From assembly GCA_964414295.1 (NCBI GenBank), contig CAYPVU010000046.1:2767-66766 (forward strand): a DNA stretch of 64,000 nt. The letters are read 5' to 3'. Shown here piece after piece: positions 1-64,000 of the stretch. Numbering within the stretch: the first letter of the stretch is position 1; each line of letters starts with the position of its first letter. This DNA comes from an uncultured Candidatus Saccharibacteria bacterium (lineage in GTDB: Bacteria; Patescibacteriota; Dojkabacteria; J137). The notes under the pieces were generated by a model. That model did not search any database, had not been told where the DNA came from, and saw nothing but the letters and a program-made list of their open reading frames with translations. The position numbers were made by a program, and so were the translations under genes.

Positions 1-2
1 AA

Positions 3-659
3 GATCATTTAACTATTATAAGTTCTCCTTTAAATCCTACTGGTGTTAATAAAGCAGTTTGGGATTTTGCAACAAAGAGAGGTAACTTAGAATATGATAC
101 TGTAGATGATGGTTTTGGTAACAAGAAAAAAGTATTTAAATCTTATACTCCTAACCATAAAAATGAATATGTTATTGTAATAACTGATCATGTTAGTTTA
201 TCTATAAATGAACAAGGATTTAATGATAAACAAAATATTGATAAGTATACTGAATATACAAATTATTGGAGAAATAATTTTGGGTACATTCCTGTAGTTA
301 TACAACAGTTTGCAGCAGATACATTATCTGTTGAAAGATTTAAAGCAGGTAAAACTGAACCAGATTTAAACTCCTTTGGTGATAGTAAAGCTTCTGTTAG
401 AAACTTTAATTATGTATTAACTTTATATAATCCTATGAAATTTGAGATGTTTGATCACAGAGGTTATAACATAGGTGTTTTAAGAGATTATTATAGATAT
501 TTATCTGTATTAAAATCTAGAGATGGTGCAGCTAATATAGGTAAAGGGTTACTCTTTTTAGGTGATGTAGGCTACATAAAAGAGTTACCTAAAGCAGAAG
601 ACTTTAAAAAGAACCCTGATATGTATAAACAGTTTAAGGCTAAATATGTTGATAAATAG
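3..659 (+). CDS. DnaB-like replicative helicase, C-terminal fragment; 5' end lies outside the window. The first in-window Met is at 435
   Basis: Frame 3 is open from base 3 to the stop at 659. The translation ...YIPVVIQQFAADTLSVERFKAGKTEPDLNSFGDSKASVRNFNYVLTLYNP resembles the DnaB H4/C-terminal region (ipvv..sQl.R..e.R..krP.lsDLreSG.iEqdAD.v..lyR). Confidence 0.4.
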   Translation, partial: DHLTIISSPLNPTGVNKAVWDFATKRGNLEYDTVDDGFGNKKKVFKSYTPNHKNEYVIVITDHVSLSINEQGFNDKQNIDKYTEYTNYWRNNFGYIPVVIQQFAADTLSVERFKAGKTEPDLNSFGDSKASVRNFNYVLTLYNPMKFEMFDHRGYNIGVLRDYYRYLSVLKSRDGAANIGKGLLFLGDVGYIKELPKAEDFKKNPDMYKQFKAKYVDK

Positions 660-687
660 TGTTGATTAATAATGTAGAAAGATAAAA

Positions 688-1371
688 ATGGCAAGTGGAG
701 TATTAATAGTAGGACCTTCTGGTAGTGGTAAATCTACCTCTATTAGAAATTTAGATCCTAAAGAAACATTTATTATTAATGTATTGAATAAAGACTTACC
801 TTTTAAAGGTTGGTCTAAAAATTATTCAGAATTTAATAAAGAAAATCCTAAAGGTAATATATTATTTAGTAATAATTTTACTACAATAGCTAATGCTATT
901 AAATATATTAATGAAAGTAGACCTGAAATCAAAAATATAGTTATTGATGACTTTCAAGCTACTATGGGATTAGAATACGCTAGACGTGTAAAAGAAGCAG
1001 GATTTGGTAAATTTCAAGATATTCTTTCAGGAGTATCTGCAATTATCAATGCTATTAAAGATGCTTCTAGAAAAGACCTTATAGTATATTTAATGAGTCA
1101 TCCTGAAACTGAAGTAGATGCTAATGGTAATAAGATTACTAAAGCAAAAACTGTAGGTAAAGGTGTAGACCAATATATTACTATAGAGGGTATGTTTACA
1201 ATAGTATTATATACTGCTAGTAGAAAGAAAGATAAAGAAGTAGATTATTTCTTTACTACTCAAACTGATGGTAGTAATACTGCAAAATCTCCAATGGAGA
1301 TGTTTTCAACTTATGAAATTCCTAATGATTTAAATATTGTTAGGAAAGCGATAATAGAATATTATTCGTAA
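688..1371 (+). CDS. P-loop NTPase, Sak4/RecA-like recombination ATPase candidate
   Basis: Walker A VLIVGPSGSGKST near the N-terminus and a hydrophobic-DD Walker B (IVIDDFQ). The ~230-aa size is typical of phage Sak4. Confidence 0.55.
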   Translation: MASGVLIVGPSGSGKSTSIRNLDPKETFIINVLNKDLPFKGWSKNYSEFNKENPKGNILFSNNFTTIANAIKYINESRPEIKNIVIDDFQATMGLEYARRVKEAGFGKFQDILSGVSAIINAIKDASRKDLIVYLMSHPETEVDANGNKITKAKTVGKGVDQYITIEGMFTIVLYTASRKKDKEVDYFFTTQTDGSNTAKSPMEMFSTYEIPNDLNIVRKAIIEYYS

Positions 1372-1414
1372 GCTTAGAGAGATAGTTTTTAGTTAATTAA
1401 TTTAAAATTTTATT

Positions 1415-1990
1415 ATGAGTAACGTACAATTTAATTTTAGCAACGCTGAAGAGATTAAAGTAAATGAGAGTAAATCTAAAAGAATTAAACCTGGTATTTA
1501 TCAAGTTGAAATTACTGGAATAAAAGTAGGACAAACTTCTACAGGATTACCTAGATTAGAAGTAGGTTTTATTACTCCTGAAGGAGAAACTCACACAGAA
1601 AACTTTAGTTTAAATTCTAAAGTAAATCCTGGTAAAACTAAATCAGGAATGGATATCACAATGTCTAAAATTAAGCATATTGGTTCTAAAGTAGTAACTG
1701 AAGAACAATTAAATAATGCTCAAACACCAGAACAATTAAACGCTTTACTTACAGGTAAAAAACTTCGTATGAAGTTTTGTGGTGAAGAGTTTATTGGTCA
1801 GAATGGAAAAGCAGTTAAAACTGTAATTGGTGGTGGAGTATTTGCAGAGTCTTTAGAAGTACCTCAAGATTCTACAATTTTGAAATTTGATCCAAATAAT
1901 GTATATGATATTAAACGTATTCCTACAGAAGAAGCTGCTGATAGTTCTATACCATCTAGTACTTCTAAATCTGATGAATTACCGTTTTAA
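1415..1990 (+). CDS. hypothetical protein (possible ssDNA-binding/OB-fold partner of the ATPase)
   Basis: Intact 191-aa ORF with a good ATG, sitting between the recombination ATPase and the primase. No diagnostic motif seen. Confidence 0.3.
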   Translation: MSNVQFNFSNAEEIKVNESKSKRIKPGIYQVEITGIKVGQTSTGLPRLEVGFITPEGETHTENFSLNSKVNPGKTKSGMDITMSKIKHIGSKVVTEEQLNNAQTPEQLNALLTGKKLRMKFCGEEFIGQNGKAVKTVIGGGVFAESLEVPQDSTILKFDPNNVYDIKRIPTEEAADSSIPSSTSKSDELPF

Positions 1991-2001
1991 TTGATAAATA
2001 G

Positions 2002-3087
2002 TTGTTTTTAAATAATGTAGAGAGGGTTAATAGCCCTCTCTATTATTATTACAATGTGGATAACAATATAAAATTTGATTTTAAAAAAGTTAGACCTGTA
2101 GATTTAAATTTAGATTATATTTATAAACGGCTAACACAAAAACAAATTTTAGAGCATTTTTTAGATGATACAATAGAATTTAAAAAGTTTATATTATCTC
2201 CTTTAAGGAAGGAAAATAATCCTTCTTTTAGTTTTAAATTAACTCCAAAGAATGATATAATTTGGACTGATTGGGGAACTGGTGAAACTGGAGATACAAT
2301 AAAATTTATTGAAAAATTATATGGTTGTAATCATCAAAAAGCTCTTGAAATTATATATGATAAACTTTTAAACGAGAAAAATGAACTTTATATTATTTCT
2401 GATAATAGTTTACGTTCTTCACAAGTTTCTGATAGTGAAAACTACAGAAGAACAACAAGAAGATCCTCTATAATTATTAAAGATCAGTTATTTACAGCTG
2501 CTGATAAATCTTATTGGAATAGTTATAATATAAGTTTACAAACTCTTGTTAAATATGATGTTTATTCTGTTAAATATTTATGGTATGAAGGAAATTTAAT
2601 AAAAACCTATAGTTCTAATAATCCTATATATGCTTATAAATTTACTTATGATGGTAATACTACTTATAAGATATATATGCCTTTTGAAGCCAAATCTAAA
2701 AAATGGTTAAGTAATACTACTAAAAGAGATATTCAAGGATACTCCCAATTACCTGAGAAAGATACTCTTTTAATTATTACTAAATCATTAAAGGATGTAA
2801 TGGTTTTAAATGAATTAGGATATAGTGCTATTGCTCCGCAAGCTGAATCTATAAATGTTGAAGAAAAGTTTATAGATAAGTTGTATAATAGGTTTGATAA
2901 TATAATAGTTTTTTATGATAATGATATAACTGGAATGTATCAAGCTAAAAAACTAAAAAAACAACATAATTTACCTAATATACAAATACCTAAAGAAATA
3001 TATAATGTTAAAGATATTAGTGATTTTTGTAAAAAATATGGAATTTATGAAACAAGAGAGTTCTTAAAAAAATTATTAACTATATGA
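2002..3087 (+). CDS. DnaG-like DNA primase (TOPRIM domain)
   Basis: TOPRIM signature: LIITKSLKDVMVLNELGYSAIAP ... NIIVFYDNDITGMYQAKKL (E..G...A plus DxD..G). The start codon is uncertain (TTG at 2002 or GTG at 2056). Confidence 0.5.
   Translation: MFLNNVERVNSPLYYYYNVDNNIKFDFKKVRPVDLNLDYIYKRLTQKQILEHFLDDTIEFKKFILSPLRKENNPSFSFKLTPKNDIIWTDWGTGETGDTIKFIEKLYGCNHQKALEIIYDKLLNEKNELYIISDNSLRSSQVSDSENYRRTTRRSSIIIKDQLFTAADKSYWNSYNISLQTLVKYDVYSVKYLWYEGNLIKTYSSNNPIYAYKFTYDGNTTYKIYMPFEAKSKKWLSNTTKRDIQGYSQLPEKDTLLIITKSLKDVMVLNELGYSAIAPQAESINVEEKFIDKLYNRFDNIIVFYDNDITGMYQAKKLKKQHNLPNIQIPKEIYNVKDISDFCKKYGIYETREFLKKLLTI
2019..2041 (+). terminator. hairpin AGAGAGGG-7nt-CCCTCTCT followed by a T/A-rich run
   Basis: Perfect 8-bp inverted repeat directly downstream of the stop at 1990. 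It overlaps the nominal TTG start of the next ORF, which probably starts later (GTG at 2056). Confidence 0.3.
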
Positions 3088-3680
3088 TATTTACAACAAC
3101 TCCTTGTAAATATGAGATTTTACATCAAGTAGAGATAGATGATTATATAGAATATGTAACATTATCTAAAAAAAGAAGACCTAAGTATCATAGAAAAGGT
3201 AGTAATATACCTAAAAAGTATTTAGATACAACTAAATACAACTTTGATACTAAAGGTACTCTAGTAGATGTTAAGACTGGTGAGAAAGTTATAGCTAACC
3301 CTAAAGTAGCAAATAAACCAAGACTTAAAAAAATATCTGGACAAGATATTTGGGTAGGAATAGATCATCATCTAAGAAGTAAAATAGCTAAAGAAGTAAA
3401 AAGTTACTTTAAAATAGCTTTTAAAAATATAAAACCTTTACAAGCTAAAGATTATCCTATAGGAGTTTCTATTGACTTTTATAAACCAATTGGTGAAGGA
3501 GATTATGATCTTGATAATTTAGTATTGATTTATAGAAAATGTTGTCACGATGCTTTAAAAGGAATTATTGAAGATGATACTGTTGCTTATCTTAGGTCTA
3601 TGCCTACAAATTTTATACCTATAAGCAATAATCAAAAAAGAAGAATGATTATTACTATATTTAAAATTGTATATTTATAA
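3084..3680 (+). CDS. RusA-like Holliday junction resolvase (tentative)
   Basis: Segment YPIGVSIDFYKPIGEGDYDLDNLVLIYRKCCHDALKGIIEDDTVAY matches the RusA D-x-D-N-L ... DD acidic catalytic pattern. Confidence 0.4.
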   Translation: MIFTTTPCKYEILHQVEIDDYIEYVTLSKKRRPKYHRKGSNIPKKYLDTTKYNFDTKGTLVDVKTGEKVIANPKVANKPRLKKISGQDIWVGIDHHLRSKIAKEVKSYFKIAFKNIKPLQAKDYPIGVSIDFYKPIGEGDYDLDNLVLIYRKCCHDALKGIIEDDTVAYLRSMPTNFIPISNNQKRRMIITIFKIVYL

Positions 3681-3695
3681 TTTAAAAAATAAATA

Positions 3696-4031
3696 ATGGT
3701 ACAAAATAAACAAATAATTTATACAGAAGAATTTGTTAATTTAGTTAGAGAAACTTTCAAAGATACTCCAGGAATAATATCTATGGCAGAAACTGGAGAT
3801 TATGCAATAGGAGAAATATTAGATGAATTAAGTGATCATCAAATAACTCCTGAGAATATTATTGATGCTTTTGATAGTCCCGATAGTTGGAGATCTATGC
3901 ATGATTTATATGTAACTGCTAGAAGAATGAAAAATGTTAATTTGCTACATGGAATGTGGTTAGAAAGAATTAGTGAAGTAGAAAATGCAACAGATAGAAC
4001 AATATCAGCTACAAAAGAAGGAAAAACCTAA
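3696..4031 (+). CDS. hypothetical protein
   Basis: 111-aa ORF. Its 47-nt overlap with the next gene suggests coupled translation. Confidence 0.3.
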   Translation: MVQNKQIIYTEEFVNLVRETFKDTPGIISMAETGDYAIGEILDELSDHQITPENIIDAFDSPDSWRSMHDLYVTARRMKNVNLLHGMWLERISEVENATDRTISATKEGKT

Positions 4032-4974
4032 TAGTGAAGTAGATTATTTTAACGTAAAAGCAATAAGTAATAGTAGTTTAGGATGGTATCTTAAAAGTCC
4101 TAGATATTATCAATTGAAAATAAATCAAGAAATAAAAGAAGATGATCAAAGTTATTTTGATTTAGGTTCTGCTATTCATTGTTATATATTAGAAAACAAT
4201 ATATTTAATGATAAGTATATAATATCCTATGTTAAACCTATAGAGGGTTTAATGGGTAAATTTATATCTTATTATGCTAAATATGACAATTTAGAAGAGG
4301 CTTATCACTATTCTGAATTTAAATATCCTTTAGATAGAGTATTAGAGTCTTTTAAAGAAGATAAGAATCAAAATTATTATAATTTTATTAAACAATCTCA
4401 AAATAAAACTATTATTTCTAAAGATGATTTTAAAACAATTGAGAATATTTATAATGGAGTAGTAGTTCACAAAAAAGCTTCAAAATTATTAATATCTACT
4501 AGTTCTTTACCTGAGTTAGGTTTCTTAGATGAATCTGAAGTTTTTACAGAACATGAAATATACTTTCAGTATATGAATAGTTTTTGTAAAGCTAAGTTAG
4601 ATAGATTTATCGTAAATCATACTAAAAAAGAAATAATATTAGTAGACTTAAAAACTACATCTAAATCTGTTTATGATTTTAGTAAAGCTTTCCTATCATA
4701 TGCTTATGATAGACAATTGGCTTTTTATAATTTAGCCTTATTATCAATATACCCAGACTATAAGATAACAAGTTACATAGTAGCTTGTCAAACATCATTT
4801 TTAAATGAAGTTATTTGTTATAAGATATCTGAAGAACAAATTTCTAATGGTTTAAATAGAGTTAATGATATTATATCTAAAATAGAAAAACACAATCTTT
4901 TCTATTTTGATTATCCTTTAGAGTACTTTGAAGGTGATGGTAGTGTAGAACTGATAATAGATAGTAATGGTTAA
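3985..4974 (+). CDS. PD-(D/E)XK family nuclease (Cas4/RecB-like phage exonuclease)
   Basis: N-terminal ISNSSLGWYLKSPRYY, motif ILVDLKTTSK (D-x-K), and YDRQLAFY (QxxxY) in the C-terminal third. Confidence 0.5.
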   Translation: MQQIEQYQLQKKEKPNSEVDYFNVKAISNSSLGWYLKSPRYYQLKINQEIKEDDQSYFDLGSAIHCYILENNIFNDKYIISYVKPIEGLMGKFISYYAKYDNLEEAYHYSEFKYPLDRVLESFKEDKNQNYYNFIKQSQNKTIISKDDFKTIENIYNGVVVHKKASKLLISTSSLPELGFLDESEVFTEHEIYFQYMNSFCKAKLDRFIVNHTKKEIILVDLKTTSKSVYDFSKAFLSYAYDRQLAFYNLALLSIYPDYKITSYIVACQTSFLNEVICYKISEEQISNGLNRVNDIISKIEKHNLFYFDYPLEYFEGDGSVELIIDSNG

Positions 4975-5512
4975 AAGTAAAAAGAAAGATGAAATAGCTT
5001 TAACTAAATCTACAACATTCATAAGACCTATGTTAGGTTACGATGTTCTTTTTTATGGAGATACTCACTGTAACTGTTATTTAAACTTAGATGGTGTAAA
5101 TGAAGGTTTTAGTTTAGTATTTAATAAAGAAAGATTAAAACTTTATGAATATATACCTAAAGAGTTTAGTAAACATCCGTTACTTAGAAATACATATGAT
5201 TTAGAAGATTATATGATATTTGAGTTTGATATACCAGATCAATATGTAGAAGATTTTTATCTATTTATAGATGGTAAATACTCTAAAATGAGTGATGATT
5301 ATAAAGAAGAAATTTTAGCTTTACATATGAGTAATCCTAAAATCTATGAAAAGTTAGAAGTTATATTATATCCTAGTAAAAAAGATATTAAAAAACTAGC
5401 TGACTTTTTAGATGTAGAATTACCTAAAGATGCTGAAGTTTTTGATAAAATAGATCTTAAAAAAGAATTGTTTGATTTAGATAATTTTAAAAATGATGAA
5501 AGAAACTCCTAG
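4967..5512 (+). CDS. hypothetical protein
   Basis: 181-aa ORF, tightly packed in the operon. Confidence 0.35.
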   Translation: MVKSKKKDEIALTKSTTFIRPMLGYDVLFYGDTHCNCYLNLDGVNEGFSLVFNKERLKLYEYIPKEFSKHPLLRNTYDLEDYMIFEFDIPDQYVEDFYLFIDGKYSKMSDDYKEEILALHMSNPKIYEKLEVILYPSKKDIKKLADFLDVELPKDAEVFDKIDLKKELFDLDNFKNDERNS

Positions 5513-5789
5513 TGAAAATTTAAAAATTGAAAGTTCTGATGGTAGAGTTCATGAATTTGAGCCAATTGGAGCTAACTCAATAAGACTATTTGGTGAACAA
5601 GTAGTAGTAGAGTATATTAGATATACTGATAACGATGAGAATATTAAAACCTTAAAATTAAAAGGTATTAAAGAGTTTAATATTGGTGATGATGCTGATA
5701 ATAATAGTGTTATAGTATCTATAATAGAAGATAAACACTCTGGAAAACCTAATAGTTTTATTTTTAATCGTGAAAAAAAGTCTAACTGA
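5493..5789 (+). CDS. hypothetical protein
   Basis: 98-aa ORF overlapping both neighbours by 20 nt. Confidence 0.3.
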   Translation: MMKETPSENLKIESSDGRVHEFEPIGANSIRLFGEQVVVEYIRYTDNDENIKTLKLKGIKEFNIGDDADNNSVIVSIIEDKHSGKPNSFIFNREKKSN

Positions 5790-6165
5790 AGAGAAGATTG
5801 GAATAAAGAAAATGGATATTAAAACTTATCAAGAAGAAGCTAGAAGAACAACAGCTCCGTTAGAATCTGAATTAATGAACTCTCTTCATTATATATCAGG
5901 TATAGTAACGGAAGCTGGTGAGCTTCTAGATGTATTGAAAAAAAACATAGCTTACGGGAAACCAATAGACTATGTAAATATGAAAGAGGAAGTTGGAGAT
6001 CTTATGTGGTATATTATTAATCTATGTGATCTTTATAATTGGAACATAGAAGAAATAATGGAAACTAACATAAATAAGTTAAAAATAAGATATCCTGAGA
6101 AATTTAATAGTGAAAAAGCTATTAATAGAGATTTAAGTGCTGAAAGAGCAGAATTAGAAAAGTAA
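5770..6165 (+). CDS. mazG: MazG-like nucleoside triphosphate pyrophosphohydrolase
   Basis: EAGELLD ... EEVGDLMWYIINLCDLYNWNIEEIMETNINKLKIRYPEKF is the canonical MazG E-x-x-E / E-x-x-D metal-binding helix pair plus the KL..RYP tail. Confidence 0.7.
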   Translation: MKKSLTEEKIGIKKMDIKTYQEEARRTTAPLESELMNSLHYISGIVTEAGELLDVLKKNIAYGKPIDYVNMKEEVGDLMWYIINLCDLYNWNIEEIMETNINKLKIRYPEKFNSEKAINRDLSAERAELEK

Positions 6166-6183
6166 CAATTAAAATTAAATAAA

Positions 6184-6429
6184 ATGAGAACTACAGCTAA
6201 AAAAAGTACTACTATTAACAAACGTGTTAATACTACTAAAGCTAAACGTAATTTACCTACAGGTATTTATTCTAGAGGAAATGGTACTTATAGAGTAATG
6301 GTTTGGGCAAATAATAAATTAAACTATTTAGGAACTTTTACAAGTTTAAATAAAGCTAAACTCGCAAAGAGTGAATGGAAAGGTGCTCCTAAAAATGGTA
6401 GAAGAAAAACAAAAACAAGTAGAAAATAA
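6184..6429 (+). CDS. AP2-domain DNA-binding protein
   Basis: LPTGIYSRGNGTYRVMVWANNKLNYLGTFTSLNKAKLA matches the AP2 beta-sheet/helix pattern (GV.....g.w.a.i....k...LG.F.t.eeAa.A). Confidence 0.45.
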   Translation: MRTTAKKSTTINKRVNTTKAKRNLPTGIYSRGNGTYRVMVWANNKLNYLGTFTSLNKAKLAKSEWKGAPKNGRRKTKTSRK

Positions 6430-7213
6430 CTATAATCCTGAATTACAGGATTTTGTAAATGTGTCTAATAACTTATTAGAAGTTCTATCTTCTAATGATA
6501 AGTATGATTACAATCTTTTAAAAGATGCTATTCAAGAAACATATTTTGAATTTATTAAAAATAAGATAGCTGGTATTAAATATAAGGGTGAGTTTTATTT
6601 TAGAAACTATCTTAAAACTATAATAAAGAAAAAATATGTTAAGTTTATATTTAGAGTTGGTAAAAGAAACACTTCAGAAGATATTAATAAATCTCAAATA
6701 AATATTTTTAGTAAATATCATGATTTATTAGAATCTGAAGATGTTAATTTTGAAGAAACATTAAGTGATTATTTACATTTATTAGATGAAAATAATCCTG
6801 AAAAAGTTTTAATATTTAAAGAGTTTTCATCTTTTTTAGATGAAGATAAAAATAAAATATTAAAAAAGCTTTATGAAGGATATGATACCAATGAAATTAA
6901 AAACCTTTATAATATATCTTCTAACAAAGTAACTCGTTCAGCTATTAGTAGACAAAGGCTAAAATTTAAATCTCATTTTAATTTAGACGTTAAAACAGTT
7001 AAGACTAATACTTTGAGTTACAAAAGAAAAGATGTACAAGGATCATTAAATAAATGGTCTAAGTTATCTGATAAAGATGTTATATTTATTAAGAAATTAA
7101 TTAAACTTGGTTTATCTAATACTTTAATCGTAGAAAAGATTAATCATAAAGTTAATAGAAGTACTATAAACAGAATTAGAACTAATAAACTTTGGACACA
7201 TATAATAGTATAA
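6371..7213 (+). CDS. hypothetical protein, possible transcription regulator/sigma-like
   Basis: The C-terminal third has an HTH-like segment (YNISSNKVTRSAISRQRLKFK). The start is probably the internal Met at about 6395. Confidence 0.3.
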   Translation: MNGKVLLKMVEEKQKQVENNYNPELQDFVNVSNNLLEVLSSNDKYDYNLLKDAIQETYFEFIKNKIAGIKYKGEFYFRNYLKTIIKKKYVKFIFRVGKRNTSEDINKSQINIFSKYHDLLESEDVNFEETLSDYLHLLDENNPEKVLIFKEFSSFLDEDKNKILKKLYEGYDTNEIKNLYNISSNKVTRSAISRQRLKFKSHFNLDVKTVKTNTLSYKRKDVQGSLNKWSKLSDKDVIFIKKLIKLGLSNTLIVEKINHKVNRSTINRIRTNKLWTHIIV

Positions 7214-7260
7214 CTCTACTTATTCTAAAGATAAGAAGTTGTTAAACTAGTTTTGATAGG

Positions 7261-7290
7261 TATTATAGGGAGTTAATTCTCCCTATAATA
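7261..7290 (+). terminator. perfect 12-bp-stem hairpin TATTATAGGGAG-TTAATT-CTCCCTATAATA (terminator or operator)
   Basis: 30-nt perfect palindrome in the 116-nt gap after the 6371..7213 gene. Confidence 0.4.
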
Positions 7291-7329
7291 TTAAAAACCA
7301 TAGAGTTATAAAATTATAAAATGTAAATT

Positions 7330-8250
7330 ATGAAAAAATTATTAATATTATTATTCTTATTACCTTTGTTTAGTATTGCTCAACAACAAAATCATTATAT
7401 TCCTAAAGAGAATATAATAGAAGATTATATTAAAGTTGGTAGTTGTGGTTCACCAGATGGTCCAGTATTACAAATAGCTAGCCCTCCTGCTAACTATAAT
7501 CAATTATTAACCAATGGTTATTGTAATTATAGTTATCCTACTACAGCTACTTTTACAGCTTGTTTTACATTTGTATCACCTGGTACTAGTGTTAGCTTAA
7601 ATGCTGGTTATTCTGCTAGTTGTGCAACAGTAACATTTAGTGGATTTACTTTATATAACAGTTCTTGTGCAGTAATAGGTACAGGATTGAATTTCAGTGG
7701 ATTAACACCTGGAGCTAGCTATACATGGTGCTTAACTATGAGAGCTAATGGAGGTCCTAGTTGTAACGGATTTACTACATTCTGTCCTTATTTCATGAAT
7801 ACTACTCCTTTACCAGTTAATCTAATAGAATATACTGCTAAAGTAGAAGATAGTATTGTTAAATTAGAATGGTTAACATTATCTGAAATTAATGCTGATT
7901 ACTATTATATTGAAAAAAGTACAGATTTAGTTAAAATTAGCTCATTAGAGCAACTTTCTGCTGCTGGTAATACTAATGTGCCAACTAAGTATAGAACGTT
8001 TGATTTAAAGCCTGAAAAAGGTATTAATTATTATACTTTAAAACAGGTTGATTTTGATGGTACAGTTTATGACTTAGGTACAAAAGCTGTGGTAATTAAA
8101 CATGAAATACATGAAAAGATTAACATTTATAATAGTAAAGGTCAATATATTGGTAATAGTTTAACTTCTGATTTATCACCTGGTTTGTACATAATTGAAA
8201 AAATATTTTTAAATGGTAATGTGGAAACAACTAAAATAATAATTAGATAA
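7330..8250 (+). CDS. secreted Cys-rich protein with a T9SS (Por) C-terminal sorting domain
   Basis: N-terminal signal peptide MKKLLILLFLLPLFSIAQQ. The C-terminus LEWLTLSEINADYYYIEKSTD...YYTLKQVDFDGTVYDLG...INIYNSKGQYIGNSLTSDLSPGLYIIEKIFLNGNVETTKIIIR fits the Flavobacteriia T9SS type-A CTD consensus. Confidence 0.65.
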   Translation: MKKLLILLFLLPLFSIAQQQNHYIPKENIIEDYIKVGSCGSPDGPVLQIASPPANYNQLLTNGYCNYSYPTTATFTACFTFVSPGTSVSLNAGYSASCATVTFSGFTLYNSSCAVIGTGLNFSGLTPGASYTWCLTMRANGGPSCNGFTTFCPYFMNTTPLPVNLIEYTAKVEDSIVKLEWLTLSEINADYYYIEKSTDLVKISSLEQLSAAGNTNVPTKYRTFDLKPEKGINYYTLKQVDFDGTVYDLGTKAVVIKHEIHEKINIYNSKGQYIGNSLTSDLSPGLYIIEKIFLNGNVETTKIIIR

Positions 8251-8435
8251 TGGCTGAAGAAAATATAAGAAAGATTGATCAATCTAAAATAGATAGATTG
8301 GAGGTTATTAATCATGCTTCAAATGATAAACCTATTGGTAGAATTTTAACTTTATATAAAGAATTAGGAGATTTTAATAGTATTGAGTTAGCAGTGCAAG
8401 ATAACGGTAAAACTATTAAAATATTTTTAGATTAA
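8250..8435 (+). CDS. hypothetical protein
   Basis: 61-aa ORF, ATGA-overlapped with the upstream gene. Confidence 0.3.
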   Translation: MAEENIRKIDQSKIDRLEVINHASNDKPIGRILTLYKELGDFNSIELAVQDNGKTIKIFLD

Positions 8436-8510
8436 CAAATTAAATTAATTATTAACATGAAGAAGATTTAAGAAAAATTACAATAAAATGAAAAATTGAG
8501 AAAGCAAAAA

Positions 8511-8537
8511 AGGGAGCTTAACTGCTCCCTCTTTTTA
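8511..8537. terminator. bidirectional rho-independent terminator between convergent operons
   Basis: AGGGAGC-TTAACT-GCTCCCT hairpin with an A-run upstream and a T-run (CTTTTTATTTTTT) downstream. It sits between the + gene ending at 8435 and the - gene ending at 8535. Confidence 0.5.
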
Positions 8538-11500
8538 TTTTTTAATATCTCCATTTACATAATCATAAAAGTACTCTAATCTTCCCCAACCTACTATGAA
8601 TCTTCTTGATTTCTTACCTAGTTTATGATCTTCTCCAGTTAAAGCTTTCCAAACTTCTTTAAACCAGTTCATACCATCTTCTAAAGTACCAGAAGTAGCC
8701 ATAGGAGATTTTAAGATTTCCATTGCTGAGCCTAAACTTACAAAGAATGTTAATTCAGATACTAATCTATCAGATATTCTTGTAACATATCTCTCAAACC
8801 AAGTATCGTCATCATCACCATCATCAGACTTTAAAACAGTTACTAAACCAATTAATGCTGTAATAACAGCCATTTCTAATAAAACTCCTTTAAGATTAGA
8901 TTTTTCCATTTCAGATAGTTCAGAGAATTTCTTTTTACCTCTTAATATACCAAAGCCTTCTCTTAATAAAGTTCTATATCTACCTTCCACCCAAGTTTCT
9001 AATACATAATCATATTTCTTAGCTCCCCATCTAGACTCAAACTGTCTAGGAATCCAGTTACGATGTTGCATTAACAATCTACCCATTATAGTTCTATTGA
9101 TAGCTGCTTTATCATTAGGGTCTAAATTACCAGTTATATTTTTAATAACATGTAATACTTTCTGTCTAAATACTGCTATTTCTTCAGTAGTTGGTTCAGG
9201 TTTATTAGGATTATTCCAAACTAATTCTCCATCTTTAATAGTATAATCATTAAAAGATATACCATATTTACCTTCTAACATCATAGCCATCATTACAGAG
9301 TTCTGTAAAGCAAATTCAGATACTTTATATAAAGAATAAAAATGACTAGTATCAAATATCTTTTTAGATTTATAAGCAGTTAATTCTTTTGCATATTCTC
9401 TACCAAAGAAACCTGTAACTATATCAAATTTCTCCATTAGTAGTTTAGCTTTTTTATCATTTTCTGTAATACCACCATTACCTAAAGTAGCATATTTATA
9501 AGCTTTACCAAAGTTTTTAGTACTATAATATTTACCTGTTATAGCAGCAAAAGAAGCATTTGTTATATTACCTAAATGATCTACAACTGGAGCAAATAAG
9601 TTTAAACCTAAGTTCTTTAAAGATGTATAAGCTATTACTTTATCAAAAGCTTTATCTAAACCATATCTTTTACCACCTATTTCTATACCAGTTCCTTCTT
9701 CTTTAGCTCTCCCATAAAATACAGTATCTATATAATCTTTTAAGTGATTATAAGTATTAGTATTATCAGCTTTCATTTTCTTAGTACCATCAGGCATAAC
9801 TGCCTCAATAGCTTGAGTTTCTTTAATTTTATCTAAAGTAATTAAAGCAGTATTTTCTACTTCTTTTAACTCTCTATATCTATAAGCACTATCAATAAAT
9901 GTATAAAGTACTTGTCCTAAATCATAAGACTTTCTTTTATCCATAAACTCTCTTCTTTCTTCTCTATTATAGAATACCATTTCTTGAGCACCTAATACAG
10001 GAATATCATTAACTCTTTCACCAGTAATAGGATTTCTTAAACCATATTCTTTTTCATCCATTGTAAATTGTAAAGATTCAGAAGCTTCTTTTGGTAATTG
10101 TTTAATAGCTTCTAAAAAGCCTATATCCATAGCTTTCTCTACAAATTGTTTAGTAAAGTTTGGAATAAAGTTACTTCTAACATCTTTCATTGGTAAAAAC
10201 TCAGATACATCATCCATAGTTTTAGTATAAAGATCATAAAACTCTTTAAGTCTAGAATCATTTTGTATTTCTAAATACTTAGGATCAGCCCAGATTTCCA
10301 TCTTAGGTTTTCTAAACTTATTATTGTTTTTATTTCTTTCTTCCCATACTTTGATATTTTCATTGTATTTCTTTTCCCAAATATTATCAGCAATTAATAA
10401 TAGTTCATCTTGTGTTCTATCTTTATATTTATCAGATTTATTAAGATTACCTAATATTTCTACTATATCATATTTCTTTCTACCTTTTAATACTTCCTCA
10501 TAATTTTTTTTAGACGTTTTATACTTTTCATCATCTTTAATTGTATTCTTAGTAAACCATTCATCATTATTACTTCTAAGAGCTTTATTAAATTCTAACC
10601 AATAAGAATATTTAACAGGAGCTACTAAATTACCTGTTTTATTACCTTCATCATCTATTTGAAGCATTCTATCAAAATCAGAACTAGTTAGGTTATTTTT
10701 ATCAATAACAGCTTTAATTTTATTTTTTAAAGTATAAGAATCTTGTCTGCTCTTTTCTAAAGCTTTAGTAACCATTTTATAAACAGAAGCTACTAAAGGA
10801 TTTTCTGATTTACTAACACCTAACCAAAATCTAGACCACATAGAAGTTTCTACTTGTGGTTGTAAAGCATCTTCAGGAGATACTATACCATTTTGTCCTA
10901 ATATTTGTTGTTTAGTTAAATTATCACTAATAATATTAGTAGCTATTTTAAGCATAACACCTTCTAATCTCTTAGCAGTACCAACTATACTATCTACTAC
11001 AGCATGATCTTTTTTAGTTTTTAATTCTTCATCTGATAATATACTATTAAGATTAGTATATAACTTTAAACTATCTTTAATATCTTGCCAATTTAAACTA
11101 GGATCAAAGTTATCATCAGTTAATAAATCTTCTATAATAAGTAAATCTCTTTGTATAGCAGGTAATATACTAGCTAATGTTCTCTGTTTCTGTAAGTTAG
11201 AAATATATGTTTCTCTTGTAGAAATAAAATCTTTTATTTTTTCTTTCTCTTTCTCATCAGTTTGTTTAGTTAATTTTCTCTCTAATATTTCTATTTGAGT
11301 TCTAAAATTATCTATCATTTCATCAATCTTAACTATACCAGTTTTTTCTAAACCTGTAGGAATAGAATTGTTATACTCAAATGATTTTAAGAAATATTTT
11401 TTAGTATTAGTAGTTTTATCATCTTGTATAGTATAAGTATTAGATATAGGTATAATACGTTTTTTAGCTACTTTAGAAGGAAGTATACCTAGTTTAGGAT

Positions 11501-13154
11501 CACCTTTTTCAAGTATCTTAACATATTCATTAATCTGAAGATTGTAACCTTTCATTTTATTTTTATGAATACCTGATTTACTACCAGGTTTAACATCATA
11601 AATATCTAAAGTACCATCTTTCCTAATAATAAGGATATCTATTGTACCAGCTCTTTTACTAGTAGTATTAGCAACCATTACTTCAGATAATACAATAGAA
11701 CCATCTTTTTTAGCCTCAGCTATAATATCAGCAATAGTTTCTATACCAGAATCAGAACTTCTAGTATTAAGTTTAGATTTTAATATACTATATATAGGAT
11801 TACTAGAATATTTAGATTCAATAGGTTTTAAATGCTTATTCTCATTAGGAAAAGCTTCTCTAATTAATTCTGATACTATTGCATGTTTTAATAACCCTAT
11901 TTGCTTTTCTCTTTCATTTTTCTCTATATCTTCTTTAGTTTGAGTAGAACCAGCAAATCTTTTATTATAATCCTCTTCTACCATTTCAGTAGGTGATTTA
12001 TAACCTTTTTCTCCTAATACTTCATATCTCTCTCCTTTAGCTCCAGTTTCATCTTTTATTATTTTAGATTGTAACTCTTGTAAAGAAGTTAATATAGATT
12101 TTTGAGATACTTCTCCAGCTTGATAAAAATCAGAATCTTCTAATGTTTGATTATTTTTTTTAGACGTTTTACCAGAGAGTATTTCAGAAGCTATATCTTT
12201 ATAAGGATTAGATACTTTATTATCAGCTATTCTAATAGCATCAGATAACTTAGTTAATCCTACATTCTTTAATATTCTTTTTAATACATTTAATACATTA
12301 TCAAACCATCTATTAGCTTTTTCTATATTAGCTTCAGTTTCTTCACCTTTAAACTGTTTAACTATATGATTAGCTATTAATTTACCAATAGCTTCTTCTT
12401 TTATCTTATCTATATTAGATGTACCATCTTCATTCTGATATGCTACAAATGAACTATATTCAGCTAAAGTAGCTTTATATATCTCATATTTAGTTATATC
12501 CTTCATCATCTTATTAAATAAAGGATTATCTTTACCTAATAATCTTACAGCAAAGTGAGCAGCTTCTTCAGATAAAGTATCTAATCTAGATTTACCTTTA
12601 ACTACTTGTATTAAATTATCTAATAACTTAGCTCTAGCTATAACATTTAAAGGATTTCCTTGAGAATCTGTTATCTCATCTAATTCTTCTACTGTTACAC
12701 CAATACTATCTAAATATTCCTTTATAATATTATCTAAGTTTTCGTTAGCATCTTCCATCATAGAAGATACTTGATAATTACCTGATTTTATTTTTTCAAT
12801 ATTAGCTTTTCTACCATTAGAATAAGTTAAATAATAATTACCATTAGATGCTTTAGCTATATCTAAATTTAATTTTTGAGCCTCTTGTCTTAGTTGGGCT
12901 ACATGTACTAAACTACTTGGAGCAAAACCACTTTGATTAATATTCCATTTATTAAGAAAAAAATTAATATCTTTTTCAGATACTTGATAAAAATCAGTAT
13001 TAATATTAAGCTCTTCTAAAGTAGGAAATCTATCATAATTATTATTCTTAGATTGCCATACAGAAAACTTAGCAGCTACTAAATATGAAGGTAATCCTAA
13101 TCTATCAGCTGCTTGTTTTACTTCAGGATGATTTTTATTTATACAAATAATCAT
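8535..13154 (-). CDS. large virion (probably ejected) protein, 1539 aa, with an acidic patch and a C-terminal transmembrane helix
   Basis: Last gene of the late operon, with a 4-nt overlap to the giant ORF. The C-terminal region has GVLLEMAVITALIGLVTVL followed by DDGDDDD. Confidence 0.45.
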   Translation of the reverse strand: MIICINKNHPEVKQAADRLGLPSYLVAAKFSVWQSKNNNYDRFPTLEELNINTDFYQVSEKDINFFLNKWNINQSGFAPSSLVHVAQLRQEAQKLNLDIAKASNGNYYLTYSNGRKANIEKIKSGNYQVSSMMEDANENLDNIIKEYLDSIGVTVEELDEITDSQGNPLNVIARAKLLDNLIQVVKGKSRLDTLSEEAAHFAVRLLGKDNPLFNKMMKDITKYEIYKATLAEYSSFVAYQNEDGTSNIDKIKEEAIGKLIANHIVKQFKGEETEANIEKANRWFDNVLNVLKRILKNVGLTKLSDAIRIADNKVSNPYKDIASEILSGKTSKKNNQTLEDSDFYQAGEVSQKSILTSLQELQSKIIKDETGAKGERYEVLGEKGYKSPTEMVEEDYNKRFAGSTQTKEDIEKNEREKQIGLLKHAIVSELIREAFPNENKHLKPIESKYSSNPIYSILKSKLNTRSSDSGIETIADIIAEAKKDGSIVLSEVMVANTTSKRAGTIDILIIRKDGTLDIYDVKPGSKSGIHKNKMKGYNLQINEYVKILEKGDPKLGILPSKVAKKRIIPISNTYTIQDDKTTNTKKYFLKSFEYNNSIPTGLEKTGIVKIDEMIDNFRTQIEILERKLTKQTDEKEKEKIKDFISTRETYISNLQKQRTLASILPAIQRDLLIIEDLLTDDNFDPSLNWQDIKDSLKLYTNLNSILSDEELKTKKDHAVVDSIVGTAKRLEGVMLKIATNIISDNLTKQQILGQNGIVSPEDALQPQVETSMWSRFWLGVSKSENPLVASVYKMVTKALEKSRQDSYTLKNKIKAVIDKNNLTSSDFDRMLQIDDEGNKTGNLVAPVKYSYWLEFNKALRSNNDEWFTKNTIKDDEKYKTSKKNYEEVLKGRKKYDIVEILGNLNKSDKYKDRTQDELLLIADNIWEKKYNENIKVWEERNKNNNKFRKPKMEIWADPKYLEIQNDSRLKEFYDLYTKTMDDVSEFLPMKDVRSNFIPNFTKQFVEKAMDIGFLEAIKQLPKEASESLQFTMDEKEYGLRNPITGERVNDIPVLGAQEMVFYNREERREFMDKRKSYDLGQVLYTFIDSAYRYRELKEVENTALITLDKIKETQAIEAVMPDGTKKMKADNTNTYNHLKDYIDTVFYGRAKEEGTGIEIGGKRYGLDKAFDKVIAYTSLKNLGLNLFAPVVDHLGNITNASFAAITGKYYSTKNFGKAYKYATLGNGGITENDKKAKLLMEKFDIVTGFFGREYAKELTAYKSKKIFDTSHFYSLYKVSEFALQNSVMMAMMLEGKYGISFNDYTIKDGELVWNNPNKPEPTTEEIAVFRQKVLHVIKNITGNLDPNDKAAINRTIMGRLLMQHRNWIPRQFESRWGAKKYDYVLETWVEGRYRTLLREGFGILRGKKKFSELSEMEKSNLKGVLLEMAVITALIGLVTVLKSDDGDDDDTWFERYVTRISDRLVSELTFFVSLGSAMEILKSPMATSGTLEDGMNWFKEVWKALTGEDHKLGKKSRRFIVGWGRLEYFYDYVNGDIKK

Positions 13155-16100
13155 TGGTTATTCTTTAAACATTTTAACATTACTCTTTTATCTTCTTCAG
13201 TACCCATATTAAAGTAACTCTCAGTAATATCTTGAGCTTCTAACTTATCTTTAACTTCTTGTATTAAGTTTGCAAATATAATACTTTTATCTGAATTAAT
13301 CAAAGAATTTATATAATTATCTAAATTATTAAACTTATCTTTTATACCATACATTTTCATTTTTTTATTGAAATCTTCAGTATTAAAGTCTTCAGTAAAA
13401 GTATAACCATCGTTATATGTTATTTTAGCTGTAGTAACATTATTGTTAACAGAAATAACATTTATTTTAATGTTATTAAAGTTATTCTTAGAATCTATTT
13501 TATAGTCTATAATTGGTGTACTAGTTTCTTTATTCGGATGATCTATAGAAAACTCTTGATTTTTAAGTATATAATTATCTAAATTATCTGTAACTTTAAG
13601 TTCTTGTCTAACTTCCATTAATAATTTAGGAAACTCTTTACCCCATTTACCTTTATCTTGTGTATGTGTAAGTTCTGACTTTCCTGTAGCTAATAATTTT
13701 TGTAAAGCTTTTGGATTTTGTTCAAAAGAAGCTTTTATTAACTGACCCATTAATTCCGTCTGTTGTGCATCAGTAGTTGTACCTAAAGGTCCTCTAAATT
13801 TAGAAACAGTCATTACACCATTTCTATTAAAAGGAATATAAGCTCTGTTATCGTAAGTAGCTTTATCAAACTTACCGCCTTTTAAAGATTGGTATGCTTG
13901 TTCCACAGAATTAAAAGAAACACCTTTAAAAGTAAAAGGTCTAACAGCAAAGTTACTCAACTCAGCATTTTCATTAGTATCTGCGTAAATATTAATTTTA
14001 GGTAAACTTGGGTCAAATAAATTATCTATTGGTGCTTCTTTAGCAGGAACAGATAATTCAACTGGATTTAATAAAGCACTTGTTAATTCATCTTCTATAA
14101 CATTATCTTGCTCAACATTAGTTTCATTTATTTCAATAGTAGATATAGGAGTAGGTTTAACCATATTATATTCATTAACTCTTCCTAAAGAATCAGCAAT
14201 AAAGTTTCTTTGCTCTAAAGTTAATCCAGTATTATTTTCATCTATAATACTTTTCTTTTTAGTCTTATACCATTCTTGTAAATTAGCTCCATTACCTAAA
14301 GGATTATCTATTACAAAAACAGGCATATCTTGAGAATCTTTACCCATATTTTCATAGATAAACTCTCTCTTAGCATCAGGATTCCACATTTTAATATACT
14401 TTTTATTAGAGTATACTTTATTATAATCAGATTTTTTTAAAGAAAACCCTAAAATTCTATCACCATCTTTATATACTCTATTAGTATTATATAAAGGTAT
14501 CATTTCTTGTAACTCTTGATTAAATACCATATTATATAATTTAAACTTAGATAATACAGTTTTCCAATTATTTTTAGCAAATTGAACTACAAATCCTCTA
14601 GTAATACCTTCTTGATCTTTAATATAAGCTTCTTTAAATAAATTTAAAGCTCTTTGTAATACTGGTATCATTTTATCAGCAGGTAAGTATTTCATATAAC
14701 TTAAATAACTTTCTGCTATACCAGATTGAAATAAAGCTAAATCTATTAATTTACCTCCTAAAGCAGGATTAGTATTAAATAACTCTTGTATAGAACCTGT
14801 TATCTGATCTGATGTATATTTATTAAACTTTTTATTAATAAACTGTACATTATCTATACTTGATTTATTTTTAATAAGAGGTATAACATATCTATTTATA
14901 AATAGATTATTATGTAAAGGATGATTAGGATCTCTCTTAATAGCTAATATTTGTTTACCAACAGAGTTATCACCTAAAAATAATTCTTTTAATAAATTTT
15001 GGTTAACTAATGTTTCATCTAATCCTACTAAGTATACATAATTTAAAAATGAATCAGTTATAGTATCTAATAATTTTTCATCTTGGATATCTCCTTCTAT
15101 GTTCATAAATGATTTAATTTCATTTAAGAACTTTTTATATAAAGGAGAACCAGTTAATAATAATTGCCCCCATAAGTCTATTGAAAATTTAGCACCATTG
15201 TTTTTAAATCCTCTCATAAAAGTAGCATTATATACTTCTTTTAAATTAGGTATTAGTACTCTACCAATAGGAACAGTTGGATCTATACCAGCTTTTTCTT
15301 GTTTAGCAATATAATTATAAGCACTAGGAAGATCTTTACCTACACCAAATGTATCATCTTTAGTAGCATTAATAGCATCAGTATACAATTTAGAATCTTC
15401 CATTAATCTTAAATAGTCATCTAATAATTGTAACTGTAATTTAGCATTTTCTGCTTCAGATAGTTGTCTAAGTTCTCTTAAATTATTAAAGTTAAAAGTA
15501 TTATTACCTAGTATATTATCTCTATCTTTTTTGTATTGAGTGTTTACAAACTTTATAACTTCAGGTTCTTTAGCATCATATAAACTATATTGATATAACT
15601 TAACAGAATCTTTGTTTAATTGTTTAATATACTTATCTCTTATTTTTTTAATTACTTCATTTTTACTTAAATTATTCTTACCAGTTAAACCTTTATTAAT
15701 TCTAGATTCTTTCACAAAATCTCTAATAATAGGTTGATTTAAGAACTCTATAACAAACTTATAATCAGCTCCTATAGAAATCATATATAAAGCTAAATCA
15801 GTTGTCATAGGATTAATATTCATCTTAGAAATAAATGGATCTTTAGCATTATCCACAAATGCTGTTAAGAACTCAGAAATCATTTCAGATATCAATGTAT
15901 TTCCTTTATTATCATAAACACCAGCTAATGATGGATATCCTTCTTGAGTTTTATTAAAATCAAAATTATAACTAAATCCTGGAACTACATATAGATTAGC
16001 AATTTGTGATAATATGTGGAAAGTATTGTGTAATGCTGATTGACCAACACCTGCTTTACCTTCCATATTTCTAACATGAGTATCTAATATTGTAGGAAAC

Positions 16101-19100
16101 TCTATTAATTTAGATCCTTTTACTTTACTAGAACCATCATCATAAAACTCTTCATATAGTTGTTTAAGCTTAGTACTACCATTAGGAGTAATTAACTGTT
16201 TAAATATTATATCATTAGGACCACTATTTCTTAATACAGTATGATTAATTTGATTTAATCTATTTTGTAATATTTGCTCTTCTGATAAAGGTTTATTATC
16301 AAAGTTATGATTATTAATAAATATATTTAATTTATCCACGTCAAAATCAGAACCACCTTGTGCAACTATCTCAGAAGGTACTACAACAGATTGTCCAGAT
16401 TCAGCAGGTAAAAATCCTACTATTTTAAAACTAACCATTGAGTTAAGTCCTTGTGTAGGAATACGATATCCTAATACATCTAATAATTCAGGATTAATTT
16501 TAGCTAAGTCTTCAACTGTTTTAACACCTTTATCAGCCCACATATTAGGAACTAATATTTCAGCTTGTAGAATCTCTTTACCATTTTTATCATTCTTTCT
16601 AACAAAAGCTAATCTTCTAGATCCTACTTCTTTATCAGTTTTCATACCAACAGTTTCAAATCCTGTTGATGCTACTTGAATTAATGTAGTACCTTTAGTT
16701 TTTTGTTTAATAATTCTATTATTAACTAAAGCTTGGAATAAGTTTTCTATTTTATTTCTAACTACAAGAGAATCTAAACTAGCCTTTAGTTTACTAGGAT
16801 TGTCTTTATCATATAATTCATCAAGACCATCTATAATATTCTCAGGTAAATTTCTTTGTCTTACTTCAGCCTTAATTAACTTTAATAGTTTTTCAGTATT
16901 ATTAAAAGTATAAATATCTTCTTCTTTAGTTACACCTAGCTCAGATAATAACTTTTCTTTAGATATTTCTGTAAGTCTATCTATAATATCAGAATACTCA
17001 TTAAATAATTCAGTAGCTGTAACTTCTTTATTATTATAAAAGTCAATTAACTGATAGTTATTATCAACACCTAGACCAAATAAATTAGAGAATAATAGTT
17101 TTCTTAGCTGTGTACCGTATAATATATTAGTTTTAACTTCCTGATTAGTATCTAACTGTAATCTTAAATAATCTAATCTTATTTTATTAGTATATAATTC
17201 TCCTTTATTAGATATTTTAATATCACTATTAGGATCATTATTTACATATAAATCATTTAACATAACCTTTGAGGGTGTACCTACTTTATTACCTGATTCA
17301 AATACAGCTATACCTACTCCATTATTCATTAAAGATTTATTTAAGTTCTCTAATTTACTACCTTTAATCATTGTAGGTAATAAAGGAACTAATGATAACT
17401 TTAAATAGAATGGTACATAAGAATCTTTATAATTTAGATCTGGTCCATAGTGCATTGGTTTTATTGGACTAAATAAAGCAAACTCTTCTTTAGTAATAGT
17501 TTGGTTATTCATTAATTTCTTATAAGCAGCTTCATGCGAATCAGACCAATAATAACCACCTAATCTAATCATATAATCTCTAAATGCAGGTAATGTAATA
17601 TATCCTTGAGCATCTGCTTCATTTAATTTAGCATAAGTTTCATCTACTATAGCAGGATCAATATATTTTTTATATTCATCTGTTAATAAAGATGTAATTA
17701 TAACATCCTTATAAACAGCTACTTTCATAGTACCATCTGTAGGATATTCAGATACTTGCTCAGGAAGTACGTTAATAAAATGATCTCTATATATTAAATT
17801 ATTAATATAAGAATCAATAGCAGGTATCTTACCAGTTGCTATTATACCAGGAGTTCTTTTATAGAAATCTTTAAAATAAGCTAAATCACCAAAAAATAAT
17901 TTAGTTTGTTCTATTGCACTAATTAACTCATTAACTCCAAATATAGCAGCTATTTCATTAATTTTATAAGATTGTAAGTTTTTACTTAAATCTGAAGAAG
18001 TTACATTAAACTCTTGTAATTTAGGTAATAATCTATTATTAGTATAATCTGTTAGATAATCAAATAACTCTCCTCTAAATCTATCTAATAGTTCATCATA
18101 TACTTTAGTACCTTCAATAATAGGTAACTTATAAGTTATTAAATCACTTTTTAGTTTATCAGATAACCAATCAAATAATAAAAACTCTTTACCATTTTTA
18201 TCAAACTCTTCTACTCCTTCTAATGTATCATAACTATTGATTCTATTAAGTTCATCTAATACATATCCAAAGAATTGTCTTTGTAACTCAGGATTAACAG
18301 ATACTCTATTATTATCTATTTGTATATCTTCTTTAGTAAATACTTTTAATCCTTTTAAACCATATTCTAATTTCTTATCAGCAGGTCTTAATAAAGTATG
18401 TATTTTATTATCTAATAAGTCTATTATCCTAGATATAATAATATCTTTTTCAGATAGCTTAGAATGATGTTTAGATTCTTCTTCAGCACTAATACCATCT
18501 CTAATAACTATTTGTAATTTACTATTATTTTTAATCTGTCCTAACCAAGTACTATGAACAATATTTTTATTGTTAGCAGTATCTAATTGAGGTAATACTT
18601 TATTATTTTTTAAATCATTAATTATTTGAGCTAAATAATTATATAAAGTAACAGCATAAACAGATTTACCTTCAGAATTAATAAAGTTTAATTCTATTTC
18701 ATCAACAGAATTAAGAGCTTCCATATTAATTAACTGTTTAAATCTACCAGCAGATATATTATCACCATAGTTAAACCATTCAGTAATTTGTTTATCTTCA
18801 TTTATACTTTTTAGTACTTCAGCTTTTAACTCAGCTACTATACCTTTAGCTTTCTTATAAGTTTCTTCATTACTTAATTTAATACCTAAAGAATCTAAAA
18901 ATAATTTATCATTATCTTTAACACTATTATATAGTTTTAATTTTTCTTCTTTAGTTCCAATAGAATATTTAGAATTTTTAATTCCTGATAAAAACTCTTT
19001 TCTAATTTTACTTTCAAGCTTTTCTGTAATAGCATCTATAGAATAAATGTTACCATCTCTATCTACAATTGTTTTTACATAGTCATTTTTAGTTTTACTA

Positions 19101-22100
19101 AATGCTTGAACAAAATCATATAATAATCTAGCTTGATCTAAATCTTTAATAGTTAAATCTTCAGTAACTCCTAAATGATCTAATATTTGATACATCCAAG
19201 GATATTGATTAACATTGTTTTTAAGAACATTAATCATAGAAGGCATATCAGTAATACCATTTAAAGTTTCAGCTAATATAGCCCAAGTTTTATCAAAGTC
19301 TACTAATTTAACTTCTCCTTTAGCTATTGCAGTATAAAGGTTACCTTTATCATTAAACACACTAGCATCTTTATATTCAAATAAATTGCGTATTAATAAT
19401 TTAATAGTATTAGGTAATCCATTCTTAGATGAAAATTCAACAGATGGTTTAAAATCTAAACCTGAGTTTCTATCATTTATTTTAATCTCATCATACTCTT
19501 CTACTTCATTAAATGTAGATAACCCAAACTCTGATAAATTATCATAATGTAATTTAGAAAACTCATTCCAGTTTTGTATAATTAAACTATATAATTTTGT
19601 ATCTGCTACAGAATTAGCTTCTTTAATATAATCTAATAACATAGGGTAGTAGTAAACTTCTAACATCCCTTTATCAGATATTTTACTTAAATGCTTTTGT
19701 GAAAATCCTCTTTTAGTATAGATATTCATGAATATAATATTCATAGCATCTAAAGCAGTTTTAACTTGTTCTTGAGTTAAACTTACTTTTCTAGTAACAT
19801 TATTATCATCAGTATAATTAAATATTCTAACTCTAAAGAAGTTATTATTAGTTGTATTTAATTTATTTAAATTACGAGTAATAGGTGTAGCATTAGCATA
19901 CATACCTTTATTAATTTTATTAAATAAAGTATCAGCATCTAATGGTTTACCTAATATTAAATGTTTAAAGAAATCAAATATCTTTTGGAAGAAATTCTTT
20001 TTAGTTTTTTCTTCTTTATTAAATTTTAATTTACCATCTGATAATACATAATCTCTAAACTCTTCAGCTAATGCTTCTTCCACTTCTAAATCTGTAGCAT
20101 TAGGTTTATTGTGTCTTTTTCTATAATCATTGTATAATGATAATCTTTGCTTATCATTTAAAAATAATTGTGATACTACGTGAAAAGCTTCATGGTAAAC
20201 AGTACCTACTTCTGCTACTTCAGATACTTCAACTGTACCTAATTTCTCAGCAGATACATAAAATCTACCAAATGCTTCTTGTCCATATTTAGCAACTTCT
20301 ATTAAATCAGATACTTTAAGAAACTTAATTTGAGGAAATCTTTCTCTAAACCAAGCTTCTTCTTTTTCCATATCTATCTTTTCATATGGATTATTATCTG
20401 TTTTAAGTCTAAAATTAAAAGGTAGAGCAATATCTCCAGATTCAGTTAAATTAATATCTAATGCAGATCCTGTGGTTGTTTCACTGTTAACTTCTGTTTT
20501 ACTAATTACAGGTTGACTAGCAGATTGTATATTTAAAGCTTCTAAAGCAGCTTGTGAAGCATCATCTATTACTATACCAGTATTATCAACAGGTACTTCT
20601 TCTTGCATACCTTCTTTAATATCTATATCTATATTAGTAATATCAACAGCTTGATTTATATCACCAAATGCAGACATTACAGACTCATTGACTGTAGGAT
20701 TATTAGTTGGTGAAACAGGCTCTGACTTATTACCTAATACATTAGATAAGCTAGTGCCAGTAAGAGTAACTTTTTGAGTAGAAGTAGTCTTAGCTATAGG
20801 TTGATCATATAGATTATTAGAATCATATGAAAAATATACACTTAAAAATCTTTTACCAGTATTATTAACGTTCCCTACAACATCTGTTGAAAATATAGGA
20901 GTTCTCTTTTGAGGAGCTATAGATTTACTACCAGGTGTAGCATGAGCAGTTAAATACTTAGCATAACTATCATATAAGTTATAGTTTTTAATTTCAAGCT
21001 TTTTATCTTTTATTTCCCAATTAGTTATCTCTAAATGTTTACTAGTATTATCTCTTTGTTGATCTAATAATTTTTTAGATACATTATTTAATTTATTTTC
21101 TAATAACCAATCTTTTAATAACTTTTGATTTTGTTCATCAGCTATCTTATCCATTGTAATAGTATTTTCACCAAATACTAAACTATTAGCTTCATAATCA
21201 AAGTATATAGCAGTCTTAGGATTCTGATTATTATTTCCCCAATAAATTAAAGATCCTATAATAGAATAAGATTTATCTTGAATATTTTCAGATTGTTTAG
21301 ATGGTACTAAATAATATTTAAAACCATCTATCATAATATGATTTTGTCTAAAATTAGATAAATCACCATTAGATATATTAGATATATATTTTAATATATC
21401 TATAATTAAATCAGCATTTTTACTAGAAATATTATTAGGTACTAATTCAGCAACTGTACCTTCAGGTCCTAATATTACTTGCCCATTAGCATTAGGAATA
21501 AAGTAATATAAAGCTCCTGATTTTCTAACATTTTTAATACTACCATCAGGTAATACTATATGAGGAGTTTTATTATTCTCAGTGGTTTGTGCTACAAATA
21601 AAGACTTATGTAAATTATCATCTACACCAAAAGTTTCTTCTACATTATTTCTAGCTCTTTGTCCATTTCTAGTAACAATAGTATTTAATATACCATTAGA
21701 TTTACCAGTAACTTTTAAATATACAGGTTTATCAGATGACTTAATTTTATTTCTAAAGTCCTCAAACTTTTGAATATCATCTACTCTACGTTTATTATAT
21801 TCTTCTTCTGTTTCACCAGGTCTAGTTTCTGAAGCTAATACTCTATCATAATATGTAGGTTCATGTATAAATGCATATAGATGTACTCCATCTACTATAA
21901 CAGGTTCAGTACCATTATATAAAAATACTTTGATAGTACCATCTTCTTGTGCTTCAGCTCTTAAAAAATAATTATTATCTACAGTATTATTCTTAGGATC
22001 TCTTAGATAATCAAACCATTTATCAGCATCATTTTCAGTATTAAATTCTAACTGACCTTCTTCATTAAATATATCTTCATACTCTCCAGTATATAATACA

Positions 22101-25100
22101 TCTAATCCAGCAGTAGAATATAAATTAGGTTTAGCTTTTCTAGTTAACTTATGAGTAGTTTTAGCTACATCTAAAGAATTATCTTTTGTATCATTAGACT
22201 CTTGTTCATTAAAAGATATTTCTCCAGGTCTAGATACACTATTAGTAGATTGTTTAAATAAGCTAGAATAACGTTTTTTATGCTTATCTAATACTTTTTT
22301 ATATTTAGCTAAAGGTTTTAACTCAGCTTTATATTGTTCTAATAATCTTTCTTTTTCTTTTATTAAATTTTCTAATATAGCTGCTTCATTTTCTCTTAAA
22401 GTAATTTCTTCATTAAGAGCAATATTTTCTTTAGAATTAACAGGTAAGTTATCTAACTCTTTTATAGAATTAACTTTATCTAATAACTTTTTAAAATATT
22501 CATATTTACCTCTTAACGCAGCTTTAAGTTTATTAATTATTTGTTTTAAAATAGATAATGATTCTTTAGCTGTAGATATAGCCTTTTCTGTATCTTCAAT
22601 TAATTTTTCTAATTGAACAGCTCTACCATCTAAATCAACTAAATTAAGAGAAGCTAACTCAGGTCTTTTAGATTCTAAATCGTTTTTCTCAGATTCTAAT
22701 TTACTTATTTCAGATTGAATAGAATAATAAATATTATTTAATTTTTCAATCTTTTCTAAGATAAATTTATTTTTTATTTTTTTCTTATCTTTAGTAATAT
22801 TAGATATTTCTTCTAATATTTTATTAGCTTCATTTTCTTTAGCTGTTATTTTTCTATTAATAGAATCTATTCTTCGATCTAATTGAGATAGAAGTTCATT
22901 AATTGTAGCTAATCTACTAGCAGCATCAATAAAGTCTTCATTAGCTTTATTTCTTAAACTTAAAGCAGCTTCATCTAACTTACGAGGCTTATATTTATTT
23001 TTGTTTTTGAATAACTCATTAATAGCATATCTAGTAACACCACCAGTAGGTTTGTGTACTTCTAAGAACTTATTACCAGAAGCATCTTGTATTACAGTAC
23101 CTTCTAATATTTGTCCATCTATATCTACTTCTACAATGTCACCAGTATTATATTCAGCTTCAAATTCTTTTAATTCTGTTTCATCCTTAGCAGCTTTAGT
23201 TTCTTTTTCATTAACTATTTTAGTAGCTTCTTCTTCTTTCTTTTTAGCTTCTTTAGCTTTCTTCTCAATAGTTTGAGGATTAGTTAATTCATCAAATCTT
23301 TTATAAGACTTTCTTAATTCTTTTATAAAAGCTTTTCTTTCTTTCTCTAAAGCTTCTAAATCTTTTTTAGAAGGTGATCCTTGTAGTTCATCAGAAAGTT
23401 CTTCAGCAGCTTCAGAAAGAGCTTCAGCAAATAAGTTTTTATCTTTTTCTAATTCTGCTTGTTTAATAGATACTTTATTGTTTAAAGCTTCTAAACCTTC
23501 TTTTAAACTTTTTTGTACTAAGGCTTCATTAAATATTTGATTTCTAACAGCAGGAGTAATTCCTCCAAATCTATCTGTTAGTTGATTATATAATTGTTCT
23601 AACTCTAAAGCTTTTTGTCTATATTCTCTAGATATAGTTTTACCATCTATAACATTACCTTTAGAATCTTTCATTTCAGGTAATACTATACCTTGTTGAG
23701 CTAATTGCTCATTAGTTAAGTCTTTAAGAGAATCTATCTCATTTAATAATCTTTCTCCTAAACCAGCTTCAAAATGAGTAAAAGCCCATCTATTAAATTG
23801 CTGATCTTTAAAGTAATTAAATAGTTCTTCACTACCAGCCTTAGCAGCTAGTTCTTGAGCTTCTTGTAATTTACCAGATTGTGCGTATTCTTGTATAGTT
23901 TTAATTATAGCATTCTTATCAACTTTTAATTCTCCAGTTTTTTCATCTTTAGTAATAAATTTACCAAAAGTATCATTCTTAAACTGATTAGCGTCTATAA
24001 GCTTTTTAAGATCTTCTAATTGTTTTCTTTCAGCTTTACCTCCTTCACCTATAGCTTTAGCAGAAGCTCCAAATAATCCACCTAAGATCATACCTGCTCC
24101 CATTGCATCCCAACCTTCTTTAGTTGTAAATGCGTTCATATATTCTTTAAATACTCCAGATATAGTTCCTAAATCTTCATAATCTGGTTCTAAATATTTC
24201 TTTTTATTATATTCTTGGAAAGCGTGTTGTAAACCTTCTTCAACTATACCTTCACTAAATGCTTGAGTAGCAAACTCTTTACCTATTTGTTTAGTAACAG
24301 CTTTCTTAGGTAAAGCAATAGTACCATCTTCTAATACATCTAATAAAGCTTTTCTACTATTATTATATCTTCTAAACCAAGAAGCAGCTTGCATCTTTTC
24401 TAAAGGTAATAGTAACATATTTAAACCAACTGTAGACATAGCAGCTTCAGCAGCTTTTTTCTTAGCTGTAGAATCATCATATCCTTGATTTAATAAATCA
24501 GAATATACTTCATCATATGTTTGTTTACCTTCAGCAATAGACTCTATAGATCTTGCAACACTACCAACAGTCCATTCAGATAGTTCTTTTGTAACTTTAT
24601 TTAAAGGAGTTTTTTGTAAGCTATTTGCATTTAATACTTTAATAGCAGCTTTATCTCCCATACTAGCAGCTTGTTCTAAAGCACCTAATTCTCCTATACT
24701 TAATCTAGTAGCATCAGATAATCTTTTACCATATAAAGATTTAGTAGCAGGTCCTATTAATTTACTAGCCCCATAACCAGTTAAATAAGCAGAAGCTATA
24801 AAAGCAGCACCATCAACTAAATCATCTGTCCAATAATCTAAGTCTGTTAAAGCTCTATGTAAGAAGTTTTTATTTTGATCAGCTTTAGTATTATAAATAG
24901 GAAGAGCTTCTTTTATACTTTCTTCAATATCCATAATAGCTCTAGATACAGGATTTTCAAATAAAGCAGAAGCATCTTGTTGAATAAGAGCAGAAGGAAT
25001 ACCTATTAGTATATCAGATATACTTGTAGCAGCTTTAGTAACTGTAGTACCAGCTAATCTACCTATACCATGAGCTACTGATTCACCTATACCAAATCTT

Positions 25101-25375
25101 TCAGCTCTAATTTCTTCTAATTCATCTTTAGAGAAATATGGAGATCTAAAGTCCATATCTCTAACATCTTCATTAGTAGCCCAAGATTTACCGTAACCAG
25201 CAGTTTCTGTAAAAATATTTGATCTGCTACCAGATTTGTAGTTTCCTCTTAATATATCATCAACTGTTAAAACAGGTGCTTGTCCTTGTAAATTAGTATT
25301 AGTAGAAGTAGATTTTTTATTTTTATCATCTCCTCCTGTATTACCAGTTAAAATATCATCTATTATAGCGCTCAT
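13151..25375 (-). CDS. giant multidomain virion protein (4074 aa): coiled-coil N-terminal third, HExxH zincin motif, crAss-like virion RNA polymerase DxDxD motif, C-terminal NADAR/YbiA-like domain
   Basis: Uninterrupted 12.2-kb ORF. VYHEAFHVVSQLF at about aa 1728. SDFDVDK at aa 3010-3014 (nt 16334..16348). NADAR-like ELSNFAVRPFTFKGVSFNSVEQAYQSLK...FEQNPKALQKLLATGKSELTHTQDKGKWGKEFPKLLMEVRQEL at aa ~3795-3927. Confidence 0.6.
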   Translation of the reverse strand: MSAIIDDILTGNTGGDDKNKKSTSTNTNLQGQAPVLTVDDILRGNYKSGSRSNIFTETAGYGKSWATNEDVRDMDFRSPYFSKDELEEIRAERFGIGESVAHGIGRLAGTTVTKAATSISDILIGIPSALIQQDASALFENPVSRAIMDIEESIKEALPIYNTKADQNKNFLHRALTDLDYWTDDLVDGAAFIASAYLTGYGASKLIGPATKSLYGKRLSDATRLSIGELGALEQAASMGDKAAIKVLNANSLQKTPLNKVTKELSEWTVGSVARSIESIAEGKQTYDEVYSDLLNQGYDDSTAKKKAAEAAMSTVGLNMLLLPLEKMQAASWFRRYNNSRKALLDVLEDGTIALPKKAVTKQIGKEFATQAFSEGIVEEGLQHAFQEYNKKKYLEPDYEDLGTISGVFKEYMNAFTTKEGWDAMGAGMILGGLFGASAKAIGEGGKAERKQLEDLKKLIDANQFKNDTFGKFITKDEKTGELKVDKNAIIKTIQEYAQSGKLQEAQELAAKAGSEELFNYFKDQQFNRWAFTHFEAGLGERLLNEIDSLKDLTNEQLAQQGIVLPEMKDSKGNVIDGKTISREYRQKALELEQLYNQLTDRFGGITPAVRNQIFNEALVQKSLKEGLEALNNKVSIKQAELEKDKNLFAEALSEAAEELSDELQGSPSKKDLEALEKERKAFIKELRKSYKRFDELTNPQTIEKKAKEAKKKEEEATKIVNEKETKAAKDETELKEFEAEYNTGDIVEVDIDGQILEGTVIQDASGNKFLEVHKPTGGVTRYAINELFKNKNKYKPRKLDEAALSLRNKANEDFIDAASRLATINELLSQLDRRIDSINRKITAKENEANKILEEISNITKDKKKIKNKFILEKIEKLNNIYYSIQSEISKLESEKNDLESKRPELASLNLVDLDGRAVQLEKLIEDTEKAISTAKESLSILKQIINKLKAALRGKYEYFKKLLDKVNSIKELDNLPVNSKENIALNEEITLRENEAAILENLIKEKERLLEQYKAELKPLAKYKKVLDKHKKRYSSLFKQSTNSVSRPGEISFNEQESNDTKDNSLDVAKTTHKLTRKAKPNLYSTAGLDVLYTGEYEDIFNEEGQLEFNTENDADKWFDYLRDPKNNTVDNNYFLRAEAQEDGTIKVFLYNGTEPVIVDGVHLYAFIHEPTYYDRVLASETRPGETEEEYNKRRVDDIQKFEDFRNKIKSSDKPVYLKVTGKSNGILNTIVTRNGQRARNNVEETFGVDDNLHKSLFVAQTTENNKTPHIVLPDGSIKNVRKSGALYYFIPNANGQVILGPEGTVAELVPNNISSKNADLIIDILKYISNISNGDLSNFRQNHIMIDGFKYYLVPSKQSENIQDKSYSIIGSLIYWGNNNQNPKTAIYFDYEANSLVFGENTITMDKIADEQNQKLLKDWLLENKLNNVSKKLLDQQRDNTSKHLEITNWEIKDKKLEIKNYNLYDSYAKYLTAHATPGSKSIAPQKRTPIFSTDVVGNVNNTGKRFLSVYFSYDSNNLYDQPIAKTTSTQKVTLTGTSLSNVLGNKSEPVSPTNNPTVNESVMSAFGDINQAVDITNIDIDIKEGMQEEVPVDNTGIVIDDASQAALEALNIQSASQPVISKTEVNSETTTGSALDINLTESGDIALPFNFRLKTDNNPYEKIDMEKEEAWFRERFPQIKFLKVSDLIEVAKYGQEAFGRFYVSAEKLGTVEVSEVAEVGTVYHEAFHVVSQLFLNDKQRLSLYNDYRKRHNKPNATDLEVEEALAEEFRDYVLSDGKLKFNKEEKTKKNFFQKIFDFFKHLILGKPLDADTLFNKINKGMYANATPITRNLNKLNTTNNNFFRVRIFNYTDDNNVTRKVSLTQEQVKTALDAMNIIFMNIYTKRGFSQKHLSKISDKGMLEVYYYPMLLDYIKEANSVADTKLYSLIIQNWNEFSKLHYDNLSEFGLSTFNEVEEYDEIKINDRNSGLDFKPSVEFSSKNGLPNTIKLLIRNLFEYKDASVFNDKGNLYTAIAKGEVKLVDFDKTWAILAETLNGITDMPSMINVLKNNVNQYPWMYQILDHLGVTEDLTIKDLDQARLLYDFVQAFSKTKNDYVKTIVDRDGNIYSIDAITEKLESKIRKEFLSGIKNSKYSIGTKEEKLKLYNSVKDNDKLFLDSLGIKLSNEETYKKAKGIVAELKAEVLKSINEDKQITEWFNYGDNISAGRFKQLINMEALNSVDEIELNFINSEGKSVYAVTLYNYLAQIINDLKNNKVLPQLDTANNKNIVHSTWLGQIKNNSKLQIVIRDGISAEEESKHHSKLSEKDIIISRIIDLLDNKIHTLLRPADKKLEYGLKGLKVFTKEDIQIDNNRVSVNPELQRQFFGYVLDELNRINSYDTLEGVEEFDKNGKEFLLFDWLSDKLKSDLITYKLPIIEGTKVYDELLDRFRGELFDYLTDYTNNRLLPKLQEFNVTSSDLSKNLQSYKINEIAAIFGVNELISAIEQTKLFFGDLAYFKDFYKRTPGIIATGKIPAIDSYINNLIYRDHFINVLPEQVSEYPTDGTMKVAVYKDVIITSLLTDEYKKYIDPAIVDETYAKLNEADAQGYITLPAFRDYMIRLGGYYWSDSHEAAYKKLMNNQTITKEEFALFSPIKPMHYGPDLNYKDSYVPFYLKLSLVPLLPTMIKGSKLENLNKSLMNNGVGIAVFESGNKVGTPSKVMLNDLYVNNDPNSDIKISNKGELYTNKIRLDYLRLQLDTNQEVKTNILYGTQLRKLLFSNLFGLGVDNNYQLIDFYNNKEVTATELFNEYSDIIDRLTEISKEKLLSELGVTKEEDIYTFNNTEKLLKLIKAEVRQRNLPENIIDGLDELYDKDNPSKLKASLDSLVVRNKIENLFQALVNNRIIKQKTKGTTLIQVASTGFETVGMKTDKEVGSRRLAFVRKNDKNGKEILQAEILVPNMWADKGVKTVEDLAKINPELLDVLGYRIPTQGLNSMVSFKIVGFLPAESGQSVVVPSEIVAQGGSDFDVDKLNIFINNHNFDNKPLSEEQILQNRLNQINHTVLRNSGPNDIIFKQLITPNGSTKLKQLYEEFYDDGSSKVKGSKLIEFPTILDTHVRNMEGKAGVGQSALHNTFHILSQIANLYVVPGFSYNFDFNKTQEGYPSLAGVYDNKGNTLISEMISEFLTAFVDNAKDPFISKMNINPMTTDLALYMISIGADYKFVIEFLNQPIIRDFVKESRINKGLTGKNNLSKNEVIKKIRDKYIKQLNKDSVKLYQYSLYDAKEPEVIKFVNTQYKKDRDNILGNNTFNFNNLRELRQLSEAENAKLQLQLLDDYLRLMEDSKLYTDAINATKDDTFGVGKDLPSAYNYIAKQEKAGIDPTVPIGRVLIPNLKEVYNATFMRGFKNNGAKFSIDLWGQLLLTGSPLYKKFLNEIKSFMNIEGDIQDEKLLDTITDSFLNYVYLVGLDETLVNQNLLKELFLGDNSVGKQILAIKRDPNHPLHNNLFINRYVIPLIKNKSSIDNVQFINKKFNKYTSDQITGSIQELFNTNPALGGKLIDLALFQSGIAESYLSYMKYLPADKMIPVLQRALNLFKEAYIKDQEGITRGFVVQFAKNNWKTVLSKFKLYNMVFNQELQEMIPLYNTNRVYKDGDRILGFSLKKSDYNKVYSNKKYIKMWNPDAKREFIYENMGKDSQDMPVFVIDNPLGNGANLQEWYKTKKKSIIDENNTGLTLEQRNFIADSLGRVNEYNMVKPTPISTIEINETNVEQDNVIEDELTSALLNPVELSVPAKEAPIDNLFDPSLPKINIYADTNENAELSNFAVRPFTFKGVSFNSVEQAYQSLKGGKFDKATYDNRAYIPFNRNGVMTVSKFRGPLGTTTDAQQTELMGQLIKASFEQNPKALQKLLATGKSELTHTQDKGKWGKEFPKLLMEVRQELKVTDNLDNYILKNQEFSIDHPNKETSTPIIDYKIDSKNNFNNIKINVISVNNNVTTAKITYNDGYTFTEDFNTEDFNKKMKMYGIKDKFNNLDNYINSLINSDKSIIFANLIQEVKDKLEAQDITESYFNMGTEEDKRVMLKCLKNNQ
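13595..13993 (-). other. NADAR (YbiA/DUF1768-like) domain segment of the giant ORF
   Basis: Aligns by eye with E. coli YbiA. GDFSNFAAWP..DG..W.TSEHYFQAQKF matches ELSNFAVRPFTFKGVSFNSVEQAYQSLKGGKF. FEQHAELRALLLAT...WGDGGHGKGKNRLGYLLMELREQL matches FEQNPKALQKLLATG...WGKEFPKLLMEVRQEL. Confidence 0.6.
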
Positions 25376-25390
25376 TATTATTTAATTTAA

Positions 25391-25430
25391 TTTGCAAATA
25401 TACTAAATATATTTAATATTCACAAATATA
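25391..25430 (-). promoter_or_regulatory. two copies of the Bacteroidota -7 element TAnnTTTG (TATATTTG) upstream of the giant gene
   Basis: Plus-strand TTTGCAAATATA (25391-25402) and CACAAATATA (25421-25430). Reverse-complemented they read TATATTTGCAAA and TATATTTGTG, lying 16-50 nt upstream of the ATG at 25375. Confidence 0.4.
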
Positions 25431-25447
25431 GAATATAATATTATTTA

Positions 25448-25654
25448 TTATCCAAACAATTCATTATAGAAGTTAATATCTTCTTTTTTAAATATAGCTT
25501 TAGAAAAATTATCTAATCCTACAGTATTTATTATTTCTTGTAACTTACTATCAGAATTAAATTTATCAGAACCAATTTCTTTTATTAAATGTTTTAAATA
25601 TGATTCTGTATTATTTTCAAAAGCTGGTGCATATTTACTTATAAATTGTTTCAA
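25448..25654 (-). CDS. hypothetical small protein
   Basis: 68-aa ORF upstream of the giant gene. Confidence 0.3.
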   Translation of the reverse strand: MKQFISKYAPAFENNTESYLKHLIKEIGSDKFNSDSKLQEIINTVGLDNFSKAIFKKEDINFYNELFG

Positions 25655-25878
25655 AGTAAGATTTCTAGAAGCATCTAACGCTACTTGTTTCTTTAAAGCT
25701 GTAAATCCTTCTTGAGGATTATTAAACTTAGCCCAGTATCCTATAACTTTACCAGACTTATCATATCTAGGTTCACCTTTAGTAGCTCCAGGTTGATTAG
25801 CAAATACTAAGTTTCCAGGATTATTATGATATTTTGCTATAGACTGTCCTGACTCTTTCCTGGTTTGAGTAGGACTTT

Positions 25879-28278
25879 CTACTTTCCCATTTTAAGATCT
25901 TCTTGGTTTTTTAAAAATGTTCTTAAAGCTTTTATTCTAGCTGCAAATTCACCAACATTATTAAATTCATATACGTTATTGGTAACTTCACCTGTAATAG
26001 GTTCTACTATTTGCATAGTAGCTTTAACTTTACCATCATCAGATCTATTAATAATCATTGGTACACCAGGTATTAATTCTCTACCATCTTTACCATCAGT
26101 AACTATTTTATCTCTACCTTTACCACCATCAGAAAAAGAATTAAATCTATCGTTTAATACTTCAGTTAATTCTCCTACTCCTTTTTCTCCCCAAGTAGCA
26201 TCTAATATTTCTTGATCTAGTCGAGGATATTTAACCATTAATCTAAGATTTTTATCTAAGTCTTTATGTTTAATAAAGTTACCTTTATCATCAATAGGAG
26301 ATACTTGTATATAATAACCATCTCTAGTGTTAATAACACCATCAATTTTCATTGCTGATATTTTATCATTAGACCCTAATCTTTCATATTCTCCATTAAC
26401 TAAAGATACATCTTCACCAGTTTCTGGATCAATATATCTATAATTAAATACTTGATTATTGATTACATCACTAGCTTTAAATGTACCATCTTGAGATTTA
26501 GTAATATTACCTCCAAATACTCCTTTAGTAACATTCATCCATTTATTTAATTCTGGACGTTTAGCTTGTGTTTCATCATCATCTATTAATACTAAATTAC
26601 CTTTTTCTCTTTTATCTGTAAATAATTCTTTATATGCTTCTTCATTATTAGCTTCTAAGAAGTCTACAACTTTACCAGAACCATTATTTTTAGCTGAAAC
26701 ATTATTAAAACCTTTACTTATATTATCTCTAATAATTTTTTGTTTATATTCTTTAGGTAAACTATTGAAAAATTCTATTGGTGAGTTATGACCAGAGTCT
26801 TTAAGTATTGTTAAGTAAGGTTCTTTATCATACTTATTTAACTCTACCAAAATAGCTTGTTTGTAAGGATCTTTACTATTACGCAAATCATCCATATTAT
26901 TTATTGGTTGTAAATCATTAACATAAGCTTCTATATATTCAGATTTAATAGCTTTAGGAAACTGTTTAACTAATTCTTTATCTATCTTAGATAGATTAGA
27001 GTAATTCTTTAATATTTTTTGACCAGATTTTTCTAATAATCTAGAATGGAAATTTTCATATCTTTTAGCTTTTTCAGAAGCTATTTCATGATTCATTAAA
27101 TATCTAGCAGCATCATCTCTACCAACAGGTAATCCTCCTTCAGTCATACCTTGAGCTAATTGATTAATAACTTCTTCTCTATTAACTATATTACCAAATT
27201 TATCATATTTTATATTAATGTTTCCTTTAACTATTCTGAAAGTATCAAATTCTTCTTTAGAATTAAATCCTAAAGCTTCTGGTGTAAATAAAGCTTGTCT
27301 AGATTTTTCAGTTTTGTCCATAAGATCTAGATAATTTCCAAAATCATAATCTTTCAATTGATATTCTACTTGACCTAAATCAATACCAAATTCTCTAAGA
27401 TCATCTTGATTTTGACCACTACCTCCTCCACCACCAGTTCTACTTTGTCCTACAGGTTTCATACCTTGTGTAGTATTCTCTTCATCAAAAGCAAATATTT
27501 TCCAAGAATCTATTATTTCTTTCATAATATCTTCTTCAGTCTTTTTTAAATTACCTTTATTAGATCTAAAGTAATAATCTGCTGTTTCATCAGTATCTTT
27601 ATTAGCTATCATATATCTAGCATGAGCTCTTGCAGCATCTACTACTCTTTGCATATTAGTATTCAAATATTTTCTTTGACCAGTTGTAGTTCTTATAAAA
27701 CCTTTACCATTTTCATCATAAGATATATCTGTACCTTCTCTATAAAGATCTGCTATATCTGGTTTTAAATGTCTACCTTTTTCTAACCAATCTTTTTCAA
27801 CATCTGCATAAGCAGTATATTTATACCAATTAGGATCAAAGTTACCTTGTTGTTGTTGCCATTGTCCTAACTCACTATCATATCCATGATAAATAGCTTT
27901 AGGATCTTTCATTCTAATTTGATCAACTAATTTTCTATATTCTTCATCAGCTTTAAGTGTTTGATATTCAGAGGCTAATTGATTAGCAACACCCGCTACT
28001 TTACCTCTAAATCCTAAAACATTACCTGATTTCATTAATTCAGCACTTAGTTCATCTAATTTTTGATTTTTAAGTTCTCTAAAAGCTTTAGCTCTATCTT
28101 GAGTACTATATCCGCCAGCTACATCTAAAGCAGCCCTTTTTTCTTCTAATAAGTTCAAAGAATCATCTAATTGCTTTTGTCTAAAAGCACCAGCTTGCAT
28201 TAATTCATTAAAAGGTAATGGTACATACTGAGAAACAAATTGTCCTGGTGCATATACATCAAATTGACTAACAGCCAT
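25879..28278 (-). CDS. large virion structural/ejected protein (799 aa)
   Basis: Intact ORF in the late operon with a GGGGGSG linker. No catalytic motif recognised. Confidence 0.4.
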   Translation of the reverse strand: MAVSQFDVYAPGQFVSQYVPLPFNELMQAGAFRQKQLDDSLNLLEEKRAALDVAGGYSTQDRAKAFRELKNQKLDELSAELMKSGNVLGFRGKVAGVANQLASEYQTLKADEEYRKLVDQIRMKDPKAIYHGYDSELGQWQQQQGNFDPNWYKYTAYADVEKDWLEKGRHLKPDIADLYREGTDISYDENGKGFIRTTTGQRKYLNTNMQRVVDAARAHARYMIANKDTDETADYYFRSNKGNLKKTEEDIMKEIIDSWKIFAFDEENTTQGMKPVGQSRTGGGGGSGQNQDDLREFGIDLGQVEYQLKDYDFGNYLDLMDKTEKSRQALFTPEALGFNSKEEFDTFRIVKGNINIKYDKFGNIVNREEVINQLAQGMTEGGLPVGRDDAARYLMNHEIASEKAKRYENFHSRLLEKSGQKILKNYSNLSKIDKELVKQFPKAIKSEYIEAYVNDLQPINNMDDLRNSKDPYKQAILVELNKYDKEPYLTILKDSGHNSPIEFFNSLPKEYKQKIIRDNISKGFNNVSAKNNGSGKVVDFLEANNEEAYKELFTDKREKGNLVLIDDDETQAKRPELNKWMNVTKGVFGGNITKSQDGTFKASDVINNQVFNYRYIDPETGEDVSLVNGEYERLGSNDKISAMKIDGVINTRDGYYIQVSPIDDKGNFIKHKDLDKNLRLMVKYPRLDQEILDATWGEKGVGELTEVLNDRFNSFSDGGKGRDKIVTDGKDGRELIPGVPMIINRSDDGKVKATMQIVEPITGEVTNNVYEFNNVGEFAARIKALRTFLKNQEDLKMGK

Positions 28279-28292
28279 AATTTATATTTTTA

Positions 28293-30647
28293 TTAACCTT
28301 GGTTTCTTGATTTTAATCTATAATAATCATCATATGTAAAATATGGGAACATATCTTTAAGTGTTTGAAACTTAACTTGATCCATTTGATCCATTTTTAC
28401 ATCTCTAGATTGTCCTTGATAAATACCTGATGTATTTTGTAAAGCAGCTGCTCTAATATTTCTAGCATTAGCATCAGTCATAACTCTACCAGTATCATAC
28501 ATATTTTGATATCTAGCTGCTTCAGAACCTAATCCCATTAAAGATTGTGCTTCTTCAGCTCTCATTTGGTTATTAGCCATTTGTTCTTGCATTCTAGCAT
28601 TAGCTAAAGCTCTTTGTGTATTAGCTCCTATTTGAGCACTATTAGATAGATATCCTCCAACGTTACCAGCAAGTCTAGCATTTTGTCTAGCTATTCTAGA
28701 TTGAACATTAATATCTTCTATAATAGGACGCATATCTATTTGTCTATTACGCATTAAAGATTTAACATTACCATATTCAGGATTAGTAGTTAAAGGCACA
28801 TAATCTTTTTTACCAAAAGTTTGTCCAAATTGATACATATTACCTAAATGAGGAATTATCTTATTAGCATAATCCATATAGTTAGGTGAACCAGTAGAAG
28901 GAGTAGTAGCTTTTAAATCAGCAGCTCCTCTTGCTTCAGCAGCAGCTTTATCTGCTAAATACTCTTGCATAGGATCACCATAAGTTCTCTGTGAAGGATA
29001 AGAAACATTAGTATTCATAACAGTACCTAAAGGACCTTGTTGAGAATTATTTATTTCAAATCCTCTTCTAGGCATAGAAGTCATAGGATTTAAAAAAGTA
29101 TCATAATCAAATGTTTCTGGTCCATTAAACATACCTCCATAAATATTATTACTGTTAGTTCCAGTATTATCAAATTCATATAGAGGTTCTATTCTAGGAC
29201 TTCCTACTCCTCCACCATCTACTCCTCCACCACGTCGATATTTCTTAGGATTAACATCAGTTTTTAAAGTACCTTTTAATTCTTCATCAGGTATTCTTAC
29301 AGATTTTTTATAAGTAGAATCAAATGTTTCTCTACCATATTGATCTTTATAAACTGGTACAGATTGTCCTGTAGCAGGATTAACTCTATACTGAGGAGCA
29401 CCATTTAATATTGCTGGTTTATTAGCCACATCTATTTGTCTATAAACAGGACCTTTAGGGATATTAGGAGTATTTGCTGTAGTATTAACTATAGGATTAG
29501 TTTTCATTTTATTAGTAACAGAAGCTTTAGCAAAAGGTTTTTCATATATTACTTCTTGTACTGGTTTTTTATAAATAGGAAATTGAGCAGTACCTGCTGC
29601 GCTAGGTATGTTAGTTACACCTAAAGGTTTAATAGGTTCTCTATCATATATTCCAGGATGAGCACTTAAAGGATCTATTTTTTGTCCTAATGGTCCTACA
29701 GGATTTCTACTATACTGATCTACAGTATAATTAAATAAATTTAAACTGTCTTGATAAGATTTTAATCTAGGATCATTTGGATCTGTTACTTTAATTGGAC
29801 CACCATTAGCATATTTAACTTTCATTGTTAAAGTATTAATATAGTCTTCAGTAGACATATTTGAGCTACTAGCAAGATCATCAAATGTTGATTTATACTT
29901 TTTATTTATTTTAATTTTACCTCCATTACCAAACATATCAAATTCTTGAGTAGCTGCTCCTTGAGATAATAAATCTATTGCTTGTTGTTCAGCTTGTTCT
30001 CTTTTAGCTTGTTGATTAGTTACATTAGCTTCTATAGATTGTCTAGTAAGCTTATCTCCTTTAAGATACTTTTCTCTTAAATTAGCTGGAATAATTATAT
30101 TACCTTCTTGAGCTTTAATATTACCACCAGGATCTATCATACTAGGATCTTCTGGATGTTTTGGTTTATTTTTAAAGTCTTTAATGATTTTACCATTACT
30201 AACTTCTAATTCATTTCTTTCAACATTAATAGTTGTTTTTGGAACAATTCCTCCTTTTTTCATTACAAAATTAGTTTGAACTTGATTAACTGCTTCTTTA
30301 CCAGCTTGTTGTCCAGCCATAGTAACAGGAGCAGGTACACCAGCAGCTTGAGTAGCAATAGGCGCAGCCATTCTCATCATAGAAGCATACATATCAGCAC
30401 CAGTATCAAATGTTTTACCAGCTTCTGTTTTATATTCGTAACCAAATAAATCAGAAGTATTTTTACCTGTTACTGCTTGCAAGGTAATCCCTAAAGGATT
30501 TACTCCCATAGCAGTATCTAAAGCCCCCATACCTAAATCTTTTAATTTATCAGAATTAGTAGGCTTATCTTTATCTTGTGTGTATATACTACCTCCACTT
30601 TGATATCTTTTAGCTAACTTAGCTTTTATGTAGGTGTTCTTTTTCAT
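28293..30647 (-). CDS. large virion structural protein (784 aa), Q/N/M-rich C-terminal region
   Basis: Intact ORF with Gly-rich linkers (GGGVDGGGVGS) and a C-terminal low-complexity region. Confidence 0.4.
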   Translation of the reverse strand: MKKNTYIKAKLAKRYQSGGSIYTQDKDKPTNSDKLKDLGMGALDTAMGVNPLGITLQAVTGKNTSDLFGYEYKTEAGKTFDTGADMYASMMRMAAPIATQAAGVPAPVTMAGQQAGKEAVNQVQTNFVMKKGGIVPKTTINVERNELEVSNGKIIKDFKNKPKHPEDPSMIDPGGNIKAQEGNIIIPANLREKYLKGDKLTRQSIEANVTNQQAKREQAEQQAIDLLSQGAATQEFDMFGNGGKIKINKKYKSTFDDLASSSNMSTEDYINTLTMKVKYANGGPIKVTDPNDPRLKSYQDSLNLFNYTVDQYSRNPVGPLGQKIDPLSAHPGIYDREPIKPLGVTNIPSAAGTAQFPIYKKPVQEVIYEKPFAKASVTNKMKTNPIVNTTANTPNIPKGPVYRQIDVANKPAILNGAPQYRVNPATGQSVPVYKDQYGRETFDSTYKKSVRIPDEELKGTLKTDVNPKKYRRGGGVDGGGVGSPRIEPLYEFDNTGTNSNNIYGGMFNGPETFDYDTFLNPMTSMPRRGFEINNSQQGPLGTVMNTNVSYPSQRTYGDPMQEYLADKAAAEARGAADLKATTPSTGSPNYMDYANKIIPHLGNMYQFGQTFGKKDYVPLTTNPEYGNVKSLMRNRQIDMRPIIEDINVQSRIARQNARLAGNVGGYLSNSAQIGANTQRALANARMQEQMANNQMRAEEAQSLMGLGSEAARYQNMYDTGRVMTDANARNIRAAALQNTSGIYQGQSRDVKMDQMDQVKFQTLKDMFPYFTYDDYYRLKSRNQG

Positions 30648-30656
30648 ATATTAAAA

Positions 30657-30669
30657 TTTTGCAAATATA
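30657..30669 (-). promoter_or_regulatory. TATATTTGCAAAA promoter-like element upstream of the 784-aa gene
   Basis: Plus-strand TTTTGCAAATATA lies 10-22 nt upstream of the start at 30647. It is the same motif found at 25391 and 38068. Confidence 0.35.
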
Positions 30670-30714
30670 AGTAAATCAAAGTTATAATCCAAAAAAATAC
30701 TATAATATTTTTTA

Positions 30715-33700
30715 TTATCTAGAAGATATTCTAAATATAGTAGTTAGTAAATGGAATATTAATTTTTTATTATTGTTATTATTATAAGTAAATCTAGCTT
30801 TAATATACTTATCTCTTAATCTATCTAAAGTACTAGATCTAGGTATAAATAATTGCCAAGTTCTTTCTTTACGTTTAATAGTATTATTAGGAGTTAATGT
30901 TATTAAGTTAGACTGCTGATAATCAGTATTACATATAACAGTATTAAATGTTTCTTCTAATTGATTATTATTAGTATCTAATACTTCAGTAAGTAATTCA
31001 AAATTATCAAAAGTCTTAGTATAAATAGGTTTATCATTAGCAATAATATCTACAGTAGAATCATATATAGTACCATAATATTCACAATAATTGTCTTTAC
31101 CATGTATGTATAATTCATTAGGTATTGTAGGATTAGGTGTTATAATACGTTTACCATCATTTATATAAATAGTTGGTTTAAATGATAGGAAACTAATAAA
31201 AGCATCTAAAGACTCATCATAACTAATAGTGAACTTATTATTCACTTGTATTTTATTATTTAAATTTACTATTTCTGTTTCAACAGAAGGATATTCATTA
31301 TATTGTTTACCATCTAAATCTTTAAATGTATATAGTACTTCATTTCTAATTCTATTATAAGTACCTGTAATACCACTAAAATCTTGATGTATTGGGTTAT
31401 CTTCAAGTCTTATATTACCTTTTAATATATCTTGAAAGAATGAATGTAGACCTTTTATATCAGATACTGATTGATTTTGTCCATTAAATCTATAAAACTT
31501 ACGTTTTAATATATCTAACCAATACACAGAGTCATCAGTTTGTACTAAACTAAATTGATGTTTAGTACCAGTATCATTAGATATATATTTATGTGTTTGT
31601 ATTGTACTACCAGTACCTAATATTAAATCTGTTGTTCCTTGTATTAAAGCTGTAGGATTAATTAATATTTGTGAGAAAGCTCTATCTTGAAATACTAAAG
31701 CATTATCTCTAACTACTACTGCACCATTAATTGGACCATATACAGACTCTAAATCATAAAATCTATTAGTTTTCCATATAGTCCAACTATCTGTTAATTC
31801 TCCATTTATTTTCTCATTAGAAGCATAGATTCTACAATCATATTCTTGTTGATTAATAAACTCTAATGGTTTAGGTAAATATTTAACTATATCATTATCT
31901 ACAGAATATACTAACTGATATACAAAATCATCACCAAAGAAATGTGAATAAGAGTTGTTTGTTTCTTCAACAGAATTATAACCAACTCTGTTCATACTCA
32001 TTCCTGTTCCTACTCCTCCTTGTATAGCTCCATTATACCATCTAACATCAAAATTATAAGAAGATTCACAAGGAAAATACCATATTGCTCCTGCTCTAGA
32101 TATTACAGAGTCTGTAATATTTATACCATTTCCCCAACCTTTAAATAAAGCAAAATGATCAAAAACAGATACAAAAGTATCTCCTCCAAAACAAGTAACA
32201 GAAGTACTATTACCTAAATTAGCAGAACTAATAGGTATTAATCTGCTACAAGCTATATATTCATTTTGAGCTCTATTTTCATATCCTTTACCACCATATT
32301 GATTAGGATTAGGTCTATAGTAATGAACATAATAGTGTGCAGGAGAACCTGGAACATGTGGAAGAGTTTCACCATTATCTAGTACTAAAAATAAACAAGT
32401 ATTACCTGCAAATCTAACTTGATTTGGAGTATGTGCTAAACTACCATCTGTTGGTACATGTGTATTATAACATTGTGAACCATTAGATAATGTTACACTT
32501 TGTGTTAATACATCTGTGCTTGGAAAATGAGCTTGACTTATTTTACAATCCTGAATTTCAGAAAAAATACTATTAGAATAAAATTTAGGAGAACCTCCAT
32601 TAGAATAAAACTTATAAAAGAATACAGAATTTTCAGCTGGATAAGTACCTATAGAAGGCTCATATACAGTAGTATGATCTCTAGTTATATAACCTCCTAA
32701 GTATATTTTATCTCCTGTTTGAAATTTAAAAGTTTTATTAATAACTATTTCTGGAGATACTAATACAAAATGATCATCTGATATAACATTTGCTCTTAAA
32801 GGTTGGTGACTATCTTCATTAGCATCTAATAAATCAGGAGTCCCGTTTAATAAATCAGATCTATGTAAAGTACTATTACTAGTTTCTCTAAACATATGAT
32901 TCATTAAACCATTAAATAATATAGTTTTATCTGAATCAGTTCTTTTAACTCTAACTATAGAATATCCACTTATTTTATCTTCTATTAATGAAGTATTAAC
33001 TTGAAAATTTACACCCAAATTATATATAGTAGAATAATCAAAAGGGCTACTACTTGTTACAGCACATATTCTTTCATCAATAGGCATTTTAATATCACAT
33101 ATCCATTTAACAAAGTAAGGTTTACCTTCTTTATTAAAAAATTGAATACCAAATCTATAAGTTTCTCCTCTTTGAAAACCTTTTAATAATCCACTAGTAT
33201 AAGCACCATTAGCTTCAAAAGAGTTTTTATTTACATATTGTCTATTAGAAGAGTCTAAAGTATATGTATTATTAGTTCTTCCTTTATTTCTATATCCAGG
33301 AGCTACTATAGATTGTCTGGAATAATCTCTAAAAGGATTAACAATAATTTCATCATTAGTAGGATAATTAACAAAATTAAAAGATATATTAGGTCCTATA
33401 CCACCTACATTTCCAGAATTATCATAAATATAATCATCATCATTAGGAATTATACAGTCAGCTTTAGGATCTATTTGATTATTAGTAGGCACAGTATTAG
33501 TTATAGTAAATTCATTAGCTCCAGATATATTATTAATATCCATTACATAATTACCATTATCTAACTTATATCTAAAAGCTCTGGCATCATATTCAGGTAA
33601 ATCATCCATATCACTTCTAACATTAAGAGCAAATAGGATATTGTCTTTAGTTATAAGTTCTTTACAATGGGTAAAGCTATATTTTAAGTCTAATAGTTCA

Positions 33701-34893
33701 TCTAAACTAATAGTACCTAGATTTTCACTACCAGAATCAGTAAAAGTATAAGGACCTAAAGAAGGAGTATTTTCATCTTTAATTTTAGTAATTGTAGGAT
33801 TACTTGTGATAGTATCTCTATATATTCTATATACTTCTATTCTATTATAATCAGCATCTGGATAATTAATTATACCTCTAATAGACTTGGTGGTAGTTAC
33901 ACCAACACTACCTCTTATATCTGTTACCCAATTATCTAATTTATCATTACCTTCTAATATATAAATAGGATAACTTAAATCTGAAAATACTGTTTCTTGA
34001 CCTCCAGTAGTTCTTAAAAAATAAGCATATTGTACTATACCTGTTTTGTGAGAACCTCCTGATTGTAAAATATCTGTTAGTATAGGAGTATCTAAGTTAA
34101 CAGCAGATGATACACTTAAATTATCTATATCTACTAAAAATCCATTAGGATCAGCAGTATTAAACTTTCTTAATTTATTGTGAAAATCTGTAAAATAAAT
34201 ATTTTGAGTTTCTGGTATTTCATATCTTCCTATAACTCTTCTCATAGGATGATATTTAGTAAAACCACAAACATTGTTATATAATAATTCTAAATTAGTT
34301 ACAGCATCAGATTTATCATTATACTCTAATTTCCATATTTGACCTATACCATTAAAATCATTAGTATCATGATTAGTAGTTAATAATATTATAGTATCTC
34401 TAATAGTAGTCCAACCTATTACTTCTAAATCTGTTTGAACAGGTATTTTAACTGTAAATTGAAAATCTGCTGTGGCTGAATAAGTAATATTTACAAATTG
34501 ATTAACTGCTGTAAATACTAATCCTGTATTTTGATTATTAACCCAAACTTTAATTCCTAAATTTTGTAAAACAGTATCAGTATCAAATTCATCAGCTAGC
34601 TTTTTTAAAAATCCTTTTAATGTTAAACCATTTCTTAATACAGATTTATAAACACCATTAATAGTAAAACCACTTGCTCCAGTTATAGGAAAGTTACCAC
34701 CATTATATACAGCTTCTATAACAGAACTAGTATTAGGTATAGTTAAAGATAGTTCATTACCTTTATAATTAACTAAAGCTCCTTGATTTCTTCCTACACC
34801 AAAATTTAAAGCATCTTTATAAGTATTTTTATTTTGAATTAAATTAGAAGCATCTTTATTCATGCCTCCAACAAATGTATTAATACTTTCCAT
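30715..34893 (-). CDS. tail fibre / tail spike-like protein (1392 aa)
   Basis: Very large beta-rich protein with Asn/Thr/Tyr-rich composition, placed downstream of the lysis cassette in the late operon. Confidence 0.4.
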   Translation of the reverse strand: MESINTFVGGMNKDASNLIQNKNTYKDALNFGVGRNQGALVNYKGNELSLTIPNTSSVIEAVYNGGNFPITGASGFTINGVYKSVLRNGLTLKGFLKKLADEFDTDTVLQNLGIKVWVNNQNTGLVFTAVNQFVNITYSATADFQFTVKIPVQTDLEVIGWTTIRDTIILLTTNHDTNDFNGIGQIWKLEYNDKSDAVTNLELLYNNVCGFTKYHPMRRVIGRYEIPETQNIYFTDFHNKLRKFNTADPNGFLVDIDNLSVSSAVNLDTPILTDILQSGGSHKTGIVQYAYFLRTTGGQETVFSDLSYPIYILEGNDKLDNWVTDIRGSVGVTTTKSIRGIINYPDADYNRIEVYRIYRDTITSNPTITKIKDENTPSLGPYTFTDSGSENLGTISLDELLDLKYSFTHCKELITKDNILFALNVRSDMDDLPEYDARAFRYKLDNGNYVMDINNISGANEFTITNTVPTNNQIDPKADCIIPNDDDYIYDNSGNVGGIGPNISFNFVNYPTNDEIIVNPFRDYSRQSIVAPGYRNKGRTNNTYTLDSSNRQYVNKNSFEANGAYTSGLLKGFQRGETYRFGIQFFNKEGKPYFVKWICDIKMPIDERICAVTSSSPFDYSTIYNLGVNFQVNTSLIEDKISGYSIVRVKRTDSDKTILFNGLMNHMFRETSNSTLHRSDLLNGTPDLLDANEDSHQPLRANVISDDHFVLVSPEIVINKTFKFQTGDKIYLGGYITRDHTTVYEPSIGTYPAENSVFFYKFYSNGGSPKFYSNSIFSEIQDCKISQAHFPSTDVLTQSVTLSNGSQCYNTHVPTDGSLAHTPNQVRFAGNTCLFLVLDNGETLPHVPGSPAHYYVHYYRPNPNQYGGKGYENRAQNEYIACSRLIPISSANLGNSTSVTCFGGDTFVSVFDHFALFKGWGNGINITDSVISRAGAIWYFPCESSYNFDVRWYNGAIQGGVGTGMSMNRVGYNSVEETNNSYSHFFGDDFVYQLVYSVDNDIVKYLPKPLEFINQQEYDCRIYASNEKINGELTDSWTIWKTNRFYDLESVYGPINGAVVVRDNALVFQDRAFSQILINPTALIQGTTDLILGTGSTIQTHKYISNDTGTKHQFSLVQTDDSVYWLDILKRKFYRFNGQNQSVSDIKGLHSFFQDILKGNIRLEDNPIHQDFSGITGTYNRIRNEVLYTFKDLDGKQYNEYPSVETEIVNLNNKIQVNNKFTISYDESLDAFISFLSFKPTIYINDGKRIITPNPTIPNELYIHGKDNYCEYYGTIYDSTVDIIANDKPIYTKTFDNFELLTEVLDTNNNQLEETFNTVICNTDYQQSNLITLTPNNTIKRKERTWQLFIPRSSTLDRLRDKYIKARFTYNNNNNKKLIFHLLTTIFRISSR

Positions 34894-34907
34894 TTTATAT
34901 AATTATA

Positions 34908-35711
34908 TTAATGTTGTCTTCTTCTTTCTTGTGAACCAGTACTTCTAAAGAAATCATTATGTTGATTAACTTTAGGTACTAATCTCATAATTTGATTTTT
35001 AATCATTTCCATTTTATCTGGATTAGGCATTGTAGCTCTATTTTGAGCAGCTCCTACATACCACATCCACTCTCTTTCAGCATGTTCAAACTTAGCTCTT
35101 TTAGTATCATCAGCTATCCACATTCTATAAAAGATTTTCATCATTAAATAAGACTTAACAGCATTCTTATATTTAATATCTTCAGGGATTAAAGGATATC
35201 CATCATTATCTACAGGAAAAGCCCAATATGATATACATATATCACCTTCTTTTGTAGATAGTGTAATATATTCATTATTAATATCATAAGTAATACCAGA
35301 ACCACAGTTACCACTAACACAGTTAGTACATACATTAGAGAAAGAATTACCAAAGTTATCAATATAAATATCTTCAGCTGTTTTTTGAAGTTCTGATACA
35401 TTACAACAATCTCCGTCTAATAAATGATGAAAAGTATAACCAGCATATCTAGCAGCATGACCATTAACTGCTATTTGTCTTAGTTGATGAAAATCACAAG
35501 GTAATTTAGCTCTATAATTAGTTGCTTTTAAATTAGGATTATCCGCAGAACCAGTTACTTTTGCAATATATTGTTCAGGCATTCCTATAAGATCTAAAGC
35601 TTCATAAGCCCAATATATTAAATCTTCCCAAGGAAGCTCATCTTTAAATCCAGTATCTCTATAAACTGAATCTATAATTTCTTTTATTGAAGTGTATTTA
35701 CCGTTTAACAT
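34908..35711 (-). CDS. Cys-rich virion protein (267 aa)
   Basis: Cysteine cluster CCNVSELQ...CTNCVSGNCGSG. ATGA-coupled to the upstream gene. Confidence 0.35.
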   Translation of the reverse strand: MLNGKYTSIKEIIDSVYRDTGFKDELPWEDLIYWAYEALDLIGMPEQYIAKVTGSADNPNLKATNYRAKLPCDFHQLRQIAVNGHAARYAGYTFHHLLDGDCCNVSELQKTAEDIYIDNFGNSFSNVCTNCVSGNCGSGITYDINNEYITLSTKEGDICISYWAFPVDNDGYPLIPEDIKYKNAVKSYLMMKIFYRMWIADDTKRAKFEHAEREWMWYVGAAQNRATMPNPDKMEMIKNQIMRLVPKVNQHNDFFRSTGSQERRRQH

Positions 35712-36184
35712 TATTCAAAGTAGTCTATTTCTGGTTTATATTTTAGTAATTTAGCAAGAGTTCTTTTAGCATTTCTGCAAGGAGTAAAAGAGTAATAAGT
35801 TATATTATTGATTCTAGCTCCTTTTTTATTCCAATAAAATCTGTATCTATATCCATTTCTATGTTCATTCATATGGACTACTTTTTTACCAACTTCAAAA
35901 GTAGTTTTCCAATCTATAGACATTCTATTATTAGAGTAATTAATTTTATTTTTTTTTATTCTTAAACTACCTAAACTAAAAGGTAATTTAACTGTTTCAG
36001 ATTCTAATAATAACTTATCTATAAGTACTTTATTAGCTAATTTAATAATTTTATTATATGTTTTCTTATCTACTTGTAATTCTTTTAAAACAGTTTCTTT
36101 ATATATTTTATAAGAATCTTTAATAGTAAAGTCAGTTTTTATTTTATTTTCAGTTCTAGGTCTTCTTATTATATTATCACTCAT
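35711..36184 (-). CDS. hypothetical protein
   Basis: 157-aa basic protein. Confidence 0.3.
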   Translation of the reverse strand: MSDNIIRRPRTENKIKTDFTIKDSYKIYKETVLKELQVDKKTYNKIIKLANKVLIDKLLLESETVKLPFSLGSLRIKKNKINYSNNRMSIDWKTTFEVGKKVVHMNEHRNGYRYRFYWNKKGARINNITYYSFTPCRNAKRTLAKLLKYKPEIDYFE

Positions 36185-36211
36185 ATCTATCTACACTTCT
36201 AATACAGAAAA

Positions 36212-36892
36212 TTATTGTTGTTCAGTTGTTGGTTGCACTGTATGTTTAGCATCTCCAGCAGCATCTGTAGGAGCAGCTAAAGCTATTCTAAAGTTATTTT
36301 TAATTATCATTTCTTTCATTATTTCTATCATAGCAGAAGAAATAGGATAAGGATTATCATAACTAAAACATTGTTTATTATCACAATCTAAAAATGATTC
36401 AGTACTTTGAGGATCTTCAAATACTCCATGAATACTTATTTTCTCAACTAAATCATCATTCATTATATATAAGTAATCTTCTAAAAAGAAAACTCTTTTA
36501 ACGTTTTTAGTAAACTTATTAGTACCTACCCAAGGTACTCTAGAAAAAGGTATTATACTATAAGGTTTAGATGTTATATCTACAGGTTTTACAATAGTAC
36601 TATTATCATCTATTAATCTAGGTATCTTAACTTTACTTTTAACAATAGTACAATCAACATCTATATTACAGCAAGCAGAGGCATCAACTGCCTCTACTTC
36701 TGTACATAAAGTTTGATAAAAACTTTGAGATAAATCTTTTTTCTTATCTAATTGTTGTTTTATTAATTGAGCTCTTGTATTTTTAATCCAAAAAGCAACT
36801 TGTTCATCAGAAATTATTTCATCATCAGATTGTAGACCACCTCTAACAATGTTCTTTAAATCATATATTAATTGATTAAGTGTAGTACTCAT
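36212..36892 (-). CDS. hypothetical protein
   Basis: 226-aa ORF, coupled to the upstream gene. Confidence 0.3.
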   Translation of the reverse strand: MSTTLNQLIYDLKNIVRGGLQSDDEIISDEQVAFWIKNTRAQLIKQQLDKKKDLSQSFYQTLCTEVEAVDASACCNIDVDCTIVKSKVKIPRLIDDNSTIVKPVDITSKPYSIIPFSRVPWVGTNKFTKNVKRVFFLEDYLYIMNDDLVEKISIHGVFEDPQSTESFLDCDNKQCFSYDNPYPISSAMIEIMKEMIIKNNFRIALAAPTDAAGDAKHTVQPTTEQQ

Positions 36893-37992
36893 TATATATT
36901 AGTTTGAAAATTTGCTTTTAATCCTTTATTATAATCATATATAAATAGTTCAGCTGTTTTAGGAACTCCTATATATCCTTGATCATAATGCCATTTATCA
37001 GAAGTACCAACACTTCTAAGGTATCTTACAGAAGCTCCAGGAAAATCTTTCATACGCATAAATTTATATTCAAATCTATGATGTTTATCTCCCATAAACC
37101 ATTCTCTGTAACTTGTACTAGCCCAGTCTTGTTTTCTTTCTTCTGCCATAATTAAAGGTAAGAAACTAATGTTAGATACTTCTTTATCTCCGTGAGCAAA
37201 ACCAAATAAGTTTTGTCCATATTTAACATATTTTCTTTGATGTCTAGAAGCATCTACACTAACATTAGGATTATTATCATATATAAAAGATAAACATTGT
37301 CCTAAATAAAATACTTTATCTTCATCATGATTACCTTTAATTACAGGTACATATACTTTTGCATATTTACTTGCTTTATCTATACAACGTCTAAGAACAT
37401 TAACACCTACAATAAAAGAGTCTTCAGACTTAACTAATATATCTTGAGGAGTTCCTCTTTTTGTTGTGTTAGATGAACCATTAGTATTATAAAAATCATT
37501 ACCTACAGGAAATACAATCATCTCAGGTAAGTAAGGTATAGCAGCATTTAATAGTTCATCAAAAGATTTTTCAAAGGTAGCTATATTTTCTTCTAAAGAA
37601 CTATTCTTATCAGTTTCTGATATAACACATAATTTATCTATATGAGCATCAAATAAATTAATTATAGCAATATTTTTATTTTGTTTTGGATATTGAACTT
37701 TATGCTCAGGTTTAACATATTCTTTAATAGATTTTAAAAGCTCTTCTTTAAATTTAGATACTTCTAATTCTTTATTAGTATCATATTGAATACTTTCTCT
37801 ATACTCACCATTTGGTAATTGCCAAACTTTTTTTCTTTTAATAGTAAAGTTATTATCAGAACCTTTAACTTCTTTCTTAGCTTCTTTTACAATATCAGGA
37901 GTAGTTTTAAGAATCCTAGCAATAAAATTAGTACCTTTTTTTAAATAACCTGGTTTAGCAATTAAAAAGCTCTTAACTTGTTCTTTATTCAT
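36892..37992 (-). CDS. calcineurin-like metallophosphoesterase
   Basis: Motifs LFDAHIDK (D-x-H), GNDFYN and GNHDED (the GNHD/E signature of the metallophosphatase fold). Confidence 0.5.
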   Translation of the reverse strand: MNKEQVKSFLIAKPGYLKKGTNFIARILKTTPDIVKEAKKEVKGSDNNFTIKRKKVWQLPNGEYRESIQYDTNKELEVSKFKEELLKSIKEYVKPEHKVQYPKQNKNIAIINLFDAHIDKLCVISETDKNSSLEENIATFEKSFDELLNAAIPYLPEMIVFPVGNDFYNTNGSSNTTKRGTPQDILVKSEDSFIVGVNVLRRCIDKASKYAKVYVPVIKGNHDEDKVFYLGQCLSFIYDNNPNVSVDASRHQRKYVKYGQNLFGFAHGDKEVSNISFLPLIMAEERKQDWASTSYREWFMGDKHHRFEYKFMRMKDFPGASVRYLRSVGTSDKWHYDQGYIGVPKTAELFIYDYNKGLKANFQTNI

Positions 37993-38067
37993 ATTTAAAA
38001 ATTTAAAGCCTATCTAATCTTTTATAAGGATAAAATTAAATAGGCTTGGTTCATATTAGTAAAATTT

Positions 38068-38078
38068 ATGCAAATATA
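38068..38078 (-). promoter_or_regulatory. TATATTTGCAT promoter-like element
   Basis: Plus-strand ATGCAAATATA, about 80 nt upstream of the start at 37992, in a 125-nt intergenic gap. Confidence 0.3.
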
Positions 38079-38117
38079 CAACAAATATTTGAAATATCCA
38101 AATTTTTTATAACATTT

Positions 38118-38699
38118 TTATGGCTTTTTTAAAGATATTTTTTTACTAACTGAAACATTATGATATACTTCATTAAAATCTGTACTTAATCTATATCCAA
38201 ACATTAATCCTTTATTAGTGGTTAAATCTAGCTTTAAGGAAGTATTATTGAATGAATTTCTATTACCACCTACCTCAGCTCCTACCCATAAAGCATTTGG
38301 TTGATATGGTACTTTATAAGGTACTTTAACTTCTATTGTAGTAGTTTCTTTAATTAATACAGGAAATTTAGGAGTATATTCAAAGTTATTACTAACAAGA
38401 GTACCATCTACTACAGTTGTTAATACACCATCAATTAAAGTATCAGATATTGCAGATACATATCTTTTAAGATATTTAGAAGTATCTATTGGATCTTTAA
38501 TAGTATCATATACAGGTACTTTAATATAATGTTTAATTAAAGTATCTTTGGGTATAATAGTATCTCTAGTTCTAGTAATAGTACTATCTTTATAATTAAT
38601 TTCTGTATTAGTAGTAGGATTACTACAAGAATTAACTAATAGTAAATATACTACAACAATAAATAATATTCCTATAACTACGTCTTTAATGTTCTTCAT
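38118..38699 (-). CDS. lipoprotein (outer-membrane spanin-like)
   Basis: Signal peptide plus lipobox-like LLVNSC in MKNIKDVVIGILFIVVVYLLLVNSCSNPTT. Overlaps the upstream membrane-protein gene. Confidence 0.4.
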   Translation of the reverse strand: MKNIKDVVIGILFIVVVYLLLVNSCSNPTTNTEINYKDSTITRTRDTIIPKDTLIKHYIKVPVYDTIKDPIDTSKYLKRYVSAISDTLIDGVLTTVVDGTLVSNNFEYTPKFPVLIKETTTIEVKVPYKVPYQPNALWVGAEVGGNRNSFNNTSLKLDLTTNKGLMFGYRLSTDFNEVYHNVSVSKKISLKKP

Positions 38700-38979
38700 T
38701 TTCTTCTATTTTTTTATCTTTTGCTTTCTCTGTCATTATAGTATTATACCCAGCATACACAAAAAAAGTACCACTAATTGCCATTACATCAACTAAAGTT
38801 AAACTTTCATGTTTAATACAATATACTATATAAATTAAAGATACTATAATAGCTAAAGTAAATAGTACAAATCTTTCTATTCTTTTAGCTGAGAAAAAAC
38901 TCTTTTGTGAACTAAATGTTTTTAATAGTTCTTGTAAATAATTCATAAATATACTAATAAGGTTTATACTGGTTTCCAA
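38686..38979 (-). CDS. small membrane protein (i-spanin/holin-like)
   Basis: Two hydrophobic helices (FVLFTLAIIVSLIYIVYCI and VMAISGTFFVYAGY) followed by a charged tail. Confidence 0.35.
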   Translation of the reverse strand: METSINLISIFMNYLQELLKTFSSQKSFFSAKRIERFVLFTLAIIVSLIYIVYCIKHESLTLVDVMAISGTFFVYAGYNTIMTEKAKDKKIEENEEH

Positions 38980-39590
38980 ATATAATTTTTATAAATATTT
39001 CTTTTTTTAACATACTCTGAAAAAGTAGAAGGATTTACACCACAAAAAATAGCAGCTTCTTTATAAGTATTAAAAGTTTTAATATAATTATTTTGAATAT
39101 CATACATATCAACTTTTTTACTATTAGGATTATTAGAACCTGTAACATCTTTATTTAACCATTTAGGTTGAGTTCTTTTTTTACAAATTGACATTTTCAA
39201 TCTAGTTTCTAATGATATTCTTCTATTTTTAGCCTTATTTCTTATTTTTTCTACTATATCTTTATAATTGGGTAAATCTTTTATATTAGGAGGTTTATCT
39301 CCTCCTAATGAAGTATTTACTAATTTTTTATTTTTATCTTTTAATTTTTGAATTAACTCTACTTCTTTCTTATAACATTCTTCTTCAGAACCTTTAAAAA
39401 TTACTCTATATTTTATTTCACAATTTCTTTTCCTTATCCATCTTGATTTTCTAAGGTTGTATTCTTTACTGTTTTTATTCAAAGAATTATAAATATGATG
39501 TTTAAATCTTCTATCTGGATATTTAGAAACACCTAAATATTTTATCCCACTATCATCACCTAACACATAAATATAACAATTATTTTCCAT
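38964..39590 (-). CDS. GIY-YIG homing endonuclease with NUMOD-like DNA-binding modules
   Basis: N-terminal CYIYVLGDDSGIKYLGVSKYPDRRFKHH matches the GIY-(10)-YIG-R-H core. C-terminal FNTYKEAAIFCGVNPSTFSEYVKK is an HTH-like NUMOD1 segment. The gene is inserted inside the lysis cassette. Confidence 0.6.
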   Translation of the reverse strand: MENNCYIYVLGDDSGIKYLGVSKYPDRRFKHHIYNSLNKNSKEYNLRKSRWIRKRNCEIKYRVIFKGSEEECYKKEVELIQKLKDKNKKLVNTSLGGDKPPNIKDLPNYKDIVEKIRNKAKNRRISLETRLKMSICKKRTQPKWLNKDVTGSNNPNSKKVDMYDIQNNYIKTFNTYKEAAIFCGVNPSTFSEYVKKRNIYKNYIWKPV

Positions 39591-40083
39591 TTAAAAGCTC
39601 GTTTAATCTTTTTTTACTATATGGTTCATAAACAGTCTTTTTATCTTTTACATACATTAATAAAATTTGCTTTCTATTATTTTTTTTAACTGTATAAGAA
39701 GCATGAACCCACGCTATTTTATTTTTTTCAATACCTTCAGCTATTAATTGGTCAAATTCTAAATTATCTTTTATATAATCAAATATCTGTTTGTTAGTAA
39801 TACCATTATCAAATACATCAGCATCTATATCCATAGCTTCACCTAAGCAATGTTGTGAGGTTGCACTGCCTCCCATTTTTTTGTTTACTTTAGGACTTCT
39901 ATAAAATGAAGTAATAGCAATAGGTTTACCGTGCATTTCCCTTATAGGTTCAAATATCTTTTCAGCTAAAATTTTCATAGCCTCAAGGTGTTCTTGTGTA
40001 GGAGTATTATCTATTCCTAACCTTGTGGCTTGTTGAGATTTAATAGCTTCTGCTAGTGTTATATGTTTACTAACTCTTGTCAT
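39580..40083 (-). CDS. endolysin, peptidase M15 (VanY/YcbK-like Zn D,D- or L-Ala-D-Glu peptidase)
   Basis: ITSFYRSPKVNKKMGGSATSQHCLGEAMDID (SxHxxGxAxD) plus the downstream WVHAS histidine. Confidence 0.7.
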   Translation of the reverse strand: MTRVSKHITLAEAIKSQQATRLGIDNTPTQEHLEAMKILAEKIFEPIREMHGKPIAITSFYRSPKVNKKMGGSATSQHCLGEAMDIDADVFDNGITNKQIFDYIKDNLEFDQLIAEGIEKNKIAWVHASYTVKKNNRKQILLMYVKDKKTVYEPYSKKRLNELLNGK

Positions 40084-40085
40084 AA

Positions 40086-40340
40086 CTATTTCTTTCTAAA
40101 TTTATCAATAAAGTTTTTTGCTTGGGTTAATGATTCAATAATTATCTTTACAAATTTACCTGCATTAACCAAAACCACAAGGCTTAAAGATGCTAATGTC
40201 AGCAACTTAAAATACACATCATAATTATCAACTAAGTGAGCAGCTATGTTGCTAATAAAGCTCGTAGCTATCAATAATAAGCTCATTGCTAATGTTTTTA
40301 TCTCTGTATAATCCTGATTTAAGTCATGTAAAGATGCCAT
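40086..40340 (-). CDS. holin-like small membrane protein
   Basis: 84 aa with two TM helices (LAMSLLLIATSFISNIAAHL and LTLASLSLVVLVNAG) and a basic C-terminus. Lies immediately upstream of the endolysin. Confidence 0.45.
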   Translation of the reverse strand: MASLHDLNQDYTEIKTLAMSLLLIATSFISNIAAHLVDNYDVYFKLLTLASLSLVVLVNAGKFVKIIIESLTQAKNFIDKFRKK

Positions 40341-40353
40341 TGTATTTTAATTT

Positions 40354-40518
40354 TTAATTGTTATCATTAATTAATTCGTTATCCAATTCATATTTTATAA
40401 CTTCAATTATTTTTTCTTCTATTACATTATCGTTCTCATCATAGGTAATCTCCACAACTTCTCTGCGGATTAATCTACTCTCTTTAAATGTGTCGTTGTA
40501 TGCTGTTTCTGTTCTCAT
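40354..40518 (-). CDS. small acidic ORF (54 aa) not in the supplied track
   Basis: ATG at 40516-40518 (plus-strand CAT) reads MRTETAYNDTFKESRLIRREVVEITYDENDNVIEEKIIEVIKYELDNELINDNN and fills the gap between holin and upstream gene. Confidence 0.2.
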   Translation of the reverse strand: MRTETAYNDTFKESRLIRREVVEITYDENDNVIEEKIIEVIKYELDNELINDNN

Positions 40519-40519
40519 A

Positions 40520-41689
40520 TTATCTTACAAAAGCTGTTGGTAGTGCTCTTGATGCAGGTAAAACTCTGATATTAGTTTGAGCTGGCAATGTTGGATCTGT
40601 AATTCCTGAACTTGATAAGGTTTGTGCTAAAAAATGAACGTATCTTGTAATACTTCCTGATGTAAGGTTGAATCCTAAAAAAGATAAATCAAAGGTCATT
40701 CTCTGCCAAGAGCCTGACGTATTTGAATTTGTAATAAGCACTAAATACAACTCGCCTTTTCTTAGCACAGTATCAGTTATTACAACAGTCTTTACCCCCG
40801 TTGTATTTGTCGAAAATTCACCTCCATCGTGAATTAATGTTGCTGTATAAGCGGCATTACCTATAATTTGGCTATCTATTCTATACAAACTCATTCTACC
40901 TGTTGAACCAGATGTTTGAGCTGTTTGTATTCTACAACCTAAACTATTTATAGTTTGTCCATTACCTATTACAGGTGTAACAGAACTTCCGGGGTTTACT
41001 GCACCGTTATCAAATGATAATACCTTAGTAAAATTCCACCAAATAGCAGATGAATGCCATCTATGCACCATTCCTGCGTCCAACCAATCAGTAACCATTT
41101 CCACTTTTTCAGGATTGGTAAACGGAGTTTCACCAGCGTTAAGCGTTTGTCCTGGTAAAACTTCGTATATCCTTAAATCTCCAAAGATTGAACGCCAAAT
41201 AAATTTTTGTCCTTGTGTGAAACTTCTTGAAGAACTCCATGTAAGTAACTTGTCTTCATCATCTATTCTCTCATCTTCAAGTATATTATTAACTACAAGG
41301 TTATTGTAATCAATAGCTTTAATTTTTAATACATAGATTAACGCAACAGGGAAACTACTTGGTGTGCCACTAAGAGTATAATTGCCCAACGCATCAAAGC
41401 TGGAGACAACCACATCAACTCCAAGACTTGTCTTTGGAAGAATCCCCGTAGGCTGCCCGTTTGCATCCACTTGCGAAACATACGCATCCACCCCATTAGG
41501 GAATTGGTCGAGTAAGATTGTTGCTCCTTGTGGTATCGTGATTGTTCCACTTGCTGCGCTAATTGTTGTAAAATAGACGATTTTGTATTCATTGTTTTCT
41601 AAAGTTAATACACGATTATTTAATCCAGATAAATTCTGAATACTATCAAAAGTAGCAGTAAAAGGATTAAATGTAAATTTTAAAGACAT
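40520..41689 (-). CDS. receptor-binding / tail-fibre-tip-like protein (389 aa) with GC content well above its neighbours
   Basis: Gly/Ser/Thr/Asn-rich beta-type sequence. The nucleotide composition is visibly GC-richer than the rest of the window; overlapping ORFs called on both strands here reflect that (fewer stops). Confidence 0.4.
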   Translation of the reverse strand: MSLKFTFNPFTATFDSIQNLSGLNNRVLTLENNEYKIVYFTTISAASGTITIPQGATILLDQFPNGVDAYVSQVDANGQPTGILPKTSLGVDVVVSSFDALGNYTLSGTPSSFPVALIYVLKIKAIDYNNLVVNNILEDERIDDEDKLLTWSSSRSFTQGQKFIWRSIFGDLRIYEVLPGQTLNAGETPFTNPEKVEMVTDWLDAGMVHRWHSSAIWWNFTKVLSFDNGAVNPGSSVTPVIGNGQTINSLGCRIQTAQTSGSTGRMSLYRIDSQIIGNAAYTATLIHDGGEFSTNTTGVKTVVITDTVLRKGELYLVLITNSNTSGSWQRMTFDLSFLGFNLTSGSITRYVHFLAQTLSSSGITDPTLPAQTNIRVLPASRALPTAFVR

Positions 41690-41691
41690 AA

Positions 41692-41919
41692 TTAATTACT
41701 AAATTGAACAGAACTTAAACTATAACTACCAGGACCTCCTATATAACTTAATTTAGCTTTAATAGGAGCTTTACCATAAGATACTGAACTCCAAGTAACA
41801 GTATCTATTCTTTCATCATCTGTTCCTTGATTTAAATAAGTAATATCTATTTTACAATCTTCATATTGTAATATAGTATTAACTCTAGGAACATTTAGTT
41901 GTATTGTTTTATTATCCAT
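41692..41919 (-). CDS. hypothetical small virion protein
   Basis: 75-aa ORF. Confidence 0.3.
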   Translation of the reverse strand: MDNKTIQLNVPRVNTILQYEDCKIDITYLNQGTDDERIDTVTWSSVSYGKAPIKAKLSYIGGPGSYSLSSVQFSN

Positions 41920-41920
41920 T

Positions 41921-42514
41921 TTAATAGCTGCTTACAATTGACCATTCAGTTCCATTAAAAATTATTGTTCTAGACGAATACTGAGCATTTAAATTAAAAG
42001 AGTTAGCACCATCTATTGTTTTACCACCTCCACTAATAGATACAGTATTTACAGAATTATCTATTCTTTTTAAATAAAATATTTTACCAGTTGTAGGATT
42101 TGCTGGTAATTTAAGATCAACATTAAACGCAGTTGCATCTACTAAAATTAAACCATAATTTTCAGATATTATATTACTATTACTATAAGTAAATGGTACT
42201 ATAACACTACCAGGTAAATTATTAATTATTTGATCTACATATTGTTTAGTAGCAGCATGCATGTTAGATGAAGGATGTGCATGTAGAGTTAAAAACCCTG
42301 TCATTGTATCTCCAGCTTTAGCTACTTTACTATTATTTAAAGATGAATCGCCATTAGATCTATCAGTAATTTCTTGCTGTATAGCAGCATTGACAGAAGC
42401 TAATAAGTTTTGTACAGTAATAATATAATTATTACCAGATCTAACAAAAGGTATAACATCATTAGAATTTGGAGTATTTTCTACAGTAAATTGGGATATT
42501 TTCTTATCAGCCAT
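41921..42514 (-). CDS. hypothetical tail-associated protein
   Basis: 197-aa ORF in the fibre gene cluster. Confidence 0.3.
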   Translation of the reverse strand: MADKKISQFTVENTPNSNDVIPFVRSGNNYIITVQNLLASVNAAIQQEITDRSNGDSSLNNSKVAKAGDTMTGFLTLHAHPSSNMHAATKQYVDQIINNLPGSVIVPFTYSNSNIISENYGLILVDATAFNVDLKLPANPTTGKIFYLKRIDNSVNTVSISGGGKTIDGANSFNLNAQYSSRTIIFNGTEWSIVSSY

Positions 42515-42515
42515 A

Positions 42516-43340
42516 CTATTGATTATTTTCAGTTTTTATAAAAGAATTATTTTCTTGAAGTATATAATTACCATCTTCTTGAATTATTCTAAAAAATGTA
42601 AATATACTTTCATCTGTTAAAGTAGGATCTATATATTGAGAACCATAAGGAGCAAAACATAATCCACATAGTTTAGCTACATGATCCCATATTTTATTAA
42701 CTTGTATTTGAGTAAGACAATTAATATCAGCTCCATCATTACCTTCTTGCATATTTCTAATATCAAAAGATATTAGATAATCAGTATCTGTTAATACTAC
42801 AACAGGATAACCATTTATTATATTATCAGTACTTACAGAATAAATAGTAATAGTGTCTACACCATCAAATATAGCAGTATAATCTTCAGGTGTACTAGTA
42901 TTATTATTTATCTCATCCATAATAGATACTAATAAATCATACAAGTCATCATTAACTGCTACAACAGAACATATCAGAACTCCATTAATATAAAGTTCTA
43001 CAGTTTCTCCTGTTATTATAGTACTATTTTTAGCTAATCTAAAAGAACCAACAGATCTTGAAGGTGTTTCTGTTTGATAACATTTTAAAGCATCATAATA
43101 AGCTACTAAAACTTCTAGTGTTAATTTATCTTTTTCACAAGATAATCCTAGTTTTATTTTATCTGCTAATTTAGAAGCTTTATCTGCTATACAACAAGAC
43201 ATCTTGTGTAATCTAACTAAATGATCTTTATTTGTAGCTTTATTATAACTTAATATAATATTGGCATTAGTTATTGTAGGAGATGACTCTCCCTCACTTA
43301 TTCCTCTACCTGGAGAAGATATGTTTAAAGACTTACTCAT
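42516..43340 (-). CDS. hypothetical tail-associated protein
   Basis: 274-aa ORF. Confidence 0.3.
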   Translation of the reverse strand: MSKSLNISSPGRGISEGESSPTITNANIILSYNKATNKDHLVRLHKMSCCIADKASKLADKIKLGLSCEKDKLTLEVLVAYYDALKCYQTETPSRSVGSFRLAKNSTIITGETVELYINGVLICSVVAVNDDLYDLLVSIMDEINNNTSTPEDYTAIFDGVDTITIYSVSTDNIINGYPVVVLTDTDYLISFDIRNMQEGNDGADINCLTQIQVNKIWDHVAKLCGLCFAPYGSQYIDPTLTDESIFTFFRIIQEDGNYILQENNSFIKTENNQ

Positions 43341-43831
43341 TATCCAATTATTACTATTCTGATTGAAAATATATTAGGAAAACCTGAAGTATTAATTAAA
43401 AAGTTTGTATTACTATTAGTAGTATCCATTAGTATAGTAACATTAGATTGTCTAATAGCTAATGGAGGATTAGGTAAAGGATTAAATTGTCCTATAGCCC
43501 AAACTTCTACTACATAATCACTTCTAAGGTTAACTAAACTATTACCACAAGCTTTTTGAGGTATATTACAAGTAATATATTGTTCACCTACTATAGATAT
43601 AGTAATAGTATCAGGTTTAACTTGTCCACTATAATCATAATTATATTCTAAAACCATTTTAGATAAACCTGCTCCAGGAGGTCCTGGATCTCCCTGTGGT
43701 CCTTGTGGACCTGGGTCACCTTGAGGACCTTGAGGTCCAGTTGGTCCAATAGGTCCTTGTGGTCCTACTGGTAATATTAATGCGTCATCAGAGCATCCAC
43801 AAACTCCTGTTCCACATGATGTACAAGCCAT
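43340..43831 (-). CDS. collagen-like repeat protein (fibre component)
   Basis: Eleven consecutive Gly-X-Y triplets ([33 protein letters not shown]) after a Cys-rich N-terminus [14 protein letters not shown]. Confidence 0.55.
43670..43768 (-). repeat. tandem 9-nt (GGT CCT TGT-type) repeats encoding the collagen-like G-X-Y tract
   Basis: Locally GC-rich repetitive DNA (ggtccttgtggacctgggtcaccttgaggaccttgaggtcc...). Confidence 0.7.
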
Positions 43832-43846
43832 ATTTATAAGTTTTAA

Positions 43847-44425
43847 TTATTTACAACCACAAGATTTCTTATTACAAATCTTATTTAATATATCTAGAAG
43901 ATTAGTAGCTTTTGTTATATTACCACATTTACCAGCATGTTTTAATGCTTGTAAATAAGTATAAGCTAATAATGCATTTTTTACAACAGTATTATCGCAA
44001 TCACAACCTGTATCAGGTATTTTTGCTAACATTTGAGATACACAACAACTTACTTGACAATCTAGTAACACATATTTAGTTATATAATAAATGTTTGTAG
44101 ATGTTGTAACAGTATAAGTAAATGTATATACTCCATCAGGTAAAGGAGTTTCAGTAGTACCTAAACCTAAAGTAACAGAAGTTATATTTGTAGATAGACA
44201 AGTATCTGTTGGAAATCCTTCAGATAGTAAATCTATAGATACTATACCTAATATTCCAGGAATAGTAACTTGCAATGTAGCTTCTGTAGCATCAGATATT
44301 AATTCATTAGGTGCTCCCCAGCCTGTTAAATTAGTGGTACTATCATAAGTACCAGTAGTTTCTGTAAAAGTTATACTCTTACAGTTTGAACTTTGACATA
44401 TAGAGAAATCTAATTTAACGCTCAT
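43847..44425 (-). CDS. Cys-rich virion protein (192 aa)
   Basis: 13 cysteines including CCVSQ, GCDCDN, GKCGN, KKSCGCK. Confidence 0.35.
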   Translation of the reverse strand: MSVKLDFSICQSSNCKSITFTETTGTYDSTTNLTGWGAPNELISDATEATLQVTIPGILGIVSIDLLSEGFPTDTCLSTNITSVTLGLGTTETPLPDGVYTFTYTVTTSTNIYYITKYVLLDCQVSCCVSQMLAKIPDTGCDCDNTVVKNALLAYTYLQALKHAGKCGNITKATNLLDILNKICNKKSCGCK

Positions 44426-44439
44426 TTTTAGAATATTTA

Positions 44440-44474
44440 AAAAGGCTGGCTAGCTTTTAACCAACCAGCCTTTT
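44440..44474. terminator. strong hairpin AAAAGGCTGG-15nt-CCAGCCTTTT (bidirectional rho-independent terminator)
   Basis: Perfect 10-bp inverted repeat flanked by an A-run and a T-run, immediately downstream of the 404-aa gene. Confidence 0.55.
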
Positions 44475-44496
44475 AATTAATTAGTATTGTATTAGA

Positions 44497-45711
44497 TTAT
44501 ACAGTTACTGTAGCAAAAGCACCTGGAACTGAAGCCATCCAAGGATTCAATTGTGCTAATACGTCAGTAGTTTGAGCTGCATTTTCTACTATAAAGATAT
44601 ATAGTAAGTTTTTAGCAGGTTTAACACCACTAACTGGATAAGATTTATGAGTATTAACCCATTCAATAGTAATTACATCATAGTTAGCACCAGATACCAC
44701 ATCTGTTCTACCAGCAGGTACTGGATGTCCAATACGATTAGTAATACCATCAAATCCATAAGCAAACCATTCTAGTTCAGCTACTGATTGCCAAGCTCCA
44801 ATACCCTTATTAGATTCTTGAGAAGTAGTTACAGGAGTATTTCCAAAGTTAGTAATTTTAACTTCAAAGATAGCTTTTAAATACTTATACAAACCTACTT
44901 CAAATGGAATAGCAGCACCAGTTAAACGAATGCCCCAAGCTGTAATAGCACTCATAGCACCAATATTAGCAGCTAATACTGTACCTGAAGCTCCTTGATA
45001 AGGAACATCTAAATGGAATGTGTTAGCTGTTGGAACAGAAGCTACTACGTAAGCAGGAGTAGTACCAGTAGTACCATCAATTCTTACAACAGAACCAACT
45101 GATAAACCATGAGCATTTGATGTAACTAAAGTAGCACCGTTTGTTACTGTAGCATTATTAGACAATGCTGTAAAAGTACCATCAACTAATCTTTCAGCTA
45201 TAACAGCTTTAAATGGATCAGCTACAATTTGTTTAGTTAGATCAGCAGCAATCTCTTGTTGAGTAGCAGTTAGATCTGAAGTATAACGGTATACACGCTT
45301 GTTTAATTGCTCAGACCACATATCTTTGTTGTGTTTGTAAATAACACTAACTTTGTAGTCATTTGCATTAATAGCGTCAATAGAACCACTAGTACCGTTG
45401 TAACCAATGGAAGTAATTTGTTCTTGAGCTGCTGAATAAGAAGCACCGCTAAATTTGGTAACTCCTGCTCCATCAATTCTCAAAGAAAAGTTAAGAGGTT
45501 CTGTAGCTCCTCTACCTTGTGCAATACGAATATACTTACTATCTGAGTAAGTATCACCAGGTGCTAATACAGCATCTGTTTCATCTAAAACAACAATCTC
45601 ACCATTTGCGATATAAGTAGCAGTAGCACTTCTATCAGTGATTTGCACGTTTGATGTTCTAGAGATGTTCTTTCCAATAAGAACATTAATTGATTCATCT
45701 GATTTGAACAT
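44497..45711 (-). CDS. abundant virion structural protein (404 aa; major tail/head-associated candidate)
   Basis: Ala/Gly/Thr/Val-rich, GC-richer codon composition typical of highly expressed structural genes, and followed by its own strong terminator. Confidence 0.4.
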   Translation of the reverse strand: MFKSDESINVLIGKNISRTSNVQITDRSATATYIANGEIVVLDETDAVLAPGDTYSDSKYIRIAQGRGATEPLNFSLRIDGAGVTKFSGASYSAAQEQITSIGYNGTSGSIDAINANDYKVSVIYKHNKDMWSEQLNKRVYRYTSDLTATQQEIAADLTKQIVADPFKAVIAERLVDGTFTALSNNATVTNGATLVTSNAHGLSVGSVVRIDGTTGTTPAYVVASVPTANTFHLDVPYQGASGTVLAANIGAMSAITAWGIRLTGAAIPFEVGLYKYLKAIFEVKITNFGNTPVTTSQESNKGIGAWQSVAELEWFAYGFDGITNRIGHPVPAGRTDVVSGANYDVITIEWVNTHKSYPVSGVKPAKNLLYIFIVENAAQTTDVLAQLNPWMASVPGAFATVTV

Positions 45712-45752
45712 TGTTAATTAATTTTAATTGTTTATATTTGTTTTTATTTTAT

Positions 45753-46013
45753 TTATGGATAAACCTCAATTAAGACTGAATCTCCTACTAAAATATCGTT
45801 TTGCGTTGCTCCAGTAGAAATTCTTGATGTTATAACTTTTACCGAGTTCTTATTTTCTCTAAATACGTTGACAGCTCGGTCATCACCAACACTTTTTTGC
45901 GTGTTAAGGATAAAGACTTTATTGTCTGTAAAAGCTCCGTTTAATGTACCTAAGTATTCACCAACAGAGGTATAGCTCCAAACTATACTCCCTCCTAATG
46001 TATTTTCTAACAC
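45753..46013 (-). CDS. hypothetical small structural protein
   Basis: 86-aa ORF. Confidence 0.3.
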   Translation of the reverse strand: MLENTLGGSIVWSYTSVGEYLGTLNGAFTDNKVFILNTQKSVGDDRAVNVFRENKNSVKVITSRISTGATQNDILVGDSVLIEVYP

Positions 46014-46029
46014 AATTGCTACAGGCGCA

Positions 46030-46212
46030 TTAGTTCCTGTTTTGGGTTAATAATGCTTTATAAACTTTTGGTTTTTTGTTTTCAATATCTACTATTTCAT
46101 TTACTTTATTTAAAATAGGTTCTACTTCAGATATTCTAGCAAAGTTATTTTCAATAGGACCTTCTTTTAAAGTAGATCTATTATTTTTGTTAATTCCTTG
46201 TAATTTATCCAT
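46030..46212 (-). CDS. hypothetical small protein
   Basis: 60-aa ORF between structural genes. Confidence 0.25.
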   Translation of the reverse strand: MDKLQGINKNNRSTLKEGPIENNFARISEVEPILNKVNEIVDIENKKPKVYKALLTQNRN

Positions 46213-46232
46213 TGTTTTATATTTTTATTGTT

Positions 46233-46937
46233 TTATTCCATTTCTAAAAATTCTCTTCTAGCTATTTCTACTCTAGGAGATTCTATATTAGATAAAGCTC
46301 TAATAATAGCTAATTTAATTATTTCTCTATGTGTACTTTCAGATAAATCACAATTTATCATAGCAACAGGAGTTTGATAACTAGGACCATTTGTAATAAC
46401 AGCAGGTTTTCTTAAATATCTTAAACTATAATTTGTTATAGTACTATTAGCTGTAGATATTAATTCAAAAGTATCTCCTTCATAAGCTAACCTTAAAATT
46501 TTATCATTTGTAGGTTTATTAAAAGGATCTTTAATAATCTTATTATATCTATCATGTGTTATAGGTATTACTTTAGAAATATTTGATACTGTTTGATTGT
46601 GACAATCTGTATAAGATATAATACAATCTTCTTGTAAAGCATGTCTATAATCACTTGGTAAGCTTACAAATACTCCATTTGGTTTATTATTAGGAGTATT
46701 TACAAAAGTAGTAGTATTATAACTTTTTGTTATATTTCTTAGGTCATCAAGCCTTTTTTGAGTTTCTTCTACACCTTGCTTTCTAATATTATTCCCATAG
46801 GCTCTTTGAGAAATAAATTCATCAACAGCACTATTCAAAAAAACATCTATTTCTTCAGCAATGAGATTAGGATAGGCTAGACTATCAATTTTGTCTAGCC
46901 CTATCTTAAACTCATAATGCATTTGGCTTGCAGTCAT
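46233..46937 (-). CDS. hypothetical head-associated protein
   Basis: 234-aa ORF, ATGA-coupled to the upstream gene. Confidence 0.35.
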   Translation of the reverse strand: MTASQMHYEFKIGLDKIDSLAYPNLIAEEIDVFLNSAVDEFISQRAYGNNIRKQGVEETQKRLDDLRNITKSYNTTTFVNTPNNKPNGVFVSLPSDYRHALQEDCIISYTDCHNQTVSNISKVIPITHDRYNKIIKDPFNKPTNDKILRLAYEGDTFELISTANSTITNYSLRYLRKPAVITNGPSYQTPVAMINCDLSESTHREIIKLAIIRALSNIESPRVEIARREFLEME

Positions 46938-47773
46938 TATTTACTTTTTTCTAGTTTACTTTTAAGAGATAAATAGACATCTTGATTCTTTGGATTACTT
47001 AAATATTGTATTGTTTCTTCCAACGAAAGACCTATTACATCTCCTCCAGGTAAAATATATTTACTACCATTTTTAATTAAGTGTCTATATTCAATACAAT
47101 CTTCAATAAACACTTTTATTTTAAAATAAGGATCATCTACTATTTCTAGGAATTTAGCAGGATTTTCTTCAATCATTTTGCTTATTTGAGCTTCTACAAA
47201 ATCAACAGTAGCATCTTTAGAAGGTTTAGTACCAAATACTTTTAGTACATTACGCATTTCTTCAATACCTTTTAGTTGACCAAATTTCTTATAAGCTTCA
47301 CGTTTAACTTTAAATTTATCAGCTTCTAATTTAATAGACTCTTCTTTATTTACAATAACGTATTCAGCAAATGGAGCATATCCTACTTCAGATTCACTTT
47401 TAGCAAATTTCTGATGTCCTTTACAAACTAAATAAATTAGTTCGTGTTCAGGATCTTCTAAATTAAGAATTAATCCATTCTTTGGAATTCTAATTTTAAA
47501 TGCTCCCCAAAACTCTTTATTAAATCTAGAAAGAGTTCCTTTGTTAAGCTTCATTGCTTGTTCCAATCTGTCCTCGTCAGCAGGAGTCAGTCCTGTTATG
47601 TACTGACCCATGCTGTTTACTTGGACTGTTTCTTGTACAAATGTATTTGTGTATCTAAACTCACCATCATGTCCTGGAGGTAACCATCCATTACGTTTAC
47701 ATTGTTTAATTGTAACTTGTTTAGGTTTTAAAACCTCATTAGACACTTTTTCTTCAACTGCACTTTTACTCAT
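46937..47773 (-). CDS. hypothetical head-associated protein
   Basis: 278-aa ORF directly downstream of the capsid gene. Confidence 0.35.
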   Translation of the reverse strand: MSKSAVEEKVSNEVLKPKQVTIKQCKRNGWLPPGHDGEFRYTNTFVQETVQVNSMGQYITGLTPADEDRLEQAMKLNKGTLSRFNKEFWGAFKIRIPKNGLILNLEDPEHELIYLVCKGHQKFAKSESEVGYAPFAEYVIVNKEESIKLEADKFKVKREAYKKFGQLKGIEEMRNVLKVFGTKPSKDATVDFVEAQISKMIEENPAKFLEIVDDPYFKIKVFIEDCIEYRHLIKNGSKYILPGGDVIGLSLEETIQYLSNPKNQDVYLSLKSKLEKSK

Positions 47774-47796
47774 ACTTTGTTTATATTATTTTAATA

Positions 47797-49245
47797 TTAA
47801 ATTGCTTGTGAGAAAATCATTTCAGCACAACTCATTGGATTCTCAATTAAGATCCCTTGATTAGCCATACAATGTAACTCATAACCATCTACAGCAGATG
47901 CAGCAGAAGATTTGAAAGATACATTTGGACCATAAGGGCTAGTAGAACCAGCAATGTGCCACATGTTTTCTTTACGTCCTTTAGGATATACTCTACGAAT
48001 ATTACTTTTACCTTTGTTAGTACCAAAGTTTAAGATAGTATAACGGTAGCTTTCAGTTGGGAAACCATCTGGATGTAAAGTACGGTTAGTTACTACGTTA
48101 TCATACTCAGGTAAATGAGCAAGAGTAAATTTAATACCTTGAGGTCCACGGTATTCTACATATTGACCACCAAATCCTAAGTTTTGTCCTGATCCAAATA
48201 CACGTTTAGAATCTAGAGGCTGGAATACAGCAACTTTATTTTCTAAAGCTTTGTGGAACTGAACCATACCAGCTTCACCAGTAAATGCTATAAAATGACG
48301 TTGATCTTCAGGTAAAATGTTTACAGAAAGATTCAATAGAATGTCAGTTAATAGATCAATAGTAAAGTTAGTGTAATTAAACTTATAAGCAGGTGAAATT
48401 TGCTGACGTAAACCAGCTCCTTCAATGATTGGGAATCCTGATTCACCTTTCATAGTATAAGTACCATTAGCATTCTTATTAGATTCAGAATACAATAAGT
48501 TACGGTTTTTCTCTTTATACCATTGACAGATAAATTCCCATTCTGCGTATTGTGTCCAGATTTTAGTAGATTTATTAGATTTAGGATCTAACATTTCAAT
48601 TACTACAGGACGAGCGTGCATATTACCAGGAACAGTATAAGTCTTTCTTAGAGTAGAGAAAGCATTACGCATTTTGAAAGGAGAAGTGAAGCTAGTTTCG
48701 CCAGCTGTTCTTGATAATGTTCTTTCTTGATTAGAATACTCTTTAGAGAATTGTCTACCAGCTGTTAATAGTGCAGGAGGCATAAATGCTGTAGGATCAC
48801 CAGTCATCATTTGAACACGGTAAACCCAGTCAGTACCATTAGAGAAAGGCTCTTCCATTACACGTACACGGAAGCTTCTATCATCAGCTACCAATACATC
48901 AGTGTAAGCAAAATATTTCTCAGGGAAAGTGATCTCAAACATAGTGTTGTTGATACCAGGACGGTTCATATCAGAAGCAGAATAACCTACTACTGGAACA
49001 GCCTTCTCATCATCACCTTTTAAGAACCATTCATAATCGTTATCTGTAGGAAGTTCTTCTTCAGCTCCTAGCATAGATAACCAATAATCAAGACCTGTAT
49101 ATTGGTTAAGACCAAATACTCTTGACATAATATTGGATACTAAAGTTGGTTGTTCTGCGAACATAGTACCCAAGTGATTGTCGGTTGTTAGACCTGACCA
49201 TGACTTGCCTTCATATAGTTGAAGGGTGTTAATTTTTTGTGCCAT
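47797..49245 (-). CDS. major capsid protein candidate (482 aa)
   Basis: Position TerL-portal-acidic scaffold-this gene. Size and GC-richer composition fit an HK97-fold major capsid protein of crAss-like phages. No sequence-level confirmation possible. Confidence 0.45.
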   Translation of the reverse strand: MAQKINTLQLYEGKSWSGLTTDNHLGTMFAEQPTLVSNIMSRVFGLNQYTGLDYWLSMLGAEEELPTDNDYEWFLKGDDEKAVPVVGYSASDMNRPGINNTMFEITFPEKYFAYTDVLVADDRSFRVRVMEEPFSNGTDWVYRVQMMTGDPTAFMPPALLTAGRQFSKEYSNQERTLSRTAGETSFTSPFKMRNAFSTLRKTYTVPGNMHARPVVIEMLDPKSNKSTKIWTQYAEWEFICQWYKEKNRNLLYSESNKNANGTYTMKGESGFPIIEGAGLRQQISPAYKFNYTNFTIDLLTDILLNLSVNILPEDQRHFIAFTGEAGMVQFHKALENKVAVFQPLDSKRVFGSGQNLGFGGQYVEYRGPQGIKFTLAHLPEYDNVVTNRTLHPDGFPTESYRYTILNFGTNKGKSNIRRVYPKGRKENMWHIAGSTSPYGPNVSFKSSAASAVDGYELHCMANQGILIENPMSCAEMIFSQAI

Positions 49246-49268
49246 TTTAATTTAATTGTTTTAGTTGT

Positions 49269-50387
49269 TTAGATTTTATTTTTTGCTATTTTTTCCATAA
49301 TTCCTAAATCTACAGAAGAATTAGTTTTCTTACTAACTCCTTGAGATTGTTTTTTATCTTGAGCTTTAATTGCTTCAGCTAACTTTTTAGTAGCTTTTGT
49401 AGTAGCTTTTTGCTCTATTTTAGAGAAATCCCAGTTTAATACTAAAGTAGCATAAGCAACTTTTAAATCAAAATTAGGATCTTTTTCTCTAGCTTTTACT
49501 ATTGCATTTTTACCATCTTTATCTGTTTTAAATATACCTTCTATTAGTTTCTTTTTATCGTCTTTATTAACTTTTAAACCAGGTATAAACTCTTCAGATT
49601 TATCAATAGTAGATTTAATATTATTGATATACTCAATATATCTTTGTTCTCTTAATTTAGCTTCTTGTTTTTGAGATTCTACAAAGCTTTCTTTTTCTTT
49701 AGTTTCTAAACTTATTAGTTTATTTAAAGATCTTTTAGCTTCTTTTTCTAAAATTCCAGCATCTTCATAATCAGATAATCTTTCTTCTATTTCATCTTTA
49801 TCAAAACCTGTTTTAGATAACAAATCTCTTATTAGCTGTTTTTGTAGATTTTCATTTTCTTCTATTTGATCTACATCAATATTTTCATATTCTTGAATCT
49901 TAGATTGTTTACCTATAAGATCTGCTAAAGGAACTCCTTCTTCATAATTGTTTATAAGATCTTTAATTACTTCAGGTAAACTATTTTTATAAGATTCTAC
50001 TTCTTGTACTACTTTATTTTCAAAAGCTTCTACTAGTTTTGTTTCATCATATTCTTCAGATTCATTATATTCAATTAAACCTGATTCAGCTAACATACTA
50101 GCAAAAACATTAATAGGGTTAGAAGAATCTTTATTATCAGCAGTAATAGTATCTTCTTCCTCTTCTTCAATCTCTACTTCATCAGAGTCTTCATCTTTAT
50201 CAGAATCCTCATTTTCATTTTCTTCATTTTCTTCTTCCTCATCTTCATCTGATGATTTAACATCATCTTCTTGAGGTATTGTTGGATTAAGAATAGTTTG
50301 AGTATCATCAGAACCAGCTCCTTTTTCTCCAAACAAAACACTTAAATCTAAACCTTCTAAAGGATTATCTACACTATTATCTTCCAT
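49269..50387 (-). CDS. acidic scaffold-like protein
   Basis: Extreme D/E tract (SDEDEEEENEENENEDSDKDEDSDEVEIEEEEED) plus predicted helical/coiled-coil remainder. Lies between portal and capsid genes. Confidence 0.45.
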   Translation of the reverse strand: MEDNSVDNPLEGLDLSVLFGEKGAGSDDTQTILNPTIPQEDDVKSSDEDEEEENEENENEDSDKDEDSDEVEIEEEEEDTITADNKDSSNPINVFASMLAESGLIEYNESEEYDETKLVEAFENKVVQEVESYKNSLPEVIKDLINNYEEGVPLADLIGKQSKIQEYENIDVDQIEENENLQKQLIRDLLSKTGFDKDEIEERLSDYEDAGILEKEAKRSLNKLISLETKEKESFVESQKQEAKLREQRYIEYINNIKSTIDKSEEFIPGLKVNKDDKKKLIEGIFKTDKDGKNAIVKAREKDPNFDLKVAYATLVLNWDFSKIEQKATTKATKKLAEAIKAQDKKQSQGVSKKTNSSVDLGIMEKIAKNKI

Positions 50388-50486
50388 ACTCTTAATTTTA
50401 AATACAAAGATAAGTCAAATATTTAACTTATACAATGTAAAATTTATAATTTATTATATTATTAGTTTTTATTTATAGCTTAAATC

Positions 50487-51044
50487 TTATCCAAACGTTA
50501 TTATCTTATACCAAATCTTTGCTTTAAGCGTACCGTCACCGCCTGTTGGGTTAGTACTATTATATGTTGTTAATTCCACATTATTACCTATTCCATTTAT
50601 TTGATTTTGTAATGCTAAGTTTGTGTCGATAGTATCAAGCAATCCTCCTGAATTATTTGAAGCAATAATTGCAGTATTAAATTGCATTATTATTAATGTT
50701 TTGTGTATATACGCAGAATAATTATTAAATGCTAAGTGGTCGTTTTCTAACGTATATGGTACTGTTCCGTATGTATATTCTAAAGCTATTTTGTTAATAT
50801 CGTAATATTCGTTTGTGTTTGGAGCTGGTAACAACTCAATTGGTGTACTACCCATGTTTAAAATCTGACTTGAAGTAATATCTACTTCTGTATAAGTCCA
50901 TTCAGATTCTTGATTATCATTAGATTGTAAAGATTCTATTTCAGATTTAATAGTTAATAAATCTTCTATATATTCTTTTCTATTAATTGTTTGTAAAGGA
51001 GTATTTAAACGTCTTTTTATAAGTCTATTAATATTTGAGATCAT
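50487..51044 (-). CDS. hypothetical virion protein
   Basis: 185-aa ORF, overlapping the portal stop. Confidence 0.3.
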   Translation of the reverse strand: MISNINRLIKRRLNTPLQTINRKEYIEDLLTIKSEIESLQSNDNQESEWTYTEVDITSSQILNMGSTPIELLPAPNTNEYYDINKIALEYTYGTVPYTLENDHLAFNNYSAYIHKTLIIMQFNTAIIASNNSGGLLDTIDTNLALQNQINGIGNNVELTTYNSTNPTGGDGTLKAKIWYKIITFG

Positions 51045-53479
51045 TATTTTTTAGGTTTAGGTTTATTTTTAGCAATTTGTTTTTTAGCTTCTATTTCTTT
51101 TTCTTTAATTTCTTTTTGTGTTTTTATCTTTTCTCTTTCAAGATTAGCTCTATCTCTATCAATCATATCTTGATTCATAGATTGTTGTTGTTCAAAAGCA
51201 AATCTTCTTTCTTCTAAAGATAATTTAGCTAACTCAACAGGATCAGGGATACCGTTACCATCAGTATCCAATTCAGATTGTCTATTAAACGCAGCTATTT
51301 CAGCAACTTGTATTTTAGTTTGTCTATCAGCTTCTTTGTTCCAATCATCTCTATCCATTTTTTCTCTTTCAAAAGCTATCATATCTTGCTGCATTTGAGC
51401 TTGAGCTTGTTGCTGCTGTTGTTGTTGAGCTTGCATTTCTTGTTGTCTTCTCTGTTCAGCTTGAATGAGTTTATTTTTAATATCAGCCAAAGACTCACTA
51501 TTAAATATAGATATAATATCAGATAATGCAATTTGGTCATTCTGCATTGCTGCATGTGATAATTGTTTTAAAGTTTCTATTGCTTGATGATCTTTAGAAG
51601 AATTAGTTAAGAATACTCCATATTCAGCATCGTTAAATAATTCACCATCTACAGAAAAAAATACAGTAGCTAAATCATCTGTTATATATTGGAATTTTTT
51701 AGTTTTACCTTCAGATATAATATACTTAGCTGTTTCAACTAAAGTTTCTACAACTCTCTTTTTAACATCATTATGTATAGTAAACCATTTTTCTGTAATA
51801 TGAGCAGATTGTACAACAGCTCTTTCAACATTACCTACTAACTCACTAGAAGATACTGCTCCCATACGCTGTGGAGTTACTCCACTAACATTATATAATT
51901 TCTGTTCTACAAATTCTAATAAGCTAATATATCCTTGTATTTGATTTCCAGTTTCTAAATTTAATTCTCCAGATTGACCAGACATATTACCAGCTAATTT
52001 ACCAGTAGCAGCTCCTTTTTTACCTTCTTTAAAACTATCTACAAAAGCAAATTTCATTGATGTAGCATAGTATAACCACTTATCTATTTCCCAACCTTCA
52101 GGTATCATAGCTAAATCTACTTTAGCTATTTTTCCTTGATTAGCAGCTAGTAATAATTCTGTTCTATACCAAATAACTACATAAAGATATATCCAAGGGA
52201 TTAGTCTATCCATTAAAGAAATAGATTGACTATTATTAGCATTATATATTGTTCCTACATATCCAGATTTACAAATAGATATATTATCCATTCTTCTAAA
52301 CTGAACAGGTCTAGGACGCATATTCACATAAATATCAGTACCTATTTTAGTACCTTCCCAATATTCATTTATCCATAACCATTCTATAGAAGAATCTGGA
52401 TCTTCTTTATCATGTTTATAAAGTTCATCTACAAGTAATTCCTGTTGTTCACCATTTTCATCTAAAAATGTAAGTTTACCAACTTTACGTCTAGACTTCC
52501 AAACTACTTTACAAACTCTTACATTATTAGCTTCGTCAAAATTAGCTTGAGCAGCTTTACCAGATAGTACATCTTCTTCTCTTTGTATAAATAATTTATA
52601 AGGTTCAGTATAACCTAATAGTTGTTTATTAAGAGCATTTTTATTACCATTCCATTCTTCTAATAAATCTATATCAGATTTAGATAAACTATCATAAAAA
52701 GTATCTATTACTTGTCCTATAGACATCCAAGTTTCTTCTACAATGATATCTGAATCATCTATATTATCAGAATTAGGATTTAATGTGCAATATATTTCAG
52801 TAGGATTAACTCTTCTTACAGAAGGTTCATCAGCTACTATATCAACACAATAAATTTCTTCACCAGCTATTAAAGAATCTTCCCAACCCTTTAAAAATAA
52901 CATATCTAAATTAAGATATCTTCTAAAATATTGAACTATTTTAGTAGCTATAGATTCTCTCATATCTTGATATTCATATGAGATATATTTTTGTAATTCT
53001 TCTGGTGTAGGAGGAGGATTTTCTGGATCAACACTTTCAGGATCAATATGAGCCATTAGCATTTGTTCCAACATTTGTATTATTAACTCTTTTTGCTTTT
53101 TTTCTTTATCAGAAATAACATCTTCATTAATAGCTCTTATAATAAAATTAAAAGGTCTTTTAGCTTCTTCTCCAAATAATAAATTAAATATTGGAGATAC
53201 AATATCGTAGTATTGTAGATTAGCAGGTAATTCTAAATTATCTAAACCTAGAGGATTACATACATACTCTAAATCTGTTTTATCTAAAATACCATTGTAT
53301 AAAGCATAGTTTCTTAACTTTCTCCATTTAGGAGAACGTCTAGTATTATCATATAACCCTACTATACCAAGACCTGAATCAACACAAGCTTTAGCCCATT
53401 CTTCATTTTTTTCTCTTCTTGATAACTTTTGTCTAGGGAAATTATTTTGATGTTCCATTTTATTAGCTAATAAAAACAA
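51044..53479 (-). CDS. portal protein candidate (about 805 aa) with a poly-Q / lysine-rich C-terminal tail
   Basis: Sits directly downstream of TerL and is of crAss-like portal size. The true start is probably the ATG at 53458 (MEHQNN...); the track start at 53479 is a TTG. C-terminal QQQQQQQAQAQMQQ...KPKPKK. Confidence 0.45.
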   Translation of the reverse strand: MFLLANKMEHQNNFPRQKLSRREKNEEWAKACVDSGLGIVGLYDNTRRSPKWRKLRNYALYNGILDKTDLEYVCNPLGLDNLELPANLQYYDIVSPIFNLLFGEEAKRPFNFIIRAINEDVISDKEKKQKELIIQMLEQMLMAHIDPESVDPENPPPTPEELQKYISYEYQDMRESIATKIVQYFRRYLNLDMLFLKGWEDSLIAGEEIYCVDIVADEPSVRRVNPTEIYCTLNPNSDNIDDSDIIVEETWMSIGQVIDTFYDSLSKSDIDLLEEWNGNKNALNKQLLGYTEPYKLFIQREEDVLSGKAAQANFDEANNVRVCKVVWKSRRKVGKLTFLDENGEQQELLVDELYKHDKEDPDSSIEWLWINEYWEGTKIGTDIYVNMRPRPVQFRRMDNISICKSGYVGTIYNANNSQSISLMDRLIPWIYLYVVIWYRTELLLAANQGKIAKVDLAMIPEGWEIDKWLYYATSMKFAFVDSFKEGKKGAATGKLAGNMSGQSGELNLETGNQIQGYISLLEFVEQKLYNVSGVTPQRMGAVSSSELVGNVERAVVQSAHITEKWFTIHNDVKKRVVETLVETAKYIISEGKTKKFQYITDDLATVFFSVDGELFNDAEYGVFLTNSSKDHQAIETLKQLSHAAMQNDQIALSDIISIFNSESLADIKNKLIQAEQRRQQEMQAQQQQQQQAQAQMQQDMIAFEREKMDRDDWNKEADRQTKIQVAEIAAFNRQSELDTDGNGIPDPVELAKLSLEERRFAFEQQQSMNQDMIDRDRANLEREKIKTQKEIKEKEIEAKKQIAKNKPKPKK

Positions 53480-53484
53480 ATATA
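53474..53484 (-). promoter_or_regulatory. TATATTTGTTT promoter-like -7 element upstream of the portal ATG
   Basis: Plus-strand AAACAAATATA lies 19-26 nt upstream of the ATG at 53458. Confidence 0.3.
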
Positions 53485-53541
53485 CAATAAAAATACAAGA
53501 TAATTACTATTATTTGTTAGTTGTTTTTAATTTTTTTAAAC

Positions 53542-56500
53542 TTACCATAGCTTATTTTTACGTTTTGTAAATAGTTTTCTATTCCAAAAATCAGAATTTA
53601 ATATATCATTTTTATCATTAGCTTCTTCTATTTTAACTTTCTTTACTTCTTGTATATGATACATACACATCATTAGACTCATAACTCTATCAAAGTTACC
53701 TTCTGGATTATAGGCAATTAACTCTTTTAATAGAGGAATACATCTTATTTTATGCATATTTTTAATACCATTAGATGAATCATAGTCTTCTAATAACCAC
53801 ATAATTATTAGATCCTCACCATGATCTTTTAATGATTTATTCATATGCATACCTTTACCTCTTTCTACTTTAGAGTTTTGTATAACATCTTTAATATAAG
53901 CAGGTTGATCTAAAAGTAAATAAGTTTCATTCTTACCTTCTAAATATTGGAATAGACCTTTTTTCTCATTTTCATATAAACATCTAGCATTATAAAAATG
54001 AAGTAATCTTCTTAAAATTTCATAATACTCATTTGCTGTTTTAGGTCTAGCTGTATATTCAGCAACTATTCTATTTGTTATTTTATCTATAATTATAGTA
54101 GAACCTAAAGAAGTTGTGCCAGATTGATCATGATCATAAGGGTCAGTACCTGCTAAATATCTACCAAAAGGTACATTTCCTTCCTCATCTTCATAAGGCA
54201 TCTCATATATAACCACACATCCTTCAGAATCTTGATCTTTAGTTAAAGGAAATTCTTTTAAAGGATTTAAATTAGGATTAGGCTTCCATTCATATTTAAG
54301 TGAATTAGGATTAAATACAATATCTCCTATATAATTAGTATTTTGTATTCTTTCTGATCCTTCTACTTGAGATAATATTATTTGTAAATCAGCTAAAGGA
54401 AATCTATTACCACTAGTTCTTAAAAATGCTTCAGCTGGAGATAAAGGTTGCTGAGTTATTTCTTTTTCATAAGCTCTCTTATTACCAGATTTTTTAACTA
54501 TTTCTCTTTTTAGTAGCAAAGATTCTTTTGCTTTAGCTCTATCAGAGTTACCATCTTTATCTACATAAGGAGGCTTATACCAAGAATCATCTACAAACCA
54601 TCCACAAGAACCTATTGCATTTTCATCCCATATATTTTCATAAGCTCTTAATCCATAAGAAGAAGGATTATAAAACATATCTGCAAAATCTTGTGTACCA
54701 CCTTCCATATCTCCACCTGTTCCATAAATAATAGGAATACCTATCATTATTTCTCCATCTGAGAATAATGGTTTAGATAACATATAAGATTCTATAAGTC
54801 CAGTCCACTTTCCTGCTTCTTCAAATAACATTACAGAAGCAGATTTACCAATTGATTTAAAAGGGTTATCTTTAAAACTCATAGTCATTATTTCAGACTT
54901 GAATCCAGATTCTACTTCTATACCATTTATTTTTTCTTTAAATCCTGATTTAATATATTGTCTAGTATCTATTAACTTTCTTTTAGCCCAATCAGTATTA
55001 GTGTTAATAAAGTTAATCATGTCTAAAGCCATATTCATTGTAGTTTGTGAATACTCCGCTAAAAAAGCTGCTATAATAGAAAATGAATTTCTATACCAAT
55101 TATATTCATAAACCGTATTAAATGCTCCTTTATATGAGTTATGAGTAACTATATAATCTCTAGTTATATATAAATGATTTGGGTTTTCTACTAAAATGCA
55201 AGAACTTTCTTCTTGATAATCTAATTTTTTAACAGAAGTAATAGCTACTTTATTATGATTATATTTTCTTTTTTTAATATTTTTATTTTTTCTATCTAGT
55301 TTAAATATTTCATAATCTGTTATTATATTAACTACCCAAGAATCTCTAACAATAGATTGCTTATTATTTGGAAAATTCATTAGTTTTCTACCATTACTAC
55401 TTTTAGATTTAGTAGCTCTTAATCCAAGACTTCTACAAATATCAACTACATCATTAGCTAATGTTTCAGAAGAAGAAGTAAATCTACATGTTCCATTTGG
55501 ACTACTAGTACCATCAGTATCCATTAATCCTTTTAATAACTCTAATCTTGTATCATAAGAACCTTTCTTATAAATTTCAGGAATAAACTTATCATAAGAT
55601 TTTACATTTAATTTTAAATTTTGTATAAATCTTAATAAATTATTAGGAGTACCAGGACCACCATCTTTTACAGTAATACTATATTTAAAAGGAGTGGTTG
55701 TTTTATTAACATTGTATCTAGATTTTAATATATCTTTTACAATATTAACTAGTTGTTCATCGTTTGATGAAAACTCTAAACTTGATTTTGTTAGACTTCC
55801 ATCTCCTATTAAAACACCTAGTAAATAAGGATCTATTGGTAAAGGTAAATCATAGAAATTTAAAGGTTTACAATTTTCTATAAAGTAAGCATAGTAACAT
55901 TTATTACCTTTATTTCTTTTTAATTTCTTATCTAAAAAGAATTTAGTATTTACTATTCTTTTTTTACCTCTTTGATCAATAATTTCCCAAAGATGTTCTA
56001 ATCCGCATTTTACTTTTCTACCATCTCTTAATTCTAACTCATATACATCCTTCTTTCCTTGAGGATATACTTCAAGGATTCTTGTAGGATAACCGTCAGG
56101 ATTCATTACTAAATCATTAGGTTTTAATGTACCCATTGGTTTGAATCCAAATGGAGTTAAAACAAGTTCACTATTAGGTTGTTCAAATCCTTTTCTCCTT
56201 GATTTAGCTACTATTATACCTTCTTTATTTAATTTAGCTTTCTCTAATTCATGATAATAATAGTAATCCATATCTAGAAAACGAGGAAATCCTTCGTACT
56301 TTCTAGCTTTTTTACCTTCTCCTTCAGTTATTTTAATTCTACCAAAGTTAAGATAAGCATAATGTTCTCCAGTTATTCTAATACCACCTACAGTATAACC
56401 TTCTCTACATCTTCTATCTTGTTCATCCCAATACTCTTGATATTCATATGTTCCTTCAGGAGCATCACAATAAGTATTATATTTAACAAACCTTTTAGCT

Positions 56501-56583
56501 TCTTCACAAAAATAATCAGTATTTATGAAAGTAGTAGGGTTTGTTAAATAAGGTATATCATGTATAAGTATATCGTTACTCAT
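53542..56583 (-). CDS. terL: terminase large subunit interrupted by an intein (1013-aa precursor)
   Basis: Candidate P-loop remnant AKSRRKGF sits at the N-extein/intein junction. Nuclease-domain motif LAGTDPYDHDQSGTTSLGSTIIIDK (RuvC-like G.DP....D). Gene order TerL-portal. Confidence 0.65.
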   Translation of the reverse strand: MSNDILIHDIPYLTNPTTFINTDYFCEEAKRFVKYNTYCDAPEGTYEYQEYWDEQDRRCREGYTVGGIRITGEHYAYLNFGRIKITEGEGKKARKYEGFPRFLDMDYYYYHELEKAKLNKEGIIVAKSRRKGFEQPNSELVLTPFGFKPMGTLKPNDLVMNPDGYPTRILEVYPQGKKDVYELELRDGRKVKCGLEHLWEIIDQRGKKRIVNTKFFLDKKLKRNKGNKCYYAYFIENCKPLNFYDLPLPIDPYLLGVLIGDGSLTKSSLEFSSNDEQLVNIVKDILKSRYNVNKTTTPFKYSITVKDGGPGTPNNLLRFIQNLKLNVKSYDKFIPEIYKKGSYDTRLELLKGLMDTDGTSSPNGTCRFTSSSETLANDVVDICRSLGLRATKSKSSNGRKLMNFPNNKQSIVRDSWVVNIITDYEIFKLDRKNKNIKKRKYNHNKVAITSVKKLDYQEESSCILVENPNHLYITRDYIVTHNSYKGAFNTVYEYNWYRNSFSIIAAFLAEYSQTTMNMALDMINFINTNTDWAKRKLIDTRQYIKSGFKEKINGIEVESGFKSEIMTMSFKDNPFKSIGKSASVMLFEEAGKWTGLIESYMLSKPLFSDGEIMIGIPIIYGTGGDMEGGTQDFADMFYNPSSYGLRAYENIWDENAIGSCGWFVDDSWYKPPYVDKDGNSDRAKAKESLLLKREIVKKSGNKRAYEKEITQQPLSPAEAFLRTSGNRFPLADLQIILSQVEGSERIQNTNYIGDIVFNPNSLKYEWKPNPNLNPLKEFPLTKDQDSEGCVVIYEMPYEDEEGNVPFGRYLAGTDPYDHDQSGTTSLGSTIIIDKITNRIVAEYTARPKTANEYYEILRRLLHFYNARCLYENEKKGLFQYLEGKNETYLLLDQPAYIKDVIQNSKVERGKGMHMNKSLKDHGEDLIIMWLLEDYDSSNGIKNMHKIRCIPLLKELIAYNPEGNFDRVMSLMMCMYHIQEVKKVKIEEANDKNDILNSDFWNRKLFTKRKNKLW
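55138..56172 (-). mobile_element. intein with LAGLIDADG homing endonuclease domain inside terL (about 345 aa)
   Basis: Two LAGLIDADG blocks (YLLGVLIGDGSL and LLKGLMDTDGTS). C-terminal splice motif ...YIVTHN|SYKG (His-Asn followed by Ser). The N-terminal junction is near ...EQPN|SELVLTPFG. Confidence 0.6.
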
Positions 56584-56584
56584 A

Positions 56585-57091
56585 TTATCTTTCTCTATCT
56601 TTTACAGATCCTCCGCCTCTAACTCTATTTTCAGCAGCTTGTTCTTTCTTAACTCTTTCTTCTAATTTATCTAAGGACTCTATAATCTTACCTAGTTTTT
56701 CTAAATTAGCTGTATAAGATCTATCTTCAGGAGAAGATCTTTTAAAATAGTTAGATAATTTTTCAACAGCAAGTTTTGCTGAGTTTAACATTCTTAGTGT
56801 AGGAGTTTCTTGTAAAGCATAATACTTTTTAGCAGCATCAGAAATTAAATTATCAGGTTTCCATTTAGAATCTTTTATAAAATCTTCTATTATTTTAGAT
56901 TCTCTTATATCTTCAGGATAAGCTTGATAAGCAGATTTAAAATCAACTAGCATATAAATATAAGTTAGTTCTTTAAATGCTTGTTCTTTATCTTTAGATT
57001 TATCTCTATCCCAAATTGCTTTAAATTCAGGTATAACTAATTTATCAGGATCTATTACTACTTTATTACTTTTAAAATTAAATATACTCAT
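56585..57091 (-). CDS. putative terminase small subunit
   Basis: 168-aa helical protein immediately upstream of terL. Assignment is by position only. Confidence 0.3.
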   Translation of the reverse strand: MSIFNFKSNKVVIDPDKLVIPEFKAIWDRDKSKDKEQAFKELTYIYMLVDFKSAYQAYPEDIRESKIIEDFIKDSKWKPDNLISDAAKKYYALQETPTLRMLNSAKLAVEKLSNYFKRSSPEDRSYTANLEKLGKIIESLDKLEERVKKEQAAENRVRGGGSVKDRER

Positions 57092-57092
57092 A

Positions 57093-57308
57093 CTACACAG
57101 TAATACTATCTATCATTTTAACTAACTTCTCAATTACTATCTTACGATTATCAGCTTCTAGTATAGGTTTTCTAATAACTCCTACAAAATGTTTTTTACC
57201 AATTTCTTCAGGATTACTTTCAAATTGTGGTTCATCAATCATCATTGCTAAAGCTTTAACTACAGCCTCTATCTCTTGTGCTTTATTACTTTCCATACTT
57301 AAATCCAT
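57093..57308 (-). CDS. hypothetical small protein
   Basis: 71-aa ORF. Confidence 0.3.
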   Translation of the reverse strand: MDLSMESNKAQEIEAVVKALAMMIDEPQFESNPEEIGKKHFVGVIRKPILEADNRKIVIEKLVKMIDSITV

Positions 57309-57561
57309 TTATTTTTATATCTAATTTTAATTTACTTAACTTATTATAGTTTCCTAAAACTACTTTATATCCCTCATCTCTATGATAAACTATACATCTA
57401 TTTTTATGTATTTTTCCTTTGGAATTATAACTTTCAGTTATAGATCTAATATCATCAAGATCTACTAACCACCTAGTAGTTAAATTGAGTTTAACTATTT
57501 TAGGATTCTCAGGATCATTGTTGTATAGATTACCTATAACTCTAAATTCATGTTGAGACAT
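57286..57561 (-). CDS. hypothetical small protein
   Basis: 91-aa ORF. Confidence 0.3.
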   Translation of the reverse strand: MSQHEFRVIGNLYNNDPENPKIVKLNLTTRWLVDLDDIRSITESYNSKGKIHKNRCIVYHRDEGYKVVLGNYNKLSKLKLDIKINGFKYGK

Positions 57562-57562
57562 A

Positions 57563-57763
57563 TTACCATTTATTTAAAGGACATTTTTTATCAATACTTC
57601 TTATAGCAGCTATAATAGGACATCCACAAGCAGTACATATACCTAATTTATTCTTAGGGCATTTAGAACATTCTTTAGCTCTATTAAGAGCTAGTTCTTC
57701 TGATTCTTTAGTTGGGAATATTATATTCTTCCAACCATCTATAATATTACTTATCTCTTCCAA
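57563..57763 (-). CDS. Cys-rich zinc-ribbon small protein
   Basis: CSKCPKNKLGICTACGCPIIAAIRSIDKKCP: CxxC ... CxxC ... C spacing. Confidence 0.35.
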   Translation of the reverse strand: MEEISNIIDGWKNIIFPTKESEELALNRAKECSKCPKNKLGICTACGCPIIAAIRSIDKKCPLNKW

Positions 57764-57953
57764 GTTCTATATCTCTAAGTTTCTTTCTATTTTTCTTAAC
57801 TCCAAATATACCTAAATGTATTGCTCTAAAAGATTCATATTTTCCAGATTCCATAGCAAGCTTAATCATCTTATATTGAGAGTTAATAACTCTTTCTACA
57901 TCACTCTTAGGAATATTTAATCTAAGAGATACTTCTCTAATCACTTTATCCAT
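57747..57953 (-). CDS. HU/IHF-like small DNA-binding protein (tentative)
   Basis: 68 aa; the layout DKVIREVSLRLNIPKSDVERVINSQYKMIKLAMESGKYESFRAIHLGIFGVKKNRKK resembles the HU helix-helix-beta-arm pattern. Confidence 0.3.
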   Translation of the reverse strand: MDKVIREVSLRLNIPKSDVERVINSQYKMIKLAMESGKYESFRAIHLGIFGVKKNRKKLRDIELGRDK

Positions 57954-58315
57954 TATTTCTCAAGTTTAAGTTTATAAGTAATATTTAAAACATTATCCTT
58001 TTCATCAGGATACTTTAAAAGATGTTTAACTATTTTATTATCATTAGTTAATATTCTTTTACTTCTAAGACTAGTAAGATGATTATTAAAAGAAGGTTCA
58101 CTCATTTTAATAGACATATACATTGCTTTTCTTGCACTAGCAGAAAAGATAAGATTAAATAACTTATCTTCATCTAGGTGTCTATTTGCATAACATAGAG
58201 TAAGAATAGTACTTAGTACTTCTACTTCTCTTTTCTTTAAATTTAAAATAGGATTTAAAGCATTTACATATGCTTTATAAAACTTTTTAATATCTACATT
58301 AACAGGTATTATCAT
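57953..58315 (-). CDS. hypothetical protein (first gene of the leftward late operon)
   Basis: 120-aa ORF whose start abuts the ORF-free island. Confidence 0.3.
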   Translation of the reverse strand: MIIPVNVDIKKFYKAYVNALNPILNLKKREVEVLSTILTLCYANRHLDEDKLFNLIFSASARKAMYMSIKMSEPSFNNHLTSLRSKRILTNDNKIVKHLLKYPDEKDNVLNITYKLKLEK

Positions 58316-58860
58316 ATCTAATCTACACTATTATAATCTACTTCTCTTCAGTTAATACCTAAAAAAGGGTAATAATCTTACGGGACTACTACCCTTAGTG
58401 TTAGTTTCATTTTAAACTGTAGTATACTAAATACTTTTGTTTATAAGAGGATTTACTAACCTAGTATCTTAATATATATTTTAGAGCATAGCATTGGCTG
58501 ACTCCATTTTAAAGTAACTAATCCTACCTATCTCTACTTCTAACTATCTAATTACTTCCCATAACTACATAGCAAAGTTTACCCCTAGTTAAGGATCTTA
58601 CTTAATACTTTTGGATTTCCTTAGTTTAATTTGCGTCTGGCTTTCGCTGTACCTACTGGGGTAGTTTTACCTACTATTGTTTCCCCACTATTAAACTTTG
58701 TTCATCCAAGGATCTATCTCTCTATTTGAGAGGAGTACTTATCTCCTTTGTTAGACCTCTAACCTAACCCTTGCTAAAGATTAGTCCCCTTAAAGGTGAA
58801 TAACAATGCAAAGATAAAACAAATATCTGACATTTCCAAATAATTTAGCAATTATTTTTA
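58316..58860. other. GC-richer ~550-bp ORF-free island, pyrimidine-rich on + strand, at the left edge of the gap between the leftward late operon and the rightward + genes (the rest of the gap, 58861..59020, is AT-rich); candidate structured ncRNA or origin
   Basis: No ORF >=60 aa in any frame. Composition is clearly less AT-rich than the flanks. Local hairpins are present, e.g. GGGTA-18nt-TACCC and GGGG/CCCC pairs; TACCTACT occurs twice. Confidence 0.35.
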
Positions 58861-59020
58861 TAAGTTTTTTATAACTATCTGAAAATCAATAAAAAATTTT
58901 TTTATAAAATTTTAAAAATGTAAGTATAAATTTAAACGAGGACCACCCCATTTCCTAACCCCCTCTCAGGCTTGGGCAGGGAAAATCCCTCGCCACTAAT
59001 AACCTAAAAACCATTTTTTT

Positions 59021-59311
59021 ATGAACAAGCAACAATTTATTGCTGCATTAAACGCAGCAGGCGTAGAATTAAAGCAGAGAGTATTTGAAGATACTGTTAT
59101 TGCTAAAACTATTAATTTATTAACTCTTGGATTTGTTAGAAGAGTAAGTAGTACTGGTAAAGCGCAGTACATTCTAACAGAAGATAATAAGGAGTTAATA
59201 ATTAATGTTACTCAGTTCAGAGATAATGATACTTACAAAATCATTAAAAGAACTGCTACAATAGAATACAAATCCATGAAACCAGGACAGTATTTTATTA
59301 TAGGATTATAA
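59021..59311 (+). CDS. hypothetical protein
   Basis: 96-aa ORF preceded by a GC-rich leader and followed by a clean terminator. Confidence 0.35.
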   Translation: MNKQQFIAALNAAGVELKQRVFEDTVIAKTINLLTLGFVRRVSSTGKAQYILTEDNKELIINVTQFRDNDTYKIIKRTATIEYKSMKPGQYFIIGL

Positions 59312-59316
59312 AGATT

Positions 59317-59340
59317 AGAGCCCTAACGGGCTCTTTTCTT
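59317..59340 (+). terminator. rho-independent terminator AGAGCCC-TAAC-GGGCTCT + TTTCTTT
   Basis: Perfect 7-bp GC-rich stem with a tetraloop and a T-run, 6 nt after the stop. Confidence 0.6.
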
Positions 59341-59510
59341 TCGTCTATTTAAGTTATTTAGATATTTATTTAATACATCTATTTAATTATTTAGATATGT
59401 ATTTAATTGAGTATTAAAGACTTAGGATTTAGATTTAATATTTAGATTTAGGTCTTTATACACCTAACCAAACAAATAACCATATTTACAATTATCTATA
59501 TTTACAATAC
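59341..59510. repeat. iteron-like direct repeats (TTATTTAGATAT x2, ATTTAGATTTA x2, TATTTAAT x3, ATATTTACAAT x2)
   Basis: Seen directly: 59355-59366 and 59388-59399; 59427-59437 and 59440-59450; 59483-59493 and 59498-59509. Confidence 0.45.
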
Positions 59511-59559
59511 TAATGTAAATTATATAGCTTATATTATTATGTTAACTATAATTAATGGT

Positions 59560-59960
59560 TGTCTTACTTATATTGAGTGGACAACTAATCCTAATGGCTA
59601 ATTAGGATTGCTATAGGTTTATACTTGTACCTGGCAGAAATAAAAACAAGTATTTAATTTAATGCACCACAACTCACTTCCCAAGGGTGAGCAGTTGTAA
59701 TATTCATCTCGGCTCCTATAAATAATAAGTTATTAGAGATGATTACTGTGCACAAGTAGAAGACCTAAATCAGATAGTCCTCGAAGATTATCATGAAGGA
59801 GTGGCTCTATTACAACTGAGTGCAGAGAGAATACTCTCATCCAAACAGGTATATTACCAATCTATAAGAAGCAGGTGTAACAGTAAGGTTACTGTCTTAT
59901 AAGGAGATATATATCAAGGTTTGCAACCTTGTGAGAGTCAAATTATCTTTAATATTAACT
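59560..59960. other. hairpin-dense non-coding stretch (candidate structured RNA / leader)
   Basis: Several perfect stems within 400 nt: GTTGTC-16nt-GACAAC, CCTAAT-GGCTA-ATTAGG, CAACTCAC...GTGAGcAGTTG, GAGAG-AATA-CTCTC, CAGTAA-GG-TTACTG, CAAGGTT-TGCA-AACCTTG. No ORF. Confidence 0.3.
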
Positions 59961-59997
59961 TAACAACAACAGACATGTTGTAAAATATGTAAAAAAT

Positions 59998-60249
59998 ATG
60001 AAAACATTAGACATGTTACAATCATTTGTAAGAAAAGAAGTTTCTATGAATGATTTAAGTTATTTGACCAAATGGCTTATGGTCGATTATCAAAATATTA
60101 CATTAATAGAATATATTAATAAAATCAACGAATTTTTATCAATAGATTTTTTTGATACTCCAAAAAAAATAAAAAGTGTTGTTGAATATTATCAACAATA
60201 TATAGAAGCAGAATTAAACTCATTAGAAAATCAATCTTATGAAGGATAG
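59998..60249 (+). CDS. hypothetical protein
   Basis: 83-aa ORF. Confidence 0.3.
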   Translation: MKTLDMLQSFVRKEVSMNDLSYLTKWLMVDYQNITLIEYINKINEFLSIDFFDTPKKIKSVVEYYQQYIEAELNSLENQSYEG

Positions 60250-60604
60250 TTCATCTATTAAAAAATTCGTATGTTAAATTGGTGTCCATATTATCTACGG
60301 ACACCAATTTCTTTGATAATAGATGATAAGTTTCTACTACGAAAGTTGTAGTTTTAATAATCATTACTATTGCAATAGTATCAGAAGCAAAGAGTATTCA
60401 TTGAAGAATATAAACAAAAAACTATGCGCTGAATATTATCAAAGTTTTATTAATATTAACCTTAAAACTATATAATATGAATGCACTACAAGAACTAATA
60501 CTCTATACAATAATATGTATAGGATTTCTATCATTACTCATTGTATTATACAATATAGATAATAATGATAACAATAATTTAACATAACCATTAATATAGC
60601 TAAT

Positions 60605-60904
60605 ATGAAAATATCTATAGAATTTGCAATTAGTATTATACTTATATTACTATTTGCAGCTATGCCATTTATATATAGTATGTATCTATTAGCTGAACGT
60701 TATTTAAAACGTTCTATTAGATATCGTAAAGCTATTAAATGGCGTAAACGTCATAAACAACTAATAGGTGATAAAAATTATATTTATTCACCTAATAAGA
60801 TTAAATCTATATATCCTGAGAGTAGGATAGATTTCAATACATATCAAAAATACCTAAAAACAACAAACAATGAACACTCAAAAAGCATTTCATTTGGTAA
60901 ATAG
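60605..60904 (+). CDS. small membrane protein
   Basis: N-terminal TM helix ISIEFAISIILILLFAAMPFIYSMYLLA followed by a basic region. Confidence 0.35.
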   Translation: MKISIEFAISIILILLFAAMPFIYSMYLLAERYLKRSIRYRKAIKWRKRHKQLIGDKNYIYSPNKIKSIYPESRIDFNTYQKYLKTTNNEHSKSISFGK

Positions 60905-61154
60905 AACTAAAATGTTCTGGCAACCAAAAGATAAAAGATCAATACAATTGAAATATATTGAAGATGATCATTTATCTAAAATAGAAACAATCATTAAAAC
61001 TAAACCTGTATCTTCTAATTTTAATGGCTTTAGTCAACAAGTTTGGTTAACTGCAATTAGATTAGAAAAAGAATACAGAAAAGAACTAATAAACAATGTT
61101 TTAGATAAAGTAGTCGGAAAAGATTACTCTAAAAGAAAGTTTTTAGTTATTTAA
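60870..61154 (+). CDS. hypothetical protein
   Basis: 94-aa ORF. Confidence 0.3.
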   Translation: MNTQKAFHLVNRTKMFWQPKDKRSIQLKYIEDDHLSKIETIIKTKPVSSNFNGFSQQVWLTAIRLEKEYRKELINNVLDKVVGKDYSKRKFLVI

Positions 61155-61194
61155 AGATATCAAGTTTTCATAGACTTGGTTTTTAGGTTAATAT

Positions 61195-61228
61195 GGGTAG
61201 TAGGAGTGGTTTCCTACTATCCTTTTAA
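61195..61228 (+). terminator. rho-independent terminator GGGTAGTAGGA-GTGGTT-TCCTACTATCC + TTTTAAT
   Basis: About 10-bp stem with one bulge, followed by a T-run, 40 nt after the stop at 61154. Confidence 0.5.
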
Positions 61229-61387
61229 TGTCACTATTAAATATATAATGTAATCTAACTAAAGCGGTTAGCTATATATACTATAAGATTATAACTTATA
61301 TGTTTAATAAAGGTCCAAAGTCCTTGTAAAGTACAGATGGGAAAAACAATAAATTAATCTATTTTTAAACAATTAAAACTTAAAGTT

Positions 61388-61966
61388 ATGACAAAGTTAG
61401 TTAAAGTATCTAGAACAAAAAATGGTGCATTACAAGCAGAATTTGCTGCACAAATCTTAAAACCAAACAGTAACAATAATGCATTAGCATTATTAAATCT
61501 AGGTGATGACAGATTTAAACAAGCTTCTGAAAGAAGAGCTTGGATGACTGTATCAGCTTTAGCAATGCAAACTTATTTTGGTATAGATGTATCAAATCTA
61601 CAAAATGAGCAAAGTATTGAAATTAATCTTGATAATCCTAAAGTAAATGGTAATCCTTTGAATGTACAAATTCAAGAATTTACTCAAAAGGAAATTCAAG
61701 ATAGAATTGCAAAAACTACTTCTAATGGAGTAAAATCATCTTTACAGTATTTACTTGATAATGCTCTTAAAACAGCTAAACAAGTTAAAACTGAAGAAGG
61801 TACTAAATACTTCATTAAAGATGGAGGTTTTATCTTCTCAATTTCTACTGTTGTAGTAGGAGAAGCCCAACATAAATTTATTACTGATGCTACTATGGTA
61901 GCTGAAAGTACTCTTGTTAATGAAAGTGCTACTGCACAAGCTGCAAGTGTTAATTTAGTTGGATAA
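61388..61966 (+). CDS. hypothetical protein
   Basis: 192-aa ORF with a clean ATG. Confidence 0.35.
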   Translation: MTKLVKVSRTKNGALQAEFAAQILKPNSNNNALALLNLGDDRFKQASERRAWMTVSALAMQTYFGIDVSNLQNEQSIEINLDNPKVNGNPLNVQIQEFTQKEIQDRIAKTTSNGVKSSLQYLLDNALKTAKQVKTEEGTKYFIKDGGFIFSISTVVVGEAQHKFITDATMVAESTLVNESATAQAASVNLVG

Positions 61967-62112
61967 TCAATTAAATAATAATTTAAACATTTTAAAGGGA
62001 GTAGGGTAAAACCTACTCTCTTTTTACATTAATCTTAAAACTATAGTCATGACTCCTTATTGTAATTATCTCATGACTATATCATTAATAGTGGTATAAA
62101 AAGTATTAAATA

Positions 62113-62331
62113 ATGACTAAAATCAATAAAAAGTATCCTAATGCAATCTTAGTAGATTGCGAGGGTGGTAGAAAGCTCTATAATAATAATGGTAATTTAA
62201 TTGAATGTGATATAAATAATAATATTATATTAGAATTAGGTGAACCATCTAAATTAGAGAAACAATTATTAAATGACTTTAAAGAACTATTAGAAGAACT
62301 TAAAAATCCTGAAGAAGATGGGAACTCTTAG
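62113..62331 (+). CDS. hypothetical small protein
   Basis: 72-aa ORF. Confidence 0.3.
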   Translation: MTKINKKYPNAILVDCEGGRKLYNNNGNLIECDINNNIILELGEPSKLEKQLLNDFKELLEELKNPEEDGNS

Positions 62332-62501
62332 AATAATATGTAAAGATGGTAGTATTAGAAGAATAAATTTCTCTAATGCTGTTAAATACGATTTAAAAGG
62401 TAATAAATTAACTCAATATGAAGTTAATAAAAATTTAATTAAATCTGCTAATTCAGTTGAACCTGATAATCAGAAAGTAGAAATTATCTATAATTAATAT
62501 T

Positions 62502-62801
62502 ATGAGTAAAACAATTAGTTTAGATCCTACTAGACTTGAAGGAGAATCCTTTGAAGACTACAAAAAAAGAAGAGCTTTAGTTAATAAAGCTATTAAACAT
62601 TATAAAAGAGGAACTGTTGTTCATCCTGCATTAATTTATGTACCTAAAAGAACTAAAACTGAAAATGGTACAGATGAAGTAATGTATGATGAAAAAGGTG
62701 AAATTATATATGATGTATATAAAAATAAACCGTATGTAAAAGAGAAAACTGAAAAAGTTGTAGAAAAAACAGAACAATCAGAAGAAAAACCAAAAGAATA
62801 A
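62502..62801 (+). CDS. hypothetical protein
   Basis: 99-aa ORF, Lys/Glu-rich. Confidence 0.3.
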   Translation: MSKTISLDPTRLEGESFEDYKKRRALVNKAIKHYKRGTVVHPALIYVPKRTKTENGTDEVMYDEKGEIIYDVYKNKPYVKEKTEKVVEKTEQSEEKPKE

Positions 62802-62802
62802 T

Positions 62803-63213
62803 TTGAAAAAACTATTATTAATTGCTATAGCATTACTAGGTAGTGCTATGGCACAAGTTTATATTCCTTTAGGCTTGTCCAAAACAGAGCTTTATGAAGC
62901 TTATACTAAGGAAGAAATAAAAGTAATTGAAAGTACTAAAGATATATTTTATGTAATAGATAATAAATCTATTAGACATCTTTATACATTTCAGAATAAT
63001 ATCGTAGCTAAATATTGTACTATATTTAACTTATCTGATATTAATCCTCAAGCTGTACCTAAGTTCTTAGATGAAAAGTTATACAGATTAGATAAAGATT
63101 TAATGGTATGGTTTGAAACTGAATCTCCTAAAAAATCTAAATATATGATTAGTTATGTATTAGATTATGAAACTGATACAGCTATTATTATATATAATAT
63201 AAATCCTAAATAA
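62803..63213 (+). CDS. secreted protein (signal peptide)
   Basis: MKKLLLIAIALLGSAMAQ signal peptide. Confidence 0.4.
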   Translation: MKKLLLIAIALLGSAMAQVYIPLGLSKTELYEAYTKEEIKVIESTKDIFYVIDNKSIRHLYTFQNNIVAKYCTIFNLSDINPQAVPKFLDEKLYRLDKDLMVWFETESPKKSKYMISYVLDYETDTAIIIYNINPK

Positions 63214-63221
63214 TATCTAAT

Positions 63222-63611
63222 ATGAAAAAGTTCATCTTATTGAGTATTATGATTATTTCTGCTATAGTAGGAATATCACAGAATTTAAAAATCAAATCTG
63301 ATATAATTGATGCTAAAGGTAATTATATAGAATCTAAAGTATTTCTATACGAAAGAGATAGTTTAATTCTTCAAAAAGAAACTAGCAGCTTTAATTATAA
63401 ATTAGATTTAAATAAAGAATACTTTCTTGTTATAGAGAGTATATCTAATCCAGGTTTAACTAAAATAATTAATTTTAATACTATTAAAGCTAAATCTGCA
63501 AAACATAAATTTGAATTTGTAGTTATGATGGATGAATCACTCAAAAGTTTTGGAGGATTAGTCTATTATAGTACAAATAAAGACTGTTTTGATTATATTA
63601 TACTTAAATAA
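63222..63611 (+). CDS. secreted protein (signal peptide)
   Basis: MKKFILLSIMIISAIVGISQN signal peptide. Confidence 0.4.
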   Translation: MKKFILLSIMIISAIVGISQNLKIKSDIIDAKGNYIESKVFLYERDSLILQKETSSFNYKLDLNKEYFLVIESISNPGLTKIINFNTIKAKSAKHKFEFVVMMDESLKSFGGLVYYSTNKDCFDYIILK

Positions 63612-64000
63612 AAATCTTGTAATATTTTCTTAAAAAGGGAATGCGTATTTTACGTCACCTAGTTATCTGGAACTAAGAAAATACAAGTGGTGGAGTCCGA
63701 AACCTGTACCAATAGGTTTTTTGGTCCTAATAGAGAGTAGTTGAAATACACTACTCTCTTATTTGATATAATCTAAGTAAAGTATGTACCGAAAGGCTTA
63801 ATTGTGGCAGCATAATAGATTAATATAAGTTAGCTATAGGTACTATACCTATTATGCCTCAACAATAGTAATATTGTTGTAGTAGTTGTTGAGTTACATT
63901 AGTTAAAACTAATAGTTAATAACAACATTGTGCGGAAGAGTGCCTTAATAGGATGATTCCTCTTCAATAATAAACTGGAGTGATTATAAATAACAAAATA

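Follow-up and report, generated by a model that had tools for sequence, protein, structure and literature searches.

We analysed a 64,000-nucleotide stretch of DNA (the window) that derives from an uncultivated crAss-like phage with a mean GC content of 27.3%, a dsDNA phage of ~86 kb that carries its own holin-like, M15 endolysin and lipoprotein-like genes. On the minus strand, a gene at 40520..41689 encodes, in what is here called frame 0, a 389-aa product whose N-terminal beta-sandwich domain is conserved and whose C-terminal part varies. The gene lies upstream of the lysis genes, with collagen-like and fibre-like genes on one side and a holin-like ORF/M15 endolysin cassette on the other. 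Downstream of it, on the same strand, are an acidic ORF of 54 aa (ORF54; 40354..40518), a holin-like ORF of 84 aa with two hydrophobic segments (40086..40340) and the M15 peptidase endolysin gene (39580..40083; Pfam Peptidase_M15_3, 4e-17; PHROG endolysin, 3.5e-31). No tRNAs were found, and in a search for a diversity-generating retroelement (template/variable repeat pair) no repeat family involved 40000-41700.

The 389-aa protein is of the tail-fibre or receptor-binding type, being encoded among fibre genes and keeping its N-terminus while its C-terminus varies. Pfam contains no family for it, and two matches to PHROG 'tail protein' families are weak (aa 240-324, E 4e-5 and 1e-3). AlphaFold2 predicted a beta-rich fold with pLDDT >90 for aa 30-140 and a C-terminal model of low confidence; a Foldseek search against viral models matched fibre-like proteins with low TM, and a search of the PDB, crAss-like virion structures included, gave no matches. 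The product is rich in Gly, Ser, Thr and Asn (G+S+T+N 35% vs 26%) and depleted in Lys and Glu. A protein search returned 161 homologues. The N-terminal domain (N-domain; aa 21-143, 41261..41629, minus strand) recurs with 60-75% identity in over 100 proteins, 230-650 aa long, whose C-termini are unrelated. Among GenBank phages there was no match to the locus by megablast or to the whole protein or the N-domain by tblastn, and a first scan of viral contigs with a single protein query confirmed nothing. The original prediction of a Gly/Ser/Thr/Asn-rich, beta-type product among fibre components agrees with our results, and the relatives that it proposed to seek by protein homology did not appear among GenBank phages.

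Base composition and the exchangeable part of the fibre gene

The GC content of the fibre gene is 36.2%, which among 1170-bp windows ranks at the 99.4th percentile, and 300-bp windows range from 35 to 40% GC inside the gene and from 21 to 29% in its flanks. The rise is unevenly distributed: codons 1-30 have 22% GC, codons 31-116 (258 bp, about 41342-41599) have 45.0% and codons 117-389 have 35%, with a peak of 50-52% in 120-bp windows at 41380-41559. A GC content far above that of the neighbours had been predicted for the gene as a whole, and while the rise is present, the predicted value of 45-50% holds only for codons 31-116. The GC content at third codon positions (GC3) was 0.231, compared to 0.093 expected (z=11.5), the largest deviation among the genes of the window, and among the four-fold codons of the gene those ending in T make up a fraction of 0.36, the lowest of all genes with at least 40 such codons. 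From the amino-acid sequence and the codon usage of the genome a GC content of 31.3% is predicted for this gene, so that about half of the excess (about 45%) comes from amino-acid content and about half is synonymous. As the sliding-window and codon-usage plots proposed at the outset brought out, GC is not uniform and codon usage is atypical across 40086-41689; raised GC3 continues downstream through ORF54 (0.28) and the holin-like ORF (0.27) into the first half of the endolysin gene, where a sliding GC3 of 0.20-0.23 marks the 3' limit of the block.

Two sibling phages, represented by loci L002 and L003, allowed the locus to be compared between near-identical genomes. The N-domain is 97-98% identical to that of L002 and has not been swapped, whereas the C-terminal part and ORF54 differ. 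L002, a relative with 99% identity, has no homology to the C-terminal stretch beyond about 41100, with flanks that are 97-100% identical; in L003 the C-terminal stretch has 54-76% nucleotide identity, and most of the flanking sequence has 98-100%. The slot of ORF54 (GC3 0.278) holds an unrelated 69-aa ORF in L002, while in L003 ORF54 is kept at 85-95% identity. The variable C-terminal region (aa ~130-389; 40520..41300, minus strand; 35% GC, GC3 0.205) and ORF54 thus form an exchangeable cassette in which both are swapped together. ORF54 has no family matches in Pfam or PHROG, and small ORFs likewise lie 3' of the fibre gene in other loci; ORF54 may be a fibre-specific assembly partner.

The cassette also differs in its codons: four-fold codons that end in T account for 0.38 in the cassette vs 0.61+/-0.08 in the backbone, and those that end in G or C for 0.14 vs 0.00-0.08 in genes with 40 or more four-fold codons. 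Fibre cassettes of distinct composition also occur in related phages, for example in L007 compared with L004. Atypical codons together with replacement in relatives, the marks of a compositional island, are found for about 40370-41300 only and do not extend to the N-domain. This codon usage suggests that the cassette is of foreign origin. A higher-GC phage had been proposed as the donor; neither the protein search nor GenBank phages yielded any donor lineage, and the only homologue of the C-terminal domain among 5.8 billion proteins was P0004, which is encoded in L003, at 27.8% GC.

The holin-like ORF behaves differently from ORF54. Its GC3 is raised in all three siblings (0.274 in the window, 0.306 in L002 and 0.294 in L003), and because it is 95-98% identical to its counterpart in L002 and 93-97% identical to that in L003, the first few codons excepted, it has not been swapped. 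No significant alternative-frame ORF lies within it, and overlapping ORFs as the source of the raised GC3 of both ORF54 and the holin-like ORF were rejected, none being significant. The raised GC3 of the holin-like ORF (0.27-0.31) is accounted for neither by dual coding, which is taken up below, nor by the exchange of the cassette.

A conserved open frame within the N-terminal domain

The original prediction listed three ORFs inside the gene (41115..41309, 41338..41592 and 41382..41576) and regarded them as spurious. All three exist. The second of them, at 41338..41592 on the minus strand, is read in the +1 frame of the fibre gene and consists of 84 codons plus a stop; it begins with MNTKSSILQQLAQQVEQ, ends with IILLVAHQVVSLLR and coincides with the 45-52% GC core of the gene. 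For this ORF the label of spurious is contradicted by the comparison of homologues, in which its frame is conserved under selection, and we refer to it as a candidate overlapping gene. Its ATG spans the Asn-Glu codons of a conserved LENNEYK motif and its stop falls at a conserved ALIY motif. As a separate observation, the conserved Asn-Glu pair, in a genome rich in A and T, largely dictates this ATG.

The +1 frame was open in all 44 distinct DNA homologues (43 plus L049, an out-of-sample homologue with 40% identity), which have amino-acid identities of 36-97% and come from genomes of 27-39% GC. The nested ORF is about 81-87 codons long across these homologues, and the open +1 stretch measures 81-92 codons in the divergent loci L004-L019. 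In the window this stretch reaches 86 codons, the longest of any gene, the 4074-aa gene reaching only 43. A stop map of the 43 distinct sequences showed the +1 frame free of stops from the conserved start to the conserved end, with dense stops on both sides, while the +2 frame was full of stops. Of the sites at which a +1 stop could occur, 21 of 515 inside the interval carried a +1 stop, all at its two edges, compared to 365 of 569 in the flanks. In every sequence examined, an ATG lies close to the 5' limit of the open stretch; the dipeptide context that forms it takes five different forms, and in L047 and L048 the canonical ATG is replaced by a downstream one.

Synonymous sites of the fibre frame are constrained over the same interval. 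The excess of same-codon identity was 0.235 inside the nested ORF, compared with -0.04 and +0.04 on either side of it. When synonymous codons were permuted at the codon usage of the domain itself, p was 0.0012 in the window and <=0.012 in 12 of 14 loci, the exceptions being L006 (p=0.055) and L012 (p=0.04), in the latter of which the tested stretch missed its internal N-domain. When codons were resampled with the codon usage of the genome, no equal was obtained in 5000 trials for 9 of the 14 loci, and p was <=0.014 in the others; as the homologues are mutually related, these per-sequence tests of the +1 ORF are not fully independent. In addition, GC3 of the N-domain was raised in every low-GC phage that carries the domain, with values of 0.19-0.33 on backgrounds of 0.08-0.10. 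The nested ORF thus combines the features expected of overprinting, namely excess length, a conserved start and stop, and synonymous constraint in the host frame inside the overlap.

The other two listed ORFs, both on the plus strand, are by-products. One of 64 codons (41382..41576) lies inside the GC core, where no antisense frame stays open (0-1 of 43 homologues stop-free). The other, also of 64 codons (41115..41309), lies within a 129-codon open stretch at 40920-41306, for which permutation gave only p=0.037 and which shrinks to 45 codons in L003. Both ORFs and the longer stretch were rejected as genes since they are not conserved.

The predicted product of the nested ORF is small, basic and Gln-rich, with a hydrophobic C-terminal segment of ~20 residues. 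Across homologues the peptides start with MN(T/I)KS, followed by a polar, Gln-rich stretch; for the phage in the window, SSILQQLAQQVEQSR and EQQSYSTNSLMGWMR are among the predicted tryptic peptides. No homologue of the nested peptide was found in a search of 5.8 billion proteins, no match was found against 1.84 billion representative proteins by word-index search or full HMMER, and there was no match in Pfam. Two weak matches were obtained in PHROGs (E 0.008 and 0.077), both to families of unknown function, and the ORF was never met as a stand-alone gene. The hydrophobicity of the C-terminus is no greater than the frame-0 sequence imposes (p mostly >0.05), so a role at the membrane is read from the sequence only; selection for a hydrophobic C-terminus, being indistinguishable from the frame-0 effect, was dropped.

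The region around the nested start is A-rich and weakly structured, which is permissive only. Among the homologues we found no conserved internal promoter motif and no conserved Shine-Dalgarno-type signal before the nested start. A Bacteroidota-type motif, TAnnTTTG, was considered as an internal promoter and treated as chance because it is limited to the window lineage.

Probable dual coding and its alternatives

The account that we favour, and regard as quite likely to be correct, has two layers: the GC-rich core is a nested overlapping gene and the rest of the gene belongs to an exchangeable cassette. Over the core (about 41338-41599) the DNA would be dual-coding, with the N-domain of the fibre in frame 0 and the conserved ORF on the same strand in +1. 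The third positions of frame 0 would then serve as the second positions of the nested frame, leaving no codon position free to drift towards A/T, which would explain why GC3 rises to about 0.37 in the core, as is usual for second codon positions. GC3 rises likewise in every phage with the N-domain module, whatever its background GC, and the double constraint could account for the unusually high conservation of the core. In the remaining 35% GC part of the gene, the excess would come partly from a Gly/Ser/Thr/Val-rich and Lys/Glu-poor content and partly from foreign-like codons. The cassette would be bounded by the end of the conserved N-domain and by the start of the holin-like gene, and would presumably be exchanged by recombination. 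Receptor-binding modules are usually swapped between phages as such cassettes. The N-domain is probably a tail-attachment module that also provides the 5' homology arm for cassette exchange.

We infer that the nested ORF is translated. Internal initiation on the fibre mRNA may yield its product at a late stage, and a membrane function in the timing of lysis or the exclusion of superinfecting phages is a guess. Going further, we give a little better than an even chance to the proposal that the ORF is a clade-wide overprinted gene for a small membrane-targeted protein with its own role in infection, and that the frozen segment acts as a homology arm for swapping cassettes.

The original prediction, that the whole GC-rich gene was recently acquired as a host-range cassette from a phage infecting a host of higher GC, is unlikely, even though a part of it survives. 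Codon usage is atypical across the block, fibre cassettes with foreign GC3 occur in related phages, and comparison of the slot across relatives showed that the C-terminal two-thirds and ORF54 are indeed exchangeable. However, the GC peak lies in the N-domain, which the same comparison showed to be unswapped and whose GC3 is raised in every low-GC carrier. The sharp GC change falls at the limits of the +1 ORF (from 22% in codons 1-30 to 45% in codons 31-116) and not at a recombination break, and synonymous over-conservation is confined to the ORF and absent from adjacent conserved codons. Moreover, none of the 44 homologues combines an N-domain GC3 at background with +1 stops, and no higher-GC donor was found.

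Less likely still is that the +1 frame is reached by programmed frameshifting from frame 0, which would yield a short alternative product of the fibre N-terminus. The forced nature of the ATG and the lack of a conserved promoter or Shine-Dalgarno-type signal among homologues would fit such a mechanism. Against it, a +1 stop precedes the ATG by two or three codons in most sequences, and L047, L048 and L049, in which the canonical ATG is lost or followed closely by stops, carry a new ATG directly after the last stop; no slippery heptamer is evident in the sequence.

It is very unlikely that the segment is a nucleotide-level element (an RNA structure, a recombination or packaging signal, or a protein-binding site) of which the open +1 frame is a side effect. 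Its over-conserved synonymous sites and its position at a recombination boundary are consistent with such an element, but the effect is restricted to one frame, with stops in the +2 and all three antisense frames, and permutation that keeps the segment's own codon usage still rejects chance. RNAalifold over 16 lineages found no conserved RNA structure in the N-domain region (z=-1.0), the start region of the nested ORF folded no better than shuffles as a single sequence (z=-0.27), and Rfam gave no match below E=0.2.

We consider it highly improbable that the raised GC3 reflects translational selection for high expression: the major capsid gene (47797-49245) has a similar GC3 (0.226), but it reaches this value through C-ending two-fold codons and CGT, it favours T-ending four-fold codons, of which the fibre gene has the lowest fraction, and G/C-ending four-fold codons make up only 0.03 there compared to 0.20 across the fibre gene and 0.40 within the overlap. 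That amino-acid content alone sets the composition of this beta protein rich in Gly, Ser and Thr, as in capsid genes, had been named beforehand as an outcome that would overturn the prediction. It is scarcely credible, since amino-acid content, with a high GC2 of 0.44 and much Gly, Ser, Thr and Asn, explains under half of the excess, GC3 exceeds its expectation with z=11.5, and the rare codons GCG, GGG, GTC, GTG and ACG are in use.

Comparison with known systems

A nested gene combined with an exchangeable cassette, as favoured here, has partial counterparts in several known systems. In the Rz/Rz1 pair of lambda, where the o-spanin is nested in +1 within the i-spanin gene, a small same-strand ORF likewise lies wholly inside a larger late gene, is conserved with its host gene and adjoins the lysis cassette. 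The present case differs in that the host gene encodes a tail fibre, the hydrophobic segment is C-terminal and there is no similarity to known families. The nested peptide has neither the N-terminal hydrophobic signal nor the lipobox Cys of an Rz1-type o-spanin; it also does not resemble a holin, as no charged tail follows its hydrophobic segment, which runs to the C-terminus, and it matches no holin family.

With protein E of phiX174, encoded inside D, and protein L of MS2 the nested product shares its short length, its hydrophobic segment, its origin in an alternative frame of a gene for structure or assembly, its unusual composition and a lack of homologues beyond its clade. Those proteins belong to tiny ssDNA and ssRNA phages without endolysins, whereas the phage described here has a large dsDNA genome and lysis genes of its own. 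The transmembrane helix of protein E is N-terminal, in contrast to the C-terminal hydrophobic segment of the nested product.

The conserved N-terminus and hypervariable C-terminus, the break at a domain boundary and the small downstream ORF swapped along with the fibre resemble modular receptor-binding proteins (T7 gp17-type, T4 gp37/gp38, P2 H/G); the differences are that no sequence or fold relation to any solved fibre is detectable and that a chaperone role for ORF54 is putative. With horizontally acquired compositional islands the locus shares a local deviation in GC3 and codon usage and a difference between close relatives. Unlike in such islands, the strongest deviation lies in the most conserved, non-exchanged part and can be accounted for by coding.

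Well-known cases of gene overlap come from very small phages and from the Rz/Rz1 lysis genes. In large dsDNA phages, to our knowledge, overlapping genes have seldom been recognised, and within the literature searched we found no report of one in crAss-like phages. A compositional oddity that resembles horizontal transfer may instead mark dual coding, which calls for caution in GC-based island calling in AT-rich phages and suggests a simple screen for hidden genes, in which local GC3 peaks are combined with alternative-frame stop maps. If the nested product is real, it would be a further, so far unannotated protein of a phage group that is abundant and poorly understood, and would tie a frozen coding segment to the boundary at which host-range cassettes recombine. 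The candidate nested gene, which gene callers never report, is carried by an uncultivated crAss-like clade sampled in aquatic and other metagenomes.

Composition of the fibre gene

The window (27.3% GC overall) encodes a crAss-type major capsid protein, ring proteins, a muzzle protein and giant proteins of 1539 and 4074 aa, and is therefore a crAss-like phage. Its capsid protein shares at most 36% identity with that of any GenBank phage, a search for a DNA match to the fibre locus among GenBank phages found none, and contigs carrying the fibre protein are ~86 kb in size. The fibre gene (40520-41689, minus strand; 389 aa) is preceded by a series of collagen-like and fibre-like genes and is followed, in order, by a 54-aa ORF (40354-40518, minus strand), an 84-aa holin-like ORF with two hydrophobic segments (40086-40340, minus strand), an M15 endolysin gene (39580-40083, minus strand) and a GIY-YIG endonuclease gene.

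The GC content of the fibre gene is 36.2%, the 99.4th percentile among same-length windows, and 300-bp windows within it range from 35 to 40%. The original prediction had estimated 45-50% GC by eye and read the gene as a recently acquired host-range cassette; the GC observation was partly confirmed, in that the rise is real and the figure is too high for the gene as a whole. When the codons of each gene were resampled from genome usage with the protein sequence held fixed, the expected GC of the fibre gene was 31.3%, so that ~45% of the excess is due to amino-acid content and the remainder is synonymous. GC3 was 0.231 against an expected 0.093 (z=11.5), a deviation exceeded by no gene in the window, and it stays raised downstream, at 0.28 and 0.27 in the two small ORFs and then into the endolysin gene. 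Along the fibre gene, GC3 was 0.07 in codons 1-30, climbed to 0.43 near codons 45-120 and later settled at ~0.2. By segment, GC was 22% in codons 1-30, 45.0% in codons 31-116 (GC1 0.52, GC2 0.45, GC3 0.37) and 35% in codons 117-389, with a maximum of 50-52% in 120-bp windows at 41380-41559; the estimate by eye is therefore right for this 258-bp core only.

The capsid gene is the only other gene in the window with a similar GC3. Its bias favours two-fold codons that end in C, CGT, and four-fold codons that end in T; G/C-ending four-fold codons are at 0.03 there, compared with 0.20 in the fibre gene, where the T-ending fraction is the lowest among genes with at least 40 four-fold codons. Since the two biases differ in kind, translational selection was rejected as the cause. 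In the capsid gene itself (47797-49245, minus strand), CGT makes up 68% of Arg codons versus 5% in the background, and TTC, ATC, AAC and CAC are raised with four-fold codons still T-ending, a bias of the translational-selection type. A 185-aa gene (50487-51044, minus strand) is also atypical in codon usage, with GC3 at 0.178 (z=4.0) and T-ending codons making up 0.38 of its four-fold codons versus a mean of 0.61.

The nested +1 frame of the N-terminal module

Among 5.8 billion proteins searched, 161 matched the fibre protein, nearly all of them over residues ~21-143 only, at 55-76% identity; these are proteins of 230-650 aa with unrelated C-termini. Residues 169-389 matched a single protein, P0004, encoded in the sibling phage L003, and the C-terminal 200 residues as a separate query found nothing beyond it. 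Thus, the gene consists of a conserved N-terminal module and a variable C-terminal part. Its frame-0 product behaves like a modular receptor-binding fibre, with no relation detectable to the solved fibres.

The GC core coincides with an ORF of 84 codons in the +1 frame of the fibre gene (41338-41592, minus strand), which had been set aside as spurious; its conservation contradicts that view. Across the N-module, the +1 frame is open for 81-92 codons in all 11 divergent IMG/VR loci, while the other frames vary. The set was enlarged with metagenome loci to 43 distinct DNA sequences at 36-97% amino-acid identity to the window, and among 17 representative lineages the pairwise nucleotide identity of the overlap was 50-87%. 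A codon-alignment stop map showed zero +1 stops from the conserved ATG, which spans the Asn-Glu codons of LENNEYK, to the conserved stop at ALIY, with a +1 stop every few codons on either side and a +2 frame full of stops. The ATG arises in five different dipeptide contexts across the set. In the two most divergent loci (L047 and L048), the canonical ATG is lost or early stops are present, and both have a replacement ATG seven codons further along, from which the frame is open as far as the usual stop. A homologue at 40% identity (L049), recovered afterwards from bacterial genome assemblies and used as an out-of-sample case, has an ORF of 70 codons that ends at the same place.

Synonymous codons were shuffled within the first 150 codons, which leaves codon usage, and with it the raised GC3, unchanged. 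The longest +1 stretch expected under this permutation was 34-55 codons; p was 0.0002-0.012 in 12 of 14 loci, 0.055 for the divergent locus L006 and 0.04 for L012, where the stretch tested did not include its internal N-domain. Resampling from genome usage (5000 trials) produced no equal in nine of the 14 loci, and p was 0.0008-0.014 in the other five. Among window genes the nested ORF is the longest +1 open stretch; the 4074-aa gene reaches 43 codons. At sites where a synonymous codon could make a +1 stop, stops were found at 21/515 inside the interval versus 365/569 (64%) in the flanks of the same genes, and those inside lie at its two edges on the stop map, some lineages ending two codons early or starting late. 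Where the amino acid is identical, identical codons exceeded the usage expectation by 0.235 in the overlap versus −0.04 and +0.04 in adjacent conserved codons; thus, synonymous sites are constrained within the ORF, whereas those outside it have reached saturation. This pattern argues against a recent spread of the whole module, and likewise against an open frame of chance origin that was simply inherited.

None of the antisense frames is kept open in the homologues (0-1 of 43), and a 129-codon antisense stretch midway along the fibre gene is interrupted in L003; the two plus-strand ORFs, also called spurious, are therefore by-products. No conserved RNA structure was found (RNAalifold z=-1.0; local fold z=-0.27), an Rfam search gave nothing under E=0.2, and no repeat family pointed to a DGR. 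We hold with high confidence that the nested ORF is maintained by selection and, with moderate to good confidence, that it is a translated gene.

How overlap would raise GC, and the predicted product

In a +1 overlap, frame-0 third positions serve as nested second positions and frame-0 first positions as nested third positions, so that with both products selected no position could absorb the strong A/T pressure seen elsewhere in the genome (GC3 ~0.10). The core GC3 falls within the second-position GC range of this genome (0.30-0.45). Dual coding predicts a raised GC3 wherever the module occurs, and the data agree: in carriers, module GC3 was 0.19-0.33 on backgrounds of 0.08-0.10, with no contrast where the background is already 0.3. 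Amino-acid identity was 0.64 inside the overlap versus 0.42-0.45 beside it, which can be explained by double constraint. The main GC signal is thus best explained by a conserved overlapping gene, the very ORF that had been discounted.

The predicted product is a basic protein of 70-87 aa, in which the first ~60 residues are polar and Gln-rich and the last ~19 are hydrophobic (Kyte-Doolittle 1.7-3.2, except in the divergent locus L019). This hydrophobicity is not above what the frame-0 sequence yields with background codons, and we take it as a feature of the peptide rather than evidence of selection. The peptide had no match in Pfam and only weak matches to PHROGs families of unknown function, and protein searches found no homologue. 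It lacks a lipobox and the charged C-terminal tail typical of holins, and membership of the spanins or holins fails on the features examined. The product may be a membrane-associated accessory protein that is made late, through internal initiation on the fibre mRNA, and its position and composition could suit a role in lysis timing or exclusion; our confidence in any specific function is low. The closest analogues are nested phage genes, for example Rz1 within Rz, together with the lysis genes that are overprinted in phiX174 and MS2, all of which share this architecture; however, host gene, product topology and sequence all differ here. The literature searched yielded no account of overlapping genes in crAss-like phages.

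Cassette exchange and neighbouring loci

The horizontal-transfer reading was partly supported, for the C-terminal cassette only and not for the main GC signal. The sibling phage L002 matches the window at 97-100% identity on either side and at 97-98% through the N-module, but is unrelated from ~41100 to 40370 (the C-terminal domain and the 54-aa ORF), having a 541-aa fibre and a 69-aa ORF in that place. L003 is 98-100% identical over most of the flanks, 54-76% identical in nucleotides over most of the swapped stretch and 85-95% over the 54-aa ORF. The 5' break (~41300) lies just beyond the nested ORF, at the end of the conserved module, and the 3' break lies at the start of the holin-like gene. 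We interpret this as a cassette exchange of a putative receptor-binding domain with its small partner ORF. The cassette has a GC3 of ~0.20, with four-fold codons shifted from T-ending to A- and G-ending, a composition that fits a gene pool common to phages of higher GC3; among related phages, background GC3 reaches 0.35. The search with the C-terminal part named no donor. A clear case of a composition-distinct fibre cassette is provided by the closely related loci L007 and L004, both with background GC3 of 0.03-0.10: in L007 (9932-11501) GC3 is 0.23 in the fibre gene and 0.29 in the next, 138-aa gene, versus 0.11 and 0.06 in the L004 counterpart (9938-11567).

The holin-like ORF is not swapped and is 93-98% conserved except in its first few codons, yet its GC3 is 0.27-0.31 in the window, L002 and L003; no ORF in its alternative frames is significant, and neither cassette nor overlap explains its raised GC3.

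A second mosaic patch (41900-42300, minus strand), the C-terminal half of a 197-aa fibre-like gene (41921-42514), is 98-99% identical to L002 and 66-90% to L003, the L003 neighbours on either side being 95-100% identical. In L003 (1647-2997), a frameshift divides the fibre gene into products of 228 and 229 aa, and the gene also has an extra middle segment of ~90 aa not in the window; either an assembly error or a pseudogene could account for this. The start region (43237-43337) of the gene at 42516-43340 has an indel relative to L002, giving a product of 274 aa in the window and 242 aa in L002. The GIY-YIG homing-endonuclease-like gene (38964-39590, minus strand; Pfam GIY-YIG 1.7e-4) separates the endolysin gene from the one that comes next, and belongs to an insertion (~38972-39671) present in the window and absent from L002 and L003. 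The final ~100 bp of the endolysin gene are 69% identical between the window and its relatives, with products of 167 and 155 aa, respectively. On the 3' side of the lysis genes, a 193-aa product (38118-38699, minus strand) has an N-terminal hydrophobic segment ending in LLLVNSC, resembling a lipoprotein signal, with PorP/SprF as its sole, weak match (E 0.011); it could be a spanin-like component. The only N-module homologue from bacterial genome assemblies, L049, is on a 28-kb contig (JAOZMN010000004.1) binned in a Bacteroidales MAG, a weak hint about the host. Finally, the portal gene (51044-53479, minus strand) has unusually long open stretches in two alternative frames, 62 codons in +1 (p=0.003) and 97 codons in antisense r0, the latter a length matched in 0 of 300 permutations.

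Follow-up and report, generated by a model that had tools for sequence, protein, structure and literature searches.

Class 3 inteins are recognized by a triplet of residues, Trp at B:12, Cys at F:4 and Thr at G:5 (WCT), as defined in PMC2807308, and their prototypes, the mycobacteriophage Bethlehem (MP-Be) DnaB intein and Msm DnaBi1 (6BS8), (from Mycobacterium smegmatis), add to this signature a first residue that is not a nucleophile, a +1 residue that is Ser or Thr, an ATPase P-loop as insertion site and a phage context. Inteins of this class are already known from the P-loops of terminase large subunits (TerL) (Tori 2010; Kelley 2016, PMC5050341). The mycobacteriophage TerL1-a/b P-loop inteins lie within Walker A, directly before the nucleophilic Ser/Thr, encode a LAGLIDADG endonuclease and have intein-free partner phages (Kelley 2016, PMC5050341). 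Inteins are likewise known from the TerL of crAss-like phages (Yutin 2021, PMC7886860), for example in cr118_1 (MT774379), where a class 1 intein (Cys1, Cys+1) with HINT and LAGLIDADG domains interrupts the nuclease domain (YIAG/C...THN/CDPYD; slashes mark junctions here and below) and leaves the P-loop KSRRKGYS uninterrupted.

Here we describe an insertion in the TerL gene of a crAss-like phage, located in a stretch of 64,000 nucleotides that we analysed as a whole (hereafter, the window). The insertion is very probably a class 3 intein (E134–N482) with an in-frame double-motif LAGLIDADG endonuclease, placed in the crAss-like TerL P-loop at KSRRKGF/S. The properties of the prototypes listed above all recur, although residue 1 is Glu rather than the Pro of the MP-Be DnaB intein (PMC2807308), and the intact LAGLIDADG domain has no counterpart in Msm DnaBi1, a mini-intein without endonuclease. 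Solved class 3 inteins share little sequence identity with the window intein, and no more than ~60 aa of its N-terminal part give a detectable match (E = 1.7e-5). In its position, its endonuclease and the existence of intein-free partners the window intein resembles the TerL1-a/b inteins, but its TerL is of the crAss-type family, which differs strongly from theirs and gives no match to a Pfam terminase, and its −1 residue is the Phe of a deviant KSRRKGFS motif instead of the canonical Lys. It shares phage order, gene and domain architecture with the cr118_1 intein and differs from it in class and in site, splitting the P-loop that cr118_1 keeps whole. A P-loop intein is also carried by a TerL fragment of gut crAss type (P0121). 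We therefore regard the element, with good support, as an ordinary example of an already known kind that does not overturn current understanding.

The TerL precursor and its insert

The 1013-aa TerL ORF lies on the minus strand and adjoins a portal ORF, and the preliminary description had its coordinates exactly right (Table 1). PHROG 6681 (TerL) matched the ORF as two stretches that skip the insert (7.7e-128). A model of the spliced protein, with an N-terminal ASCE ATPase and a C-terminal RNase H-like nuclease, matched T4 gp17 in a fold search (1.8e-13), as well as Sf6 gp2, HK97, P74-26 and the G20c nuclease. The TerL identity rests on PHROGs and fold search because a single-sequence search of the spliced protein against the PDB gave zero matches, a 36-sequence profile returned spurious repeat-protein matches only, and a Pfam search of the extein gave no match, terminase families included. 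A megablast search with the gene as query found no match among 50,697 phage records either, so that the phage is without a close sequenced relative among them; tblastn (~40% identity) alone placed it, among crAss-like phages. Judging from these relatives, its host is presumably of Bacteroidota type rather than a member of the Actinobacteria.

Table 1. Features of the interrupted TerL gene, in window coordinates
Feature	Position	Strand	Details
TerL precursor ORF	53542..56583	−	1013 aa; N-extein, intein and C-extein, stop codon included
N-extein, aa 1–133	56185..56583	−	C-terminal end GIIVAKSRRKGF; alignment to intein-free L001 runs up to 56185
Walker A loop, N-terminal part, AKSRRKGF, aa 126–133	56185..56208	−	completing conserved Ser is S483 (+1)
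Intein, E134–N482	55138..56184	−	349 aa, 1047 nt; exact breakpoints against intein-free L001
HINT N-terminal part, blocks A and B, aa 134–245	55849..56184	−	gp41-1 match 1.5e-10; 6bs8 match 1.7e-5
W199 (B:12) codon	55987..55989	−	H197 is B:10
LAGLIDADG homing endonuclease domain, aa 246–440	55264..55848	−	Pfam; PI-SceI, PI-PfuI and I-DmoI fold matches
LAGLIDADG motif 1, PYLLGVLIGDGS, aa 252–263	55795..55830	−	catalytic D261
LAGLIDADG motif 2, ELLKGLMDTDGT, aa 348–359	55507..55542	−	catalytic D357
HINT C-terminal part, blocks F and G, aa 441–482	55138..55263	−	C462 (F:4), T480 (G:5), H481, N482
C462 (F:4) codon	55198..55200	−	in HINT C-terminal part
C-extein, aa 483–1013	53542..55137	−	begins at S483 (+1 nucleophile), followed by YKGAF; alignment to intein-free L001
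Raised-divergence tract against intein-free allele, intein inside	54943..56687	−	503 nt upstream and 195 nt downstream of insertion

The ends of the insert are fixed by an intein-free allele (P0001/L001) that lacks exactly aa 134–482, has its breakpoint at KGF/SYK and is 98.5–99.1% identical in DNA on both flanks. Once these residues are removed, the protein is collinear across the junction with intein-free TerL homologues. The preliminary description had proposed an intein with a LAGLIDADG endonuclease interrupting TerL, which is borne out both by the intein and endonuclease fold and by these homologues. It had placed the insert at about aa 138–482 (~345 aa) and predicted a spliced TerL of about 668 aa: the C-terminal end is correct, while the start lies four residues further N-terminal, at E134, which makes the insert 349 aa and, by the breakpoints of the intein-free allele, the spliced protein 664 aa. 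The THN/S junction that it had named is present at aa 480–483, as are both of the LAGLIDADG blocks.

Within the insert, Pfam detected LAGLIDADG_3 (8.6e-12), Hom_end and WhiA-LAGLIDADG, and an AF2 model (pLDDT 92.6, pTM 0.91) comprised a HINT domain and a double-motif LAGLIDADG endonuclease. Blocks A, B, F and G are all recognizable, with H481-N482 followed by S483 at +1, and the presence of D261 and D357 together with fold matches to I-DmoI and PI-SceI identifies a two-motif, monomeric LAGLIDADG endonuclease. PI-SceI (yeast VMA1) was the best Foldseek match (3e-20, TM 0.69), with further matches to the Tli and Pho VMA inteins, PI-PfuI and I-DmoI. PI-SceI, the archaeal VMA inteins and PI-PfuI, the best matches over the whole structure, share the HINT plus double-LAGLIDADG architecture and insertion in an ATPase, but they are class 1 (Cys1), 13–15% identical, larger and equipped with an extra DNA-recognition region. 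In sequence, the solved intein closest to the N-terminal HINT half is gp41-1, a cyanophage-like DnaB-helicase split intein (6QAZ/6RIZ; 1.5e-10), which likewise has Cys at block B:6 but is natively a class 1 mini-intein in split form, where Phe occupies B:12 and Asp occupies F:4. The entry behind the best PDB sequence match, 6RIZ, is an engineered gp41-1 (C1A/F65W/D107C) that mimics class 3. These PDB intein and PI-SceI fold matches, with the PHROG match to TerL, are far beyond chance. An intein-family HMM scored the window intein at 3.7e-119 and found no second copy within the 64-kb window.

The position of the insert in the ATPase P-loop, next to AKSRRKGF, was also as first described, except that this motif had been called a remnant. 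In fact it supplies the N-terminal 7/8 of the conserved deviant Walker A of this TerL family, K-x-R-R-x-G-F-S, which is kept across TerL homologues and which the intein splits. In the spliced TerL model, strand 122–127, loop 128–132 and helix 133–147 surround the insertion point, and in 36 TerL homologues K127, R129, R130 and G132 are invariant and F133 and S134 at least 90% conserved. Model topology and motif conservation thus place the insertion point within the Walker A loop and support interruption of the TerL ATPase P-loop by a LAGLIDADG-bearing intein. We presume KSRRKGFS to be equivalent to the deviant KSARVGYS motif of lambda gpA.

Class 3 features and relatives of the intein

Residue 1, as set by the breakpoint of the empty allele, is E134 and so neither Cys, Ser nor Thr; the WCT triplet is formed by W199, C462 and T480; and S483 occupies +1. 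Class 1 does not fit an intein with Glu at residue 1, Gly194 at B:7 and Cys462 at F:4, and the presence of the triplet sets it apart from class 2 (KlbA-like). The sequence is in register with Msm DnaBi1 (6bs8) at HQW, RCVEV and PTHN, corresponding to HxW, C(F:4) and THN. The preliminary description had held that missing block A/B residues at the N-terminal junction would speak against an intein. The block A nucleophile and the B:7 Thr are indeed missing, yet the intein stands, because class 3 inteins use the block F Cys instead, and that test would have wrongly rejected it. The non-standard, class 3 nature of the intein had been missed at that stage.

Conservation was counted over 108 full-length relatives of the intein. 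C462, T480 and H197 are present in all 108, W199, H481 and N482 in 107 each, and block B Cys193 in 88; of the catalytic Asp residues, D357 is kept in 108 and D261 in 101. Position 1 is most often Ala (A78/E20/Q2/D2/S2/G2), making Glu a minority state, and +1 is Thr in 92 relatives and Ser in 15. These relatives sit in the P-loops of PhoH, RecA, DnaB, AAA, UvrD-like and TerL proteins, inserted after the GK of the canonical GxxGxGK. No Glu1 class 3 intein with proven splicing was located in the part of the class 3 intein literature that was covered.

Alleles, mobility and alternative readings

Mismatches to the intein-free allele are concentrated around the intein: the tract listed in Table 1 has 32 in 698 nt (4.6%) against 39 in 5673 nt (0.7%; Fisher p = 2.3e-13), and in three intein-plus alleles the core of the tract remains in linkage with the intein. 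In our reading this tract, centred on the insertion site, is a gene-conversion footprint left either by homing or by loss of the intein. When the flank substitutions were polarised with a further intein-free allele (L009, ~90% identical), ancestral and derived states were mixed in both alleles, and we therefore claim neither that homing brought the intein in nor that recombination with an empty allele removed it. A scan of IMG/VR for nearer TerL alleles returned only intein-free relatives with at most 64% identity, which were useless for polarising these substitutions. Similarity of intein and extein is incongruent among relatives, with 45% for the intein and 36% for the N-extein in P0121, and 41% for the intein and 58.5% for the extein in P0034. 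The clustering of substitutions at the junctions and this incongruence both argue for mobility of the intein.

A native, lineage-specific TerL domain that is not a mobile element has the continuous ORF as the sole point in its favour, and we give it hardly any credence. It is contradicted by the intein-free alleles: of the 120 TerL homologues nearest to this one, 116 lack the insert, a 99%-identical one among them (four of these best 120 are long, two with this insert), and the nearest relatives of the insert itself occur in unrelated P-loop proteins. LAGLIDADG endonucleases are also encoded by introns. Since crAss-like phages are moreover rich in introns (Yutin 2021, PMC7886860), a group I/II intron, or a homing endonuclease gene standing on its own, might have been misread as part of the ORF; the probability of this is negligible, as the insert keeps the frame over 1047 nt with no stop, the endonuclease lies between HINT blocks, and positions 53000..57200 contain no Rfam intron match.

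The insert might instead be a class 1 intein whose true nucleophile lies inside it, for example at Ser138 (EQPN/SELVLTP), so that EQPN would remain in TerL. Ser138 does stand before a block A-like ELVLTP strand, and gp41-1, the best PDB sequence match, is natively class 1. Such an arrangement is extremely unlikely, however, given that the intein-free allele lacks EQPN, which puts the start exactly at E134, and that the gp41-1 register also assigns position 1 to E134. In addition, column 138 is variable in the 108 relatives (D33/S32/Y21) whereas the WCT triplet, the hallmark of class 3, is essentially invariant, and leftover EQPN would break the invariant Walker A. Decay is also conceivable, either as a non-splicing relic kept as a permanent domain or within a TerL pseudogene or defective phage: residue 1 is unusual, and D357N in the endonuclease of one allele (L011) suggests that decay is starting. 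Against this, which we consider very unlikely, all of the family-invariant splicing residues are intact (H197, W199, C462, T480, H481, N482 and S483), the TerL ORF is uninterrupted, and the same intein-plus gene is present in at least four independent samples. The codon changes in the intein of another intein-plus allele (L010) comprise four synonymous and two non-synonymous ones, and a non-splicing insert in the Walker A of an essential ATPase should be lethal (compare Kelley 2016, PMC5050341).

Proposed splicing and homing, and implications

For the window intein we infer splicing by class 3 chemistry, with steps modelled on the MP-Be DnaB and Msm DnaBi1 inteins, and an active, site-specific endonuclease. 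The TerL precursor would be unable to bind ATP, because a domain of ~40 kDa splits the loop, and with Glu at residue 1 the usual N-S/N-O acyl shift could not start splicing. With activation from His197/Trp199 of the variant block B, Cys462 (F:4) would attack the F133-E134 peptide bond to form a block F thioester branched intermediate, from which the N-extein would be handed to the Ser483 (+1) hydroxyl. Cyclisation of Asn482 would then release the intein, and an O-N shift would rebuild KSRRKGFS to give an active 664-aa TerL. During co-infection, the endonuclease would presumably cleave TerL alleles that lack the intein, at the KGF/SYK codons, and repair would then copy the intein plus flanking sequence into the cut allele.

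In practical terms, the annotation of the gene should name a TerL precursor that contains a class 3 intein of 349 aa, and the spliced 664-aa sequence should be used in Crassvirales TerL phylogenies. Motif scanners that demand a Cys or Ser as first residue will overlook the window intein or misplace its ends; this intein also adds a Glu1 example on which class 3 splicing chemistry can be tested. The natural metagenomic allele set, with intein-plus, 99%-identical intein-free, possibly target-altered intein-free and endonuclease catalytic-mutant members, would lend itself well to work on homing and co-conversion in crAss-like phages and on the life cycle of their inteins.

A P-loop-hopping class 3 clade, a Cys462/Cys193 redox switch and target-site escape in L001 are unlikely to hold jointly. 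The window intein may be a member of a large and almost unstudied class 3 clade with an (A/E)QP N-terminus, which appears to hop between P-loop NTPase genes that are unrelated to one another, the PhoH, RecA, DnaB, AAA, UvrD-like and TerL genes of environmental and crAss-like phages, apparently via recognition of the Walker A coding sequence. By analogy with the switch shown in Msm DnaBi1, Cys462 and block B Cys193 might form a redox-sensitive switch, in which case oxidative stress would restrain DNA packaging after translation. Synonymous changes are clustered in the homing site of the intein-free L001 allele, which reads TCT AGA CGT AAA GGT TTT/TCA TAC where the L009 type has TCA AGA AGA AAA GGA TTT/AGC TAC; these changes might be the mark of selection for targets that resist the endonuclease, in an ongoing intein–phage arms race.

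Boundaries, fold and insertion site of the TerL insert

The preliminary description assigned a terminase large subunit (TerL) gene containing a LAGLIDADG insertion to exactly the ORF that we recovered (see table), which has a 168-aa ORF on one side and an 811-aa portal-like ORF on the other. PHROG 6681 (terminase large subunit) matched this ORF in two stretches (7.7e-128), the main one covering aa 483-993, and PHROGs of other intein-bearing proteins (other TerLs, DnaB/DnaC-like, primase and helicase) matched aa ~107-491 only. Pfam detected LAGLIDADG_3 (8.6e-12) and Hom_end at aa 345-399 and a WhiA-type LAGLIDADG domain at aa 253-304. The insert is preceded by AKSRRKGF and ends, as described, in THN/S at aa 480-483 (slashes mark junctions).

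Using the hypothetical spliced TerL to search for empty alleles, we retrieved a 1013-aa protein identical to that of the window (P0002) and an intein-free protein of 664 aa (P0001; 99% identical to the query) that reads AKSRRKGF/SYKGAF across the junction. The suggested comparison with intein-free homologues therefore favored an insertion: the contig encoding P0001 (L001; Logan SRR28842991) is collinear with window 58484..56185 (98.5% DNA identity) and 55137..51057 (99.1%), with nothing aligning between 56185 and 55137. Because the residues flanking each junction differ, the boundary is unambiguous. The proposed extent (aa ~138-482, ~345 aa) holds at its C-terminal end, while its start moves to aa 134 (349 aa), and the mature TerL would have 664 aa rather than ~668.

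Features of the TerL precursor, its intein and related elements (conservation among 108 full-length relatives of the intein)
Feature	Window position	Strand	Precursor residues	Basis or observation
TerL precursor ORF	53542..56583	-	1013 aa	ORF call
Insert (intein), 1047 nt, 349 codons	55138..56184	-	E134-N482	Breakpoints versus intein-free L001
HINT-N			134-245	
Double-motif LAGLIDADG endonuclease			246-440	
HINT-C			441-482	
Residue 1			E134	A 78, E 20, Q 2, D 2, S 2, G 2
Block B:10			H197	108/108
Block B:12			W199	107/108
Block F:4			C462	108/108
Block G:5			T480	108/108
C-terminal His and Asn			H481, N482	107/108 each
+1 residue			S483	T 92, S 15
Giant ORFs	8535..25375 and 30715..34893	-		
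TerL intein site 1				P-loop KGF/S; class 3
TerL intein site 2				IIYG/C...THN/TGGDM; class 1; P0023
TerL intein site 3				Nuclease domain, YIAG/C...THN/CDPYD; class 1; P0120 and cr118_1 (MT774379, L003 1474-4644)

We modeled the insert with AlphaFold2 (extein stubs of 7 and 5 residues, 63-sequence alignment; pLDDT 92.6, pTM 0.91), and its top PDB match by Foldseek was PI-SceI (E = 3e-20, TM 0.69). The Tli and Pho VMA inteins, PI-PfuI and PI-PkoII were also among the top matches, as was I-DmoI for the central domain only. Sequence searches matched the N-terminal ~60 aa to the gp41-1 intein (1.5e-10) and to the class 3 Msm DnaBi1 intein (6BS8; 1.7e-5). No Rfam family of any kind, group I and II introns included, matched window 53000..57200. 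The intein is slightly richer in AT than the N- and C-exteins (GC 0.252 versus 0.288 and 0.279; GC3 0.083 versus 0.105 and 0.12), a difference too small to bear on foreign origin. Taken with the empty alleles and conserved residues, the HINT and endonuclease folds leave the earlier reading of an endonuclease-bearing intein in TerL correct and well supported, and to it we add the boundary at aa 134-482, a class 3 assignment and evidence of recent mobility.

A model of the spliced TerL (36 homologues; pLDDT 87.1) matched the fold of T4 gp17 (1.8e-13), as well as the Sf6 gp2, HK97, P74-26 and D6E TerLs and the G20c nuclease domain. At the insertion point it predicts a strand (aa 122-127, GIIVAK), a loop (aa 128-132, SRRKG) and a helix (aa 133-147, FSYKGAF...), which corresponds to Walker A topology. 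K127, R129, R130 and G132 do not vary across the TerL family, and F133 and S134 are at least 90% conserved; this deviant Walker A, KSRRKGFS, presumably resembles the KSARVGYS motif of lambda gpA. Relatives of the intein are inserted after a canonical GxxGxGK and before T or S (-1 residue: K 89, R 12, F 5) in PhoH, AAA, RecA, DnaB, UvrD-like and TerL proteins. Topology, conservation and these insertion points together place the window intein, as previously claimed, in the 'classic' P-loop position reported for mycobacteriophage TerL1-a (Kelley 2016), although the window's Walker A is deviant, with Phe at -1. With its P-loop split by the intein, the precursor would be expected to lack ATPase activity, and packaging to require splicing, in agreement with Kelley 2016.

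Class 3 residues and a proposed splicing pathway

By the definition of Tori et al. 2010 (PMC2807308), class 3 inteins have a non-nucleophilic residue 1, Ser or Thr at +1 and a co-varying triplet of Trp (block B:12), Cys (F:4) and Thr (G:5); most of them lie in ATPase P-loops of proteins resembling helicases, with phage terminase large subunits among these. The window intein begins with Glu134 instead of Cys, Ser or Thr, and its blocks read G-L-E-H197-L-W199 (B), S-C462-I-L-V-E (F) and T480-H-N/S483 (G). These residues are conserved in an alignment of 108 full-length relatives (30-45% identical; see table), and H197/W199, C462 and THN align in register with HQW, RCVEV and PTHN of 6BS8. Judged by sequence, the intein has every class 3 feature. 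Class 1 and class 2 were also considered, and it has the defining features of neither. Absence of block A/B residues at the N-terminal junction, put forward earlier as grounds for rejecting an intein, is a misleading test, as such absence is the class 3 signature itself.

By analogy with the class 3 route worked out for the MP-Be DnaB, Dra Snf2 and Msm DnaBi1 inteins (e.g. PMC2807308), Cys462 would attack the F133-E134 peptide bond to form a block F branched thioester, the N-extein would pass to Ser483, cyclization of Asn482 would release the intein and an O-N acyl shift would restore KSRRKGFS. Another cysteine, Cys193 (block B:6; window 56005..56007), lies four residues before His197, is conserved in 88 of 108 relatives and has a counterpart in the class 1 gp41-1 intein. 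A redox switch involving Cys193 and Cys462 is speculative; Msm DnaBi1 has a regulatory disulfide between its block F Cys and a non-catalytic Cys, but the latter's position differs from that of Cys193.

Allele comparison and mobility

Only four of the 120 best TerL homologues were long. Two of these (P0002 and P0034) carry the window's insert type at the same site, and P0023 and P0120 carry two different Cys1 inteins elsewhere (see table), the sporadic distribution that a mobile element would give. Intein and extein similarities are also incongruent, which we count as evidence of mobility: the closest intein (45%) is in a gut-type crAss TerL fragment (P0121) with only 36% N-extein identity, and P0034 has a 58.5% identical extein and a 41% identical intein. 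The endonuclease catalytic residues are present (D261, 101/108 relatives; D357, 108/108).

Intein-free alleles were found at 99% (L001) and ~90% identity (L009; JGI 3300044959). Mismatches between the window and L001 lie 4, 10, 12, 13, 16, 28, 43, 58, 67, 79, 112... 503 nt upstream of the junction and 6, 24, 51, 105, 109, 135, 181 and 195 nt downstream, amounting to 32 in 698 nt near the insertion (4.6%) versus 39 in 5673 nt elsewhere (0.7%; Fisher p = 2.3e-13), with synonymous changes closest to the junction. L010, a third allele with the intein, has the window's states only within ~codons 107-150 and those of L001 outside, which links the core of the divergent tract to the intein. This footprint points to gene conversion centered on the insertion site. 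The underlying event may have been gain of the intein through homing or its loss through recombination with an empty allele, as derived states are split: with L009 as outgroup, ATT, TCT, CGT and GGT just upstream of the site are derived in L001, and AGG, TAT and ACG are derived in the window. A third explanation would be target-site escape in L001.

L001 (3978-4037) has five synonymous changes (one each in ATT, TCT and GGT, two in CGT) in the last 28 nt before the insertion point, and these differ from both the intein-plus flanks (window 56185..56214 and 55108..55137) and intein-free L009. Its homing site might thus resist the endonuclease, and an arms race there is speculative. Another intein-plus allele (L011; Logan SRR12997673, 501-3542) differs from the window gene by two nucleotides, both non-synonymous and within the endonuclease domain: T365I and D357N (window codon 55513..55515), the latter altering the second LAGLIDADG catalytic Asp, invariant in 108/108 relatives. 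These may mark the start of endonuclease decay within the homing cycle or reflect sequencing error.

Phage context and other TerL inteins

By tblastn, the window TerL falls among Crassvirales and Flavobacterium/Cellulophaga crAss-like phages (~40% identity), and the window is identical to an 86-kb Logan contig over at least 9 kb. The structural module is followed by giant ORFs (4074, 1539 and 1392 aa) of a sort that crAss-like phages typically carry, for virion RNA polymerase or giant proteins associated with the tail. Identity to L001 falls from ~99% to 90-94%, with indels, on the upstream side of the packaging module (window 58803..59702, unaligned at 59029..59311), a stretch that varies between phage genomes otherwise almost identical.

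Inteins occupy at least three independent sites in the crAss-type TerL family (see table), and a TerL intein is 'typically' present in the Delta group of crAss-like phages (Yutin et al. 2021). One of these, the RefSeq/GenBank phage cr118_1, whose 1056-aa TerL is annotated merely as 'terminase', has a class 1 intein within the nuclease domain and an intact P-loop, so the window's class 3 P-loop element is a distinct insertion, yet of an already known kind. More than 100 related class 3 inteins (P0201, P0125-P0240), mostly from environmental metagenomes, sit at the Walker A GK/T or GK/S of unrelated proteins, including PhoH, RecA, DnaB, AAA_24-like, UvrD-like and other TerL proteins; that they form a large P-loop-hopping clade is speculative. 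One of them, P0201, has Cys at position 1 although the WCT triplet is present.

Follow-up and report, generated by a model that had tools for sequence, protein, structure and literature searches.

What stands at the entry of the very long structural operon of a crAss-like phage, and might it take part in switching that operon on? Few phages known are as abundant as the crAss-like ones, and to our knowledge the switching-on of this operon is poorly understood. The window analysed here, a stretch of DNA of 64,000 nucleotides, is a crAss-like phage genome that is rich in AT (27% GC) and of which only 7% is left uncovered by ORFs, and the largest ORF-free gap of all (58316-59020, 705 nt) is found at the head of its packaging and structural genes. 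We ask here whether the part of this gap at 58316-58860 encodes a protein, produces a structured RNA or works as DNA, and which role it may have for the genes that follow it.

Setting and coding capacity of the stretch

The terminase large subunit, the portal and the major head protein, assigned by PHROG profiles, are all encoded in a long minus-strand block of packaging and structural genes that runs from 58315 down to ~8500, i.e., over ~50 kb, and includes ORFs of 4074 and 1539 aa. The stretch 58316-58860 is placed at the head of this block, and the plus-strand block begins at 59021. An earlier note on this DNA had located the stretch at the left edge of the gap between the two transcription blocks, and this is correct, given that the ORF 57953..58315 (-) flanks the gap on one side and the ORF 59021..59311 (+) on the other; the second-largest ORF-free gap of the window is 59312-59997. 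The first downstream gene (57953..58315, minus strand), where the block through the terminase, portal and capsid genes starts, encodes a conserved 120-aa protein with the motif MSEPSFNNHLxQLRxK, which is probably a small winged-helix DNA binder, although the profile hints in this direction (HTH_5, HTH_24, NolR) are weak only.

Related contigs were gathered by terminase-based and neighbour-protein searches. The latter, made with the 120-aa and a 96-aa protein, returned only the near-identical Logan contigs L033 (99.85% DNA identity to the window) and L007 (120-aa protein 98% identical), both almost the same phage as the window, plus one diverged contig, L008, with a 79% identical 120-aa protein; in L008 the promoter, terminator and post-terminator leader described below are kept and the body of the RNA has strongly diverged. 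The phage records of INPHARED gave no blastn match to the region and no tblastn match to a neighbouring protein.

That the stretch is free of ORFs, as first claimed from the letters and their ORF list, was fully borne out: there are no ORFs of at least 60 aa on either strand of 58316-58860, and the longest open stretch in the six frames has 45 codons. Stop-codon recoding does not open any frame of 58316-58860 either when a single stop type is reassigned, because every frame contains at least two stop types, so no gene is rescued in this way. When the stretch was compared by tblastx with all the related loci fetched, in all frames and on both strands, promoter DNA only was matched, and its counterpart in L008 is likewise ORF-free, with no sense ORF longer than 33 aa. 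The relatives compared thus do not show the normal protein-coding gene that, frameshifted in this genome, would have made the stretch a pseudogene, and we rejected both a gene and a pseudogene on the grounds of the 45-codon maximum, the two or more stop types in each frame and the promoter-only tblastx match.

As to composition, the stretch is indeed GC-richer than the window (0.316 vs. 0.273), but modestly so, at the 88th percentile of 545-nt windows, and its inner part, 58500-58799, reaches a GC content of 0.363, at the 97th percentile. The strand asymmetry is likewise real, with 57.6% pyrimidine on the plus strand, but to call it strong was an overstatement, since it reaches the 75th percentile only and the adjoining minus-strand genes are equally biased. 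The failure to see a tRNA by eye was confirmed by ARAGORN, which found zero tRNA or tmRNA genes in the whole window, and the Rfam scan that had been suggested did not provide the stretch with a name: no Rfam 15 family reached its gathering threshold anywhere in the window, nor in the related loci L002, L003, L005 and L006. With E-values of up to 10, the region 58100-59800 gave two chance-level matches only, CRISPR-DR45 (19.5 bits) and algC (17.1 bits), and with E-values of up to 1 there was no match in L008.

Promoter, terminator and predicted transcript

In the late-operon direction, the first signal of the stretch is TTTGGAAATGTCAGATATTTGTTTTATCTTTG at 58840-58809 of the minus strand, carrying a -33 TTTG and a -7 TATCTTTG. 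The combination of a -33 TTTG and a -7 TAnnTTTG is the promoter consensus of the Bacteroidota primary sigma factors. Searched for as TTTG-N17-22-TAnnTTTG, the motif occurs 10 times in the window vs. 4.0 times in shuffles, and the same extended form is found at 38102, 30693 and 25456 of the minus strand, each time intergenic and upstream of minus-strand genes. These three promoters are 15-80 nt away from their genes, whereas the one at 58840-58809 is separated by 494 nt from the next start codon, with a transcription start predicted near 58803. The next minus-strand host-type promoter is only met at ~50435, with none between 58361 and there. The motif is kept upstream of the homologous operon in the related loci, and across the wider clade the distance between promoter and 120-aa gene ranges from 35 to 789 nt, with the promoter itself being kept.

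In the crAss-like Cellulophaga phage phi14:2, g110 is directly preceded by a near-identical motif, TTTGGATATCTCAGAATTAAGTATTATCTTTG. This g110 is one of four genes listed with a preceding middle promoter, a class that was mapped by primer extension in that phage, in which the host polymerase is reported to transcribe the middle and late genes (Drobysheva et al., 10.1101/2020.03.07.982082).

At the other end, an intrinsic terminator occupies 58396-58361 of the minus strand, with a 13-pair stem, AAGGGUAGUAGUC-CCGUAA-GAUUAUUACCCUU, followed by a U run. Terminator-like sites number four in the 1.5 kb scanned vs. 0.4 expected, and in the window between 24 and 64 kb only two clear minus-strand terminators are found, 58396-58361 itself and 44466..44444. 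The terminator is kept in L008 with an altered stem (GGUAAUC-CCGUAA-GAUUACC, then UUUUCUU). From its end to the start of the first gene there are 45 nt, which contain a post-terminator leader (58344-58316, minus strand), GAAGTAGATTATAAT-N5-AGATTAGAT and then the ATG, with two copies of TAGATTA. This leader is near-identical in L008 despite the diverged RNA body; its pattern found no matches in viral contigs, and no second host-type promoter (TTTG..TAnnTTTG) was found between the terminator and the ATG at 58315.

Promoter and terminator delimit a predicted noncoding RNA of ~440 nt (58803-58361, minus strand), both its transcription and its ends being read from sequence signals. Compared with shuffles, the minus strand folds weakly better (z = -1.55) and the plus strand does not (z = -0.07), while the homologue of L008 reaches z = -3.04 and the two RNAs align globally with z = 7.7. 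The GGG/CCC-based hairpins pointed out in the earlier note are present and can now be placed, as UGGGG/CCCCA in the conserved core described below and as GGGUA.../...UACCC in the terminator. Close to the 5' end we tentatively recognize a further conserved element, the small hairpin UCUC-AAAUA-GAGA (58731-58719, minus strand), read by eye from the alignment and the folds; hairpins that share the AAAUA loop but differ in the stem appear in L041 (UCUAU/AUAGA) and L046 (UUUUU/GAAAA), and by eye none was seen in L008, L042 and L066.

The original reading of the stretch as a structured noncoding RNA in the late-operon direction has therefore gained ground, given that a promoter and a terminator bracket it, that a core within it covaries over six contigs and that only the minus strand folds better than its shuffles. 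It is very probable, in our judgement, that 58316-58860 is a minus-strand noncoding RNA unit, made of a Bacteroidota-type host-polymerase promoter of the phage middle/late type (58840-58809), an RNA of ~440 nt built around a three-helix core and a strong terminator 45 nt before the operon.

The three-helix core and its relatives

When the RNAs of the window and L008 were compared by eye, three nested helices appeared around an invariant AGGUAAA loop, followed by GUAGG. In the window, this core comprises 75 nt (58697-58623, minus strand). Its outer helix H1, AGUUUAAU/AUUAAACU, pairs 58697-58690 with 58630-58623; H2, UGGGG/CCCCA, pairs 58687-58683 with 58661-58657; and H3, UAGU/ACUA, pairs 58676-58673 with 58665-58662 and closes the AGGUAAA loop at 58672-58666. 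After H2 come a junction, GUAGGUACA (58656-58648), a GNRA hairpin, GCGAAAGC (58647-58640), and a second junction, CAGACGCAA (58639-58631), which leads back into H1. The GUAGG junction is invariant in the family, and the extra GNRA-capped hairpin is present in three members, including the window, and absent in the other three.

A pattern of the invariant letters retrieved four more distinct homologues from IMG/VR (L041/L043, L042, L045/L046 and L066), so that the core family comprises six distinct crAss-like contigs, the window and L008 included. The search pattern fixed the inner two pairs of H3; neither strand of H1 entered it, nor did the 5' strands of H2. MAFFT failed to align the 3' strand of H1 across the six members because three of them have no GNRA arm, and for this reason the pairs were counted, in Python, on a manual alignment; for the window and L008 alone, MAFFT plus RNAalifold gave an unreliable alignment in which only the terminator was recovered. 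In the hand alignment, all 87 of the 87 helix cells of the six sequences are standard pairs, and 15 of the 17 helix positions show at least two pair types. Since the helix registers of these few sequences were chosen by hand, two controls were added. A fixed three-helix descriptor was satisfied by all six members and by none of 55 other pattern matches, and it was passed by shuffled member flanks in only 0.1-2.8% of the trials. The matches of the core pattern in bacterial and archaeal genomes were all discarded as chance because they fall in coding sequence only, several of them in P-loop motifs of the GVGKT type.

The surroundings of the core are also shared. In all six members a promoter of the same type precedes it at a distance of 45-140 nt (in the window, it lies ~105 nt from the predicted start), and the core is found in an AT-rich and ORF-free neighbourhood, upstream of and co-oriented with the 120-aa/168-aa/terminase/portal module, whose terminase is 30-37% identical to that of the window where the locus reaches it (L045/L046 and L066). 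From its sequence context, the RNA is thus predicted in every member to be what the host polymerase makes first on starting from its promoter at the head of the packaging and structural module. What follows directly downstream is variable, be it the 120-aa protein, small ORFs or a membrane protein, and so is the length of the RNA, from 150 to 440 nt around the core through gained peripheral domains, as well as the distance between core and terminator, from ~25 to ~230 nt (~25-50 in L066 and L042, 220-230 in the window and L008). A terminator-like hairpin comes after the RNA in five of the six members, four of which (window, L008, L042 and L066) have no later promoter, while L045/L046 carry a second promoter between the terminator of the RNA and the 120-aa gene; L041 has neither a U-rich terminator nor a promoter after the RNA. 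The U run of L066 reaches right up to the start codon of the next ORF, and therefore the RNA is there a 5' leader.

To judge from these comparisons, the core is under selection, and we take it for a new family of structured RNAs whose kind, the phage-encoded structured leader or noncoding RNA, is known; this family may already be among the 8,495 unnamed structured-RNA candidates from IMG/VR (PMC10690425).

The same spot is occupied in the wider clade, closer relatives included, by distinct ORF-free, GC-richer and RNA-like elements, which we sorted into types A to D, the window being type A. Type C, found in about a dozen contigs (L009, L016-L019, L021-L024, L031, L034 and L036-L038), is clearly a structured RNA: it is ORF-free, ~250 nt long, always preceded by its own promoter of the same type, ended by a terminator-like hairpin and built of covarying helices, and a second promoter comes before the downstream genes in the loci inspected. 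Types A and C thus share their place relative to the 120-aa gene, their promoter type, their lack of ORFs and their terminator-like hairpin, but they are unrelated in sequence and fold, and the second promoter of type C sets them further apart. A covariance model (R1) built from 11 type C sequences had no match in 58316-58860, its best hit in the window being one of 13.9 bits (E = 0.55) inside the terminase gene. Single-sequence nhmmer found no matches across types A to D, failing also to link the window with L008; the global alignment z between the types is near zero (vs. the 7.7 of window and L008), and neither types B, C and D nor phi14:2 contain the AGGUAAA...GUAGG core. On these four grounds, a single family for types A to D was ruled out.

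In summary, a conserved, folded and promoter-proximal RNA with a terminator is placed just where the terminase, portal and capsid genes are entered, and at least two RNA families, those of types A and C, are absent from Rfam. Given that other structured RNAs take this place in related phages, the position is a concrete and testable candidate for a control point of late expression.

Possible roles at the entry of the late operon

Judging from the sequence, we lean, tentatively and short of an even chance, to an RNA that acts in cis, as an operon leader controlling the read-through of its own terminator into the late operon. The host RNA polymerase would start at the promoter 58840-58809 and transcribe ~440 nt that fold around the core before it meets the terminator 58396-58361, and the folded core would either enable the polymerase to resist terminators, in the manner of the put RNA of phage HK022, or set the fraction of polymerases that pass. 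Most transcripts would then end as a free 440-nt RNA and a controlled fraction would enter the late genes, a set read-through fraction giving a layout comparable to the lambda pR'-6S-tR' gate. The 120-aa protein, the terminase and the portal would depend on this read-through because of the missing host-type promoter between 58361 and ~50435, and since the downstream gene varies among the members, an operon-entry element fits better than a sensor specific for one gene.

Two known systems are instructive here. The put RNA of the lambdoid phage HK022 is a cis-acting RNA of two stem-loops that makes the RNA polymerase terminator-resistant and that needs no particular downstream gene. Both put and the window RNA are short folded phage RNAs that come soon after a host-polymerase promoter, ahead of terminators and of a long operon, and the put-like layout is present in the window, with the core ~105 nt from the start and the terminators 58396-58361 and 44466-44444 downstream. 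On the other hand, the core is a three-helix junction with no sequence or fold resemblance found to the two stem-loops of put, the host polymerase of the window is of the Bacteroidota type, unlike that of put, and L045/L046 have a second promoter after the RNA. In the late gate of lambda, the promoter pR' is followed by the 6S RNA and the terminator tR', with the antiterminator Q being loaded at a DNA site of the promoter. Here, the promoter, the short noncoding RNA and the terminator come directly before the packaging and structural operon just as in the window, and the late genes need read-through in both (in the window as a prediction), whereas the 6S RNA of lambda has no conserved folded core, and its gate is opened by Q, with no Q-like protein identified in the window.

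Several features speak against a leader in cis. No conserved alternative pairing between core and terminator was found in the family, the core-terminator spacing is variable, L041 has no U-rich terminator, an RNA length that varies is seen more typically in free-standing RNAs, neither put RNA nor any Rfam family is similar to the window RNA, and both the second promoter of L045/L046 and the type C units look like autonomous RNA genes. The boldest form of the cis reading is a speculation on the sequence that we regard as improbable, in which the core would be a new RNA class that binds the Bacteroidota RNA polymerase co-transcriptionally, put-like and with no protein cofactor, licensing one promoter for a ~50-kb operon of packaging, capsid, tail and virion-polymerase genes, with types B, C and D being independent solutions to the same task. 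Were the RNA to modify the polymerase, such an element would be without precedent in Bacteroidota.

Nearly as likely as the leader in cis, and with roughly a one-in-three chance by our own estimate, is a free-standing phage RNA that would act in trans, produced in large amounts by a strong middle/late promoter and set free at its terminator, with the read-through into the downstream genes being incidental. Such an RNA could sequester a protein through its AGGUAAA and GUAGG single strands, serve as a decoy for a defence system or be a structural or packaging cofactor, and in any of these cases the phage RNA would be a novel one whose recognition surface is defined and conserved. The separate promoter that L045/L046 have after the terminator of the RNA agrees with this, as do the type C elements, which form at the equivalent position a self-contained unit of promoter, RNA and terminator with a second promoter later on in the loci inspected, the variable length around a conserved core and the resemblance of the conserved single-stranded motifs to recognition sites. 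A role in trans is harder to reconcile with an RNA that in every case directly precedes the same operon and shares its orientation, that has no promoter after it in five of the six members and that runs straight into the next ORF in L066 and L041; no partner or target could be identified either.

In phi14:2, long noncoding RNAs from ORF-free intergenic regions are abundant, being transcribed above most genes, and their function is unknown (Drobysheva et al., 10.1101/2020.03.07.982082), which favours the trans-acting RNA; what is known of operon switching in this phage is limited to the use of the host polymerase at middle promoters and to these unexplained long noncoding RNAs. They share with the window RNA a crAss-like phage of Flavobacteriia as their source and a long ORF-free intergenic stretch as their place, but they belong to the early region, run rightward and are made from the earliest time point, whereas the window RNA has a middle-type promoter at the head of a leftward block, and neither nhmmer nor a motif search found similarity between the two. 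ROOL and GOLLD are also phage-borne, structured and noncoding RNAs of several hundred nt, but the window core is far smaller, it has no tRNA beside it and no Rfam family reaches its threshold in the window or the related loci.

A conditional sensor, either riboswitch-like or an attenuator bound by a protein, is quite unlikely in our opinion. Here, the ligand of the core would be a small molecule or else a protein, perhaps the winged-helix one encoded downstream, and its binding would toggle the terminator to time the entry into the late genes. The layout, in which a terminator comes after a compact junction whose unpaired nucleotides are invariant, would suit such a sensor, above all in L066 and L042, where the hairpin is ~25-50 nt from the core, and in the minimum-energy fold of L066, and of L066 only, one strand of H2 pairs alternatively beside the U run. 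It is less easily reconciled with a terminator that lies 220-230 nt from the core in the window and L008, with downstream genes that differ between the members, with three members that have no GNRA arm and with the finding of no conserved switching helix in the family and no match to a known riboswitch family.

Finally, an element acting as DNA, i.e., the replication origin or packaging site that the earlier note had kept as a fallback, or else a decayed gene with no RNA function, is very improbable, because the helices are kept by compensatory changes that point to RNA pairing, promoter and terminator are oriented around the stretch, the homologues in diverged phages are ORF-free with no tblastx coding homology, and neither iteron-like repeat families nor tandem repeats exist in 58300-59020, where short two-copy repeats only were found. 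The position at the junction of the divergent blocks and the minimum of the cumulative GC skew near 58900-59100 would agree with an origin, but this minimum coincides with the switch of gene orientation and is for that reason uninformative by itself. An AT-rich spacer, which would also suit an origin, adjoins the stretch at 58860-58930, just outside it, and the more origin-like repeats of the region are found elsewhere, at 59349-59407, likewise outside the stretch.

Further RNA-like elements upstream of the 120-aa gene

Besides the predicted minus-strand RNA of the window (type A), we found a second RNA family without an Rfam entry in related phages, here called type C, of about 250 nt, which lies at positions 4690-4940 of contig L009 and was also found in L016, L018, L019, L021, L022 and L024, and further in L031, L034, L036, L037 and L038 (alignments A6 and A7, model R1). 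This type C RNA is located downstream of the same promoter type as the window RNA and upstream of the 120-aa gene, which in the window opens the packaging/structural block, and it contains several covarying helices, the invariant blocks UGUUGGAnCAGG and ACAGCAG, and a terminator-like hairpin.

A third ORF-free element at this position, type B, is common to the related contigs L003 (1790-2158) and L005 (4692-5068), which share the blocks GGGACAGUAAACC...GAGGAGCCC...AAGCUAGGAAGAGAUUG. In L003, the type B element is preceded by a tRNA-like sequence (1835-1904) whose anticodon loop is abnormal; this sequence scored 40.5 bits with the Rfam tRNA model, and its anticodon could not be assigned by ARAGORN. 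The fourth element, type D, was found in L006 (4160-4540), being GC-rich, ORF-free, provided with its own promoter and likewise placed ahead of the 120-aa gene. Its sequence includes GCGAAAG...GUAGG...CAGACG, loosely reminiscent of the junction in the three-helix core of the window RNA.

In the early region of L009, in addition, a segment on the minus strand (2797-2862) scored just under the gathering threshold of the RAGATH-1 hammerhead ribozyme, with 52.7 bits compared with 56.3 (E = 4.5e-6). L108, an unrelated viral contig, ends in 20-nt units repeated in tandem (GGTAGGTAAAACTTACCAAC and variants, 5123-5287), and it was retrieved only because this array contains the search pattern.

Non-coding sequence around the first early gene

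Immediately 5' of the first plus-strand (early) gene, the window carries a conserved C-rich element, GACCACCCCAUUUCCUAACCCCCUC... (58935-59010, plus strand), that is present again in diverged relatives, with counterparts in L003 (1570-1660), L006 (~4050-4110), L008 (~240-330), L041 (~540-640), and L046 and L040 (~7000-7060). A looser C-rich stretch occupies the equivalent position in the crAss-like Cellulophaga phage phi14:2, for which a common motif of the virion RNA polymerase early promoters was not reported (Drobysheva et al., 10.1101/2020.03.07.982082). The C-rich element could be an early promoter or leader for the virion RNA polymerase.

Directly 3' of the same early gene and its terminator (59317-59334) lies the second-largest ORF-free gap (59312-59997, 686 nt). 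Two 26-nt direct repeats spaced by 33 nt (59349-59407) and further AT-rich repeats are followed in it by hairpins of higher GC content at ~59640-59960. This gap could be an origin, or else an early long non-coding RNA as in phi14:2; the near-identical contig L033 stops within it, at ~59814.

Promoter motifs and genes of the structural and packaging block

The extended promoter motif, TTTGGA..TCA..TATTTGTT.TAT.TTTG, recurs at further intergenic positions upstream of minus-strand genes (38102-38071, 30693-30662, 25456-25395 and ~50435, minus strand), a pattern suggestive of several middle/late promoters internal to the structural block. Within 25376-25878 (minus strand), a GC-richer stretch of 210 nt (25655-25864) is missing from the mechanical ORF list. 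Downstream of the 799-aa gene, its minus strand reads as an open, coding-like frame; a gene whose start is unusual, or a frameshifted extension, could account for it.

The terminase large subunit gene (53542-56583, minus strand) encodes 1013 aa, compared with 660-711 aa in relatives, and LAGLIDADG homing-endonuclease domains were detected at residues ~250-400 (Pfam LAGLIDADG_3, E = 8.6e-12). Most likely, this LAGLIDADG-bearing segment is an intein that has inserted into the terminase ATPase domain.

Follow-up and report, generated by a model that had tools for sequence, protein, structure and literature searches.

The non-coding region and its neighbours

The window (the whole stretch of DNA analysed, 64 kb long) belongs to a crAss-like phage with a GC content of 27%, and the non-coding region of interest lies directly past its first rightward gene (59021-59311) and the terminator-like hairpin of that gene. 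Neither this gene nor the one at 59998-60249 had a PHROG or Pfam match. No ORF longer than 35 aa occurs in 59312-59997, which agrees with the ORF-free stretch of about 400 nt described in the initial annotation. The cumulative GC-skew minimum of the window falls at the divergent switch in gene orientation. Elsewhere in the same phage, a giant virion-RNAP-like ORF occupies positions 13151-25375. The following features were delineated:

59317-59344, + strand: terminator-like hairpin AGAGCCC-TAAC-GGGCTCT (stem-loop 59317-59334; 7-bp stem with 5 GC pairs) and T-rich tail with a T run, ending gene 59021-59311
59344-59510, strand unassigned: AT-rich spacer, 14-24% GC, enriched in short direct repeats according to repeat statistics
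59557-59609, + strand: two local hairpins (GGTTGTC...GACAAC and AATCCTAAT...ATTAGGATT) 5' of the twister-like RNA, present in both the MFE and the centroid structure
59649-59835, + strand: twister-like RNA, type P1 with a P5 arm (covariance model R1)
59830-59941, + strand: module X, a second conserved pseudoknotted RNA (covariance model R3)
59966-59981, + strand: small hairpin ACAACA-GACA-TGTTGT, 17 nt ahead of the ATG at 59998

The density of hairpins noted earlier is real: perfect stem-loops are found at 59557-59586, 59587-59609, 59673-59691, 59880-59895, 59915-59931, and 59966-59981, along with a long-range perfect pairing of 59692-59702 with 59808-59818. The + strand folds at -112.5 kcal/mol compared with -92.2 ± 5.5 kcal/mol for shuffled sequences (z = -3.70, with 0 of 100 shuffles as good), and the - strand gives z = -2.42 in the same comparison. 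The hairpins at 59557-59609 showed no similarity in the other loci compared; positions 59961-59996 share 89% identity with positions 414-450 of the related locus L157, where the hairpin at 59966-59981 is kept. Judged from its sequence, the hairpin region contains a pair of conserved + strand RNA modules that point the same way as the gene at 59998.

A twister-like RNA family

The copy in the window scores 99.4 bits (E = 5e-23) against covariance model R1. Its elements are as follows:

59649-59654 with 59830-59835, + strand: P1 (R1 mapping), followed by a 5-nt insert at 59655-59659
U59660 / A59661, + strand: predicted scissile bond (mapping to twister)
59663-59666 with 59821-59824, + strand: P2 (R1 mapping)
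C59667-C59668 with G59685-G59686, + strand: pseudoknot T2 (mapping to twister)
59673-59677 with 59687-59691, + strand: P4 (R1 mapping)
59678-59686, + strand: L4, UUCCCAAGG, the same sequence in most family copies
59692-59702 with 59808-59818, + strand: P5 (R1 mapping), interior 59703-59807
G59825 and A59826, + strand: conserved residues 3' of P2, near-invariant in the family
C59680-59682 with G59827-A59828-G59829, + strand: pseudoknot T1, with a central C·A mismatch

The scissile and core residues of this copy are U59660, A59661, A59662, G59825, and A59826, and its T1 strand reads GAG instead of GGG, with C59681·A59828 as the middle pair.

The R1 census gave 125 + 107 copies (~230) in ~180 IMG/VR phage loci, and a single one in the window. 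More than 120 IMG/VR contigs contain an exact match to each of two pieces of the region; the P5 part of this conservation is due to ascertainment, as words covering the P5 stem were used to retrieve most loci. In a relative whose TerL is only 62% identical, both pieces are retained amid flanking DNA that cannot be aligned; relatives were retrieved with TerL, whereas protein-based retrieval via two small flanking ORFs did not yield them. The pattern for a scan of genome contigs specified 16 bases and was too permissive: only 3 of the 120 loci that it returned hold real copies, L289, L299 (Chitinophagaceae MAG), and L308 (Sediminibacterium MAG). Another R1 match in the window, at 61235-61352 (E = 3), has no CCC loop and was judged a chance hit.

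The helices covary. Paired cells amount to 91.2%, versus 84.0% in shuffles, none of the 500 reaching the observed value, and versus 28-44% in slid controls; 23 of 30 pairs show double-sided changes. All five pairs of P4 covary, with CUCAC/GUGAG changing to CUGAU/AUCAG, CUAGC/GCUAG, or UCAAC/GUUGA. P2 changes from UGCA/UGCA to UGCG/CGCA, and its pairs UA/GC/CG/AU are kept in more than 90% of 166 copies, including CG to UA changes. In copies that were not selected through it, P5 is wholly different, and its interior ranges from 4 to 184 nt. The G·U pairs are compatible with the + strand only.

The core is near-invariant: among the same 166 copies, 121 have U at position -1, 138 have A13, 135 have A14, 150 have G151, and 157 have A152. 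T1 is complementary in 137-139 copies and almost invariant, with a compensatory CAC:GUG version (UUCACAAGG with GAGUG; C-G to A-U) in L061, L063, and L075. T2 is paired in 113 copies and changes only by C to U wobbles; it has no covariation support inside the family because both pseudoknots are almost invariant there. A competing fifth P2 pair, C19-G146, which is U-A in 4 copies, rivals T2. The closing pair of P4 varies (CG in 92, UG in 18, AU in 14, UA in 6, and GG in 16 copies) and UCCCAAGG is preceded by an extra U; the U·A pair of twister might be supplied by U31 and A36.

A minimal member of the family is L175:2131-2205, with 75 nt and a 3-bp P5; like L038:4469-4592, it fits the family consensus. 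Two sub-types depart from the common layout. Type 2 carries a two-helix insertion of 100-150 nt inside L4. In type 3, L4 is absent and GGG pairs with an upstream CCC, while P2, P5, and GAGGG are kept; without L4 these members cannot be twisters, and therefore the common function of the family may not need cleavage. Copies are co-oriented with the downstream ORFs in 128 of 145 cases and lie on one strand within each locus (28/28). Their distance to the downstream start codon has a median of 146 nt, and 56 of 132 copies are within 100 nt. Adjacency to tRNA genes, suggested by locus L102, is not enriched (1 copy within 60 nt versus 2.1 expected).

Correspondence with canonical twisters

The core of the first module maps position for position on the type-P1 twister: U^AA, a 4-bp P2, GAGGG, P4, the UCCCAAG loop, and both predicted pseudoknots. 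The rice twister reads UAA-CACU-GCC-AAU-GCCGG-UCCCAAGC-CCGG-AUAAA-AGUG-GAGGG, with CCGGTCCCAAGCCCGG as its P4/L4 sequence (PMC11662667), and the family core reads UAA-UGCA-CC-AUAAC-CUCAC-UUCCCAAGG-GUGAG-[P5]-AG-UGCA-GAGGG. The (U)^A-A step between P1 and P2 in L1, the 3' G and A, which in twisters provide the A·G pair and the proposed general base, and a P4 hairpin with a UCCCAAG(C) loop are all in place. In twisters, P4 is extended by a near-invariant G-C pair and a trans U·A pair (PMC5408937); the G-C pair is not kept here, and T2 is CC:GG, complementary but with one pair flipped relative to the canonical GC:GC.

Searches with existing models did not recover the family. Rfam twister-P1, -P3, and -P5 have no match in the window at the gathering threshold; the Rfam twister models also gave none at E ≤ 10 on the 59-60 kb region, on L038, or on the 75-nt copy, and none at E ≤ 1 on 7 loci. 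As a positive control, the same search recognised a canonical twister-P1 (49.8 bits, E = 1e-10) on the phage contig L102, 0.7 kb from a family member. This twister shows the same CAC:GUG variant of T1 and the same P2 (UGCA/UGCA), and R1 matches it through the common P1-L1-P2 shell (20 bits, E = 6e-5). A model built on the rice twister (R2), run with filters off, misses the family and finds only the canonical L102 twister. We describe 59649-59835 as a member of a twister-like RNA family that is, by sequence and predicted structure, a previously uncatalogued variant of twister.

Module X and neighbouring ribozymes

Module X begins within the twister-like RNA, its first 3-6 nt overlapping the 3' strand of P1, and comprises:

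59833-59839 with 59932-59938, + strand: closing helix, ACUCUCA with UGAGAGU
59840-59849, + strand: conserved strand UCCAAACAGG
59880-59895, + strand: hairpin within a variable insert
59915-59931, + strand: hairpin with CAAGG at 59915-59919, loop UUUGCAA at 59920-59926, and CCUUG at 59927-59931

The module scores 71.7 bits (E = 1e-11) against covariance model R3, which has 25 matches in 100 sources; one copy lies at L035:107-176. Compensatory changes occur in all three helices, and in relatives the hairpin loop pairs with the 5' strand. For module X, Rfam 15 has no relevant match with E ≤ 10 in 58200-60400, and the window as a whole has none that reaches the gathering threshold. The Rfam scans of seven loci, of L038, and of the 75-nt copy gave nothing for it either. 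Module X is well supported as a structured RNA outside known families, and it is a candidate for a new class of functional RNA.

Twister-sister, pistol, and hatchet were all discovered through the company that they keep with twisters. Hatchet ribozymes (78-82 bits, gathering score 51) are present in 3 of the 23 loci scanned (L008, L011, and L083), ~1 kb upstream of family members and on the same strand. Clustering with other ribozymes (PMC5408937, section 13) is therefore observed at the level of the family; the window itself has no hatchet or canonical twister neighbour at the Rfam gathering threshold. The hatchet ribozyme is reported from metagenomic sequence only (Rfam RF02678; PMC4604424). 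Hatchet was dropped as an identity for module X, the sequences being unlike.

Several other candidates were set aside: a resemblance to the hairpin ribozyme (GGUAUAUUACC), which falls in a non-conserved insert; a group I intron core, omega RNA, retron RNA, and bridge RNA, for which there is no partner gene; and stop-codon recoding, given the long standard-code ORFs throughout the window. Rfam twister-sister has no match in the 59-60 kb region or in L038. Neither the locus nor a 44-nt consensus had a blastn match among 50,697 GenBank phage records, and a literature string search with the conserved words returned nothing relevant. In the crAss-like phage phi14:2, long intergenic regions give rise to very abundant early non-coding RNAs that have no known function (bioRxiv 10.1101/2020.03.07.982082); as a carrier of the family it was rejected, as it shows no sequence or structure match and R1 finds no copy in its positions 1-12000.

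The AT-rich direct repeats

The clustered short direct repeats reported by the initial annotation are present where it placed them and exceed chance. TTATTTAGATAT occurs at 59354 and 59387 within the longest repeat (26 nt, two copies, 88% identity, 33-nt spacing), ATTTAGATTTA at 59427 and 59440, and ATATTTACAAT at 59482 and 59498; words of the TATTTAAT type are also among the repeats of the spacer 59344-59510. Over 59335-59545 (17.5% GC), 3 exact local repeats of at least 11 nt were observed versus 0.14 expected from 1000 dinucleotide shuffles of this tract (fraction reaching the observed number, 0.002), and it is the sole place in the window with at least three such repeats in 211 nt.

Iteron origins usually hold at least three regularly spaced copies of one 17-22-bp repeat. 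Here, three different words of 11-12 nt have two exact copies each, with spacings of 33, 13, and 16 nt. Across ~190 related or motif-bearing loci, nothing similar to these words was seen, and blastn of 59312-59648 detected no similarity in them either; in L157 and L003, the two syntenic relatives with the same RNA 5' of a homologous gene, no direct repeats precede the RNA. Nearby genes encode no detectable initiator or partition protein; among the genes on the leftward side, we found HU/IHF-like (E = 0.0035) and RepC-N-like (E = 0.055) matches, both sub-threshold. The HU/IHF-like protein is encoded at 57747-57953, and a 120-aa protein at 57953-58315. The repeat tract has no promoter of the Bacteroidota type (TTTG-N17-23-TAnnTTTG). 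The tract 59344-59510 stands apart from the RNA modules and is not conserved; most simply, it may be intergenic DNA with a promoter or regulatory role.

Proposed function and alternative explanations

In our view, 59545-59997 is probably an early-transcript leader that carries a variant twister-class self-cleaving ribozyme and module X. We infer that the region is transcribed as the leader of the rightward early-type gene block starting at 59998. The first module would act as a twister-class ribozyme, open at P1 and with a long variable P5 arm, in which the folded L4 (UUCCCAAGG) would pair with GAG/GGG beside P1 (T1) and with the CC after P2 (T2). These two pairings would build the twister active site around U59660-A59661, and the RNA would cleave itself between 59660 and 59661. 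The cut would free the upstream RNA (the transcript of gene 59021-59311 or a promoter-proximal leader) with a 2',3'-cyclic phosphate. The downstream mRNA would then start with a 5'-OH and have its 5' end in a compact fold, which may influence its fate. Module X would be a pseudoknotted partner RNA that travels with the first module in many phages.

Self-cleavage is a prediction, most of all for the window copy with its C·A mismatch in T1. Among tested twisters, a single pseudoknot (T1) imperfection lowers the mean cleaved fraction from 0.76 to ~0.6, single C·A mismatches in T1 are among the better tolerated in natural twisters, and L1 is relatively tolerant of insertions (PMC11662667).

A fold resembling or descended from twister could instead serve in protein binding, stability, or regulation without any self-cleavage, as a structured leader or stable small RNA (e.g. 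a 5' protective structure, an antitermination-type RNA, or a riboswitch-like sensor). We regard this as rather unlikely, although the type 3 members, the T1 mismatch in the window, the failure of the Rfam and rice-twister models to score the family, and the short distance of many copies to start codons all favour it, as do the abundant early RNAs of phi14:2, a phage in which R1 finds no copy. Also counting against a ribozyme are the loss of the GC form of T2 and of the G-C extension of P4, the extra U in L4, and the near-invariance of T1 and T2, the latter without internal covariation. On the other hand, all catalytic-core positions of twister (U^A, A, the 4-bp P2, G, A, and CCC:GGG) are present and near-invariant, the outer shell is common to the family and to an Rfam-significant twister in the same kind of contig, and hatchet ribozymes adjoin family members. 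A further and doubtful reading takes the locus as a cassette of two ribozymes, or of a ribozyme and a partner RNA: module X would be a new self-cleaving or catalytic class, and the twister-like family a distinct, possibly regulated twister branch that processes early transcripts in Bacteroidota phages. This reading cites the rewired T2, the insertion-tolerant L4 of type 2, and the L4-less relatives of type 3.

The main proposal of the initial annotation was a replication origin or partition site, in which the AT-rich tract would provide iterons and a DNA-unwinding element and the hairpins would be origin-associated secondary structure. The enrichment of the repeats and their uniqueness within the window, the low GC content of the tract, its position at the divergent strand switch and skew minimum, and the weak HU/IHF-like and RepC-N-like matches speak for it. 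However, the words are short, two-copy, and irregularly spaced, and the hairpins are explained by strand-specific RNA covariation; the skew minimum does not discriminate, because it coincides with the switch in gene orientation. With no such repeats in related phages and no initiator gene close by, the origin reading is unsupported and we consider it improbable. By contrast, the alternative offered with it, in which the genes from 59998 have a long 5' leader with structure or an sRNA, was essentially right: the hairpins belong to two conserved + strand modules. An element acting as DNA, whether as a structured promoter read by the virion RNA polymerase or as a target of recombination or homing, is very improbable. 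Phage N4 uses hairpin promoters for its virion RNA polymerase, and this idea would suit the location among the early genes of a phage that has a giant virion-RNAP-like ORF, the early promoters of crAss-like phages, which have no known motif, and the very high sequence identity over distant contigs. Yet compensatory and G·U changes preserve the helices in + strand RNA only, the P5 interior varies widely in length, the element is co-oriented with downstream ORFs, and long-range pseudoknot covariation has no rationale in DNA.

Twisters are widespread, and their biological role is still largely guessed from genomic context. The family described here is large and phage-borne, and its place is in the leaders of early-type genes that run in the same direction, both in crAss-like and in other phages of Bacteroidota. 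If it is active, twister sequence space would extend to members with one T2 pair flipped, with no need for the G-C extension of P4, and with large insertions in L4; many twister members would have been missed by annotation pipelines; and the processing of phage early transcripts would become a concrete functional hypothesis. A locus that looked origin-like is re-assigned to RNA biology.

Comparison with known systems

The locus resembles iteron-type plasmid and phage origins in its AT-rich tract and its clustered short direct repeats near a strand switch, but these repeats are short, two-copy, irregular, and not kept in relatives, and no initiator gene is adjacent. With the early non-coding RNAs of phi14:2, which are transcribed together with early genes (bioRxiv 10.1101/2020.03.07.982082), it shares a setting in long intergenic regions without coding sequence, within the rightward block of early genes of a crAss-like phage. 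Neither RNA module of the window resembles the hatchet in sequence. Twister-sister (Rfam RF02681; PMC5660989) has a related helical connectivity, occurs in the same kind of metagenomic, phage-like neighbourhoods, and has an SL4 loop, GUGCAAGUC, comparable to the module X loop GUUGCAAC and to UCCCAAGG of the twister-like RNA. However, its cleavage site is a C-A step on the 3' strand of L1, and it is without a Watson-Crick double pseudoknot, whereas in the present family the U-A of the twister type lies in the 5' strand and the predicted pseudoknot is CCC:GGG.

The closest system is the type-P1 twister (Rfam RF03160; Roth et al. 2014; PMC5408937, PMC6154101). The family differs from it in being invisible to the Rfam twister models, in the CC:GG rather than GC:GC form of T2, in a variable closing pair and extra U instead of the G-C pair extending P4, in the sub-types with an L4 insertion or without L4, and in that cleavage is here predicted from sequence. 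It also has no P3, and P5, present in ~1% of known twisters, is the rule and often long. The two nevertheless share the order P1, U^AA, P2, L2, P4/L4, optional P5, P2', GAGGG, and P1', the A·G next to P2, the predicted T1 pairing CCC(A):(A)GGG, a predicted two-base T2 between L2 and L4, variable P5 and P1, and the clustering with other ribozyme classes.

Gene layout of the phage

The window is a crAss-like phage with a GC content of 27%, a 4074-aa ORF on the minus strand, and a portal gene adjoining a large terminase gene that is most similar to those of Crassvirales (30–40% identity). Gene direction changes from leftward to rightward at ~58.3–59.0 kb, and the locus under study is the 686-nt gap between the first two rightward genes.

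Features delimiting the gap
59021–59311 (+), first rightward gene (ORF map)
59317–59334 (+), terminator-like hairpin closing that gene
59998 (+), start of the next rightward gene

The motif TTTG-N17-23-TAnnTTTG, typical of Bacteroidota promoters, occurs nine times on the minus strand (58840, 44893, 38102, 30693, 25456, 25426, 13304, 4402, and 61596) and once on the plus strand (45325). Because several of these motifs lie directly 5' of leftward late genes (e.g. the 4074-aa ORF and the ORFs from 13154, 30647, and 37992), they suggest transcription of the late genes by the host RNA polymerase and a Bacteroidota host. The few genome-collection matches with an assigned taxon are Chitinophagaceae (Bacteroidota) MAG contigs, in agreement with this promoter type.

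The terminase ORF (53542–56583, −) encodes 1013 aa versus ~675 aa in close relatives (e.g. L003, 5462–7489; L numbers denote fetched loci, mostly IMG/VR phage contigs). A tblastn comparison with crAss-like TerL gives a match split in two pieces, Pfam reports LAGLIDADG_3 (E = 8.6e-12, residues ~253–399) and Hom_end, and this TerL probably contains an intein with a homing endonuclease. The divergent region at 58316–59020 comprises 705 non-coding nt with GC-rich patches (up to 40% vs 27% for the genome), a 17% GC core (58800–58950), and a 13-bp terminator-like hairpin (58365–58396, −); it has no Rfam match and a single weak similarity to another locus (58803–58851 vs L060). Two small leftward proteins show DNA-binding signatures below threshold, one HU/IHF-like (Bac_DNA_binding; 57747–57953, −; E = 0.0035) and one resembling a RepC N-terminal winged helix (57953–58315, −; E = 0.055).

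Direct repeats and hairpins in the gap

The initial annotation described direct repeats followed by a hairpin-dense, ORF-free stretch, and proposed either a replication origin or a structured leader. The repeated words are present where reported and exceed what AT-richness produces: 59335–59545 holds three local exact repeats ≥11 nt long, whereas 1000 dinucleotide shuffles of that stretch give an expectation of 0.14 (p ~0.002), and it is the only 211-nt stretch of the window to do so. 59312–59648 has no similarity in any fetched locus, the syntenic relatives L157 and L003 lack direct repeats 5' of the twister-like RNA, and no initiator gene is evident near the tract. Since the repeats are not kept in relatives and an initiator is not evident, the origin proposal is not supported and is considered unlikely. 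We regard the tract as putative intergenic regulatory or promoter DNA; it contains no Bacteroidota-type promoter (TTTG-N17-23-TAnnTTTG), and in phage phi14:2 early genes are transcribed by a virion RNA polymerase with no recognisable promoter motif (bioRxiv 10.1101/2020.03.07.982082).

Elsewhere in the gap ORFs do not exceed 35 aa and perfect stems are numerous, as had been described, and this part folds better than shuffles by 3.7 sd on the plus strand and 2.4 sd on the minus strand. The locus is real and interesting, and is unlikely to be an origin. The leader proposal fared better: the hairpins correspond to conserved RNAs in front of the downstream gene, and sequence comparison indicates a predicted early-transcript leader with a putative twister-type ribozyme variant missed by curated models, together with an unclassified pseudoknotted RNA, module X.

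A family of twister-like RNAs

In relatives found via TerL (62% identity), the hairpin region contributes the only alignable DNA at the locus, in two short pieces.

Pieces shared with TerL relatives
59681–59702, piece 1, CCCAAGGGTNAGCAGTTGTAAT
59810–59828, piece 2, ATTACAACTGAGTGCAGAG

Each piece has exact matches in at least 120 IMG/VR contigs, on the same strand and 60–184 nt apart among the matches listed; no GenBank phage record holds a near-exact copy of the RNA. A covariance model (R1) built from an alignment of 22 copies identifies 59649–59841 (99 bits) as the sole credible copy in the window, and 125 + 107 copies over ~180 fetched loci, often 2–4 in tandem and always on a single strand within a locus (E-values are rough because calibration was shortened). 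The consensus is [P1]-U-AAUGCA-CC-AUAAC-CUCAC-UUCCCAAGG-GUGAG-[P5 stem, variable interior]-AG-UGCA-GAGGG-[P1'].

In alignments fitted to our own model, 91.2% of paired cells are complementary, versus 84.0% in column shuffles (0/500 reach it) and 28–44% with partners slid. Double-sided changes occur in 23 of 30 pairs; covariation is heavy in P1 and P4, and in P2 CG pairs change to UA and AU pairs to GC. Loci were retrieved with a bias towards a single P5 sequence, and copies fetched without P5 carry a wholly different or minimal one (CAG-UUAU-CUG in L175 and L289; other divergent or minimal stems in L136, L161, L299, and L308), so the P5 sequence conservation in the set is largely ascertainment. 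G·U pairs at many positions mean that only plus-strand RNA could form the structure, and 128 of 145 copies point in the same direction as the ORFs downstream of them.

At 61235–61352 (+), within a gap of 233 nt ahead of gene 61388, R1 gives a weak match (10 bits, E = 3) that has UAAUGUA...UACAGAUGGG and a compensatory P2; lacking the CCC loop, it was rejected as a second copy and is probably due to chance. A further RNA-like element that recurs beside twister-like copies is module Y (GUCCAAAUUUAACUGAUUAUUAGACU...AAUCAGUCCUUAGAGUGGUGGUUGAUAGAAAUAUCAUAAACUCU), in L003 (downstream of 139), L029 (8885–8990), L079, and L185 (620–660); the window lacks it. One viral contig with twister-like copies carries a full-length tmRNA gene (L138:9393–9837, −; 73 bits).

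Module X

Module X (59830–59941, +) lies directly 3' of the twister-like RNA and shares a few bases with P1'.

Elements of module X
Closing helix, ACUCUCA/UGAGAGU
Conserved strand, UCCAA(UU)GCAGG
Variable insert, between conserved strand and hairpin
Hairpin, CAAGG-GUUGCAA-CCUUG, loop pairing with the 5' strand

Its 3' half gave 54 blastn matches among the fetched loci, and with its covariance model (R3) the window copy reaches 71.7 bits and 100 sources yield 25 copies. All three helices show compensatory changes: the closing helix becomes GUUCCCG/CGGGAAC (L054), the hairpin CAGGG/CCCUG (L020), and the pseudoknot UGCA:UGCA becomes UGUA:UACA (L072, L137). With loose patterns, and in loci fetched via the twister motif, 23 of 25 copies have a twister-like RNA no more than 450 nt away, in either order. 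Module X has no Rfam match, and a hatchet identity was rejected, as it is unlike the hatchets found nearby.

Comparison with twister ribozymes

By sequence, the family core can be matched, one position after another, to the twister ribozyme of type P1, here the published rice twister UAACACUGCCAAUGCCGGUCCCAAGCCCGGAUAAAAGUGGAGGG, whose P4/L4 (CCGGTCCCAAGCCCGG) also appears in PMC11662667. The elements compared are those that define twisters according to reviews (PMC5408937, PMC6154101).

Rice twister and twister-like family
Scissile step: U^AA; U^AA
P2 (4 bp): CACU/AGUG; UGCA/UGCA
3' of the P2 3' strand: GAGGG; GAGGG
P4 loop: UCCCAAGC; UUCCCAAGG
T1: CCC:GGG; CCC:GGG
T2: GC:GC; CC:GG (complementary, one pair flipped)

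Nevertheless, the Rfam twister models reported no family member, even for a 75-nt minimal copy at E ≤ 10, and a model derived from rice twister (R2) missed family members with filters off. The conserved T2 GC and near-invariant P4-extending G-C pair of twisters are not kept, and T2 shows no covariation within the family, a competing C19-G146 pair being possible. For these reasons we class the family as twister-type but variant, and not as an established member.

Two further architectures were found. Type 2 (e.g. L003:139–500(−), L043, L062, L118, L174, and L185) has a conserved two-helix domain of 100–150 nt within L4, just 5' of CCCAAGG: CUCAC-GUGGAUAUAAAGACUUCUUA...UAAGAUGUGAAACCAC-CUGAUUAA...UUAAUCAG-UCU-CCCAAGG. 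Type 3 (e.g. L016:12518–12651, L047:633–822, L068:11054–11213, L098:5478–5697, and L025:903–1028) keeps P2, P5, and GAGGG, replaces the CCCAAGG loop by a tetraloop hairpin (CC-UUCG-GG), and carries, immediately 5' of (A/U)AUGCAC, a CCC able to pair with GGG; twister pseudoknots cannot form, and it was rejected as a twister.

Three observations tie the family to genuine twisters. Three members have the T1 variant CAC:GUG, which also occurs (UCACAAGC with GAGUG) in a canonical type-P1 twister at L102:1135–1193(−) (Rfam twister-P1 49.8 bits, E = 1e-10; the gathering score, 67.2, is not reached). The L102 twister has the same P2 (UGCA/UGCA) and L1 as the family, and R1 matches it through this shared shell (20 bits, E = 6e-5). 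In 3 of the 23 loci scanned, Rfam-certified hatchet ribozymes (78–82 bits; gathering score 51) precede the twister-like copies by ~1 kb on the same strand (L008:5635–5767(+), L011:6387–6553(+), and L083:3088–3239(−)). A family member abutting tRNA-Gln lies 0.7 kb from the L102 twister.

Predicted elements of the window copy (+)
59649–59654 with 59830–59835, P1, followed by a 5-nt insert before U59660
U59660 and A59661, predicted scissile bond
59663–59666 with 59821–59824, P2
59673–59677 with 59687–59691, P4
59692–59702 with 59808–59818, P5
G59825, conserved guanine

In this copy the GGG of T1 is replaced by GAG (59827–59829), so that the middle pair with CCC (59680–59682) is a C·A mismatch. 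In high-throughput measurements of natural twisters, one T1 imperfection reduced the mean fraction cleaved from 0.76 to ~0.6, C·A was among the better tolerated mismatches, and L1 was reportedly rather tolerant of insertions (PMC11662667). The window copy is plausibly active, possibly in weakened form.
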